From contig CM060732.1 in assembly GCA_030704615.1 (NCBI GenBank), positions 2,418,001-2,482,000 on the forward strand: a stretch of 64,000 nucleotides of DNA, read 5' to 3'. Under the pieces are notes generated by a model. The model worked only from the letters and a program-made list of their open reading frames with translations. It was not told the origin of the DNA and did no database searches. How positions within the stretch are numbered: the first letter of the stretch is position 1; the number at the start of each line of letters is the position of its first letter. This stretch comes from Takakia lepidozioides (lineage: Eukaryota; Plantae; Bryophyta). Positions 1 to 64,000 of the stretch are shown piece after piece. The translations under genes and the position numbers were made by a program.

Positions 1-398
1 CAAGAGGTGGGTTCTCGCTCTTTTCACAGCTCCTCTCATCTCTCTGCCCCATTCCAATGGGAGTGTCGTAAGGCAGAGAGAAGCAATGTTTCTGGCTGTT
101 TTATCTCACACTCATACTTAAACAGATGGATTTTGTGGCTAGATGAGTCAAATTTCAAACTTAAAGCAAAGCAAGTAGTACTATCAAACATCATGTAGCC
201 TGGCAATAAGCTGGCCGTGAGGCATCTGTTGCTTGAACACTATCTTACAAGCCTATCCTTTACTAGACCATGACTGGTAAAAATCTGGGGAGTTCTGTTG
301 CAGGTGTTGTGGGAAGTCATAAGCTTGGACTTGAAACAGGGAAGTCATGCTGCACAAGCACGCACTTATGAAGAGTTTGTGCTCTGTTGTGAGGTCAG

Positions 399-3300
399 GT
401 GGCCTCCTGCCCTTTTATCGTTTTGGTCACCTATTTTCACTCCAAAGAGACTTTGACAGATGCAATTGGGTCTTTACATCTTTACATCAGCACTTCCTCT
501 GAGCAAATGATGTGCGAAGGGGTGAAGCCCAACCGCATAACGTTTGTTTGCATTGGCAATGCGTGTGCAAGCGTGGCAGCCCTGGAAAGGTGCAAAGAGG
601 TCCATGGTGACATCGTCAAATCTGGAATTGTACCCGATGTCATTCTGAACACTGCCCTGCTGGACATGTATGTCAAATGTGAGTGCATCGAGGATGGAAA
701 GGGAGTGTTCGATAGTATGGCTGAATGAGATGTGGTGTCGTGGAGTGCGACAATTGCAGGATATGCATAGCAAGTATGCGGGATGGAGGCTTTGGAGACC
801 TATGAGCAATTGATGTGCGAAGGGGTGAAGCCCAACTGCAACACATTTGTTTGTGTTTGCAATGCGTGTGCAAGCCTAGGAGCTCTAGAAAAGGGGAAAG
901 AGGTCCATGGTGACATCGTCAAAGCTGGATTTGTACCAGATGTCCTCCTGAACACTGCCCTGGTGGACATGTATGCCAAATGTGGGGCATGAAGGATGCG
1001 AAGGGAGTTTTCAAATGGCAAGATGTGGTGTCGTGGAACGCGATGCACAGCAGGGGCGTGGGATGGAGGCTTTGAGCAAATGATGGGGGAAGGGGTGAAG
1101 CCCGACCACATCACATTTGTGTGCGTTTGCAATGCGTGTGCAAGCCTGGCAGCCCTGGAAAAGGGCAAAGAGGTGCATGGTTGCATCGCCAAAGCTGGAA
1201 CTATACCAGGTGTGATCCTGAACACTGCCCTGGTGGACATGTATGCCAAATGTGGGAGCATTGAGGATGCAGAGGGAGTGATCAACAATATGGCTGAACG
1301 AGATTTGTTGTCGTGGAACGTGATGCTTGCAGGGTATGCACAGCAGGGCGTGGGATGGAGGACTTGGAGACCTATGAGCAAATGATGGGGGAAGGGGTGA
1401 AGCGCGACCACATCACGTTTGTGTGCGTTTGCAGTGCGTGTGCAAGCCTGGCAGCCCTGGAAAAGGGCAAAGAGGTGCATGGTTGCATCGCCAAAGCTGG
1501 AATTGTACAGATGTGATTCTGAACAATACTCTCGTGGACATGTATGCCAAATGTGGGAGCATTGAGGATGCGGAGGGAGTGTTCAACAATATGGCTGAAC
1601 GAGATTTGGTGTCATGGAACGCCATGCTTGCAGGGTATGCACAGCAGGGGCGCGGGATGGAGGCCTTGGATCATACCTATGAGCAAATGATGGGGGAAGG
1701 GGTGAAATGCAACCACATCACGTTTGTGAGCGTTTGCAATGCTTGTGCAAGCCTGGCAGCCTTGGAAAGGGGCAAAGAGGTCCATGATGGGGGAAGGGGG
1801 GAAGCCCGACCACATCACGTTTGTGTGCATTTGTAATGTGTGTGCAAGCCACATTCATTTGTGTTCTCAATGTTGGTGCCAGCATGGTGGCCCTGGAGAA
1901 GGGCAAAGATATCCATGCTGACATTATCAAAGCTGGAATTTCGTCATACATTAATTGGGAGATTGCCCTTGTTAACATGTATGCCAAATATGGGAGTGTA
2001 AAGGAGGCCTGTCTAGTGTTCAACAATATGGTGGCAGGATATACCAAGCATGGTTGTGGTCGGAATGCCTTCGAGACATATGATCAACTGATACAGCAAG
2101 GGGTGATGCCCGATCAGGGTCACATTTGTTTGCATTCTCAAGGCTTGTGCGAGACTGGCAGCCCTGGAAAACGGCAAAGAGGTCCATGCCGACATATGAA
2201 AGCTGGACTTGTACCAAATCTGATTTTGAACAATAGCCTTGTTGACATGTATGCGAAATGCGGGAGCATGAAGGTTGCAAAGAGAGTATTTGACTACATG
2301 GCTGACCAGGATGTGGTGTCGTGGAATGCGATGATCACAGGATATGCCCAGCATGGGTGTGGGATGGAGGCTTTGGGGACCTATGAGCAAAAGATGTGGA
2401 AGCATTCAACAAAATGCCTTAACGATCTTGATCACATGGAATATAATGTTGGCAGGATTTACCAAGCATGGGTGTAGTAGGAATGCTTTTGAGACCTATG
2501 AGCAGATTCACATAAGATTTGTTTGTGTTTGCAATGCGTGTGCAAGCCTGGCAGCCCTGGAAAAGGGCAAAGAGGTGCATGGTTGCATTGCCAAAGCTGG
2601 AATTGTACCAGATGTGATTCTGAACAATACCCTCGTAGACATGTATGCCAAATGTGGGAGCATCGAGGATGTGGAGGGAGTGTTCAACAATATGGCTGAA
2701 TGAGATTTGGTGTCATGGAACGCCATGCTTGTAGGATATGCACAGCAGGGGTGCCGAATGGAGGCCTAGGGGAAGGGGTGAAGCCCGACCACATCACGTT
2801 TGTGTGCGTTTGCAATGTGTGTGCAAGCCTGGCAGCCCTGGAAAAGGGCAAAGAGGTTCATGTTGACATCATCAAAACTGGAATTGTACCAAATGTCATT
2901 CTGGACACTGCCCTGGTCACTTGTATGCGAAATGTGAGTGCAATGAGGATGCAAAGGGAGTATTTGACAATATGGCTGAATGAAATGTGGTGTCGTGGAA
3001 TGCGATAATCGCAGGATATGCCCAACATGGTTGTCATAGGGAGGTCCTGCAACTATTTGAAGGAATGCAAGAGAAAGGCTTGAAGCCGGACAATATCACC
3101 TTTATATGTGTTCTCTCTGCCTGCAGCCACACTGACCTACTGAATGAAGGAAGATGCTACTTTGATTCCCTGAGTGAAGATCATGGTATCACTCTGACAG
3201 TAAAGCACTTTGGCTGCATGGTGGACCTTTTTGGACGTGCGGGACAATTGGATGAGGCAGTGGACCTGATTAATAAAATGCCAATCAATCCAGATGTTGT

Positions 3301-3819
3301 AGTGTGGAAGGCCTTGCTTGGTGCCTGCAGAATCCATGGCAATGTGGAGATGGCTGAATGTGTGGCAACATCTATCCTCAAGTGGGATGAACAGGATGCC
3401 ACGACTTATGTGGTGTTATATCAAACATCCATGCTGCAGCTGGCAGGTGAGAAGAATGATGAAGGTCAGAGGGGTTAAAAAGGAACCAGATGACAAGTTG
3501 CATCCCAGAATTAAGGAAATCCATGCTGAGTTGAGAAGATTGTCTGGGCAGATGACGGAGGCGGGGTATGTGCCTGACACACGCTTTTTATTGCATGATG
3601 TGGAGGAGAGGAATTTTCTCTTAGCCACCACAGTGAGAAGCTGGCCATTGGTTTTGGGCTGATCAGCACGACTCATCAATAATCTTCGAGTGTGTGGAGA
3701 CTGCCACACCTCCACCAAATTCATCTCAAAGATTGTTGGTCGAGCAATTGTTGTATGGGACGCTAACTACTTTCCACCACTTTGAAGATGGGATTTGTTC
3801 TTGTGGTGATTACTGGTGA
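399..3819 (+). pseudogene. PLS-class pentatricopeptide repeat protein with E/DYW domain (organellar RNA-editing factor), disrupted by stops and frameshifts
   Basis: Repeated P-L-S motifs (LNTALVDMYAKCG, DLVSWNAMLAGYAQQG, GVKPDHITFVCVCNACASLAALEKGKEVH) are spread over several frames. E domain VVWKALLGACRIHGN. DYW motifs HSEKLA (~3630) and NLRVCGDCH (~3680), ending [15 protein letters not shown] at 3781-3819. Internal stops e.g. 726-728 and 2701-2703. Confidence 0.92.
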
Positions 3820-4527
3820 AAGGATGTTTTCTTGGAAAGATGCTAGTGTCTTGCTTCATTCATTGATCTGTGTAGCTACTCAGACCATCCACCATTTCCT
3901 GATAGTGGGGTCTACCCAGCATAGGTAGGAAGTCAGCCCACAATTGCACTTGACTGAAGGGGTGATTTTTGACTGATTCTGGTGACAGTGGATGGAAATC
4001 AGAGTGCTGTCCTAATTCTGGGTTTGGGTGGTGGAGCTTCTCCAAAGCTTGAAGATGGAAGTGAATACGAATTTTAATGAGCTTGATGAGAGGGGCAGCC
4101 CTGTGCACAAGTTTGTTCAGCATCTTAAATTTTGTTTCTCGTGGTGTGGCTTTGGATGGAGCCCTTGATGAACTTACATGAATATTGTCAAAAGCTAGCG
4201 TTAACCCACCAAGATCCAATCCCACGGTGGATGCTTGAAAGTTCATATAGTGAATGTAAGGGTATTTGGGTATGTTGATATTGATTGATGGGGCTTGTGA
4301 AAATTGAACATTGAAATGCAGATCCGCCATTTTTCTTCCAGGAAAAAACAAAACATGGGATCTCTGCATGTAGCACAGTGGGGCTGACCCACCCCTTTTT
4401 TGTGAAAAATTGAACGTAGTTCTCAGAATTCGTCACTAGTAGTGCGGAGCAACGCGAAGCCCTAGTTTTTATACCATAGCACTTTTAGAGAAATTTTCGA
4501 AAATTAGGTATTCTTTGAAGATAAACC

Positions 4528-4760
4528 AACAGCCAGTAGCTCAGATGGTTGAGTGCATTGAGTGCCACCCAGATGATTCTGGGGTCAAATCCTGCTACTA
4601 ACGGGTGTGGTATGGTTCCTGGGCGGTGTCCCACTCATTCCATGGCGCGTAAATGAAAGAGGTTATTTTCTCCTCTCACTACCAAGGGGCCTGATTTGTA
4701 AGCTGCTGCTCCCAGGTGTTTCCCTTTAAAGAAAAACAAAATAAAAAACAAAAAATTAAA
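4528..4760 (+). mobile_element. tRNA-derived SINE-like element
   Basis: A-box-like TAGCTCAGATGG (~4537) and B-box-like GGTCAAATCC (~4583) at tRNA spacing, no complete cloverleaf, then an unrelated body and an A-rich tail (~4728-4760). Confidence 0.55.
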
Positions 4761-5783
4761 ATTAGGCACTCTTGTCAAAAATAATCACATTGATTAGGCA
4801 CTTTTTTTTCGAATTAATTTCTGTTTAACCGGCTATCCCACTACGGTAGTAGCCTATGATTTTGTCTTATGTTAACAGCTAATAAAATAATAGCAAAAGT
4901 GTTGGCAGCTTATCTGTCACGGCACTTGGCTGGGAATATGAGAAACAAAGGCAGCTACCATCTGGCTGAGGTGCTTAGGGATAGGATTCCTACAAGGGCG
5001 CCTAAGCTCAAGGCGCAGTTGTTTACTGGTTGTGTACTTGGTGTGGATGGATGGATGAAACAGAGATTTTCAGGTGCAGCACAGTCAGGAAGAATCGTGA
5101 GAAGCGTATCTTAGGTCCTCTGCAGTTGGTTCCTTTTCCTAAAGCAGGCATGCTTTGACTTGCTACTTACCCCTAGAACTCCCGTCACTACTGAGGAACA
5201 GAATCACTACTGCGAGCCATCACTAGTGCGAGCCGGAACCTGGCTTCACAAGGTACGGTGTTAAGCCTTAAACTTCAGCCAGTCTGAATGATGAGGTAAG
5301 TTAGGGCCAAAACTAATCCAGTAGCTTAAATTAGTTTTAAGTACCTCCTTGTTATCTACCGTGTGGTGTGAAGCGTAAGAACCTGAATTTTTGTTGAAGG
5401 TCTCCGGTCTTTTTAACCTAGAAGGACATGATCAGTGTGTATTCCAACAACTGTGTCACTTTGAAATGGAAACCATCCTATTACAGGTACAGGAAACAAA
5501 CAGGTGAAACTCCTCAAGACTGCGAAGGGGAGTCTACCGGAAGGCAACATTCAACATTAAGAACGTTGCCTCACAGGATACATGACCTCAAGACTCCCCA
5601 GCTCATATTTTCATGATATCTGACCGACTCTCAGTAGTCTACATTGCAAATTGGATATCCTTCTCTGAAGCCCAGCTACATGTACATGGTGCAGACCTCC
5701 CCTCACATTAGGATTCTAATTATTTCAACTCGATGCATAAATACATGATTGCATCAGAAGGGTGCTCCACTATTGGAGTGGGC

Positions 5784-8700
5784 TCACGTGTCGTCCAGAG
5801 AGGTCTTGGTAATGCTTGCCTCCAGCTCATCCAACTCGTCAAAATCCAACTCATCGTCATCCTCTGCAAGTAATTTCTCATCATCTTCACACATCTCAGC
5901 TCTTCCCCTGCTGCCAACCTCCTTGGTCTGCAGGCACCAACTCTGCGTTACCCTCCTCTCTACATCCGGGCAGTGCAGGTAAAAGGTTTTCCTTTTCATT
6001 TGAAGTGTGACTCGAGTTAGGTGATGGAACCAAATCCAGAACATACAAGAGAGCAAAATCATCATTCATCTCCCAGCAAGCTGTCCAGGATGGTTCTCAC
6101 TTTCTGCCATTGATCAAATCATGGGAAACGAGGGCAAGGCAGCAGGCAACATTGGGAGCATTACTGCTCAGTATTCTAGACTGGGTGAATGAAATGTCAC
6201 ACTCCCCAACCACAGCTGCTGATCTCTAATCATTAAACAGCGCTAAATTCTGGTGGCATAAACCACAGACCGGCAATAACTGATATGCCTCAGGCTATCC
6301 AAAATCCTGTTAACATCCAAAGCCTATTGTGAAGTTTACAAGAGGCATCTGCTAGATAGAAGGCATGTTATACTTGCAGGACAACATTAGTTGTGACGAA
6401 TTCACATTCCAGGCTCAGAAATCAGATGCTCTTTTTTTTCTTCCTCTTCCCCAATGAGTATGCTGTAGGGAAAACAGTTTTCTCCCCCTGGACCTGGAGC
6501 GTGATCTAGACTTGCTCTCACAATAAAGTTTCCACACAAACTTCCTCTCATACCTTCCTCTCCTCTGACCTTTGGCTAAATCAGCTGCATTGTGACAAGT
6601 AATCATACTACATTGTATAAAAGGTGGTTGAGCAATGTGCATTAGCTGTACACCACATACGGGTACACCACATATCTTCTGTTTCTTATTTTTAATTTAC
6701 TTGTTGGTGTCTAAGTGTGCAACACAACATGACGCAGATAGTAGTAACAGCAATGCAGGATGAGCAGATTTAACAACAGTCACAAGACAGGTACCTCATT
6801 ATTGTTCCCCGAAGGTTGAGTACTTGAGGTCTCTTGTTCATCTTCTTCCTCTCGCTGGTAGCGATCAAACGCTTCCGCATCATCCACAAACAAACTTGCA
6901 TCTGACAGAAAAAGCTCGCGCCCACTGATCCAACCCAAATTCAGCAAAAATAGGAACGAACTGAGTCCCACTTTTTGGTAGCTCTACCCATGGCAGGATC
7001 AAATGATACATATGCACCTTTCCTGCCCTAGTGTTGCCACCAGAATGAGGGACGAGAAGAGGCTGTTGTTTGGCAGAACTGCCAGCATACCTCATACGGT
7101 CATTCTTGGCCCTTTCAGCCTTCTTGGCAGCAGACTCGGCCTCTTTCTGCTCTGTCTTCCGTCTCTTCCACTCTGCAAAAAGCTCTGTGGTGATTGGCGT
7201 TGAAGTCTTGGTCATTGTCCTCTGCATGCATCAACATTCAGGCTCGCCTTTTTTCAGTTAGAGCTTCATTCACTCACTCCCCATTTACAGGTAGCAGATA
7301 TAGAATCATGGGGCGAAAAAACCCACCATTGAAACCCTCCCACTTCTATAGGGACAACTGATAAGAGGGATTAAAGTGCAGTCTCTTAAGCTTTATGGAT
7401 CAGTAAGTTCTTTGCTCCATTTTGTGGAACTGATCAAGTTGGTACAAGTCTCCTTGGATTGCTCACTCCACCTACCATACCTTTAAGTGTAGTGGATAGT
7501 TGTGGGACCTCTCTCAGATGTTGCTTACGACATTTTCGAAGATACCCCCAAATAAAGGGGATACTAGCTTTAAGCCTCGAGTCCAAAGGGAACCAACTTA
7601 CTCAGTTCGTGAATTGTGGCGAGGTGATGATGCTCACACTTCTTTGAAGTGCGGTCGAATGCAAACAGTTGAGAGAATACTACACTCATTCAATGCTTGC
7701 TGGGGTTCTGACAGGCACCGGTTATGGAGTTTCCACTCTCCGTCCGACAGATCGGACAGTTTGTTTAGAACTTTGTGATATGACTGATATGACGATTTTG
7801 GGGCTAGTAGACTACAGATTGGGCTCTCCTCTGATCTGTCCCAGTAGGTGCATTGTCACCTCAGAAAAATGCCCACACACCCTCGTGTAACATTTTTTAC
7901 TGATATTCCTTCCTATGATGTAATCTTTAAAAGCAAAATGGTACAGAGGGTCTTATGCTCATGATTTAACAAACCTGGTGTTCGATTTCTTCCTCAATTG
8001 ACATCTTCTCGCCCTCTTCCTCCAGTAATGCCTTCATTTGAGATTTCAGAACATAGCCAGGAGGCAACGCATGTCTATAATGACAATCCTTGCCTCCAGT
8101 TGGACACACCCAGAACCAGCCATACTGTTTCTTCTCCACAGCATCCAGAAAATACTTGCAAACCTGCAAAACCACCACAATACCAAAGGTAAACAATTGA
8201 TGCAAACCTAGGTTAAAAAGCTTCAGGCTAAATTTGACACATAGGCCTCTCTCCAGTGACCAAATGAGGTGGAGGTGGAGGTGACAAACACCAGAGATAT
8301 ACATCTGGGGATGAATGGAAAACCTCCTGCAGGAAAGGCCATAGGTCTATATTTTCTCTCTGGCGAGGAATGTAGTTCCGGCTTTTGACAAGCTGCCAAG
8401 ATGCTACCAAAGTACTGCTAGGCAGAGCCAACGCCAACCTCTGATGCCAGGTTAGCAGTGCAGATACTGTTGCCCTTGTGGATTCCTTAATTATGGCTGC
8501 TGTGATGGCATAGAAGACAACGGCTAAGGTGCAATCGAGTTACAAATAAACAGGAAATCGTGGAGACCACAAGCTAAGGCAGCATAACTCCAAGGTGACA
8601 CAGATGAAAGTGGGAGACATCAGCACAGAATGCATACAATCTCAGTCGGTTTGTTGTTACTGTACTCCTTGCATTTGGACTCCACCACTTTTTCCAATGT

Positions 8701-9838
8701 TGCTTGGTCCCAATCCTCCATGGTATCTGCCAATTCACACAACTCAGGAATTCACCCACATTGTCTAGTGATGAACCGCTCAAGCTATAGAAGTCCCCAC
8801 TTCAAACAAGTTTTAGTATGAATGGTAAAGCCCACCGTCATCGGCATCGCGTTGATCACTGTAGATGTCGATCTTCTCTCCCTTTCTCTCAACACTAAGA
8901 TCATGTGAATACTTGCATTTGAAACCTTTTGCACATTGCCCATGTCGGAAAAACTCACACACAATTGACTTAGGGTCCACACCTGCAACAACCGGGTGTC
9001 ATCAAAATTATGTTAGAGATTCCTCAAAACCAACGGATGACTGTGAAGTGTCCATGTCACAAATACATCACAAACTGGGCAGCCTCAAGCAAATTAAGTA
9101 ATGAAGCTGGATAGCACATGAACATACCAACAGGAACTTTGGGCTGGCTGATGGCCACTTTAAACAGCTCATTCAACTCTTTCTCTCTCTGACTCTCTTC
9201 GTCTTTCTTCTTCTGCATAACACAATCCCTGTGAATACAAAGTCCATGTGCGATGCCCAGCTTTGCAGCCACATATTAGCTTATCCAAGACGAGGACTAT
9301 CTTGCAATAAAGTTTGGAAATTATCCATCCCAACCGACCGATGAGGAGCGTCCACTATACAAAACAGCAAAATATATACGGGAAAATCAGCACAGTGAAG
9401 TTTAGTAACAGCGATTGCTAGATTTACCCTGCTCTCAAGTAAAACACTATCAGAAACAATGAAGGGGAGTGCTACTGGAAGCCTTTTCGCTTCATCCAAT
9501 ACAAGCAACCACCTCATCCCACAATTGAAGTGCCAGCAAATAAACAGATCGCCAATTGATCAACACAGGTACACGAAATGAGAGCTTTGACCAAATAGGA
9601 TAAACATTGTAAGTACTTTAGGCGGAAGGAATACCTTCAGCGCCGCTTTGGCATCATTTTCCGCACGTTTAGAGCCCGCCTGAACAGACTGGTGCAGACT
9701 CTGTACGTACTTTTGAACGTTTTTGCTCTTGTTTTTGTTCTTCAGACCAAACGTCTTGTCCTCGACGACCTTCTGCTTCTTTGCGAGGTCCGCCTTCTGC
9801 TTTTCCTTGCCTGCCTTGGGCGTTGCCTTGGGCGGCAT
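5784..9838 (-). CDS. ZC3H15: CCCH zinc-finger protein of the ZC3H15/TMA46 (DFRP1) family; 8 exons: 9838-9635, 9212-9128, 8982-8836, 8726-8638, 8163-7975, 7221-7091, 6924-6795, 5927-5784
   Basis: MPPK...[93 protein letters not shown] and an acidic C-terminus. All introns are GT-AG and phases are consistent. Confidence 0.93.
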
Positions 9839-10660
9839 GTTTAGAGGGTCTAGATGTCTAGACTCTCTCTCCTTCCCTTCCTCCCTCACTCCCTCCCTCT
9901 CGCTCTCTTTTCTATCCAGACTAGCAAAAATCAAGACGAGCCCAGTGTAGCGCGGGTTGCGCAACACTAGTCACGCCATTTTAGGGCATGCATAACCATG
10001 GGCCACCCTGGGCACTATGTCCCAGACACTGAGGGGATAGTGCCGGGTAAGCCCAAAAAGGCCAGAACATGCCCGGCAAAGCCCGGGCCTAAGATTCCGT
10101 ATCCCGGGCTTCAAGTGAAGAACATGACCATGTCTCCTTTCTACCCTGGTTCAACGTTAACTGCGTATAGATAGCACGGGTATGTATCTTTTAATACGTA
10201 TACACGTATACAACCTACATACGTACATGTCCTGCTCGTAGGAAGGCAAGGTAGCTGTTTTCTTCCTTTCGGCGAGAGAGACAAAGAGAGGGATATTGCC
10301 GATCCGTTGGAATAGACTTTTCCAAGTCCGCCACCCACTCACAAATGGAGAGGATGCAATCAATGCCTATCTTGGAGGATGCATCTGACGTGCGGGACGG
10401 CAACTCCAACCATGCTAAAACGGAAGGTAATGGGACAGTTTACTTTTCAACTTTCAATGGCCGTAAGGCTATGGCAAGCCAAGGTTCGCAGGAGGAGACC
10501 GCATGAGGACATTTTCTCTTGTTTTTCCCTCAAAGCTGAAGAGGTTCAGATCAGCAAGGAGCAAGTTCTTTTTACACACTCCTGAAGTATGCAATTTTTA
10601 CTACTGGGTATCCATGCGCGTCCTTAATTTCCATATTGTTGTGGTTGGTTACATGCACAT

Positions 10661-11038
10661 ATTGGAAGAAAAGCTGTCGAACATGGAATCAGAAAATCAA
10701 GTGCTGCGTCAACAGACGCTTGTCCTCTCCCACCAAAGGACTTTCCAACCGATTCAAAAGCACTGTTTTCCAGGTTATACTCTCTTAAGCTTTTTTGAGT
10801 GGAAGTCCAGTGGACAGACATTTGGCTTGCTGAATGCATGGTGCTCGACAGCATACATATGTGCAGCTGATAAGTAGAACCAGAGTATGTGCCCACAGTT
10901 AGAAATGGTTGTCAGAACAAAAAGTGAGGCTCCATTTTTACTCCCAAAGTATTAGAAACTTTCAGGGTGAGTGCTGACAAGTTTAAATCTGGGAGGCTTC
11001 AGAGAACCCCAGAAAATGGGTACCTTGCAAATGGTGAT
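10661..11038 (+). pseudogene. Myosin XI tail fragment (two partial exons with retained intron 10774-11002)
   Basis: LEEKLSNMESENQVLRQQTLVLS[frameshift]TKGLSNRFKSTVFQ, GT-AG intron, then RTPENGYLANGD. The upstream acceptor reads CAT instead of CAG. Confidence 0.8.
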
Positions 11039-11156
11039 GGAGGAAAATGAGCGACTTGCCAAGCATACATCCCAACTCACCCTTGACAATCACTTCCTAC
11101 GCCAGCAAGTGCAGCAGCTTACAGGAATCCCTGGCAAGTGCCGTCTCCCGGACCAG
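11037..11156 (+). pseudogene. Class III HD-ZIP leucine-zipper exon fragment fused to the myosin fragment
   Basis: MEENERLAKHTSQLTLDNHFLRQQVQQL resembles the HD-ZIP III zipper (LMEENDRLQKQVSQLVYEN..FRQ) and ends at a CAG|GT donor at 11156. Confidence 0.7.
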
Positions 11157-11416
11157 GTTGGTTTTCAACATACACCATCCTAGCAAGTTGTGAGCATGAC
11201 TGTTGTGCTGATGTGAGTTTGGGTATTTGTCAGAGTGAAGTACTCCGAGATTGATACAAGGTAATTAAGGATGCAAAATGAGGTTCTGATTTTGTGATAT
11301 ACAAATACATGGCAATGGCAGTGGTGCTTCCTGCTTTGCTTTCAGATTAGCCAACAATCTTTCTCTTTTGCAAAACAAAAGTAATTCCAGATACAACACT
11401 TATTCGAGACCCAACG

Positions 11417-11422
11417 AAAAAA
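11417..11422 (-). terminator. RNA polymerase III terminator (T6) of tRNA-Ala
   Basis: TTTTTT immediately 3' of the tRNA on the minus strand. Confidence 0.85.
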
Positions 11423-11495
11423 TGGAGATGCGGGGTATTGATCCCCGTACCTCTCGCATGCTAAGCGAGCGCTCTACCATCTGAGCTACATCCCC
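11423..11495 (-). tRNA. tRNA-Ala(AGC)
   Basis: Reverse complement GGGGATGTAGCTCAGATGGTAGAGCGCTCGCTTAGCATGCGAGAGGTACGGGGATCAATACCCCGCATCTCCA: 73 nt, complete cloverleaf, G3:U70 pair, anticodon AGC. Confidence 0.97.
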
Positions 11496-12806
11496 TTCAT
11501 AGATGCAATATTTGTTTCTTTCATATTCACTCATTGTAAACAGAAATAGTCAGCAGCCCACCCTTCCTGAAGACGCATTCGTTTCTATGGTATTTAATTT
11601 TACTCATTGTGAACAGATAGCCAGCAGCCCCTGGTACAATGTGAAGCCATGATGTACGAATGCATAGGGTCAATAATGTTGGTTGATCTCATGCACAACA
11701 CTCCATGCATGGTCTGGACTCTGGACCAGAGGAATGTTTCAAAAAGGTACTTTTTCCGGCGTAGCCCTAACCTTTCAGATTGAGGTTTTGATGTTACCCA
11801 TGCACCTGAAATTAGACCACCCTGGATGGGAATACGAAAGATAATTGAAATCCAATATCATAGGATCTAAAAAAGGCGCAAAATCTACAAGCCTTGAGGC
11901 TGCTCAACTTGCTGGATGTCACGTTATGCCCATGGAATTGCAGATGGATCATGTTTCGGATCATAGGAGTTCAAAAAGGCTTGCGCAGTTGGGGTTGTCC
12001 TTGTGCAATGAAAAAAATCTGAGAGCTGCCCTCTCATGGCTGTGCGAGTCCTAGAAAAATAGAAAAAAAAAACAGGAGAAAAACAAATCGCTCTAGTCTA
12101 GACCAGTGGGGGCTTTGTGAGATAGTCACAGCATGACACCGATCCAAACAAACTACTGTCTGTTATGGAATAGCAGCACTATGCTTTGAACATGAATTGT
12201 AGGACATGGGAATTTGATTGAAATTGACACAGGAAAAGGTCATTTGGAGCATCCAACATCTGCCAACAGGGTCAGTTATGAGGCCATGGATAACGAAGTG
12301 ACCATTTATATTAGAAAGAACAGTTGAATGGGAAACCTACAATTGTGCTACATGAGATAGAGGCAATTCGTTTCAGACTATAGCTTGCAAGAAAACGTCA
12401 AAAATCAAAGAGACAACTCAACAAGCTTGAAGTGTTTGGAAACCTTCTTGCCTTGCAATCCCGCATGCCACCATCAGCATCAATGCAGGGATTTTCTGTA
12501 ACATCCTTGAATGTCTCGTGCATGGGCCTTTCCCTCCTGATGTGATCATTTATTTCCATGTGACAGCTGAAGTTTCCACCCATCACAGAAGGACTATGAG
12601 GATCTATGCATGTGAAAGGACATTAGATAATGGACCAACAACGTGTAGTTTGAACGATTTTACCCCAGGAAGAGAAAATCCACACAAACTCAGGTCTCCA
12701 CTCTCCCAGGCTTGCGTGATAGGTCTTAGCGATGTCCAACAAATCTGTGAGGCCCATGAAGCATCCACCAGTGACCAAGAAGCACCACTCAGTGGGAGAT
12801 CCTTCT

Positions 12807-14100
12807 CTATACAAGTCCTCCAAGGCATCGTGGACACAACCATTCTCCACTAGGAACCTCCTCAAGTGGCGGTGTCAAGCATCCCATGTGCCACCCCCTT
12901 GAGCATTTGTCACACACCAACATGGTCGCGGCACCACCAGCATGCCCACATAGCATGCAACGCAACCCTGCAGGTACCACTGCAAGGTTGGGATCTATCC
13001 TCCCATCCACATGTGGAAGGTGACATGACGCACAATTGCGCACATGGTCCTTTCATACCATGCCATCTCGACCCTCCAGAATCAACACTCCTGAAGGCCA
13101 CACCTCCCGGACCCTTAGAATCACACGCCTTGCTGTGACATCCAAAGTCGTAGGCGCTGTCTGTTGCAGATACACATAGTCCCCAAGGTGGAAATGCCGA
13201 ATATCTGGCCGATATCCCCCTCCACGTATAGTGGTGTACCTCAATGTGTCTCGATGTTGGGCAATAGTAAGGTTCTCAAAAGCCATAGGCATGACTCTCT
13301 TGAACAACTCTGCCCGCTGGGCACATGCTTGTGTCCACACATTCGGATCATCAAGGTTGAGAACTACTGCAGTCTCCCTGCGAATAGATGCAGGCAAATC
13401 TGGCTCTCGGCCAAAGAGAAGGAAATAAGGCGAGAACGAGGCAAGTGATGCTTGTTTGCTAAACCTGTAGCCCATGGCCAACCAAGGTAGCTGAAGGTCC
13501 CAATCTCCTAAGTATCCCTTCTGCAAGCCTCGCTTAACTGTTTGTACAACCCTCTCTGTCAGTCCATCAGCCTCGGGATGATCCCGAGAAATAGTACGGT
13601 GATCTATCAAGGCTTGCTCACACCAAGAACTCTCTCCCCTGGTCCGTGAGTACCTCGGCTGGAGCACCAAATTGGCTAAGCACTCGATCTAAGAATGCAT
13701 ACGCAGCCCCCTCACTTGCTTTGTTAGGCAATGCCACCAGTTCAATCCACTTGGAGAAATGTTCCACCATCACCAGCACATACTTGTTATGGCGAATCGT
13801 TAGTGGTAATGGGCTTACGAAGTCAAAACTTCAACGATAGCCCAAACCCATAATGGGTAAAAGATGCAATTGTGGAGTAGGTGCATTGAAAGAAGCTCGC
13901 ACTCTATCACACACCATGCACCTTGCTACTAACTGTTGCACATCCGTGTGCATGCCCCGCCACCAGTACTGTCATTGCAGCAAACTATGAGTGCGCCGCA
14001 CCCCAAAATGTCCCAACTCCTCATGGGCATGGCGTACCAATCGCGCTCGTTGTGTTGGATGAGGCACAATCCTCACTCGTCCATCCTCCCATACTCGGAG
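12807..14100 (-). pseudogene. Integrase with C-terminal PHD finger
   Basis: HHCC zinc finger and catalytic core fragments, then CMLC...LVCDKC...WHMGCL.PPL..VP.GEWLCPRC, a canonical C4HC3 PHD. Confidence 0.9.
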
Positions 14101-14479
14101 TAGGTGAGTCCCCTCCCACTTAAACCTCTTGGCTCGTTGTATGATCCGATCTCTCTCCTTAGCAGTCACACTGGCTGTTGTCTCTCTAGTACGAAGGTAG
14201 GCCAACACTGCTGCATCTTCATGCTCATCTTTAGCACCACCAAGCTCCTCACTGATCTCCGGATCGTCATGCACACCATCTACATGACCAATGCTATGGG
14301 ATGGACCAGCTTGAGCTCCCATTGCTAGGATGTACAAAAAAGCAGATGCATGCCATGCTGGCACCATCTCCTCATCCGTCTCACCATGCCACCGAGCTCC
14401 AGTATCATCATGCTCGCTCGTGCATGGATTACGACTCAATCCATCTGCATCCCGATTGACAATACCGGCTCGATGCACC

Positions 14480-15896
14480 ACTTGAAAGTCGTATTCTTGA
14501 AGCATAAGTGCCCACCGTGCAAGCTTCCCTGTAAGCTTGTCTGACTCTATCAACCACTTCAATGGTTGGTGATCCGTGACAAGTTGCCATAGAGGTAGCA
14601 TCTGAAATGTGTCACTGCCCATACCGCAGCTAGACACTCCCCTTCATAGGAACTATACGTCGCCTCGGCATCATTGTTTGAGCGGCTAGCATATGCCACT
14701 ACAAACTCTCTTCCCTCATCATCCATCTATGTGAGCACTGCTCCAATCCCCAGCATACTCCAATCCGTATGTAGCTGGAAATGCCGCCCCCGAATAGGCC
14801 GCCTCAGAATAGGTACAGAAGTCAATCGAGCCTTGAGTTCCTCAAAGGCTTCCTCCTGCTCCTCCTCCCACTGCCACTTCTGACCCACCTTGGTCAACTT
14901 AGTAAGAGCCTTTGCAATGCTGCTAAATCCCTTGACAAACCGTCGATAGTAGTTTGTCAACCCCATGAAAGCACGAACTCTGCTAACATCTATGGGGCGT
15001 GGAATGCATGCAATGGCCTCCACCTTCATCTTTTGAACACCCAATCCTCCAGGGTATATCATGTGGCCCAGATACTCAATCTGGTTGTGGAAGAACTTAC
15101 ACTTCCCAGGGTGCAATTTCAACCCATGCGCTCTCAAGCGTTCAAACACCACATGAAGGTGTCTCTCAAGCTCCTCAACTGTAGCACTAAAGACGATGAT
15201 GTCATCAATGTAACACCGGACAAAGTCTAGCCCCGCGAGAATCCTATCCATAACCCTCTGAAACTCTGCAGGAGCATTCTTCAACCCAAACGGTAGGAAG
15301 CGCCATTGGTACAAGCAATCCTTCCCATGTTGGTCAACCCCCCAGAATGTCGTCTTTTGCTTGTCAACCTCTTTGATTGGCAACTGGTGGTCACCGGATC
15401 GCAAGTCCAATGTGCTAAACACCTTCGCATGCCTAATGGCATCAAAGATTTCCTCTGGAGTTGGCATGGCATATCTATCGGACTTAGTCTGACGGTTCAC
15501 AGGACGATAGTTCCCACACATCCTTCTTTCTGTCCAATTGCCATAGATATCCTTCTTAGCTGGCATCACCGTTGCCGAGGCATACTCCCCGCCTGACAAC
15601 TCCACCAATCCAGCTTCGAACAACTCCATAGTCCGTGACTGGATCAATGACCTCTCCATGTCACTATACCAGTAGGGCCTTCGAAAGATTGGTGTGTCAC
15701 TTGCCAAATCAATACAAATCTCCTGACCCTTCAAACTCCCCAAATCCTTCAAACCGAAGGCAAAGCAATTTCTATAAGCCCTTAGAAATCGCTGGATCCT
15801 CCGTCTCTCTCCTCCGGTGATTGTAGGTCCAACAACATCCTCTGGGGAAGAAACATTCTCAACCTCTTCAAAAACATTGGCCACATTGGCCTCCAA
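14480..15896 (-). pseudogene. Reverse transcriptase - RNase H of the Gypsy element
   Basis: ORF 14727-15896 with RMCGNYRPVN, LDLRSG, PFGLKNAP, YIDD, YLGH, FMGLTNYYRRF; RNase H continues in ORF 13972-14637. Confidence 0.95.
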
Positions 15897-16079
15897 CTGA
15901 TCCTCAGTTTATGGCTCTCCCCACTCCTCATACTGCTGCTTGAGAGATTCCGCATCTCATCCCACATCTGCCATGGATGTTTGCACCCATGATCCTGTGC
16001 TCGCCCCCACTCACTGCCTCAACCGTCCCGGTTGGCAGAGGGGATACAATACCAAATGGGAGTGCAGAAGTAGCCACCA

Positions 16080-17060
16080 CTGTCTGCAACCTCCGTTGCT
16101 TAGCCATGCACAAGCCAATGACCCATGTCAAGCAATTTAGATCCATTGCTTGACCCAACACATGTCGGCGTGATGCCTCTGACAGAGCTGGCACAGCTGT
16201 AGTGCCCGTGGCAAATCCCATTGCCCACTCTCGCTCATCTGCATTGGGCTTCACCAATTGTTGTAGCACATTGTCCCAAATCAACCCAGGACCATTGTCT
16301 CAAAAAACATGAGACGAGGGAAAGCTCATGAGCGTAGGCAAGGCCACACGTGGCTGCCCCACTCGATTTACCATTGCTAGAGGTGGACGGTCATCATGTC
16401 GCACCCTCTGTGGTTGCCTCCCTTGGTCCAAAATGCCCTCAACTATGAGATTGGGTGGGCGTTGAATGGAACCATATGCTCTCTTGAGCAGCTCTGGTGG
16501 TGCAAGATTGGTCCACCACAATCGAGGTCGATGCGCTCGTGATCCCACCGCTGCTGCATCCAATAGCACTGCCGATCCAATCCAAGAACGCACCTGATGC
16601 ACACTGGCCATAACCCTGGCCCGAAAGTCCCCCATAAGAGGAACATTCTCCAAGATATAGGCTAGAGGTTGCACTTGCATCGTCTGCAAGTCACGCAACA
16701 CTTTCAACATCTCCCAAAACAAATGCGATCGTGCATCATGCAAGCCGTTCCCATGACCTGCGGGAGAGTGTCCTTGGCAATGCTATCCAGCTGTCATCAA
16801 GTCAATGGCACCATGCTGGTCCAAATCATCCGCCCCCAGCAAGGTAATGTCTGCTGGCAAGGCCTTTTGATACCCTTGAATTGCTGAGAGAGGCAACAAC
16901 TCAGGATATTGGTGTGTGAGCAAGGCGATGTGACGCATAGAAATACGCCGAGCTATCTCATCCTTTTCCTCATATAAGTACTTGAGTACTTTAATCCCAG
17001 CTTCCAACACTTCTACAAGCCCAGTGCTCATGCCTCCAAACAGGTCTAGCAAACAAATCC
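16080..17060 (-). pseudogene. DNMT3-like C5-cytosine DNA methyltransferase domain inside the retrotransposon pol (copy 1)
   Basis: Motif I LLDLFGG, motif II YLYEEKD, ADIT, motif IV DLMTAG*HCQG (copy 2 DLVIAEWPCQG), motif VI YILENV, motif VIII AHRPRLWWTN, motifs IX-X EREWAMGF...RRHVLGQAM. Same frame as the protease, interrupted only by stop codons. Confidence 0.9.
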
Positions 17061-20000
17061 CTGAGTCAGGTGGTTGCTAGGTAATGGGCACTATGTCCAG
17101 AGGAGCTAACTGAGGAGGTCCAGGTGATGTCACTGAACTCCCCTCACTCATCAATGGAAAGGATTCCTGCCATGCTTGGTGCACACTCTCGCCTGCTACT
17201 TGTTGCAAATTCCCAACCGTACCCCACAGTGGAATATGCACAGGCACATGAGGAAGCAAATCAGCCTTGTATGCCAATTGTTTGTCCTCATCAGGTGGTG
17301 GCCTATCATCTGCATGGCTATTGCCCTCCAAGAGCTCACCACCCCAAGCCACCACCCCTGAAAATGCAGCCAATGTGGGCATCATGTTCCTATGATCCAC
17401 CGCTGCATTTCCAATAAACCGCACTGGGAGTAGTGCACGTCGGCCATCCCCTGACTGCCATTCTGGCCTGTAGGATGCCGTTTCTTCCCAAAAGTCCAAA
17501 ATAAAGCCCATCGGGTATAACACAGCCCCACCAACAAGCACATCATAAGACATCGCGTCCGTAACAATGGCTTTAGCTCTCATGACAGAGCCATTTGTAG
17601 GATGATCTGGTTGCAATCGAATGAAGAGCTCATGGCGTGTAATCCCTCGTGCCTTCTCTGAACCGCCCAAAGATGTTTGAATTTGGAAAGGACAAGGCTC
17701 CACATCCGCCTCTGTAAGGCCCAAGCCTGCAATTGCTGCTCTCCCCAACATCAATGGCTGTGCTCCCGAGTCCAACAAGACCCGCAATGGCCTATACCTC
17801 TTCCCGGCCGGGCCACCCAGCTGAAACACACCATCCTGATTGTCCACCGGGACTACCCCAGGAGTCACCATACTATGCTCAATGGCTGGTCTAGCTGACA
17901 ACTCTTGCAACCTTGCAGCTGCCGCTTGCCATGGCGCAGCTATGGCTGTCTTCACCCTTGAATCCAGGGCATCCATGCACTGCACCTGATCCGCTATCCC
18001 CGCAGATAGTGCCGATGCATCACCACTCTCATAGAGTCCAGTCTAAACACTGCAACTGGCCGCATCCCCGACATTGCAATTGTCGTGGCAGAAAACAATG
18101 GAGCTTGGCAAATTGCCGTAGCCGCCCCCAACAATGTACTGGCTGCACCTTGCTTTGCAGCACCACCCACTGGCATTTCCCGAGCCACACTAACTCTCCC
18201 CAATGGCACTCGTGGCTCTACCTCTGACACACTTGGGCGAGCGTGTGCCATCGATGACATAGTTGGCACTATCTCAGCCAATGTAACCTCTTTGTGGATC
18301 AAAACCACATCCGCTCCTCTTGGCTCAGGAGCATGCGTTGTTGCTCGAGTGACAGCAGCTGCAGAGTCCACATGCAATGGTCCTGCAAGTGTAGCTCCAC
18401 ACATGAAACCCATACCAATCTGGTCTTCCCTAGGCATAGGAGGTTGTGCAGGTGGGGCTTGAACCTCAAGCCTTGGAGCTGGCGCAACATGAGTAGTGGC
18501 CATGGCAGCTAGACGTTGCTCTAGCTGGGCAAGTCTATCCACCATGCCTTGGTCATGACCTTGACCCTGACCCTGTGCTCCTTGGTTTTGGTTACGTTTT
18601 CCAGCCCGACCTCTGCCTCCTCTACCTCTCTGGACTACATTGCCTCGTCCTCGGCCACCATTGTTCCCTTGGAACTGGCCTGGCCGTAGCTCAGGATGCA
18701 AGTCATAACAATGGGCCTCTTCATGCCCATACTTGCCACAATGCCCACATTGTAGTTGTGTAGGCTGTGCCTGTGCTGGCCCTTTGCCTCTTTCCGGGCA
18801 ATCTCTCTTAACATGGGGCCTCCACACTCCCAACATGTCACACCCGACTATTGTTGGCCTGAGAATGAAGGAAGTGACCTCTGCAATTGAGATCCTCTCG
18901 ACCCTTCCCTGGGCTTCATCTGAGCCCTCTTGTTGCCTTGAGCACGTTGGGGTAGTGGTTGTTGTTGGCTAGGAGCCCCACTTCGTTGTGTCTCCTGACC
19001 AAACCCCACCATGACCACTCGCTCCTCCACCATATTGAGCTCTATCCGCTCTGTCAGCAAAAACACATTTGCTAAGTGGGTTGGTCCACTTGTAGCACCC
19101 TTCTCCTTAGCTCTTTGTCCAGGATCCCATACCAGAACTGGATTGCCTGAGCTTCTGTAATCCCTTGGGTTACGTTTATCAAGCGCCTCATGCGAGTGTA
19201 AGCTTCCCTCAAACTCTAAGTAGACCTTCGTTGGAACTCTTGCAAGCTCCGCAACTTCTCTGTCCTTATCCCTTGGTAGTTTCTCCTCAACTCCTCGAAG
19301 AACTCCACAACTGGGTTAAAGACATGCATGGGTGCTAGTGTTGTAGCAGGAGCTTGGGTGGACTTCCCAGCTCTTGTTCCACTTGACGTCTCACTGCTGT
19401 TTGCAGAAGCTGCTGGTGTAGCTGCCGGTGTCACCACTACCCTTGTGCCTCTAGTGATGGAGACATAGTCAGGTGACCAATACACCCGCCATTCCTCAAT
19501 CTCTTCCTCATGTCCCCGCCTAAACTCATGGTAGTCATCCATGGGCGGCCCCTCAAGGTGCTGAAACAGCCCCTTCCACGCCATAAAAGGCGTAAACAAT
19601 TGTGGATTATGCATCTGCTACAAATCACACCAACTATCAAACTCCTGTATGAAATCATCAAGCTCGATGGTGCCCACAGCTCCAGAGTACCGACGTGGCC
19701 CCTTGGTAGCTCTATACATTTCCTCCATCGTATCCCACAACACTGGCACGGAAATGGCTTGCACCCTCGGCGAGAATCCTCCTAACTCTGAGTCTGAACC
19801 TTCCTCAAAAGACACTGAAGGTGAAAGTGGCATAAAACGCACACCTCGTCTTGTATACCCACTAATATCGCTGGTGCTCGTACCGGCACTCTCCTCAGCA
19901 ACTGGTGGCATCTCCGTGATGAAAACTCACAACCACACTTGTTGTAAACCTGTCTCTAATCCCCCTTTCCACAAGGTAACCGGGTAGAGAACCTGTTGCA

Positions 20001-20529
20001 GCTTATGGCTTAGACTACTAGGTTCGTAACATAAACCTGCACCTGCATCCACTACAAGCACTCATATGGTCTGCTGGTCATCAACCCAGCCTCACCATAA
20101 GAGAAACAATGATGGTCTGACTGGTCATCACCCCAACCTCACCACCGACAGCATGCTCTAGGATTGGCCGGTGATCAAATCCAGACCAACCTCCTATGAA
20201 AACAAGCGCCCACACAAAACTGACATGGCGCACAGTCAAGCATGCAGGTGTGGGGGGGATCCAAACACAAGAAAATCAAGACAGTAACTCCCCCACACCA
20301 AAAATAACACTCCACAGTGTCGCTCCTGCAAGGACACCCCAGCCCAAACCCGGACTGACTCTTGCCTCCACCTACGGAAAGGTTTTGGCCTACATATAGG
20401 GTGGAAGACTACGAGGAAGAGAAACTAAAGCAATTCCTAATCCCAGAATGCTCTCATCCCACTAGTCTCCCCCTATCTCTAAACGCTCTTGTTCATGACC
20501 AACAGACATAACTACCTTCCAGGGTCTCT

Positions 20530-20860
20530 CAAATAACTCTCCAAGAGCCCTCAAGATGTCTCTCAAACAATCTCACTAAGGCCCCCAAAGCTTGCCAAAT
20601 CTTGGCCCTCAAGGACCCCAAAAAGTCCTTCAGACAAGTTGCCAAAGACTCCTTAAGCTCGCCAAATATTAGCCTCCAAGGACCCCAAAATAGTCCTCCA
20701 AATAGCCCTCCAAAGGCTCCAAATGTTTGCCAAATATTGGTCTTCAACGACCCCCAATAGTCCTCCAAATAGTCCTCCAAACACCCCTTCAAGAGCTCTT
20801 CAAGTGTCTTACAAAAGCTCCTCAAAGGACCCCCCAAAGATCCTCCAAAGCACTACTCCT
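20530..20860. repeat. Degenerate short tandem repeats
   Basis: Recurring units such as CCCCAAATAGTCCTCCAAA and GCCAAATATT/CTTGG.CCTCAAGGA. Confidence 0.6.
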
Positions 20861-20892
20861 CCAGATACACCCTAGATGTCATATCTTTTAAT

Positions 20893-21105
20893 GAAAACGT
20901 ATGGTAGGCAAAGTCTCTCCACTTGTATCCATACACTGTTTACAAAAGGGTATGGTGGAGCAAAGGGAGCCCATATACTGTTCACAAAAACGTATGTTGG
21001 GCAGAGGGGGACCATACACTGTCCACAAAAGTGTATGTTGGGCAGAGGGGTTCCATACTTTGTTCACAAAAGTGTATGGTGGGGCAGAGGGAGCCCATAC
21101 TCAGT
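20893..21105. repeat. Tandem repeat, ~41-42 bp unit, about 5 copies
   Basis: TGTTCACAAAAGTGTATG(T/G)TGGGCAGAGGG(A/G)..CCATAC repeated. Confidence 0.8.
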
Positions 21106-22639
21106 TTCTTGACGAGTATGGAGACTAGGGTTTGTAGAGTATAGTAAGAAACATTCTTCATGGTATCTTCCCCCCTAACATGCATGCAAGATTGCATTAT
21201 CTTACTTTGCAATGCATTCATCCCAAATTGACAAGTTCTTCTTGATCTCCTTGGAACTCATAGCAAGCTAATGTGCCCAATGACAAGCGCCAAGCCTTGC
21301 TTGAATTTGAATTTTGTATGCCATCTTCCATGTGCTTTCCCTTGCATGGGCTAGTCACACACACTTCCACCTCTTGACCTAGGTGTTCTCTTCATTCATC
21401 ATAATGTGTATCCACACCTCTATTCAAGAGCTCATCTTCTTAAACTTGAAGTCACAAGCCCTAAAGAGCATGCTCCACATAAGCATCACTTGCTTGATCA
21501 ACCATCCACCACAAAACTTAAGCAAAAAGGGAATGAATACATGAGCTTCACCTTCCCCTTCCTTGTCTTGTCACATACTAATGTATGGTTGAAGTTGCTA
21601 TGCATGCCGTGAGCCACAATCACATTTCTTCATGAAGACCACCTCCAATGATCTCCCACATGTGCTCCAAGCTCTTCAATACTCTAGGCTTGGTTTCACA
21701 TCATCATGGATAGAATTCTCACCCACATGCTTCCATTTGGAGTCATCTTGAGCTTCTTGATGCTCCAAGTGGTTGTTTTTGTTGTCTTCAAGCCCTAGCC
21801 TACGTAGCTCTTTGGCTTTTCTTCCACAACATGCACCACCTCATACACAAGGAATGAACTTGCTCACTTCACCTTCTAGCTCTCCTCAAGCTTGAACTGG
21901 AAGCCACACTTGGAAAGCATGCTCCACACATGCGCCACTTGCTTGGTCAATCACTTGCTTCACCAAGAGCAATCCAAGAACTCATAGAACTAGCAAAAGC
22001 ACTCCCTTCTAGCGCCGCCTTCGCTTGCTTGTTTGTCAATCAAATTAAACCCCACTTGGCTTCATTTCACCATGGATAGAAGAACCACTTCTTATCTTCT
22101 CTTGAGCTATTCAATGCTCCTCAAGCTACCCTTGTTGTACTCCTTCTATGGTATTTCCAACCCAAGCATGTGCCGCTCTTTGGCTTCTCTTTCACACCAT
22201 GAACAAGTACTAGAGCTTGCTCTTGAAACCCCTAGTGTTTATCTTCTTCACACACAAGACGTTTCTCTTGTGATGCAAGAGCTCTTTTCCAAGCTCTCAA
22301 ACCCTTAGTGCACATACAAACACTTACCTTGCAAAACCATGCAAGCTTTGTGATACAAGAGCTCTCTCCTTAAGCTCTCCACCTCTGCAAAGTCTTGTAA
22401 CTCAAGAGCTCTCTCCTTGAGCTCTCCACCTCTTTGATGCAATGCAAAAACACTCCTCCTTGCAGCACCTTGCAAACCTTGTGAGATACTTAAGCTTTCC
22501 TAGCTCTCTCACTCCTTGGTGTACACCAACACAAGTGCTAAAACTAATCCTTACACTCCGCACTCACAAGCATAAGGTGATCTTCTTGTAGTGATAATGG
22601 AAGTGAACACACAATGGAAACACTCCACTCATGAATCCA

Positions 22640-22955
22640 CTCAATCACATAAACTAAGTCAAGCCAAGGGCACCTTTGCTAAATGAATCCACCATACAAA
22701 GCCCTCACCACACTCCTCTCAATACCTAGAGCTATGGAGGTGGGAGAGGCTCATGGAGGCTCAACTACAAGAAGATGAGCCATCCTTAACACTCACAAGG
22801 GGAAAACCCATCCCCATGTCCCAAGTGAGGTTTGACACCTCACTTGGCATGTGAGACCAAATGAAGTCCCAACACACAAAATACAATATAAATATCCAAA
22901 ATGTCCTAGTTAACTAGAAGTAGGTAATTCTAGTTAACCATGACTAAAACTATGA
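22640..22955. repeat. Dispersed repeat with a second copy at ~50425-50740; possibly LTR-derived
   Basis: Shared blocks AAACTAAGTCAAGCCAAGG, CTAGAGCTATGGAGGTG, TAACTAGAAGTAGGTAATTCTAGTTAACCATGACTAAAAC at both loci. Confidence 0.8.
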
Positions 22956-23745
22956 CAAAACCCTAGAATTACAGGGTCACATGCTGCGGGCTGTGGAGCG
23001 AAGGATGCGCTGAAGCTGGAGTATGTCGTTGGGTGACAAGCAGCAATGTCAAGGCTCATTGTGAGCAATTCTCACTGCAACATTTGATGTCTTGTAGCTC
23101 TTGGTTATTAAGCTTAGCGGCTGGGTTTTTTATTTTTTATTTTTTATGATAGTGGCTTAATTGTTGTTCAGCTTCTGCAGCTTTATGGTTAGCATGGAGA
23201 TAGGATGTGGCTGGCAGGGCGGGAAGCTGGGATGGCAAGTGGATAGACGGGCGATAGGCTATAAGCCTGGTGGCTTCATCATTTTGGCTGTCTTTTTCTA
23301 GATAGTGGTTGGAGTGTAGTATGAAAGATGGAGGGTGATGTGGTGAACAAACCTAGAAGCATTTGAGCGGAGGCTGTATTTTGGGAGGATATTGATGTAC
23401 TAGAGGTGATGGCGATTTGAATGGAGAAGTGTGCAGCCATTTTGGGGCATCTGGTGTACATGTCTTCGTTGGGTTGAGTGTAGCTGCAGCAGCTGAGTAT
23501 TTACAAAGTCCCATTGGGATCTCTGTAGTCTTCAATTTATAGCTCGTTCTGCTCTTCTGTCTGTTGTATGTAGGAGCTGCTGTCTGTTTAGCAGTGGGTG
23601 GTGTCTTCGCATGTAGTTGATACTCTGGAATTTGATTTTAGTAGACTAACCTTCATGTTTCTGAATTAGGTTGGGTAGTAATGGGGTTTTTATCTTAAGA
23701 ATGGTTTTTGCACTTTGGGTTGCTGGGTATCAAGTGAGGGGAAGC

Positions 23746-23924
23746 GACAACCAGCATGTAGCCCAGTGGTAATGGGCACATACCACGTTGGATGTGGTTG
23801 TGGGTTCAAACCACGGTCTGGTGCATCATGAAGGTGTCCACCTTTCAGCTGGAAGGCAGTAGCCCTTGTGGTGAAGAGACACCATAAGTTACGCTCCTTT
23901 CGGGAGGCGTCATACTTTTTTTTT
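23746..23924 (+). mobile_element. tRNA-derived SINE with structured 3' domain and poly-T tail
   Basis: A box TAGCCCAGTGG, B box GGTTCAAACC, T9 tail, 9-bp TSD AGGGGAAGC (23737-23745 and 23925-23933). Confidence 0.85.
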
Positions 23925-24411
23925 AGGGGAAGCATATAATGTGGGGCTCATCATAGAATTAGGTTAGTAAACTAACTATTGTCATTAATCTAGGGCTGGG
24001 CATGAGAGGGCTTATCATTTGAAGGGTTTATCTACTTTTCTTGGCTCCATAGTAGCTGCTGGGTATGGGGTGAACATCTGCATGTCATGAGTAGTGTGGT
24101 TGGGTCCTGTCTGCATCATTGCTTCAGCCTCATGCATGATAGGGTAATTGCATTGGCACTGAGTCAATGACGTTTGAATGACTGCAGAATAGCTACATTT
24201 GCAAAGGGTTCACATGTATCTCTGTTTAATGCATTCTTAGCTCGTCATTTCAGTTGATATGATTTAGGGTCTATATTTCTACTTTGTATCTCATTGCTTA
24301 GGCTGGGTTAGTATAGTTGGTGTGATTCTCTCTGAAACATTTATGTAGGGTCATGAGTCTTCTCTGCTTTAGCTGAATAGAGCTCTGTAGTATTTAGGTC
24401 TGGTTAAGCAT

Positions 24412-25620
24412 GAGAGAGAGAAAATGCCGGCAGAAGCCGGCGTAACTAAGAGCCACTTCACCTTGCGGCTACTGCCCCATTTCGGGGGCGGGCCCTATAA
24501 AAAGAGAGGTGTCATGTGGGACACCAGGTGACCGTAGAAAATAGAGGAGTCTGTGGTACCCCTGGGTACCCTGGGGGACCTAGGGTGCGTTCGAAGAGCC
24601 AGATTCCAGTTGACGTTTGTTGGTGATAATAGCTGTGAGGGAGCGGAGTGTCGTGGGGTGAATTGATTTGAAACATTTATGGGGATTTTGAAGTTATCAT
24701 GTATGTCGTTGAAACTGGTGTTATGATGCCGCCTCTAGTACCGGCGGTGATGACGGTTAATGGGCCAGTTTTCCAGCCACACCGTCGGTTGCAAGAATAA
24801 GTGGTGCATATTCTTGTCGTTTTTCTAAGATCGAGTCATTAGGGTATCGGTCATGGCAGAATGTAAATTCAATGAAGTGAATGGTGATTTGTGGGGATGG
24901 TGAGGTGGGGGGGCAGGGTGTTAATGGGTAGGCCTTGGACAAAGAGTATGTCCAGACAGAGCCTGGCGAGGCAAGAGCATGGTGATCGGTTATATATGCA
25001 TGGTAGCAGCTATGGTGGTACAGTGTGGTCTGGTGGCCGACCTTGGTCAGTGCCAGCGTTAATGAGTGAGAACCATCGAGTTTCAGCACGGTTTAGAAAG
25101 AGTTTATGGAGATGCCAGACTACGTGGTTATGACGTGTGATATGAAGGCCATGTATGGTCGGGTGCGTGCATTGGCTAAGGAGGTGTGGCCAAGTGTCAC
25201 AGACTTGGTGAGTGGTTGAGCATAATGGGCAGTACGGGGATGGGAATAGATGTGGCCAGAAGATGTGTTTGCGCTGGTGGCCCATGTATTGGGCATATAT
25301 GAACTTGAGTGTTTGTCGGATTTGTGCGTCAATTGTAGCTTTGGTTAGCCAGAAGTGATTTGAGAGTTTATGGTGCAGTACGTTAGATTGAGTCCATTTT
25401 TGGATGTGTACTTTTCGAGGGCGGATAGAACATATTGTATCTGTCATGTTATACTACGTGTAGCTCGGAATCCTTCTTGGGGGTCACTGAGAATTTGGTG
25501 TTGTTCGCCATAGCTTGAGAGCATTGTGGTGAGCGTGCTGGTGAATAGCTTGTATATGGTGTTGGCCAATGCTATGGGTCTGTAATTACTGAGATCCGTA
25601 GGGTCACCTTTTTTAAAGAG
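24412..25620 (-). mobile_element. Non-LTR retrotransposon with probable C-terminal restriction-like endonuclease; internally deleted, (TC)n tail
   Basis: RT start LLFKKGDPTDLSNYRPIALANTIYKLF...QEGFR joins directly to CPLC...DTWPHLLSQC...ITRHNHVV...IHFIEFTFCHD. The 3' UTR matches 59090-59222. Confidence 0.8.
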
Positions 25621-26200
25621 CAACGTCGGGAAAACGCCCATTTTGGGCATGGGGAAGGCGCTGTTTTTGCGAGGGTCGCGAGCCCCCGCCCCAACTCCCG
25701 CGACTGCCAGACGTCGCTTTTCGGGCCGTCCATGCCGGTGGCAGGGGCCTCCTGCGAGCGACGACCCGCCGTCGCTGCCCTCCAGCCGACGGCATTGATG
25801 GGGCGACGGCGCGGCGTCGCATCCATTTTTTTTTTCTAACCTGCCCGGGAGTCCCATCCTAAAACCCAAAAACACGTGGCGTAAGCCGGGTGGTACGCCA
25901 AGCGACTGTTGGGCGTGGCATAAAAAAAACACAGTAGGAGCTGGAGTCGGGCTCTGCGACGCCAGGGCGTGGGTTCCCGCAATGCTCTGGCGTCTCTTTC
26001 TTTATATTCAATCAAAAAATAAAGGCAGGGTGGTGGGATCCGCGACGTCTGGGCGTCGCGGCTTGCGACCCTCGGACCAAAAAAACCCGTCGCAGAGGGG
26101 GGTCGGGCATTGCTGCCTGCATTGGTATTTGCGACGCCCGGCTGTCGCTGCTTGCGACCCCCTCCAAAAAACTGCGTCGCCAATACCGAGGCCCTGCCAT
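25621..26200. mobile_element. GC/CpG-rich segment with many GCGACG/CGTCGC motifs; probable subterminal region of a DNA transposon inserted into the LINE
   Basis: Abrupt compositional switch exactly where LINE RT homology stops (CAACGTCGGGAAAACG...). The other terminus was not found. Confidence 0.45.
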
Positions 26201-28559
26201 TGTAATGCCAGCTTGGTGGGGGGGTTGGGGTTGATTTTGGGGGTGAATTGGGGGTGGTTTTTGTTTTTGCCTGGTTTTGTTTTGGGGAATGGGAGACCTT
26301 ACAGCTTCCATTTCTCTGATTTAACAGGTACACAATTGAGCAAACATGAATTGAGGGTGAGGACGGTGCGACACATGAATAAGATGGAAGATGGAAATAT
26401 ATTTATAAGAAATGAATATATTTATATGTACATCGACATCCACACAGGCGACTTCTGGGAGGTCCGTTTTTTGTTTTTAGGGTGGTTCGGTGTAGGTTCG
26501 GGGGAGGTTCGGATAAGTCCGCTCATGCATTTGCAATCCCCTACCTCCCCTTGCAAACCAAACTCTTTGGAGTTGCCAGGGGGATGATCACTTGCTATAG
26601 CTGGCTCGGGAAGGCCCCCAGGAGGTGATCCCCCCTCTTTCTCTGCATCTTCAACTGCATTTCCAAGACTAGCAATAGTGGGGGCATGAGGGATATTACC
26701 AACGTCTGCAGCAGCTTGCGTAGTAACTTCTGCACCTACTTGCGTACAGCTAGGTGAGGTCAACCCCCTCATTGCTTTCAGTACCAATGCCATCATGTCT
26801 TTCACCTCACGTCGGCTCTCCACTAACTCGGCTGACATCTCTGCCAACCGGACATCCACTCCACTTTTCCAAGCCCAAACTACCTCTAGCTGCTGTGATA
26901 GGGCACTCCCAGACCCTTACACACATTGTAAATTGATCGGTAATATTATGATAAACTACACTTATGTCTTTTTATGTTACAAGACATTCCAAAGAATGCA
27001 TGCATACAACAAGTAAGTATATTGTGGCTGCATCAAGGAATGCCATCAAATCATAAATATGATTGCAAATAAAGTAGCGACAGGGGAGGGAAAATAAGAT
27101 GTGTCAACCCTTGCACTTTGACTCTCTGAATAGCCTTTGGTGGTTGTCAATACAATAGTTAAGGCATGAATGGGCGGGCTTCCATCATTTTCTTTGCCTT
27201 GTGCATAACCACGACAAAGATACATTAGCACAAAAACTTTGACCAACCAAAATAGAATAGCATGAACCCAATAATAATTAGACATCTTACCAATTTAGCG
27301 GCTGCCCCTGCAATCCCAGTACGTCCAATGTAGCTCCCCACTTTCACTTGTGCACGAGATTGAGCCTTGTCTTCGGCCTCCTCCTGCCCCTCGGCTAATG
27401 ACCACCATCCCACTAGAGACTTCCATGCTTGTGGAGGACAATCAGCAGGTTTGTCCCCTTGCAATCCACTCTTTCTTCCAGCGAGACCTCTTACTCTTGA
27501 TGTAGTTCATTCTGTAAGTATGAACACCATTTTCCTTCAGAGGAAAATGAGCATATCAAAACTCAGCGTCCCCCTCTTTGACAATGAATTTTATCTTGTT
27601 GTCATCCTGGTGTTTGATTCCCCTTCCCCCAAAGTCTAAACATCGGATGACATGGCCCTTTAGCTTTGTTTGCCATTTAGATTTTCCCTTGACAATGTCC
27701 CCTTTCTCATTAGTGGTAATAATGTATACAGGCTGACCTTCTATGCTGGCTGTGTTGTTGTTGGTAGGGAAATGGCAGCCCAACAGTAGATGGGTTGTTC
27801 CCAAAGTTTTGAAATCCTGGCTGGGTTCCATACTGCGCCAAAGCACCCTGAAAAGGGGGCTGCTGTGAGGGTGGCAAAGGGGAGTAAGGTGGGAAGTAAC
27901 CACCCATGGGGAGGGGCTTGTTGCTGGAAAGTAAGAAGGGGGTTTTGAGAATTTTGAGGTTGTTGGTTGTAACTGCCTCCTGATGGCTGCTGGAAGGATG
28001 AAGACGAAGGGTACGTCTGCCTGACAGTCCCATATAACCAGGTTTGCCCCCATGAGACTTTGGGGCTCCAACTATAAGTACATGTCCTGTAGCTGTCATT
28101 ATAGTTTCACACAGTATGAATCTTGCTTAAGTGGGAACCACATGGACCAAATAGGCTGTGGAGGATGGACGTTGGACTGTCGTGCATTTGTGATATGCTG
28201 CCAGGGCACTAAGTTGATCAAATTAGGAGATGGAGGGGGTGTAGTGGACGTAATGTGATGTCTTGAAGTATAGGGATGAGGGTTGTGTGAGGTAGTGATT
28301 GCAAAGATGTATTGTATGTGAGGATTGAAAATGCAGGATTGGAAGATTAGAGTCACAGATTGCGAATTGAAATCCCGAGCTCGAGATATGCAAAAGCATG
28401 TGAAATATGGGCATTTCTTTGCCACAGACTTCAAGGAGTTTTGGGTTAGCCTTCAACCTCCACATTTAGGAGTCTTTGAAGTTCTGGATATGCCTAAGAA
28501 GCTGCATAGCATTATGATCCCCCCAAATAGACACATGGCTGTACCTTCTCCTACATTGC

Positions 28560-29180
28560 ATGCCCCCATATTACATGGTCTCCAGATAACACGACACAAC
28601 CAAGGAGTCTAGTACCTCTAAAAACTCCTCCTATCGCACCCTACATCTAGAATGCTCATGCCTCACAAACCCTTGCCATTGCCTAGCGCGGCTCTGCCCG
28701 GACATAATACTTGTCCAAGGACTTCCAATCTCCTCTACAACACCAACATGTCTGTGCTCCTCCTTCACCATCCATATGATTGAATTCACATTTTTCCATG
28801 ATCGCTATCCAAACCAATCAATTATTAATAAACACAAAAAATAAGAACCGTTGATTTTAGCCCTCCGACAACATGGATGGAATACTGCCTCACCGACTAT
28901 TGTTACTGCAAGGGTTAGAGGTGGCGATCATAGCCACAACATTAGTATCCTGAAACAAAACCTCAAATTACCATATACCGCCACCACCAAACTCCTCCAA
29001 GCCTTACATTTTACTGCTATCAGATCGCTTACAGCCCTCATCGTCAACAAACGTAAGATGAAATTGGGTAGCTGGTCACGTCGTAAGGGTAGTTGTGTTT
29101 TGATAGAGCCCACCCCCCAAGAGGAGCCAGTACCCGCAAGGGAGGAGGCTCTTAGTTAGACTAACTTCGGTTGGTTATAT
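28560..29180 (+). mobile_element. Diverged 3' fragment of a related REL-type LINE
   Basis: LHGLQITRHNQGV, IEFTFFHDRYP, LILALRQHGW, LHFTAIRSLTALIVNKRK and the structured 3' UTR at ~29105-29176. Confidence 0.75.
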
Positions 29181-32129
29181 GAGGTCATACTTACTCCGTG
29201 GGTAAAGGCCACGCAAGTCCATGAGACGCTGTATCCCCACTGATGGGATGTCCAGGACCCCATGGCTCAAACGTAGCGGGGCTGGGCTTCGCCATCAAGC
29301 TTGCGCAGTGGGACTCTAATAATCTAAAATGAGAGCCCAAACAAACAAGACATTACCAACAAACATTATAGGCGTTGTCGCCAAGTGGTGATAAGCTGAA
29401 CGAAGCGGCAAGGAAAGGAAAGGGATGGCAACTAATTAGGTCAACTTGCGGCGTTGAGAAGAGTAACCGTTTCCGCGGAGACACCACCGTCGAAGGCTGC
29501 CCTTGCACTTTTGAATTCGCCCTACGATTACCATTATTTTTTGCCAGGAAGCTCGATCTGTTCTGGCCATGGCAGATTCCGTCCTAGGGTGTTCCTCCAT
29601 ACAGGAACCAAGAGTCAGACATTAGAGGGTTTTGGGATCCGCATTTCTGACTCTGTTTTTGAGAAATTCTTCGCACTGTTGTGACTTCTTCTACCTTGTC
29701 TGAGGGGTCATTGATCTGTTCCACTGATAGCGGGTCAGGATGTAACCTCTGTCAGCTAGATGCATTTTAAAGTCAGGTATCAGAAACAGAATAAAATGTT
29801 CCTGAAATTGTAGGATTGTACGGAGTGTGTTTTCTTCTGTGTTCCATTGACGCGGGTCAAATTTTCTTCTTTGGATGTTGACCATGGGAACGGGAGCGAG
29901 ACCTTCAAACTCAACTGCGAGCAGTGTTAAATGAGAAACTCAAGTCATGGAGTCAAACCCTGTGGCATGCACCGGAGGTGAAAATTTTTGGTGCCCTTTT
30001 ACTTGCAATGATCAACACAGTTATGTTTGTATCTGCAACAACTCAATGTAGTCATGGAGCAGTGGTAATAATCAATCTACTCCCACGGATTAGAAATTGA
30101 AAATCATCAAGTCCGGATTGGTATTTTGAATTGGTCAGCTATGGTTAACATTAGGAATTGAAGTAAGCTTAATTGAATAGTGTGAATGGATTTGAATGGT
30201 TTAATGGCAACGAGGAGAATTTCCTTGTACAACAGGATAGTCTGTATGTTAGAACTAAAATCTTATGGGAATTATGTCTGATTTGTATGTAGCAGCAGTC
30301 GGCCTGTGGTTAGGTTTATAGGATATAGCCCACCTTTGAAATGGGCAGTACCTGCAAGGAGAAGAAGCTTTTACTTAGGCGGCTCTGGTTGGCTTTGTCA
30401 CTCTGGTGGCAATTTTCCTTTTCCTTGGTTAATTCTCGCACTGCTGTTGTTGATCTGGGGCAACTGGCAAACCATTTTGACCACATAGAAAGAAAGAAGG
30501 GTACATTGTGACTTAAAGAGGCAATGGTCTAGGGTGTTATAAGGGATAGATAGTTTCAAGAGGGAGCTCAGGGAAGGTGGGCTTCCTCTGCAGAACAGTG
30601 TTAGGGTATGCTCAGTGGTTTTGTATACTCAACTTGAACAGTTTATGTGGTTGGTTTTACCATCATCTGTTAGGTCTGGTCGCAATTGATCTTACAGAAG
30701 TGCACTTGTGTTATGGGTGACTCTAGCAGAACCGAGACCAGGGCTTTGTCAAGTTCTAGAGATGCAGGACATGACAGTGGATGCTGCACCCCCCTCAGAT
30801 CATGTCCTGGGGTCTCACGTGGTGGATCCTGCTGTGGCATCTCATCAACTGCAGGTCTTAAAGAAAATTTCGGGTTTTGATTGTGAGCGAGTTAGTCTCT
30901 CAAGTTCTCTTTCCATTCTCTCTATACAGTTTTTCCTTTTTTTCTTTGTCCTTATTCGGTTTTCTGTGTGTGTGTAAATCTGTATTGGTTCAACTACTTA
31001 GTATCAGAGGGGGAGTTTACTTCGATGAATCTTTGTAAGGGCTAAAATATGCATTGTACAATGCAGGAGTCGCTACGTATGCCATTAGGACTGGGAATGT
31101 GCTTGCCACCCCTCCCAATTATTAATGAGGTCTCAGTGCACTTTCTGAGTCGGCATCTAATCTTGGGCGTCGGCTTGCAAATCTAGTCGGTGAGTGTTGA
31201 ACCTTCACCACCCAAAAATGTCTTCTCAGGAGAGTATACCTCAAATCAGATGTTTGAAAGGTTTCAGTCCTGGCCTATGATTCAGACCTGTGCCGACTTC
31301 CTACCTCTCTGGGAAGTTCTCCACAACCCTCAGGAGGACTTAGGGCATCTTATAAATTGAGACAGGGCGATGGAATAGCACACCCCCTGAATCTAGAGTC
31401 TGTCCTGGCTGTCCTACCCACAACGTACAGACAGAATCACTTTGTTCTTTCATTCTCTCTGTGCATGTGTGTGTGTTGTACCCCTCCTCACCTAAGGATT
31501 GTTTTAGGCGTTGTCACCATGGTAATTTTATTCTAGCAGGGTGGATTCCCACCACCGGCTTTGGGGGCATTAGCATCATTTGCGCTCTAACTAACATCCA
31601 TGAGGAACAGTCAAAAGTACAGCCCTTTTCAAGATAGATTAAAGCTTTTAAGTCTCTCAATGAAATGTCGCAGAGGGGTGATGCTCAAAATTAACAAGCT
31701 AACTATGAATCAGATTTGGATTCTAATGCAATGGAGACGTTATTCTTTCAAGTTAAATGACCTCTAGCAAGTTCAAAGACATGTTGCACACCATTTACCA
31801 CAAGGTGAGTTTGAGCACTGGAGTTAGCCTGTGGTGATGGGGTTGGTCCCCTTGTCAATGTAGGCCTGATTCCGTGTTTGTACGTTAAGTTGTTAGCTCT
31901 TCCTGTGGACATCAGAGCCATTGGGGTTTTTGGTGACTTCTGTGGGCAAGTTTCACTTACTCTGGGTTCCGTAGAGCCCCTGGGCATCCTGTGGACGCAA
32001 TGAATTCCAAGTGATTGAATTACTCTTTTGCTTGTTCTTGTTTTTCTACTGTCCCATAGGTCCTCTGGACCCCCCTCAAATGGCTAACAGCCCGGGCCCT
32101 CGCAACATCTATCTGTATGCTCGGGTTTC

Positions 32130-33130
32130 CCCAATTTTTTTGAACGCAACAGACTCCGTTGCTTCCTTACTGCCACAAATTACGGGGGGCATCCAAACAG
32201 TACTGCAATAGCTGCAATTCTATCGGGAGACATTCTTGGTCCTCTCTGATGATAAAATCTTGCTGCCCAGTTACCTGTCTGCTGCTCTATCTCCCTCTCT
32301 TCTAAGGGCATTGGGGGGGTTTAGGGTGGGCTCCCACTGTCTGCTGATAGAATGTACTCATGAGGCGTTGTTTGCTGTAGCCGTGTGGCCATAGACCTCG
32401 CGCCCAGTTTGGGCGGAATAAAAGGGGACAGACACTAGCTTTGTGAGGGCTCACTCCGTAGTGGGACTAACCTTGGTATTAACAATTAATGCGGGCTGTC
32501 CAGATATCCTCTAGAAAGCCCTGGTGGACAGAAGTGCAGGAACAATGTTCTTGATGTTCCTGAAGAGGGTCACTCTCTGGTGAGAATACCGCAGACAATG
32601 TTTCAGAACATGCAGGCTGCCCGCATATCTGGCAATTACAATCTCCTTTTCCTCTCTGTATCGGTTTATTGTTCAAAGGTAGGCTTTCCGCCCAGAGTTT
32701 AAATTTCAGTCTAGTGCCGAGGGTAGGTAAGCCTTTGAGATCATCCTTACGGCCCTCACCCATGTCACAGACGGTCTGTGGATGGAGACTGGTAGGGGGG
32801 GTAACCTGCAACGTGAGGACCGCCTATGCCCTACTTGCGCTGGGAACAGGAGGGAAATTGAAAGTCACGAACCTTTCTTCTTCATTGTCCTTTCTACTAT
32901 ACGATCCGTGGGAGATTCTATTGTCTGTTCCGTGATACCCAACTCACACGGAGGTTTTCCATTATAAGGATCAGACGTAGCAGCTTACCTGCATGAGGCG
33001 GCGACTCGTAGACAATCCCTTTAGCAATAGTTGTTTTTGGGCTGCTTGTGGAGGGCCCCTCTCTCTTTCTTGTTTCTTGCTTTCTCTTGTCCCATAAGCT
33101 CTTTGAGCTTCCCGTGCACATTATTAAGTA
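32130..33130 (-). mobile_element. 3' fragment of a second LINE family (related pieces at 42170-44230 and 44580-45270)
   Basis: RLKFKLWAESLPLNNK...CNCQIC; shared blocks TCCAGATATCCTCTAGAAA and GTTGTTTTTGGGCTGCTTGTG. Confidence 0.65.
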
Positions 33131-33473
33131 CCTTTTCATTTCATTTTCTCTCTTTTTCTTTCTTCCTGCTCAGATATACATATTCTGAAACTTTGAAGAT
33201 TTCTGGTTTTTTATTGAAAGAAAGTAGTCCCAATTTCTGTTACAGAGGTTGGATTTTTGTCATTTAATCTTTGTTTGTTTTTTATTCTGATAGAAGGTTC
33301 GTTGTTGGTATCCTCTTTGTTGCAGAAGAAACCATCGCTCGTGATGTATGAACGAGCTTGATAGATCCAATTGCAGGGCCGCCAATTGACAGGGTATTGA
33401 GGAGCGATAGTACAGAGCATAGAGCAACCATGGATGGTCCCTAAGTGCAGCTCCCTCCAGTACTGTCACTGCC

Positions 33474-36400
33474 TTGACAATCTCCCTTCCGGCCAGGGAT
33501 GCTAGTGGCAGTGCAATTGAAAGTACTGGTCTCTTGAGTAACTTGGCAGTTGAGCGGGCGACGTCCATATTCTCATCAACAGGTGCCGCGGTGAGGGGAA
33601 TGGGTCAACAATTTATGACAACCCCTCCGGCTGTATGGCATGGGTCAGTTTTCTGTTACTGTCGACAACTTTGAGGAAGTCAACCTAGAGCACCACAGCC
33701 TTACTAAGGCTGGACTGTGTTGCGAGGCTAAAATTCAGTGATAATAATGAAGGTGATTGGGAACAAGGCCTGCAGTTAAAGCCTATCAACTCTGGTCATA
33801 GTTCTGGACTGTTACGACTAGGGTATTTTAATCCTCTGTCTCCTTCTCTCCGACCACACTTGAAGGCCTTGTGTTGGGTTTAGTCTCTGGACTTCACTCT
33901 AGTAAAACCATATTGTGCTTATCTATCAGTACTTGAGCAGTAAGTTCGATTCTTTCGGGATAAAAGCTTCACCACTTGTCACACCTACAGGCTGTTACAA
34001 TCAGCAGACTATCTGGTACACTTCTCTCTCCTTCAACTTGTGGCCCTTAGACCCTGTGGCGCTCCTGCAAATGGAGTAAATTTTTGTATCTCTTTCTTTT
34101 TCTCTCCAGCCGATTAAGCTGGAATGAACTGCTGGTAGATAAGCTGGCTCGTGACGTCAATTCAAAATCTTTCTGGGAACCAGTGATCTAACCTGCTTTT
34201 CATTTCTTTAGCTTGGTTACAAGAGTACAAACCACATTGCGAGGGTCTGCGGACGACATAGGCTGGCTTCAGAGGATGGCGCCACCTGTTGAGGATGGCA
34301 CCGACCTGTTTCTTCAAACGCTTGACACAATCAGGTCTGTAAACTATCCGGCCCCTTTCCCTCTCTTGTTGGAGAGAGGGAATCGAACTTGCACTGGAAA
34401 AGAATCATGTTGTGTCTCAGAGTCTCCCTCTTTTCTCTCTCTTAAAGGTGAGTGAGTAGGAGCATTGCCTCTAAAATATGTATGCCATGGGAACAGCACT
34501 CTCAACGGTATGTCACAGCCAATGTTTACAGGGGACACTGTATGACTATATTTATGTCATTCTCTCTGCTTCCTTCCACGGGCTCTTTTTTCTCCTCTGC
34601 TCTGTTGAACAAGATATGGCAATAGAAAGTCTGTACATCATTGTTCTCATCAACTTCCTTTCTTATTGTTGTGTGTTTTGGGCACATGAAGTGGCTGGTA
34701 ACCTTCGTAAGCATTTGAAACTGAAAGAGGGTACTCAATCATGTTTCACTTACTCCTGTGCTTACTGTCTGTCTGTGGTGCATGTGTGCAAAACATAGTT
34801 AGCTTTTGGTTGTTATGGGCTGACCATATAGATAGAGTTGAATCTAGATGGGTCTCTGGGGTTTAATATCAAGGGTATATGACAGTTGGAAGGTTATGCA
34901 TGTTTTGGCCTGCTCTTAAACTTCAAATATGTATGACAGCCATGGTGTGCATGTTCTTCCCAACACTCTGACCTACCTCCTCATCCCAGGTAAGCAGATC
35001 TCTCCAACATTGTTTCTCTGGAAATTATATGTTTCCCATCTGAGAGATGCCCATTGAGAGATGAAAGTTTCTTAGTTACGAGTTATTGGGGCCTCAACAG
35101 TTACTGGCCAGATAGAAGGATGTATTCATGGGTAATTTACCTTTGAACTTTGACTCTGAAGTACTGGTACGGGCACGGAAGCGGAAAGATTTATTTTAAA
35201 CTGATAAAAGTGTCTAGTCATGTTTGCAAGGTCATGTGCTTGATCATTTCCAGGGTATATGGAGATGTTAAGGGACTTAATATCAATATCATTGGCTCCT
35301 TTCTGGCAGGTCTATTCAGCAATCACGGCCCACTATATTTTGTTGACACCAAAAGGCATTTCTCAAAACTGGGACTATCTTGTCACATTGCCAAAATCCA
35401 CAGTGAGGCAAGAAGTACTCTTGCTCTCTGCCTTTTTTCCCCTGTCTCCTGACATATCTATGTACCCAGCTAGGCTGAACCTCCATCTGGCAGATGGGTA
35501 TTGTTGGGTGTCTCAGCCCCCTCTCAGAGAAGCTCAATTTCTTTTTTCTTTGGTGTGAGAAGGTGTTTCCTACGGATGGATGGTGTCTAGCAATAAAGTC
35601 TGCCTTAGGAGTCAATTCTGTCCCTACTTCTCTAATTTTCCTCCTTTATCTCCTTTATGTCAAGGTGAGAGGAAGTTACTTTCTGTTGAATTCATGAAAA
35701 GTTGCTACAGAGAGATGTTTTCGTACTGGGGGTGGTGGAAGAATGATATTGATGTATTGTAGTAAATGGTGTTATTTTTAGCCGTTATTGCTGTGGAGTT
35801 GTGCCCAGTTTGTACATGGCAGGAAGTGGTAGCGACAGGAGATAAGGGTCATGAAGGCAAGGGTATCACTGACATTGCTGAAGGCACTCTGTCAAAAGCA
35901 GCACTTCTCTCTGTCAATGAGATTAGGAGGGAGAAAAGGGGGTTTGGATAAGTCTGGGGATGGCCACACGCTGACACTAGTAGATGTGTTGACGCAGTCC
36001 GCTGTTGAGAAAAATGCAAAGGAGCTGAAGGAGCATATAGAAGAGCTATACTGGGGCACAGGGAAGAATGTAGTTTTGCTAGGACACTCTAAGGGAGGGG
36101 TAGATGCGGCAGCAGCATGTTCCATGTTCTGGCAGGACTTGAAGGACAAAGTGGTTGGGTTAGTGTTGGTGCAAAGCCCCTATGGAGGGAGCCCAATTGC
36201 CTCCGACATTTTGAGAGAGGGTCAAATTGCCGACGTTGAGACACGGCGCATTATGGAGCTTCTGATTTGCAGGATCATTAAGGTGAATTGGTAGCTGACA
36301 TTCTAAGTTTGTGGATTCCTGGCTTTGCATTTTCATGAGCTTCTTGTGTGGTTGAGAGCATGCACATCTTTCTCCATCTCTCTTATACAAGTTTTCTTAT

Positions 36401-37322
36401 GGTCCTTTGAGTGTGACTGCCAAGCTGTGGTAGTATTGCTGGTATTAACATCATCTTCCCAGTAGCGTTTATGCCAGTTTTCGTAACATACCTTCCATGT
36501 AATCAGACTCTCCTTGGTTGTACGGGAGCGCAATTGAACTGTTGTGCTTACAGTCATATAGGGGATTGGCAATGTGCACACACCTGTCTTTTTCCTATCA
36601 GATGTTTGCATTTCTTTCAATGATGGGGACACCAGACCAATCAAACCAACTTTTTGTCTACTCTATTGCTAGGCGCAATGCATGTAGGTTCCCAATATAA
36701 AATAGCCTATCCCCTTAGAAAATAGAAACAAAGAATTGATGTCCACAGGGGGTCCTAAATAGATGAAGAGAGAGGATATAAACTCATCTCATGTTTCTCG
36801 AGTTTCAAAGTAATTGAACTCTTGTTACAGGGTGACATGCAGTCTCTGGAGGGCTTGACATATGACAGACGGCAGCAGTTCTTGGCCAAGTATACCTTAC
36901 CTCCCGATCTTCCAACTATCTCATTTCATACAGAGGCCAGCCGAGCTCCTGGGTGGGTTTCTACAATGTCACATGTAGCACTAGCTGAGCTTCCATGGTT
37001 ATCAGGAAGCAGCACGACTGCAGGCCCTTCTGAGGAAAATGGTGCCGGCGCGCGGGTTCCAGTGGCTATTCCCTTGGCTGCAGCAACAGCAGTCTGTGCT
37101 CTACATCTGGAACTCAGATATGGAGAGAAGAGTGATGGCCTTGTGACCCGTAAAGATGCTGAGGTTCCAGGTTCCATTGTTGTGAGACCTGAAAAGAAGT
37201 TGGACCATGCGTGGATGGTTTACTCGCCTTCTCGTAAGAACCCTTTGGAACCTGATGCACCCCAGATGTGTGAAGCTCTTATTACTCTACTTTTAACCAT
37301 GAAAAGTGGAGAAGGGATCTGA
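33474..37322 (+). CDS. Alpha/beta-hydrolase superfamily protein (GHSKGG lipase-like). Exons: ?-33643, 34213-34334, 34940-34989, 35310-35407, 35998-36282, 36831-37322; 5' exons unresolved (candidates near 30713-30856 and 31067-31189)
   Basis: RGSADDIGWLQ, YLLIPGLFSNHGPLYFV, VVLLGHSKGGVDAAAA, QSPYGGSPIASD, YGEKSDGLV, KLDHAWMVY; exon phases are consistent. Confidence 0.88.
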
Positions 37323-39029
37323 TAAGCACATGATGGGCCTGGCGGGAAACTTATCCCGTGTGATGCCAGAAGCTGGAGTTAGTCTCCATGAGGCACAGGC
37401 AAAGGTGGCATCTTCAAAGTCAACTGAAACAGTGTTTATTGTAGGTAACACAATGGATTGAGGATGGAAAGGTCAAATTGTTAGATACATTCATTAGCTA
37501 GATGCTATGAATTACAGCCGCACAAATAAGACTACCATATCAGATTCAAGAGAGCATAATACCTTCTTGACAGGAAATCTGGATTTAGTATATAGCATAC
37601 TTTAATCTAGTTGATAAAGTAGGGCTGAACCTCAATATTGATTTATTCTCAGGATGCAGGTTATCACAGATTGTTTCCAATTAGGTCCATCCTTCAGTGA
37701 TGACATAATTTACACTTCCCAATGTTAGACAACACACAAAACACAAATTCCAGAAAATTTGTTGCCTTCCTGTTGTGCACTTTAGTTTAAACAGTTTTAG
37801 GCTGTCCACAAATGCTGAGACCCCATAGTTGACAATCTCCAGAGTGAAATCTGACACAACTGCAGTCTTGCTGATACAAGTGGCCTCTTTCACTCTTTAA
37901 CAAGGCTGTCAGCCTGGCACAAAATGGAAATGAATGTGACCTTTCAAGACAGAACCCCTCGGGTGGCAATCTGCTAAGACATCGCCCAGTCAGCCTGCCA
38001 CTTTCAGATTTAACATATCATTCCACCACCGTGTTCTACATGAACGGTCAAACACACACATGCATGCTTGAAGCAAAAAGCTCAGACATCTATACGACTA
38101 CGGTATCTACGAAATGCAGCAGTGGAAGACTAGTACGCTTCTAATTGCATGCAAGGGCCTGTGACACAACTGTAGGCAACGACCTACCTATTTCTAACCT
38201 CACAGTTTGATCTGCACATGCAAATATCTTGATGACTTTGACGTGTAGTTAGTATGGGCTTGCACCTTCTTCGCATGAAGTTGCATCCATATACTTCACA
38301 TTTTTTGGCACCGCCCACAACAGATAAAGGCAGGTCAATCCTTCCTCAAAGTTTTGGACACAAACACTGGAAGCCTTTCAGAGTCTCCATCATTTGTCTG
38401 TGTCTAAACCTAAAGTGCAAAAGGTTGAGTGCTAACAACGTAGGAAAGGTATCTAAAGTCTAAACCCACCCTACATCTTTTGAAGACACGCCTGGCTAGG
38501 ACTCTGGTTATTGCAATTCCGTGCTGAACAAGCAAACCTCTTTGTTTGTAGAGTTTACCCTGACCAAACATGGTAGGGTGTGTAATAATCGACCCATAAT
38601 GTTTGCCACTGTTTCTCTTTACCAGCACTATATACACACCTCCCCTACAACTCGCAATACAGAGAGAGCTCTCAGCATTGCAGTGAGCCTTTAGCTCCAT
38701 ACTCTCAAATAGAGGGTCATTAGGCTTGCCAATGGAAGTTGGGGACTACTGACCTCCCTTGGGGACATGACTGACTGGTGCAATGATTACAGGAGCCTAA
38801 CCTTCTAAAGTGTGGCTGCAGGGGCATGTTGACATATGGTGTCAACCGTATCCACAAGTGACAACCCATTGATCTTCCCCTGCTTATGAGATGCAGAACA
38901 CCCACCCTCACTCACCCACTCTGAGTCAATCAACCACATTAAATTCCACTCCTATGTACAACAACCTACCGAATCAACCACACCCTGGTACAGAGAGCGT
39001 TACAAACCGGTGGCAGTGCCAGCAAGAGG

Positions 39030-39623
39030 TCATTTAAGCAACCGTTGAATTCGCCGGCTTTGTGTGCTGCGTGATTCGGCCAGTGCCACCTCCAGTTGAG
39101 CACACACCTCCTTGAGCACACCGTAGTCAGCTTCTAGATGCACTACCCCAGCACTGCTGGCGAGTGCCACAATATACACCGGCCTGGCCTGCTGCCGCAC
39201 ACTTCGGCTAGCCACCTGCCAGACCCTCCCATCATTACAACATACTGCAGGCCACTCTGCTCAGAAACTGGGGCTGCACTGACTAGATACCTACCTGGAT
39301 GTCAAGGCGCCAGTCAATATGATGGTAAGAGTGCACAGTCAAGGCAACCACACCCCGGAGCTCTGGTTGTCGCTCCTCAAACAGGTCACACAAAACCTGG
39401 CTGGCTGGGTCTTGCAGACCAGCATCCGCCAGCAGCACAAGCAGCTGGGAGCGCTCAAGGTGGCAGCGCACAGCATGCGCCAGCAACGCCGTTAGTACTG
39501 CCACAGCCTTCTCCACATCCTCCACAGTGGTCTGTAACACTTTGGCTGCCTTTGTGAATCCTCGCATCCCTCTCTCCCCCTTCAGAATCCGGTTGAGTGC
39601 TATTACCCCAAACTCGTGTGATA
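39030..39623 (-). CDS. COMMD2: COMM domain-containing protein 2 homolog; exons 39623-39295 and 39215-39030, first exon unresolved
   Basis: EFGVIAL...AAKVLQTTVEDVEKAV...SYHHIDWRLDIQ|VASRSVRQQARP...LEVALAE...SRRIQRLLK matches the COMMD2 pattern (SYHNLEWRLDVQLASRSLRQQ...RRVVRNIK). Confidence 0.85.
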
Positions 39624-42169
39624 CTGCAAATCGAACCGACAACCGATCGTGTTACACCTGTTTCGCATACATTGTACCTACCAAAATTAGCAACAACAAT
39701 TTCCCGGGTAGCTGCAGATCTAAGGCATCAGATCTTTACAGGTACTGCTTTCCGGAGGGCGAGCTTTATCAATGCCGTATTATTAAGGGGAAAGTTTTCC
39801 TGGATGTTCGCACCCAATTGATGATCAAGGACCTGTGGTCGCCCAAATGACAGCATACGACCTTGGTCGGATTGTGAAGCTCAACTTGACCTCCGAGCAC
39901 TGGCCTGGAGAGTGACAACAAATCTTTTTGTAAAAGGAGCTGGACAAGCGTGCATCCAACAGCACGGGCATTAAAAACGAAACCCACGCTTGAGGTAAAG
40001 AGCAGCGAGCTTGTCTTTGAGCTGCTAGGTTTCATTATCCATCACTCAACGCAGTGATACTCGCTATAGCTGTCTTGCCCCTACAATCTCGCACAAGTAG
40101 AGAATCTTCCAGATCGACATTACCAGCTGTCGAGACATACACATGCAGAAGAGACAGAGAGAGTGGTGGGCACAGGACAAGTGTACTCTCGAAACTCCCT
40201 TCCAAATGTACAACAGAGCCAGATGAGAAAAAAGTGGACCACGTGAGAATCCCACCTGCAGCGTCGGCCGTCCACAAGAAGCTGGGGCACGCCGTAGCAG
40301 CCATGGATCCCCACTTAGATCTGGGCTGCTTGTTGGCTGTCACTACACTTGCTGCGATGTAGGTAAGAGGTATAGGTGGATGGAAACTCCGAACAACACA
40401 GCACCTGGGTCGGAAGACGGATATTCGGAGTATATGCACATCCATGTTCCCGAAGGATCCCCTGTAGACATCTATATCTACTCTCAATCCATCCAAAAGT
40501 TGGTTAACCCCAGCATGGAGCATTATCGATCGCACTATCCTCGTTGAGAATAGGTATGGGCCCCACCCACATGAGGTCCTCGTTCTCTCCCTGCTCTCCA
40601 CCTCTCTTCAGCTAGCCGAGCGGAGCAGAGTGGTTCTGCTTTTGGGTTGAAGGCACGATGGAGGAGGTGTGTAAATTGTGAGCAAAAGATGGCGAGGAAC
40701 GTGACCAATGCTGAAGGAAATGGACTCCTGTGGCGGTGGTGCCACTGTACCTCTCTACCTCTCTCACCCTCACGCCTCTATTGTGAGGTCAATGTACGCC
40801 TTCTCGTCTCTTGGTTTTGTGTAGACTTTTGTACACGTAGCTCTGCTTCTCTCTTTGCATGCTTGTACTGCACACCTTCCAAAAACTCTGACAACAGGTT
40901 GAGCATGTCCGTACTGAACCCCCGATCTTATTGAAGTAGCTGCCATTTAGTCAGCGCTGCCTGACTGTTTCTGATTATGTGAGAGACCCGAATGAGTTGC
41001 CATATGTATCTTCAGTCTATCCGTTGTATAGAGAGAGATGGATGCTTATTTACGTCTCTTTGTTGGGTGGGAGACTCTGCTTTCGGAGAAATACCCACCA
41101 CTTGAGTTCGACTAGCCCATTGCAACTAGGGGGCAAAGCATTTTGATCTAATCCTCAATGTCGAGCGCCAGTGCCATAGATTTATTGGGTCCCTTTGGAC
41201 AATTGTCAGTCACACTGAGTAGGCAGGAGAGATGGACTCATCACCTGTTCCCTGCGAACGATGGCTAAGATAAAGCTGCAGAATATATTCTTCGCGGAAT
41301 ATAATACCCCCTTGAGCTAGTGGTCGCTTTTTCTTCGCAGCAGGTATGGAAATGAAACATTAAACTTTTGTGCATATCCAAGGACATATCATATACATGT
41401 AAATCAGTATTGACTGCTCCATATGACCATTCCTGTTGCTAGAATCTGTCATGTTGACTACTGCAGAACTGCTCAGACTCCCAATCCATTTTAGCATGGT
41501 CTTTGATTGGGTAAGCTTCTGAAGGTAGTAGGCCCTACTTTCCAGAACTCCATGTGTGACTTGCAAGAAGAGGTTTGATTGATCTATGAAACGAACATTG
41601 AGCGGACTGTGTCACACCTGCTCATTATCTCTCAATATGATTTGTACATCACGGCGGATCTGTAAGGAAATATGGCACTTCAGTTGTGAAATCTCTCGAG
41701 TAGGTATACAAACTGTTGCTTTTTTCGAGCAAAAAAGGAAGCTATGCTACCATGGAAAATTTTGGTGGTTTGGTGTACACTTCGTCAGCTCAATATGGAC
41801 ATAAGCATCAATATGGCCTCTGCTTATGGTGGTTACTTGTGTGGGGGTTATCTGTGGTGGCTTGAGGGAGCAGGCGACATCCAGCAACAAAGAAACTGCC
41901 ACACGCTCCCTCAAAAAATTAAGAGGTTCTCTTTCTCTCCCCCGCCACCTTGTCCTCTCACTCTGTTGTCGCAAATACTTGCTCAAGAATGAGATCTCTA
42001 CACAGAAAAAAGATTGCTGCACCATTGCTGTCTGGGACTAGTTGATGTGAGCGGCTTGGTTTTGCTTGTGTGGGCCATTGCTACGTGCATCTCTTCAATG
42101 GCAGAATGTGAAATTACTAGAACATGTGTAAATCTGTAGTCAGACAGATGGAGAGAAATGAACGTCCAC

Positions 42170-44230
42170 AGAAAGCTCAAAGAGCTTATGGGACGAGAAA
42201 TTATGAAACGAGAAAGAGAGAGAGGCCCTCCACAAGCAGCCCAAAAACAACTATTGTTCAAGTGATTGCCTAAGAGTGAATGCCACATGCAGATATGCTG
42301 CATTTCTGATGCTTGTAATGGAAGACATCTGTAAGTGATTGGGTACTTGGAATAGACAATAGAATCTCCCTTGGATCTCATGGTAGAGAGGACAGTGAAA
42401 AATTGTTTTTTTCCTGTTGTTTCCAGTGCGAGTGGCACAGGCGGTCCTCATGTTGCAGGTTGTCACACCTACCAGTTCCTATCGGCAGACTGTGGGAGCC
42501 CACCCTAAACCTTCCCTATGCCCTTAGAAGAATATTCTCATAAGAAGTTATTTGCCGGGGCCATAGACCCCTCAACCAGTTTTTGCGGAACAGAAGGGAA
42601 CAGATACTACTTTTGTGAGGAGCTCACTCCGGTAGTGTGACTTACCTTGATAATGGCAGTTAGTTTAGGTTTTCCAGATATCCTCTAGAAATCCCTTCAC
42701 ACAAGCATCAACATGCTGTGAGGACTTGGGGGCCATTAATAAGCAGCAAATCTAGTCTATTTACTTTCTCTAGTGATGAACTACAAGAAACAACTTCACC
42801 TACAGGCACTACGAGATGAGCTGCCCAGCAATTAGAGACCCCTAAAGGGCCAGGGCTTTAGGCTCAGCCTCAAGATTTTCAAAGTTGGTGAAGAGAGGTG
42901 GAGGGACAATGCTCTTGATGGTCCTGAAGAGCGTTAATCTCTGGTGAGAATATCCCAGACAAAGCGTGAGAAAATGGATATTGTCTTCAGGCTACCCAGC
43001 ACATCGGGCAATTACAATGTCCTCTTCCTCTCTGCATCTGTTTATTGTTCAAAGGTAGGCTTTCTGCCCTGAGTTTAAAATTCAGTCTACTGCCAAGGAA
43101 ACAAGTTTAGGGGAGTTCACGCCTAACTTCATTTTCATTGGACAGTCTTTGGGCATCAGACATGGCTTTGGACACAACCCCCTCCAGGACAGCTTCATCT
43201 AGTAGGGTCAATTCAAATCACTTTTTGTATATGCGCATCACAGTTACAGTTGGAGGAAAAGTCAACACCAAGATATGTGTAGGAAGGGAGTACAGGGATC
43301 CTTCATTACCCCATTTCCCTTTGAGATCCCCTCCTGCCTCCCCCCAACGTTGAATGCCACCATTGTGCATTTACTAATATTTGCTAGTAGCCTCCACAGG
43401 TCAAAGAACCTCTTTGCACAATGAATCAACTCCTGGAGATTTGATGGGGTATCCCCTAGGCCTATGAAGTCATCCGCAAACATAAGAGCTGGTATGGTGG
43501 CATCACCCACCTTTAGCCCAAACCCCTCACTTTCCACATCTTCAAGAAGCTGATTTGAAGAGCAGCAGGGAGAGGGTACAACCTTGTGCTGCACCTTGAT
43601 CAATATCCAAAGAAGTTAGACATCTGTCCGTTGACTGTAACACATCTTTCGGTGTTCGGATACAGGTTGTGGACCACCCTCCACATCTTTCCCCTGACCC
43701 CAGAAGACCGAAGCCATAGCCACAGCCCGTCCAGCCTATAAGCCTTTTTGACATCCAGGAAGAAGACAAAAGTGGGCTTTCCTTCTTTTTTCCTTACCTG
43801 GATAATCTAGCTTAAGAGTGAAAATATGGGCGGTGCAGCCCCTAAGTCTCTGAAAGCCAGCCTGGCCTCATGAAAACCACCTCTAGACTCCAGATCAACC
43901 TCAAGACGGGTGCTTATTATCCTACAAAATAGCTTCCCAACTGCGCTAAGAAGCGTGATGCCGCGATAGTTGCCAGGCTCTTATGTGTTGCGTTTCTTAT
44001 ACAGGTTGACAATGACTCCCTGTCTCCAACGAAAGGGAATCACTTCAGTTTGCCAAATAAGGTTAAAGAGAAGGGCAAGGGCCTCTACCATAGGCCACCA
44101 CCATACTTGATTAGCTTGTAGACAATGCCATCAGGTCCACCTGCTTTATAGTCACTTACATGCTTTGCAGCTTCCACGACCTCAGATGAACTAATGGGCT
44201 GGTACCGAGTACCAAGAATGTCTCCCTCTC
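42170..44230 (-). mobile_element. Decayed LINE (RT plus C-terminal region), interrupted by a SINE
   Basis: KAGGPDGI, EPGNYRGITLLSAVGKLF, QGAAQGCTLS, ALMFADDF, then KFKLRAESLPLNNK; many frameshifts. Confidence 0.85.
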
Positions 44231-44238
44231 TATTATCA

Positions 44239-44561
44239 GGAGGAGGAGGAGGAGGAAGACTCCTGCCAAAGCAGGCGTAACTTATGGTGTCACCTCACGC
44301 CAAAGGGCTATTGCCTTCTGTTTGGAAGGTGGACACCTTCTAACGGCTGTAACCGGGGCAACCCGGTTGCCAAAACCTCCCCCAAGGACTTGAAAGTCCT
44401 CATGTACCCACAGATTAAGAGACCAGTTGACCCTGGACCCCCAATTTTATAGCTGGCTTGGCTATAATGGTGACATCCAACATACACCTATGGGACTTTG
44501 AACCCATGACCACTTGTAAGGTGGCCTTGTTCCCTAACCACTGGGCCATCTGTTGGATGCT
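44239..44561 (-). mobile_element. tRNA-derived SINE with (TCC)n tail, sharing its 3' domain with the SINE at 23746
   Basis: A box TGGCCCAGTGG, B box GGTTCAAAG, 12-bp TSD TCTCTATTATCA (44227-44238 and 44562-44573). Confidence 0.85.
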
Positions 44562-46916
44562 TCTCTATTATCAAATTAAGTGAAGACTATTGTCTATTCT
44601 AGGATAGCCAATTCTTACCTGCAATCTTCCACTACGAGGACCAGAAATGCTTGGCCATATATCTACAAAGAGCTCTGGACCTTAGCAAATCTGTTGATGT
44701 TGAGTAGTTGTTTTTGGGCTGCTTGTGAGAGCCCCACTTTCTTTCTTGTATCCTGCTTCTTTTTCCATAAGCTCTTTAAGCTTCCCGTGGACACCAAAAA
44801 GTTTCTTCCTTTCTGACCCGAGCCCTCGCTATATCTGTCAGACTCACAAACAAAGGTTGCAAGACCTCCTGGTATGCAACTTTTTTGTGCGCAGCAGACT
44901 CTCCATTGCTTCCCTACTGCCACAAGATATGGAGGGGGTGGAAATTGCCGCAATAGATGGTTCTTCAGTCAATCTCACTCTATCTTTCTAGTAGCTACGG
45001 CAAACAACGTCTTATGAGTACAATCTATCTTTCTAGTGCAAGCAGGCTCAAATGGTCAACATGCTCCTGGGCCATCTACCAGTAGAGATTCGCAAGCTGT
45101 GAACCCACCCTGAATCTTCCCAATGCCTGACATGAGCTCGAGATAGAGCTGCAGACAAGTAATTTGGCTGTAAGATTCGGTTGTTGTGGTGTCGTGGTAG
45201 AACTGCAGCTTTGTTGTAAAATTCTCTTGTTTCCATTTACTGGACGTTCCTGTCAATGAGCTTGTTGCTGTCATTTTTGGAAGAAATTTCCAGCCCGAGT
45301 ATTTTGTGGCAGTATCCTACTCGAGTGTATCTGGAGCATCCAAGTGGTGTAATGGAATGGTAAAAAGCTTAAATGCCAATCAATCGGAACGAATGAATAA
45401 ATCTTATGTATGTTCCTTGGGAGAGATTAGTGTCCCACAAGTGATAAAAAAAACACACCCTCAACCATGAGTCCCTCTACTTATCATACCACTTCTCTAG
45501 CCTCACGGCAAATCACCGCTCTTAACAAAATATGTCTTACGCGGACAAAGGAACACCCTAGTGAATATCAAGAACGGACCAAGAAAGAAGAAAAATACGA
45601 ATGCGCGAATTGGTTATATTTGCTATTTTAATTTCTAGTGTTTCAAGTTCAAAACAAATCTCAATTTATAATGAAGAAGTTATTGTAGCTTTAAGTTTTG
45701 TAGGTTTTGTTATATTTAGTCAAAACCTTTGGTGAAACTTGAAAAGCTACGCTCAAAGAAATTGGAGAGCAAGAGGTCTTAAAACCAGCTGCTGTGAGTC
45801 TCGTAGAGGTTGTGAGTGCACGGACTGGCAACCACTTGCAGGGGAGACATGTCAGTCTTGTCAAGATGATTGTTAGTCAAAACATGGCTTTGAGTTCGAG
45901 TGGTATGCTAGCAAATTCAGCTCTTATATGGTGTTGTTCTCTAGCCCCACGCATGCCTTGAAGGTAAGATGCCTGTAGGGGTTTCAGATATTTCTCCCAA
46001 CAGGAAACAGGGATCCCAGGGGCACAGAATCACAGCCATAGACAGTGGCAGGAGTGGCAACCAAGGGGAAAAGCCACTTTGCAGGTTTATTTGTTAGCGT
46101 CGTGTAAGGAGGCAGCCTTTCTCTTTTCAGCCTGTCCTTGTATCCCAGATTTGTATGATTTAACATGAAATGGAATTTCCAATCAACCTGGCCAATAGTT
46201 TGTTGAGGTTTGTGAACTCCTATAAATGCACAGGTGGTTTTTGTAGGAAGACGGTAGATTATGCCAGGAGGACCACATTGTCAGCATAAGGAAGCACTGA
46301 TTGTGTTGGAACCCCATCCAAAGGCACCCCCACTCCATAGCAATGGAGCCCTACAACACGTGTATGTATAGGCCAATAGTGATAGAGGACAACCTGTTTC
46401 ACCCCAACATTGCTATGCACTTACCTGAGAACTCCACTGCCACCTTCACTGTGCAATGGCAGAACCATATATGCATAAAAGGCCAGTATGATGTCGTCAG
46501 TTACCTGTGTAGCTTCTCCAGAAGGAAAGGAAGAAGAAAACAAAAGAAAAGAATTGGTACTTTATGACGTCCATGGAAAGCTCAAAAAGCTTATGGGACA
46601 AGAGAAAGCATGAAACAAAAAAGAGAGTGGGGCGCTCAATAAGTAGCCTGAAAACAAGAAACTTTATGAAGTAACAGGATTTGGAGTTTTGCCCTGTGAA
46701 TATCTGTGTATGTTGTCTGGTTGATAAATTGATGACATTCTGACACTCATCTGTGGCAGCCCAGAAAGATTGTGGGGCCTCCTTGTGCCCCTCTGTGGGC
46801 AGAGAAGAACAACCAGCTTTACTATGTGCTTGACCAGGTTATCCTGCAACCAATTGCGCTTGCTGGGAATCAAATGCAGCTCAAGTGTTCCTGAGGTCGA
46901 CCTAGGGCTGTAAAAG

Positions 46917-49799
46917 ATGGAGAGAGTGCCAATGCGATCTGCTTCACGTTCGACAACTATGACCCACCTCTACCTCTCGCAGCATGCCTCCCGCAGTAAC
47001 TTCAGACTGCTGGAATTTAGGGCCACATGTGTCTCAACATCAATCATCTGTTGTACTACAGCTTCAGCCATATCCAATGCTTGGACCTTAGATCTTGGAA
47101 CAGGGGTTACCATGCGGAGGCTAGAACTGCAAGGCGGTAGATGCAGGAATGCTCCTTTGTGTGCAGAATTGAGGGGTGCTTGTTGGGGCCTACCACCGAC
47201 AGTTCCAAGAAGGCGCAGCTTAAGGTTGGTGCTTTCGGGTAAATGTGCCAAGAATATAGCTGTGCGACATACATCTGTGGAGTTGGTGGCGGTAGAGGTG
47301 CAACAGGAACTTGCCACATCAGAGGTGGTGCTATTAGAGGTGCAGGGCATGATGTGTGGTGCGTGCGTCGCACGCGTTCGCAATTTGTTGCAATCGCATG
47401 AGCAGGTACAGTCAGCTGCAGTAAACATGCTGACGGAAACTGCAGCCATCCGCCTCCATCCCGTATCTGCAGACAGCAGTGGGAACCTGGGCACTGCCCT
47501 TGCTGCTTATTTGACTCAATGTGGGTTTCCTTCCAAGCAAAGGGAGACAGGGAGTAAGGAGGAGAGTGTTAGAAACAAAAAGCAAGATCTGACTAGGAAG
47601 CGACAGGAGTTAGTGCGCAAGAGCACAGTTCAGGTGGCATTTGCATGGACACTTGTGATGTTGTGCTGTGGCACACATGCCACACACCTGCTGGGCCTGC
47701 ATTCACACAGCCACATGCTGGGATTTTTGCATGAGCCACTCTGGAAGTGTTCTATCGCCTCTGTCACTCTCCTGGGACCAGCTCGTGAACTCTTAGTCGA
47801 TGGTGCCAAGGCTTTAGGGCGGCGGTCCCCCAACATGAACACCCTGGTTGGCTTTGGAGCTTGTGCTGCATTTGCCATCAGTGCTGTTTCTCTGGCAAAT
47901 CCAGGTTTAAATTGGGATGCTTCCTTCTTTGATGAACCGGTTATGTTGTTGGCCTTTGTGTTATTGGGACGATCCTTGGAGGGACGGGCACGTGCACAGG
48001 CTTCCAGTGACATGCAGGAGCTCCTGTCGTTGGTGCCTTCTAACTCGAGAATGGTAGTTCCTGAAATTGATGAAGTGGAAGCAGGGGATGAGATGGTGTG
48101 GAGCAAGGATACCCTGATGCAGGTGGATACAGAGCAAGTGCGGGCTGGCGATTGTGTGCTTGTTCTGCCTGGTGAAACCATCCCTGTTGATGGGAAGGTG
48201 GTGTCTGGGAGGAGTGCAGTGGAGGAGGCTATGCTGACTGGTGAACCCTTGCCTGTGCCAAAATCCAAGGGTCACTTTGTGTCCGCAGGAACCATCAACT
48301 GGGAAGGTCCTATCAAGGTTGAAGCCATGGCTACTGGGGCAACCTCTTCTATCTGTTCTATTGTCCGACTTGTGGAAGAGGCACAGGGACGGGAGGCACC
48401 AGTGCAAAGGCTGGCTGATGCGATTGCAGGTCCATTTGCATACACAATCATGGCTCTCTCTGGGGCCACATTTACCTTCTGGTATACCTTGGGAACAAGC
48501 CTATACCCAGACGTACTGATGAACAATACCGTAGGGGCTGATGGAGATGCTCTGCTTCTAAGCTTGAAGCTTGCAATTGATGTGCTCGTAGTGGCGTGCC
48601 CATGTGCACTTGGTCTGGCCACCCCAACGGCTGTTCTTGTTGGCACATCACTTGGGGCAAAAAGGGGCCTCTTGTTGCGAGGGGGGGATGTATTGGAGCG
48701 CTTGGCTGGTGTAGATACCATTGTATTTGATAAAACGGGAACCTTGACAGAAGGGCGCCCCAGTGTGGCAGGGGTGGGTGCTGGGAAAGGCTTTGGGGAA
48801 AATGAAGTGTTGCTACTTGCTGCTGCAGTGGAGAAGCACACAGCCCACCCCATTGCGACAGCTATTGTAACCCAAGCTGAAAGGCAGTTGCTCGAGTTGC
48901 CAGGCACGCAAGGTCAACTCACTGAACCTGGATTTGGGGCTCTTGCAGAAGTGGATGGTCGTATTGTAGCTGTTGGCACATTTGCATGGGTTCGTGGTTG
49001 CTGCAAAGAGGGTGTTATCGTGGGTGCTTCGCAGCAGGCCATCAATGAATGGGAACTGACAGAAGCCCTGGCACCAAGGGCCAGCACATCCTGCTTGGAG
49101 AAATCACAGACAGTGGTTTTCGTTGGGGTGGAAGAGCATGGGGTGATAGGGGCAATTGCTGTGACTGATAACCTCCGCAAAGATGCAAAAGAGACAGTTT
49201 CCAAATTGCAGGGCAATGGATTACATGCTGTGGTGCTTTCTGGTGACAAGTGTGAGGCAGTGGCAAAGGTCACAGCAGTTGTGGGGATCTCAAAAGAAAG
49301 TGTGCATGGCGAGTTGCGGCCTGAGGACAAGTCTGCTTTCGTCTCTTCCTTGCGCGAACAAGGTGCTTCGGTTGCGATGGTTGGAGATGGGGTGAATGAT
49401 GCTCCTGCACTGGCATGCGCTGACGTGGGTATGGCCTTGAAAACACAAGCTCGTGTGGATGCTGCATCTGATGCAGCTGATGTTATTCTTCTTGGTAACC
49501 GCCTTTATCAGGTAGTGGAGGCCATCGACTTGTCACGTGCAACTATGGACAAAGTCTACCAGAACCTCGTGTGGTCTCTTGCTTACAATGCCATCTCGCT
49601 TCCTCTTGCTGCTGGAATGTTACTTCCCAGCTTTGATTTTGCACTTACACCCTCCCTTGCTGGTGGGATGATGGCCATGAGCTCTATCATCGTCGTCACT
49701 AACTCACTGTTGTTGCGTCTCCACCCTTTTCATTCACATCCTGAGGCTCGTTCCCAGCAGCGTGCCATTTTGTCAAAATCACAGCAAGCTGAAGCATGA
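46917..49799 (+). CDS. HMA8: Copper-transporting P1B-type ATPase, plastid PAA2/HMA8-like, intronless (true start may be a downstream ATG)
   Basis: HMA motif [62 protein letters not shown]; N-terminal extension compatible with a transit peptide. Confidence 0.92.
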
Positions 49800-51084
49800 T
49801 TCTCGGTGGTGTTACCTATTGCTCCTTTTATGCCTGATGGATGCCATGCAGGTATGGAATTTGTGTTTTTTCTACGAATTCCCGCGCGTGGCGTTTATTT
49901 TTGTACATTTTCGGATAGTTCCCATTATGCACGACACTGCCAGACCCAACAAAATCATATTGTGGAATTAAATTGAAGTTGTCTCCAACCTTCTATGTAG
50001 GATCCAATATCAGAGGATTTCCGTGGCTTACAGCAGATTGCACACACCTGTCACCGAGTGGTCATGTAGAGTTATGGTCGTTCACATGCCTCCCATAACT
50101 TGGCTCCAGTACATGTGATAATTTGGCATGCACTTCTCACAAGATATGGAGGTGGTTGTCATGCAGAAGAATATAAAGCTCATCCATACGCATGCTTTGG
50201 GGAAGAAAACATCACCTATTTCTACCACACCATAGACACCATAGTGGAGCAATGCCGAAAATTTTAAATTGATTTGTCATTTTCAAAATAGTGCGAAGCG
50301 GGATTGTGTGCTCATGGTGTCGTGTACTTAAGCATCGTGCCACAACATACATCGTTGTCCACCACACATTGTAAGCACACAATCCTCGAAAGCTATGCTT
50401 AGCCCTAGCCTTCCAAGTGAAAATCCACTCTATAACATAAACTAAGTCAAGCCAAGGTCACATTTGTTAAAGGAATCCACCCTACAAAGCCCTCAACACA
50501 CTCCTTCTAGTCAATACCTAGAGCTATGGAGGTGAGAGAGCCTCATGGAGGCTGAACTACAAGAAGATGAGCCTCCTCAACCCTCACAATGGGAAAACCT
50601 ATCCCCATGTCCCAAGTGAGGCTTGACATCTCACTTGGCATATGAGGCCTCCTAACACACAAAATACAAATATAGATATCCAAGATGTCCTAATTAACTA
50701 GAAGTAGGTAATTCTAGTTAACCATGACTAAAACCATGATAGCTGTCGTGCACCTAAGCATCGTGCCACAACATACATCGTTGTCCACCACACATTCTAC
50801 GCACACAATCCTAGAAAGCTATGCCACAATCGCCCCTCTAGCTGGTGACTAGGTCCCTCTAACACCGGATAGCCGACAAGTACTGATCATAATTGCATCA
50901 TTCAACCGCACATGTTTCAATTTTCTAAAGTCTATGGATCAAGAGGTGCCCGGGTGCAAAAAGAGCCTTGTCGTTAGTCATATGCTTGCAATCCATGATA
51001 TGCACATGAGTATCCATGGCGTTGAACTCCCAATAGATAGACCTGGGGTTTTTGTCAGCCTCCCCATTGTCATGTCCATTACTT

Positions 51085-52080
51085 TTATCCAAGGCATCGT
51101 GGGCACAACCATTCTCTGCTAGGAACCTCCTCAAGTGGCAGTGTTAGGCACCTCATGTGTCACCCCCTTGAGCATTTGTCCACACCAACATGAGCATGCC
51201 CACATAGCATGCAACGCAACCCTGCAGGTACCACTGCAAGGTTGGGATCTATCTTCCCATCCACATGTGGAAGGTGACATGGCACACAATTGTGCACATG
51301 GTCCTTCCATACCATGTCATCTCGACCCTCCAGATCAACACTCCTGAAGACAACACCTCTCGTATCCGTAGAATCACACGTCCTGTTGTGACATCCAAGG
51401 TCGTTGGTGTTGTCTGCTGCAGATACACATAGTCCTCGGGGATGAATCTCCGAACCCCCAGTCGATATCTTCCTCCACGTATAGTCGCACACCTTAATGT
51501 GTCTCGGTGTTGGGCAATAGTAAAGTTCTCAAAAGCCATATGCATGACTTTGAACAACTATGTCCGCTGGTCACATATTTGTGTCCACACATCCGGATCA
51601 TCAAGGTTGAGGACTACTGCAGCCTCCCTGCGAATAGATGTAGACAAATCTGGCTCTCGGCCGAAGAGAAGAAAGTAAGATGAGAAGGAGGCAAGTGACG
51701 CTTGACCCATAGCCAACCAAGGCAGCTGAAGGTCCCGATCTCCCAGGTGTCCCTTCTGCAAACCGTACTTGCGTAAACCCCTCTTAACTGTCTGAACGAC
51801 TTTCTCTGCCAAGCCATCAGCCTCGGGATGATCCCGAGAAGTAGTGCGGTTGTCTATCAAGGCTTGTTCACACAAAGCCTGAAACTCCCCCACGAATTCT
51901 CTGCCCTGATGTGTAGTACCTCGGCTGGAGCATCAAATCGATTAAGCCCTCGATCTAAGAATGCATACGCAGCCCCCTCACTTGCCTTGTCAGGCAACGC
52001 CACCAATTCAATCCATTTGGAGAAATGTTCCACCATCACCAGCACATACTTGTTATGGCGCATCATCAGTGGCAATGGGC
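51085..52080 (-). mobile_element. Integrase-PHD fragment of the same Gypsy family (copy 3)
   Basis: Colinear with 12818-13815: NKYVLVMVEHFSKWIE, HPEADGLAEK, CMLCGH...WLCPRC. It is followed by a PPT-like AATGGGGAGGC and TG at 51057. Confidence 0.9.
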
Positions 52081-55000
52081 CTAGGGTTTTTTTTTCTTAA
52101 TATTATTTCGTTACTGATTTTCTGTAGAGCTTCCATAATCAATGTACAGACCTAAAATCCATTGATATTAGGCCCCCATAGCTCTTATAAGCATGGAGGA
52201 CCTTCACTAACTTGGGAAAATGTGGGTTTGATCAACGCATCATCTACTTCCGTGTTAGACTCAACGACTGCCTACCCCAGTCAACTGTTATTCTCTACCT
52301 ACGTCAGTTCCACGGACTCGGGCATTATCCCGGGCTATGACTTCCTCTGGTGTTACGAAGGTTGGCACGCGTTCAAAGTTCACTTCCCCGCCCTCGCACC
52401 AGAATCGCGCCAAAGCTCTCTCGATTAGCTCTGCCACGTTAGCTACACATGGACGGTCGTCGTCGGGCTTCTTAGTGCTCTCTATCAGTGCTACGACGTA
52501 ACCCAGTGCCCCAATATAGCAGAGTCAGTAGTCATGCTCGCCCCTGGTGTAGTCCACGAGAGCGAGGATGGATTGGTTGATCTGGTCCTCGCTCATTCTC
52601 CTCCTCGTTCGTCTAATTAACTAACTCCCTATCCGGGTTCTTGCCCTCCGGTGGCTACACTATGAAGTTACAGTGTCACACTTTGGGGGCAAGCTCCTAG
52701 TGCTGATCCATACAGAATGCAAGAAACGACCAACAGATTGACACAACACGATTACACAGCGGATTCCCTAAAGATCTCCCTTCGTACTCTTTTACTACTA
52801 GGGAAATTCCCAAATCCGGGATGCCTGGACACTCCGTCCTACCAGTATAACGTGGGTCTCAGCCCGAGTATTCTCCTAGAGTGGTGTCTCTCTGCTGACT
52901 ACTGCTCCAGCTTGACAACCCTTTGTTTCTACTGTGGCTGGCCCACCCCTATCCCCCTCTTGCTTTGGCAATTACGGGCAATCACGCCTCTCTCCTTTGT
53001 TGTTGCGTCCTCCGCTTGAGCCTACACCTCAACACTCTCCCAAAATCATAGCAACTCCTCCCTTGGCGCTCCTCACCACACTCTCTCGCTCTTCTACTTG
53101 CTCTCTTGCCAATTGGTAAGCTCTCCCTTGCTCTCCTGCAGCTCCTGCCTATCCCACTGTTTGGCGTCCTCCACCCTACTACCTTCATGATTGCCTCCGG
53201 GATTCTCCACAGTAAGCTTCCCGAGTAATGATTGAGGCATGAAGTCATTCCTTGGCTCAAGAAAGTACTATGTCCTTACAGCAGTCCGTCCTTCTCGTTG
53301 CCTCTTGTGCCCCTGTACCAGTACACCTGCCTCATCGGTTTGGGCGTTCTTGTAGTTGGAGTTGGACTCGTAGCCTTTGCACCACTCTTAGTCTTCACGA
53401 AGCTCGTAGCCCTTTTCAACATTCGACACCATGACAACCTGCTGGCATCACGCTCACGCCACGTCACCTGGTGTGAGCGTACGTTCACACCACGTCACCA
53501 GTGTGTGAGAATGAACTATCAGGGGGTGAGAACAGAGAAGTTGCGGAGCTTGCAAGAGTTCCAGCGAAAGCCTACTGAGAGTTTGAGGGAGGCTTACACT
53601 CGCATGAGGCGCTTGATAAGTGTAACCCAAGGAGTTACGGAAGCTCAGGCAGTCCAATTCTGGTATAGGATATTGGAGAAGGAGCTGAGGAGAAGGGTGC
53701 GGGATGCAACTCTCCTACAAGTGGGCCAACCCACCCTAGCAAATGTGTTTTTGCTAGCAGAGCGGATAGAGCTCAATATGGTGGAGGAACGGGTGGTTAT
53801 GGTGGGGTTTGGCAAGGAGACACAAAGAAGTGGGGTTCCTAAACAACAGCAACAACCCCTTTAACGTGCTCAAGACAACAAGGGGGCTCAGACAAAGCCC
53901 AGTGAAGGTCAGAGGGGATCTCATATGCAAAGGTCTCTTCCTTCATTCTCAACCCAACAACAGACGAGTGCATCATGTTGGGATTGTGGTGGACCACATG
54001 TGAAGAATGATTGCCCAGAGAGAGGCAAAGGGTCGGCACATGCACAGCCTACACAACTATAGTGTGGGCATTGCGGCAAGTATGGGCATGAGGAGGCCCA
54101 TTGTTATGACTTGCATCCTGAGCTACGGCCAGGCCAATTCCAAGGGAACAATGGTGGTCAAGGACGAGGCACTGTAATCCAGAGAGGTAGAGAAGGCAGA
54201 GGTCGTAACCAAAACCAAGGAGCACAGGGCCAGGGTCAAGGTCATGACCAAGGCAAGGTGGATAGACTTGCCTAGCTAGAGCAACGTCTTGCTGCCATGG
54301 CCACTACTTATGTTGCGCCAGCTCCAAGGCTTGAGGTTTAAGCCCCACCTACACAACCTCCTAACCATGCCGCTGCATTGTCTATGGCAAATCAAATTGG
54401 TATGGGCTTCATGTGTGGAGCCGCACTTGCAGGGCCATTGCATGTAGACTCTGCAGCTGCTGTTACTCGAGCAGCAACTCGTGCTCCTGAGCCAATGGGA
54501 GCGGATGTGGATTTTGATCCACAGAGAGGGGAAGCAAGTCGACAGACAAGGCTTCCCCAATCTTTTACATTGGCCGAGACAGTGCCAACCACACCATCGA
54601 TGGTGTCGGCTCGTCCAAGTGTGTCAGAGGTAGTGTCACGGGTGCCATTCGGGAAAGTTGGTGTGGCTCAGGAAATTCCAGTGGGTGGTGCTGCAAAGCA
54701 AGGTGCAGCCAGTACATTGTTGGGGGCGGCTACGGCGGTTTGCCAAGCTCCATTGTTTTCTGCAATGACCATTGCAATGCCGGGGATTCGGCCAGCCGCT
54801 GTGTTTAGACTAGCAGCTAGACTCTGTAAGAGTAGCGATGCATCGGCATTATCTTCGGGGATAGCAGATAAGGTGCAGTCTATGGATGCCTTGGGATTCG
54901 AGGGTGAAGTCAGCCACAGCTGCGCCATGGCAAGCGGCAGCTACACGGTTACAGGAATTGTCAGTTAGGCCAGCCATTGAGCGCAGCATGGTGACTCCTG

Positions 55001-55546
55001 GGGTAGTCCTGGCGGACAATCAGGATGGAGTCTTTCAGTTAGGTGGCCCAACTGGGAGGAGATATAGGCCACTGCGAGTCTTGTTGGACTCGGGAGCTCA
55101 ACCATTGATGTTGGGGAGAGCGACAATTGCAGGCTGGGGCCTTACAGAGGCAGATTTGGAGCCTTGCCCTTTCCAGATTCAGACGTCTTTAGGTGGTTCA
55201 GAGAAGGCGCGAGGGATCACACGCCATGAGCTCTTCATTCGACTACAACCAGATCATCCTACGGATGGCTCAGTCATAAGAGCCATAGCCATTTGTTACG
55301 GACGTGATGTCATATAATGTGCTTGTTGGTGGGGCGGTGTTGTACCCCATGGGATTTACTCTAGACTTTTGGGAGGAAACAACATCCTACAGGCCAGAGT
55401 GGCAATCAGGGGATGTGCACTGCTCCCAGTGCGATTTATTGGGAATGTAGCAGTAGATCATAGGAACATGATGCCCACATTGGCTACATTCTCAAGGGTG
55501 GTGGCTTGGGGTGGTGAGCTTTTGGAGGGCAATAGCCATGCAGATA

Positions 55547-56953
55547 GGGGAATGCTTGCGCGTGAGCCTAGCCGCGTGAGCCTGTGAGCGTGTGAGCCCA
55601 GCCAGGGTCACGCCACGTCAGCAAGGTTTCCCACGTGCAAGACCTAATTCCGCGGATGCCACCTATTTCCGCGGAACTATAGGCGACTACTACGCCCCAG
55701 ATTTGCCAACATTAATTTCCGAGAAGTCTCATCCCTCAATCCAAATCTTAGTCGGATGAGAAATCACGGGTGGTTTGTGGATGATTTTTGTCCACGGGCA
55801 CAGGATATTTCAGATAGTACAATGTCATGTTGTGTAATGAACACGAAGGAGAATGAGTTTGTTCTAACGAAGTTCCGTCCCTCCAATTCACATCCATTTT
55901 TCATTGAAAGACGTTCTCCAGACAAACACCAGGAAATCCCTAAAGCGTCTTTGCGGTTTATGAAAAAACATGGTGCAGAACAGGTTGGCAAGACTTGCAA
56001 TGCAAGACACGAAACGAAGAACAACAGGGCCAGCAACCATACAAAATGCAAAAAACAGTCCTAAAAAAAGAATGCTTTCATTTCTCAAATCAAGGTTGCG
56101 TCAACACAAGGTTGATTTGCATCACCCTCCCAGGAAAAAAAAAACAAAAAAAAAACAAACAAACAAACAAACAAAAAATGATGCTTTCATTTCTCAAATC
56201 AAGGTTGCGTCAACGCAATGTTGATTTGCATCACTCCCCAAGGAGGAAAAAAACAAAACAAATCTTCAAAAAATGATTGCAAAAAATGATTGGGTTGATT
56301 TGCATCGCCCCCCAGGGAAGGGAAAAAAAAAATCAAAAAATCAAAAAATCAAAAAATGATGCTTTCATTTCTCAAATCAAGGTTGCGTCAACGCAAGGTT
56401 GATTTGCATCACCCCCAGGGAGAAATAAAAAATAAAAAATAAAATGAAGTCGTATGTCTGTCGGTGTATGTCACGTCATCAATCGTGCTGTGCGTGCGTC
56501 TACCATTTGTTGCATTCGTTCCCCAAACTCATTTGTTCATTTGCGAACACATCAAGTCACAGTCAAATGAACATTCTCGGAAATCAACCTCGTGTTAATA
56601 CAAGGTTCATTTCAAGTTCTCTGAAATCAACCTCGTGTTAACACAAGGTTGATTTCAGTTCTAGGAAATCAACCTCGTGTTAATACAAGGTTCATTTCAA
56701 GTTCTCTGAAATCAACCTCGTGTTAACACAAGGTTGATCTCTTCGGACGCCCTAAACCCTTAACCCATCTCACCTTCAGATGGTGAAATCCCACGGTTAT
56801 AGGCCCACCATCTTTGTGGTGACGTGGCACAACCTTGGGTGGGCTCACGCCATATCAGCACCAGCGCCACGTCAGCGCTGTGAGCGTAGGCTCACGCCAC
56901 ATCACCATTGTGTGAACGTACGCTCACACGTCAGGCTCACGCGGTAGCATCGT
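55547..56953. mobile_element. Non-autonomous DNA transposon (1407 bp) with 8-bp TSD and imperfect TIRs
   Basis: TSD TGCAGATA at 55539-55546 and 56954-56961. Ends GGGGAATGCTTGCGCGTGAGCCT and AGGCTCACGCGGTAGCATCGT. The empty site is visible in copy 1 (~17305-17320). Contains internal palindromic repeats. Confidence 0.85.
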
Positions 56954-56992
56954 TGCAGATAATAGGCCACCACCTGATGAGGACAAGCAATT

Positions 56993-57238
56993 GGGCAGAA
57001 GCATGCTAGAGTGGCTCACTTTTGTCCAGTCTACTCTAATCTACTCTCATTTCTCATCTTCAAAACACAACAGCTTTGTTTGGAAACCAATTTTTGGGTG
57101 ATCTCAAATTGAGTTGACAACAAAAATAAATTGCACCACCTAATTTGAAGTTCTATGAAAAAAGATATAAATGAAAGTAAACTAGTTTAGACTGGACGAA
57201 AATTTCGCAAAGTGAGTCACTGTAGCATGCTTCTGCCC
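56993..57238. mobile_element. 246-bp MITE with ~29-bp TIRs and 4-bp AATT TSD
   Basis: GGGCAGAAGCATGCTAGAGTGGCTCACTTT ... AAAGTGAGTCACTGTAGCATGCTTCTGCCC, flanked by AATT on both sides. Empty site CAATTGGCATAC in copy 1. Confidence 0.9.
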
Positions 57239-58503
57239 AATTGGCATACAAAGCTGAGTTGCTTCTTCATGTGCCTGTGCATAGCTCACTGTGGGGTACA
57301 GTTGGGTGCATCGAGTAGAAGACGAGTGTGTGCAATAAGCATAGCAGGAGGCCTTTCCATTGGTGGGTGAAGGAAATTCAGTGACATCACCTGGACCTCC
57401 TCAGTTAGCTCCATTGGACACAGTGCCCATTACCTGGCAACCACCTGACTTAGGAATTTGTTTGCTAGACCTGTTTGGAGGCATGAGCACTGGGCTTGCA
57501 GGAGTGTTGCAAGCTGGGATTAAAGTACGAAAGTACTTGTATGTGGAGAAGGATGAGATAGCTCGGCGTATTTCTATGCGCCACATTGCCTTGCTCACAC
57601 ACTAGTACCCTGAGTTGCTGCCTCTCTCAGCAATTCAAGGGTACCAAAAGGCCTTGCAAGCAGACATTACCTTGCTGGGGGCGGATGATTTGGGCCAGCA
57701 CGGTGCCATTGACTTGGTGATAGCCGAATGGCCTTGCCAAGGACACTCTCCCGCAAGTCATGGGAATGGCTTGCATGATGCAAGGTCGCATTTGTTTTGG
57801 GAGATGTTACGAGTGTTGCGTGACTTGCAGACGAGGCAAGTGCAACCTCCAGCCTACATCTTGGATAATGTTCTTCTTATGGGGGATTCTCGGACCAAGG
57901 TTATGGCTAGTGTGCATCAGGTGCGGTCTTGGATTGGACCAGTTGTATTGTTGGATGCATCTGCAATGGGTCACGGGCACAAAGGCCTAGGTTCTGGTGG
58001 ACCAATCTTGCACCACTATAGCTGCTCAAGAGAGCGTATGAGTCCATTCAACGGTCACCCAATCTTATGGTTGAGGGCATTTTGGACCAAGGGAGGGAAC
58101 CACAGAGGGTGCGACATGATGACCGTCCACCTTTGGCGGTGGTCAATCGATTGGGGCAGCCACGTGCAGCCTTGCCTACACTCATGAGCTTTCCCTCGTC
58201 TCATGTTTTTTGAGACAATGGTCCAGGGTTGATTTGGGACAGTGCACTACAGCAATTGGTGGAACCCAATGCGGATGAGCGAGAGCGGGCAATGGGATTT
58301 GCCACGGGCACTACAGCTGTGCCAGCTCTGTCAGAGGCATCACGCCGACATGTGTTGGGTCAGGCAATGGATCTAAATTGCTTGACATGGATCATTGGCT
58401 TGTGCATGGCTGAGCAACGGAGGTTGCAGGCAATGGTGGCTACTTCTGCACTCCCATTGGATTGTGCATACTCCCTGCCAACCGGGACGGTTGAAGCAGT
58501 GAG

Positions 58504-59703
58504 CACCAGAAGAAAAACGCGGAATAACCACTCTGGTAACCACTCATTTTGAGTGGGAAAAGACACCCAACCACTCTGGCCCCAGAGTGGTCTAGAACCA
58601 GTGGATCTTGACTCGGCAGTGGTTAAAGACATGACGTGTCCGAAGCTATTAAAGATAGTGGTTACGATCAAGTCCAGCTGTTTGCTTACGTGTCACAATG
58701 GTAAACTAACCATCATCCACTTTATCGAGTTTACATTATGCCATGATCAATACCCCCACGATTCAATCCTGGAAAAACGACAAAAATACGCCCCACTCAT
58801 TCTTGCAATTCGTCGGCAGGGATGGAAGACTGGCCCACTCACAGTCATCACTGCCGGAACCCGAGGTGGCATACACAACGCCAGTATCAATTATTTACAT
58901 GATAACTTCAAAATACCCATTCTCCCAATCCATCAATGTTTCAAAGCAATCCATCTTACAGCACTCCGTTCCCTAACAGCCATCATCACCAACAAACGCC
59001 AACTCAAAGCTAGCCCCTCTAGTGCACCCTGGGTCCCCCAGGGTCCCCCTGGTAACTCAGGGGGTTCATAGCAGCCCTCCCCTCTCTCTCTCCTTGGTAA
59101 CCTGGTGTCCCACAGGACACCTTCCTACTATAGGGCCCACCCCCGAAAGGGGACAGTAGCCGTAAGGCGAAGTGGCTCTTAGTTACGCCGGCTACGGCCA
59201 GAGTCTTCTCTCTCTCTCTCTCTGGTAAACTAACCACTTATGACATGTCACAGTGGTAAACCAACCACTTCACAACATACCACTTCAACCGTATGCGACG
59301 TGGACGCAGCCAATCCTTCGATCATACTTAGCAATCGACGGACACGTGTCCGTATTCACACGCACACGTGGCCAAATCCAGTTAGACGATTATGGGCTCC
59401 ATTATCTGGACACGTGGCCATATTACAAATGTGGTTCTAATAGTATTGATGTAGTGGTTTGGTTGTGTGCTAAAACCACTTACTGAGTGGTTCTATCAGT
59501 ATCAATGTATTGGATAGGTTGTGTGCTAAAACCACTGATGGAGTGGTTCTACCAGTATTGATGTAGTGGTTAGGTTGTGTGCTAAAACCACTGACTGAGT
59601 CATCCAATGTGTCCCACCAAGTAGGAACCATGTATTTGAATTATTACTACCAGAGTGGTATGTAAGTGATTGGGGCTACATCTGGAGGAGTACAACCACT
59701 CTT
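58504..59703. mobile_element. CACTA/EnSpm-like terminal region
   Basis: Starts CACCAGAAGAAAAACG exactly where Gypsy homology stops; many AACCAC/GTGGTT subterminal repeats in both orientations. Confidence 0.6.
58713..59222 (+). mobile_element. 5'-truncated REL-type LINE with (TC)n tail
   Basis: IIHFIEFTLCHDQYP...GTRGGIH...ITNKRQL; 14-bp TSD TGGTAAACTAACCA at 58699-58712 and 59223-59236. Confidence 0.9.
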
Positions 59704-60543
59704 GGGGAATGCTTGCGCGTGAGCCTGTGAGCCTGTGAGCCTATTAGCCTGGCTAGGCTCACGCCACGTCAGCAATCATCCACGTGTGCAGGTCCTAATT
59801 CCGTCCCCCCCCCCCCCCCCCCCCATTACCGCGGAACAGTTGTCGCCTATGTCCCTTTCATCGCCCCCACATGAATATTCTTTCCGACCGAGAACAATGG
59901 TAGGTTTGTGGATGGTTTAGGATCGAGGACATGATTTTTGAATGAGGAGATCGCCCGCTAGAGAATTGAATATTAACAACAAACCCCTTTTTTTGCAAAG
60001 TAGTTCATTCATTCCAACCCACAAACATTTTTCAATGCTGGAATCTGAAGACCTACCCCAGGCAATCCCTAACTGTTCTTACGGGAACGCGCGAAGATCT
60101 TGAAAACAGTTTGGGGATGGAAGCAAAACCAAAATACATTTTATTAAGTCATGGTACTTGAACCTCAAGAACTATTGGAGGTTTCAGATGAACTACTTCC
60201 AGAGTCTGCAGCAATATCATCTATGAACACAGCAGCCCCTCCTTGACGTTTTTTTTCTCCGTGACCCCCATGGAGAGGCAAATACATTGTTTGTTGGGAC
60301 AACACCCGTGCGCAAGCTTCCGCGTAAACCGGCAAGCGGTAAGCTCTAGGGGGACTCGGGGACATGTAGTATCCTTGGAAACCAAAAGGTGTATGCGTAT
60401 TCGATGACGCTTGCCGAACTCTGAAAAGCAAGAAGAGGAATGTGGTAGATGTTATCATCCAGAAATAGACAATGTAAGCAACCATCTGTCGAATGGGAAT
60501 GACACAATGAAATGCAACATATTTTGCACGACTAGAACCGAAC

Positions 60544-63500
60544 TTACTCACGCTCAAAATCGGAGTCCACGTCGAGATCCTTGTCAGGCGCTTCGGGCTC
60601 CTCAAGAAGTCCCTCCGTGGATGGGGCAAAAGTAGTGCCCGACTCAAGCTAATGAAGCTCGCTTGAGAAGAGCTCCGTATCAGCCTCCATGCCGAAGAAG
60701 TGCCTTCCGGCGTTTTTGCACGCATGAAAAGATGCTCCGGCAAATCGAAGATGAACGAGAAATCAAAACAGGGCTTCCCTAAGCTCACTGCCCACATTTC
60801 AAACACAGTGTTCAGGGCCCCACCTGTTCCCATAGACAAGTCAACCACTCGTCCACCATGATGGCTGCATGTCTCCACCAAAGTCTGCATGAAAGCTGGG
60901 GATTTCTCCCGTGCACCTCTCCAAGGGACACCAGTCGACCTTTTCGTGGTTCGACCCGAGTCCACGTAATTGAAGATTACATCATCCTCCACAGGCTCGC
61001 AGGTGGGGTCAATGTGAGCTGCAAGGTCCCTCAACTGGAACTCAGCAATACCAGGAGGAAGAGTGTCCTTACGCACCCTCACCAAGCACAAAGCTTCGAA
61101 CACCCGAGTCTGTCAATAATCACAAAGAGAGCATGAGGCAAAAAACAAAACCAACTTTTGACATGTACATCATAACCATAAAACATTAATTCAAAGGAAC
61201 CAACTCACTTTCTGCCCTAGGAACTCGCCCTTCGTAAGAGGCAGAGTGTTGATGCATGTCCAAGTTTTGATGACACAAAACCTGGAAGCTTTCATGTAGC
61301 TGAAAAGAGTTCTCCGTGCCGACATGTCCTTTGACTACATGAGAAGAAGAGCCCCCGAGTCAGAAAGGAATTTGTTGCTGAATGAGAAGGCCCACTGCCA
61401 GTAACGAGAATCCGATTTGTTCCAAGTGGGGGTTGAATTGGAAGGCAACACATCAGGGACAGGGAAACCGTCAGGAATATCCAGCACCATAAGGTCAGTC
61501 GCGTATGCCTGTTGAACTCCATTCACCCAATCCGGCCTTTTTGTGACCTACAGTAAAAAACAGGAGACAGTGTCACAAGCCCAATCTTGATCCAACAGGA
61601 AATCAATCCCATCGACAAGCCAGAACAAGTTGCCAAAACAAAATTATTCACACAACAGTTAAGACATATGTGCTTACCTGAGTGAGGAACGAAACAAGCA
61701 TGTCCCATGATTTCGAGGGCACCCCTTTGAATGTCGACTTCCCGGATTCCATCATTGCCAGAAAACTTTCATTCACCACCTTACGATAGAACTGGCCCAA
61801 AACCCTGGATGGATGTTCTCTCGCATCGAAAGGCTGCTCCCTCGACTTTGTTGTTCTCCTATCCCTCCTAGTTGGAGAAGGCTGTCTTTCAGCGACCTCT
61901 GACGGGCCCTGTTCCTGCGGAGCTGCACTCTTCCCCTTCCCCTTCGGATCCCCGGCAATCTTCCCCTTCCGTTTTGGAGTAGCAGATTTCTCAGGCTCTT
62001 TTGCAGCCAGAGCAGCAATGATTTTGTCTTGAATGTCTTTGTCAGCGAGTGGGGCAAGTGCCGCGGCGTTGTCGTTAAGGTTTCTCAAAACAACTTCATC
62101 GAATGGTGTGTCCTGTTTTGGCAGATCGAGGTACCACCCACAGTCTCTGAAGTGCGCCCTGCTCCAGTCTCTGGCAATACCAGCCATGTACATTGTCTTG
62201 TCATTGGAGGGGTCAGCCCACGAGTTGATGAAGTCTGGGTCATCGCTAAGGTACTTTCCTGGTATGAGGACATGATACATATACCCGAATGACACACACA
62301 CCCAAAATCCAGACAGTCGATCGATCTGATCAGAACACAGATCACACATCACGAGAAGTGTATTGGCATGCAGGTCAGTAACACTGATAAACCAACGTTT
62401 GAAAGCCCGATTCAACATTGCATTGACGCAATGTTGATTCGAGCTGAAATGGGAAACACCAAATTTGGAGAACTACACTTTCAACAAGCACGTACGAGAG
62501 GGAAAGCCCATTATCCTAAAACATCTCATGCACAACATTGGAACCCCAATCAACCTTGCATTGACGCAAAGAAGATTGGCGGATACACCTATGATAATGT
62601 AGCATTGAAAGAGACAGTGCTTGGCAACGGAATTCAACATTGCGTCAACGCAAGGTTGTTTTCATTAACAGAGGAAATGGAAAACAGTGATTGAAAACCA
62701 CCATCCGAATATCTGCTGGTATGGATATTCAACCTTGCGTTGACGCAAGGTTGAATTCCTCTGCTGAAACACCTGTCCAAGGTATTTTTGATAACCTTAA
62801 CTTTCCTACAATTGTATGGAAATCGGGGTATTTTGGTGGGATTAATCTAGCAATCCATACCGTCAAACAACGTTGCATCAACGCAAGGCTGTTTGATGGT
62901 AGAGTGTAAGCTCTAAACAGCATTTCAAACAGACTCCAAACTGACTTTAAGTTCATCCTGGCAGCATTGCAACTGGAAACCACCAAAAAAACAGCCCAAG
63001 AACACAGGAAAACCTACACAGCCAGGCCCTTCATCAACCTTGCGTTAATGCAAGGTTGATTTGCCTGTCAATTTTTGCCCTTTCACATGCAGAATAATGA
63101 CCTCATTGGATACCATGAAAGTGAAACCAAAACAAAGGGATATAAGCTTGCGTTAACGCAATGTTGCTCAGCTGCACGTCCAGAGCCTTCAGAGCTCCCT
63201 GAAAACCTCCGAATTCGCAGTTTTACATGGAAAAAACGAAACAAGAATACAGAAACATACACTTCAAGTACCAGAATTGTTTCTTGGAGGTCACACCTGT
63301 ACAACACTCGTTTCATTGATTGCTCGCTGTTGTACTGGTTTTTGAATTCGTAGGACCTGGAGATTCTTTTTTCTCTCTCAAACTCCCTGAAAAAACAGTT
63401 GTTCTAGACAGCGAGCTTCCATCTCCTGATATAGGCCTTCAGTGTGATCCGGGGGCAAGACATCTGGATTTTGTAGTCTGCCATTGACTCCCCAAGTGCA

Positions 63501-64000
63501 GCCACCGCTCGTTTTTCCAACTGCAGCAAGAAAGACCATAAGAATTGTGGAGAGAGCACGGAGCAGCACAACCATTTGAAAATGGTTTTGTGGAAACTTT
63601 ACCTGGCTCCAGAAGGTTGCTTTGTGTAGCCACTGGTCGAATGTGTGGTCGCTAATAACTTTTATTGCTTGTGTCTTCGAGTCCCTCTCAGGAGATGGGA
63701 ACATGTTGGTGTCTCTCACAAGTGGATCGGAATTCCAGATCTCCAACCACCTGATTTTGGTTGCATTGTCCAACATTGAAATGGAAAGGTGATGCAGTTT
63801 CTCTTGGGTCATCTCTGGCTTTGAGCCATACTTGTCATAATGTGCTTTCACTTGTTCCAGAAATTCCGTGCCAAGACTTGGATCTGCTATGCGGATTTGT
63901 TTGTCGAATGCACTCATGAGGTTTTTCCTTTGATTGTTCATCTCAAATTTCATTATGTCCTCAAGCCTAGTAGCAGACCTCTGCTCTTCTGTGTGGGAAG
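60544..64000 (-). pseudogene. Multi-exon gene whose C-terminal domain resembles beta-class N4-cytosine/N6-adenine DNA methyltransferases; exons ?-~63260, 62258-61678, 61547-61209, 61109-60824, 60737-60544
   Basis: Spliced reading: TDLMVLDIPDG...W...KFLSDSGALLLM...KTWTCIN...|TRVFEALCLVR...WRGAREKSPAFMQTLVETCSHHGGRVVDLSMGTG|ASFHACKNAGRHFFGMEAD. Lesions: TAG at 61335-61337 and 60649-60651, acceptor AG>CG at 60739, probable homopolymer frameshift near 63390. Confidence 0.72.
62411..63170. repeat. Seven spaced ~24-bp palindromes, consensus CAACCTTGCGT-YR-ACGCAAGGTTG
   Basis: Copies near 62412, 62551, 62635, 62730, 62868, 63035 and 63143; related copies near 56090, 56200, 56378, 56585, 56628, 56670 and 56713. 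Confidence 0.85.

Follow-up and report, generated by a model that had tools for sequence, protein, structure and literature searches.

Does the moss Takakia lepidozioides host a retrotransposon that brings its own DNA methyltransferase, and if so, how would the enzyme be made and on which DNA would it act? The question was raised by an earlier note on a stretch of 64,000 nucleotides of its genome (the window), which described a Gypsy element with a C5 methyltransferase (MTase) inside pol and a PHD-tipped integrase. We found that the locus at 12819-20556 is a dead copy (copy 1) of a high-copy moss Ty3/gypsy element of the Gypsy-DNMT3 kind. A Pfam profile search placed gag, protease (PR), MTase, reverse transcriptase (RT), RNase H (RH), integrase (IN) and PHD in this order on the minus strand, in decayed form, and all domains lie where the note had seen them. 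The four profiles it had proposed for checking (PF00145, RVT_1, rve and PHD) all matched. The features of copy 1, from its 5' end, are:

22634..22957, minus: repeat A1, likely the 5' end of copy 1, starting with TGTCA (88% over 327 nt to repeat A2 of copy 3)
20557..22633, no strand: non-coding segment of 2.1 kb that separates A1 from the leader and contains short tandem repeats
19912..20556, minus: 5' leader, covered like the coding part by very many contigs
18043..19911, minus: gag, two zinc-knuckle-like motifs, stops and frame changes (PF03732, E 2e-4, below the cut-off)
17080..18042, minus: aspartic protease (LLDSGA, Asp at about 17770) and linker (PF13650, E 0.012, weak)
16075..17067, minus: DNMT3-like C5 MTase, motifs I-X in order (PF00145, 2.2e-10)
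15845..16011, minus: MTase-RT junction, where the frame changes twice and an in-frame stop occurs (15909-15911)
14490..15844, minus: RT (YIDD) and RNase H (RVT_1, PF00078, 5.9e-30; PF17917, 3e-13)
13053..14060, minus: DDE integrase with H2C2 zinc finger, broken (rve, PF00665, 8.8e-11; PF17921, 4.3e-6)
12819..13052, minus: integrase tail and C4HC3 PHD finger, about 12959-12825 (PHD, PF00628, 4.7e-12)

The element and its methyltransferase

The order PR-RT-RH-IN with a DDE integrase, typical of Ty3/gypsy, is present in copy 1 as well as in intact relatives. A chromodomain at the integrase C-terminus was absent when tested against chromoviruses (Tcn1 and others), and a PHD finger, whose nearest solved counterparts are those of CHD4, PHF12, KMT2D and KDM5, takes its place. 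Membership in the DIRS/PAT group failed, as rve and protease are present and no tyrosine recombinase family was found in either ORF of the intact relative L057. The copy 1 gag is 54-62% identical to the N-termini of the Marchantia ORF1 proteins P0002, P0004, P0007 and P0008. The protease profile reaches E 2e-4 in L057 compared to 0.012 in copy 1, and protease dN/dS between copies 1 and 2 is 0.09. Copy 1 is truncated abruptly at about 12819, right behind the PHD, and its 3' repeats are lost.

Relatives of the element were found in Marchantia, Calypogeia and Sphagnum. We collected 80 related loci, and 426 clusters matched at E<=1e-30, which bears out the view that the MTase is a family trait and no one-off capture. 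From one contig set, which may stem from the source sample, 44,152 contigs align across 10.7 kb and cover all 30 bins, the MTase included, with a summed depth of about 1e5 on the element versus 146 in the flank; this coverage indicates a large family holding the MTase domain, gives no copy number, and the listed alignments leave out the MTase-RT junction. The viral contig collection contained no relative, and the Rfam search returned nothing but a tRNA.

The MTase of copy 1 shows the complete motif set I, IV, VI, VIII, IX and X in the protease frame, as described before, and matches PF00145 with 41 bits (cut-off 22, stops read as X). It recurs on the plus strand in a second copy at 89% identity:

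53506..55545, plus: 3' part of gag and protease of copy 2 (84% to 17308-19289)
55546..57237, no strand: two insertions resembling DNA transposons, in the linker that joins protease and MTase in copy 2 (sequence comparison)
57238..58503, plus: MTase of copy 2, truncated ahead of the RT junction (89% to 16010-17280; PF00145, 1e-8)

The two later insertions, which part the protease from the MTase, lie at about 55546-56953 (8-bp duplication) and about 56995-57237 (terminal inverted repeats, 7-bp duplication); no RT follows downstream. Copy 1 carries two in-frame stops in the MTase, one of them within motif IV. The motif IV lesions indeed differ between the copies (G*HC in copy 1, EWPC in copy 2), but this does not extend to all lesions: the stop at 16297-16299 is common to both and occurs in 2 of the 80 related loci.

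The resemblance to DNMT3, previously suggested from motifs VIII-X, was substantiated by sequence and predicted fold, so that the MTase is of the DNMT3 type. The best 29 PDB sequence matches are all DNMT3A/B/C, and the fold model (pLDDT 96.5 from 77 sequences, replacing one of 46.5 from 6 sequences) is predicted to be nearest to DNMT3B (Z 28.6, rmsd 2.7, 271 aligned), followed by DNMT3A (27.4), M.MpeI (25.4), M.HhaI (23.0), MET1 (17.5) and ZMET2 (17.3). Catalytic residues are kept across the 80 loci (Cys in 72/73, Glu in 70/76, Asn in 74/76), and all seven tested motifs are whole in the Marchantia ORF1 proteins P0002, P0070, P0077 and P0078. The MTase is under purifying selection: its dN/dS is 0.26 between copies 1 and 2 (312 codons), 0.12 for L057/L050 (RT 0.05; pS 0.22) and 0.11 for L057/L059 (RT 0.05). 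This range of 0.11-0.26 refers to pairs with usable pS, most between-family dS being saturated and excluded.

The junction of methyltransferase and reverse transcriptase

In copy 1, the RT is out of the MTase frame. In the relatives it stands in the MTase frame behind a conserved stop, and the MTase closes an ORF1 (gag-PR-MTase) of about 1280-1370 aa, followed in frame by an ORF2 (RT-RH-IN-PHD) of about 1040 aa. The intact L057 consists of exactly two ORFs, 1369 and 1047 aa long, with that single stop between them. One in-frame stop followed by CAR separates MTase and RT at 53 of 58 junctions, compared to 41 of 870 other in-frame stops, and is missing at the remaining 5. CAR YYA is the readthrough signal of tobacco mosaic virus (TMV), with about 10% readthrough in vivo (excerpts of PMC2754532). 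The full signal CARYYA was found in 7 loci, and most others have five of the six bases; about 46 of the 53 junctions come from a single family of the peat-moss type, in which the hexamer usually reads CAACCC and not the full CARYYA.

Since the MTase of the relatives ends ORF1 ahead of a conserved stop, calling it part of pol is too simple, and its amount would be that of Gag. The earlier placement stands in that the MTase lies between protease and RT in the protease frame; it does not stand for the RT, which is behind a stop in the relatives and in another frame in copy 1. Judging from the sequences of the related copies, not of copy 1, production of the MTase in large amounts, upstream of a leaky stop, is likely. 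At about 15865, the place matching the relatives' stop, copy 1 has a sense codon and no stop with CAR. Because of this, and because the reading frame changes twice at the junction, another route to RT expression may be used in the family of copy 1.

Terminal repeats

From its position and strand, we infer that A1 belongs to copy 1. The 2.1 kb between A1 and the leader are likely a later insertion or a subfamily-specific leader; no Pfam match was obtained there in the three minus frames, and summed contig depth, a rough measure, is far below that of the neighbours. A third copy retains the 3' end:

51088..52083, minus: integrase core and PHD of copy 3 (82% to 12819-13817)
50744..50843, minus: polypurine tract, then repeat B1 (50828-50744, TG...CA; sequence inspection)
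50420..50743, minus: B1/A2 junction (near-palindrome CA-GC-TA) and repeat A2
50318..50419, minus: imprecise A2/B2 join and repeat B2 (50398-50318) with CA end

Copy 3 has a dN/dS of 0.22 in the integrase and 0.53 in the PHD region (62 codons).

The search for ordinary LTR-bounded copies, which the earlier note had proposed, proved to be aimed at the wrong structure. In the window and among relatives the element ends in A-coding-B-A-B or in A-coding-B, not in an ordinary LTR pair. The longer layout is represented by A1 together with the B-A-B of copy 3, and by L033, L061, L063/67, L069 and L046. Assignment of A1 to an unrelated LTR was dropped, as relatives show the same A/B layout. A-coding-B and B-A copies occur equally often (8 distinct insertions each), with B only 113 bp long. 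TG...CA termini and a 4-bp target duplication, exact in 6 of 9 insertions and with 3 of 4 bases in the other three, were seen in relatives; no window copy keeps both ends. A polypurine tract precedes B1 and the primer-site position follows A1, as in a normal LTR element with an LTR of B+A. The B/A junction forms a CA-NN-TG palindrome in L057, L059, L047 and the distant L074.

The A2/B2 join consists of the A-end, two bases matching the tract side and the B-start in five distinct insertions of one family. Extra bases are present in L061 and in copy 3 (19 extra, 4 lost), and L077/L080 hold a 9-base remnant of the sequence behind A1. When B2 was compared to B1, the own B1 was nearest or tied in 4 of 7 cases; in copy 3 the two are 94% identical over 81 nt. 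A self-priming match behind A1 reaches 12-14 of 14 bases in only 3 of 13 loci, is weak in the other 10 and was not found for the window family; L069 has a 16-base exact match with a long stem (z -3.1, 3/200 shuffles), at a site that is itself near-palindromic. Overall, the duplications, the tract and the B/A palindrome fit a real LTR of B+A and an integrase that opens an end-joined circle inside the LTR. In the light of the related copies, the form that inserts is likely a DNA circle.

Proposed mechanism, alternatives and known systems

Taken together, we consider it rather probable that this dead Gypsy-DNMT3 copy stems from an element whose MTase was likely made with Gag, packaged and directed at the element's own DNA, and whose PHD-tipped integrase used an end-joined circle. 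Readthrough of roughly 10%, as suggested by the relatives, would yield ORF2, with MTase at the Gag level and RT and integrase scarce. The protease would release the MTase, which would be packaged and would mark the cDNA or the circle de novo, most likely at CG. With a true LTR of B+A, ordinary reverse transcription would give BA-coding-BA; joining of its ends and cutting by integrase at the B/A palindrome of the left LTR would produce A-coding-B-A-B, and 1-LTR circles would produce A-coding-B. The PHD may bind unmethylated H3 tails and steer insertion away from active promoters. The wider claim, that a large and old green-lineage clade integrates circular DNA through an LTR-internal palindrome and uses a leaky TMV-type stop to load a DNMT3 at the Gag level for methylation of the circle, is put forward tentatively, as conceivable rather than probable.

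It is improbable in our view that the MTase persists as a particle component that binds DNA or RNA or has a structural task, instead of as an active DNA methyltransferase. Gag-level amounts would suit such a role, and there is no special CpG loss, the CpG ratio not separating the element (0.47) from a host gene (0.41). Motif IV reads GWECQ, not GWPCQ, in 59 of the best 150 distant relatives, so not all enzymes need be active, and the Klebsormidium enzyme gave no methylation signal in a yeast assay that its authors called inconclusive and in which human DNMT3B likewise failed (PMC5890265). However, the close clade keeps the SAM loop, the catalytic Cys, ENV and both motif VIII arginines, and the related SymbioDIRS-Dnmt3 enzymes methylate CG de novo (PMC5890265). 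If the MTase had the host's chromatin as its target, either at the insertion site or across the genome, instead of the DNA of the element, this would accord with a PHD reader and a DNMT3 writer within one element, and with the host DNMT3b of Physcomitrium, which methylates heterochromatin de novo (excerpts of PMC6453930). We doubt this target: in this clade ORF1 carries the MTase while the PHD sits at the distant end of ORF2, and 55 of the best 150 distant relatives, belonging to other branches, have the MTase placed between RNase H and integrase, which leaves no constant connection with the PHD.

Regarding expression, ORF2 could have its own start on a spliced or internal RNA, the stop being the true end of ORF1, and the window family may have one continuous ORF. 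The Met found in the peat-moss-type family three codons after the stop, a Coleochaete transcript annotation giving ORF2 as a complete ORF, continuous MTase-RT proteins in deeper branches and the missing signal in copy 1 speak for this; but the Met is not conserved (Val in L003, L057, L059 and L065), and frame, stop and CAR are kept across families with saturated synonymous sites, which makes an own start hardly convincing to us. As for the ends, A-B-A-B could arise from extra RT template jumps on linear DNA, as proposed for DIRS/PAT elements, with integrase acting on free ends and A-coding-B copies being later B1-B2 recombinants. Recombination between short direct repeats is common, and imprecise joins also fit RT jumps. 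The repeat layout is moreover the same as in DIRS elements (PMC5890265, Fig. 4 legend). Against this, tract and primer-site position are those of a normal LTR element with an LTR of B+A, the RNA would provide no template for B2, which is located past A2, and A-coding-B is as frequent as B-A despite the shortness of B. We therefore regard template jumps as a serious but unlikely explanation and retain the end-joined circle.

Of the retrotransposon MTases, the only Gypsy-borne example has been assayed once so far, without result. The layout of the ends provides a possible reason why an element with an integrase has DIRS-like repeats, which in the consulted portions of PMC5890265 are given only in a figure legend; circle integration here, if true, would be a rare natural case. 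With the family in mosses and liverworts and whole ORF1 genes annotated in Marchantia, it reaches organisms with methylation mutants and transformation, and whole-ORF1 copies in Marchantia polymorpha make the circle and leaky-stop reading testable in a genetic model. In practical terms, DNMT numbers in annotated bryophyte genomes are too high owing to the ORFs of these elements, and programs that search for LTRs will misplace the element's 3' boundary.

The Chlamydomonas element REM1 is reportedly a PHD-bearing Gypsy element. The Gypsy polyprotein of Chlamydomonas Gypsy-7a_cRei likewise includes a PHD finger, for which a role in directing insertion has been proposed; in the excerpts of PMC9940879 this element differs from the moss element by an ordinary LTR pair and has no methyltransferase named. 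The main text of the REXdb paper has 0 matches for methyltransferase and PHD; the NCGN target preference it gives for Phygy was not seen in the 9 target duplications of relatives. Like TMV (UAG CAR YYA; PMC2754532) and the gag-pol stop of Candida Tca2 (PMC2194720), both as excerpted, the relatives have two ORFs parted by an in-frame stop, which in 7 loci precedes the full TMV hexamer; unlike there, the stop follows protease and methyltransferase rather than separating gag and pol, and readthrough is predicted. Palindromes like the one at B/A are a substrate of foamy-virus integrase in 2-LTR circles (PMC1180852). A DDE integrase, a CA-N-TG palindrome and circular DNA are shared with foamy virus and HIV-1 (PMC1180852, PMC1905944 and PMC4372172, in extracts), here as a proposal; their site is the LTR-LTR junction, giving a normal provirus, whereas here it would be LTR-internal, permuting the ends.

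Retrotransposon-borne C5 methyltransferases are known from Symbiodinium (SymbioDIRS-Dnmt3, with A-B-A-B repeats, and SymbioLINE-Dnmt; PMC5890265), but those elements use a tyrosine recombinase or are LINEs, unlike the moss family with its DDE integrase and 4-bp duplications. That the land-plant family is uncharacterised was upheld in so far as we found no land-plant report, while members exist in Marchantia, Calypogeia and Sphagnum; its kind is known: KnitGypsy-Dnmt3 of Klebsormidium nitens, a Gypsy element with Dnmt3 and A-B-A-B repeats, has already been described (de Mendoza et al. 2018, PMC5890265), and the name Gypsy-DNMT3 of streptophytes is in use (bioRxiv 10.64898/2026.05.21.726589). 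The consulted text of PMC5890265 gives no target duplications, tract, palindrome or mechanism for the repeats, and its searched supplements do not mention a PHD; neither the MTase at the ORF1 end before a leaky-type stop nor the circle-type end structure was found in print. Like KnitGypsy-Dnmt3, the moss element has a Gypsy polyprotein with an intronless, unrearranged Dnmt3-type domain under purifying selection, and its family has DIRS-like A-coding-B-A-B repeats. A Klebsormidium RT (P0045) is 47% identical to that of the moss element and falls into a neighbouring clade in a quick tree, whose backbone is open and whose outgroups are two long branches. The present clade differs from KnitGypsy-Dnmt3 in its land-plant hosts, its very high copy number and the position of the MTase, which closes ORF1 and is followed by a conserved stop rather than lying in a 'Pol polyprotein ORF' (PMC5890265).

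The retrotransposon and its surroundings in the window

The earlier note had described a Gypsy retrotransposon encoding its own DNMT3-like C5 cytosine methyltransferase (MTase). We annotated the main element (copy 1), its partial copies and their neighbours as follows.

19911-12819, minus strand: copy 1, with gag, aspartic protease (LLDSGA), C5 MTase, reverse transcriptase (RT), RNase H, DDE integrase and PHD finger; stops and frame changes throughout
53506-58503, plus strand: copy 2, gag-protease-MTase, 84-89% identity to copy 1; two later insertions in the protease-MTase linker; without RT
55546-57237, inside copy 2: two DNA-transposon-like inserts, both non-autonomous and with target duplications
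52083-51088, minus strand: copy 3, integrase-PHD, 82% identity to copy 1
22957-22634: repeat A, upstream of copy 1
50828-50318: repeats B-A-B, behind copy 3
24412-26001 and 58553-59216: a pair of LINE-like fragments, 75% similar to each other, with a weak match to RVT_1
46914-49799, plus strand: intronless 960-aa PAA2/HMA8-type copper ATPase

When stops were translated as X, a Pfam search of copy 1 matched the MTase to PF00145 (E 2.2e-10), alongside RT (5.9e-30), rve (8.8e-11) and PHD (4.7e-12). The MTase recurs in copy 2, as had been claimed. The motif IV lesions of the two copies are indeed unlike, but one MTase stop is common to both. At this position the 80 related loci have Arg in 65, Lys in 11, Glu in two and a stop in two, and the shared stop possibly reflects parallel decay or a common defective parent. 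Contigs of the sequencing run X1 aligned to 12300-23050 numbered 44,152 and covered 30 of 30 bins including the MTase, which shows a large family and is not a copy number.

The first insert within copy 2 contains short tandem repeats, and its end is similar to the stretch 53452-53508, where the start of copy 2 is broken; one LINE-like fragment lies directly behind this copy's cut end. The named matches of the ATPase are Ceratodon (72%), Physcomitrium (68%), liverworts (65-67%) and vascular plants (54-63%); judged by sequence, it is closest to moss proteins among them, which points to a moss-like host. The window also holds a decayed PLS-type PPR tandem array with an E-like end and many frame changes (474-3480, plus strand), a tRNA gene (11423-11495, minus strand; Rfam RF00005), another dispersed repeat in three pieces and both orientations (32500-33160, 42195-43100, 46527-46657), and two long ORFs of 315 and 274 aa without a Pfam match (60165-62472, minus strand), probably another mobile element.

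The methyltransferase, the PHD finger and their relatives

The MTase is real, under selection and DNMT3-like. DNMT3A/B/C account for its 29 best PDB sequence matches (best E 4e-9), with bacterial enzymes at 7e-3 or worse. A model built on 77 sequences reached a pLDDT of 96.5, and its top-ranked Foldseek structure was DNMT3A. VIA-align gave the highest Z for DNMT3B (28.6; rmsd 2.7, 271 aligned), ahead of DNMT3A (27.4), M.MpeI (25.4), M.HhaI (23.0), MET1 (17.5) and ZMET2 (17.3). Where covered among the 80 loci, the catalytic residues are retained (Cys 72/73, Glu 70/76, Asn 74/76). Nei-Gojobori dN/dS between copies 1 and 2 was 0.26 for the MTase (312 codons) and 0.09 for the protease. Comparison of MTase with RT, which the earlier note had proposed, gave 0.12 versus 0.05 for the related loci L057/L050 and 0.11 versus 0.05 for L057/L059, not near 1; the remaining pairs were mostly saturated.

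The nearest solved domains to the PHD finger are those of CHD4, PHF12, KMT2D, KDM5A/B, PHF21A and UHRF1, most of which bind unmethylated H3K4. The element's own finger presumably lacks the aromatic-cage Trp. Retrotransposon-borne PHD fingers are already known (PMC6673714, PMC9940879).

The MTase belongs to the family and is not a lone capture, as the 80 related loci and the 426 clusters of an MTase profile search (50% identity, E<=1e-30) demonstrate. Searching with the MTase returned 23 proteins, including ones from Marchantia polymorpha, Calypogeia fissa and Sphagnum fallax, while RT returned 46 and added Klebsormidium and Closterium; the related protein P0028 comes from Coleochaete. Whole gag-protease-MTase ORFs occur in five Marchantia proteins of 1278-1281 aa, four of which have all seven tested motifs. 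Among the best 150 of the 426 clusters, the MTase lies behind RT in 55, before RT in eight, with integrase only in 15 and with neither in 72, and PHD is present in 47. Motif IV in these 150 distant relatives (P0256-P0404) reads GWECQ in 59, with Glu replacing Pro ahead of the catalytic Cys, and GWPCQ in 37.

The window copy adjoins liverwort and peat-moss elements in the RT tree as well as in the MTase tree, with SH-aLRT values of 98 (9 rows) and 97 (21 rows) from quick tree building, L011 being excluded from one tree. Klebsormidium and Closterium RTs form a neighbouring clade, on an unresolved backbone and with rows picked by similarity to the query. One ORF2 (RT-RNase H-integrase-PHD) of the clade, P0124, is deposited as uncultured cyanobacterium and probably stems from a mis-binned plant contig. 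The distant relative L074:2-12341 places its MTase between RNase H and integrase and has the same B/A palindrome; a 2153-aa ORF without a Pfam match follows. The locus may be a tandem copy or a collapsed repeat.

A predicted readthrough junction between MTase and RT

The MTase had been placed inside pol, which is inexact; continuous MTase-RT proteins do occur in deeper branches. MTase end and RT start are both spanned in 58 of the 80 loci, in one frame in 45. At 53 of the 58 junctions, CAR comes directly after a stop that lies in the RT frame (TAG 38, TAA 15). Most of these junctions belong to one family (CAACCC, 44 loci), and the arrangement is missing in L016, L041, L049, L052 and L062; CAR follows only 41 of 870 other in-frame stops. 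The full CARYYA is present in L003, L046, L047, L050, L057, L059 and L065, and L057 is intact, its two ORFs, 1369 and 1047 aa long, being separated by this one stop. CAR YYA after UAG is described as the TMV signal, giving ~10% readthrough in vivo (PMC2754532). We infer that protease and MTase are produced at Gag level and RT-integrase-PHD via readthrough. For the window itself, copy 1 speaks against this: a sense codon stands where relatives have the stop, and its junction also contains two frame changes and a different stop. Its missing signal may reflect decay or secondary loss, both of which are viable because copy 1 is nested among families with the signal.

Terminal repeats and comparison with known elements

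Copy 1 has lost its own 3' end. The layout A-coding-B-A-B, with repeats A1, B1, A2 and B2 in this order, is seen in L033, L061, L063/L067, L069 and L046. Both A and B start with TG and end with CA, and a purine tract lies immediately 5' of B1. A CA-NN-TG near-palindrome forms the B1/A2 join; it recurs in L057, L059, L047 and the distant L074 as well as in the window. At the A2/B2 join of L008, L018, L033, L063/67 and L069, the A-end is followed by two bases (GT or AT), equal to those preceding B1, and then by B. Extra bases are found in L061 and window copy 3, and nine bases of the sequence behind A1 are retained in L077/L080. A candidate self-priming site behind A1 is offered as a lead only. 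The 4-bp target duplication is exact in six of nine insertions with both flanks, and three of four bases match in the other three. In the family including L008/L018/L033/L063/67/L069, B then A was found in eight distinct insertions and tract-B then flank in eight, not counting L077/L080, L006, which reaches a contig end, or L014 and L016/L041, which carry internal deletions.

We propose that the LTR would be B plus A, so that normal reverse transcription would yield BA-coding-BA, whose ends would be joined into a putative circle and whose B/A palindrome would be opened by integrase; A-coding-B copies could arise from 1-LTR circles or B1-B2 recombination. In a comparison of B2 repeats with B1 repeats, the B1 of the same copy was nearest or tied in 4 of 7 cases. 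Foamy-virus integrase is described as cutting such palindromes in circles (PMC1180852).

The element is less novel than the earlier note had supposed, since a Gypsy-Dnmt3 element with DIRS-like repeats is already described from Klebsormidium (KnitGypsy-Dnmt3; De Mendoza et al. 2018, PMC5890265). Our literature search, of mostly open-access papers and with Repbase and REXdb sequences outside it, found no paper on the bryophyte family, the readthrough stop or the end mechanism. In the parts examined, later papers name the element for no group narrower than 'streptophytes' (PMC12344493; bioRxiv 10.64898/2026.05.21.726589), and the examined passages of the REXdb paper (PMC6317226) do not mention methyltransferases. 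KnitGypsy-Dnmt3 is reported with a Ka/Ks < 0.2 and as inactive in yeast, a result its authors call inconclusive (PMC5890265). Its Dnmt3 lies within the Pol ORF, whereas in the relatives studied here the MTase ends ORF1 before the stop. Overall, the element is a land-plant variant of an already described kind, in which the ORF junction and the end structure are the new, testable parts.
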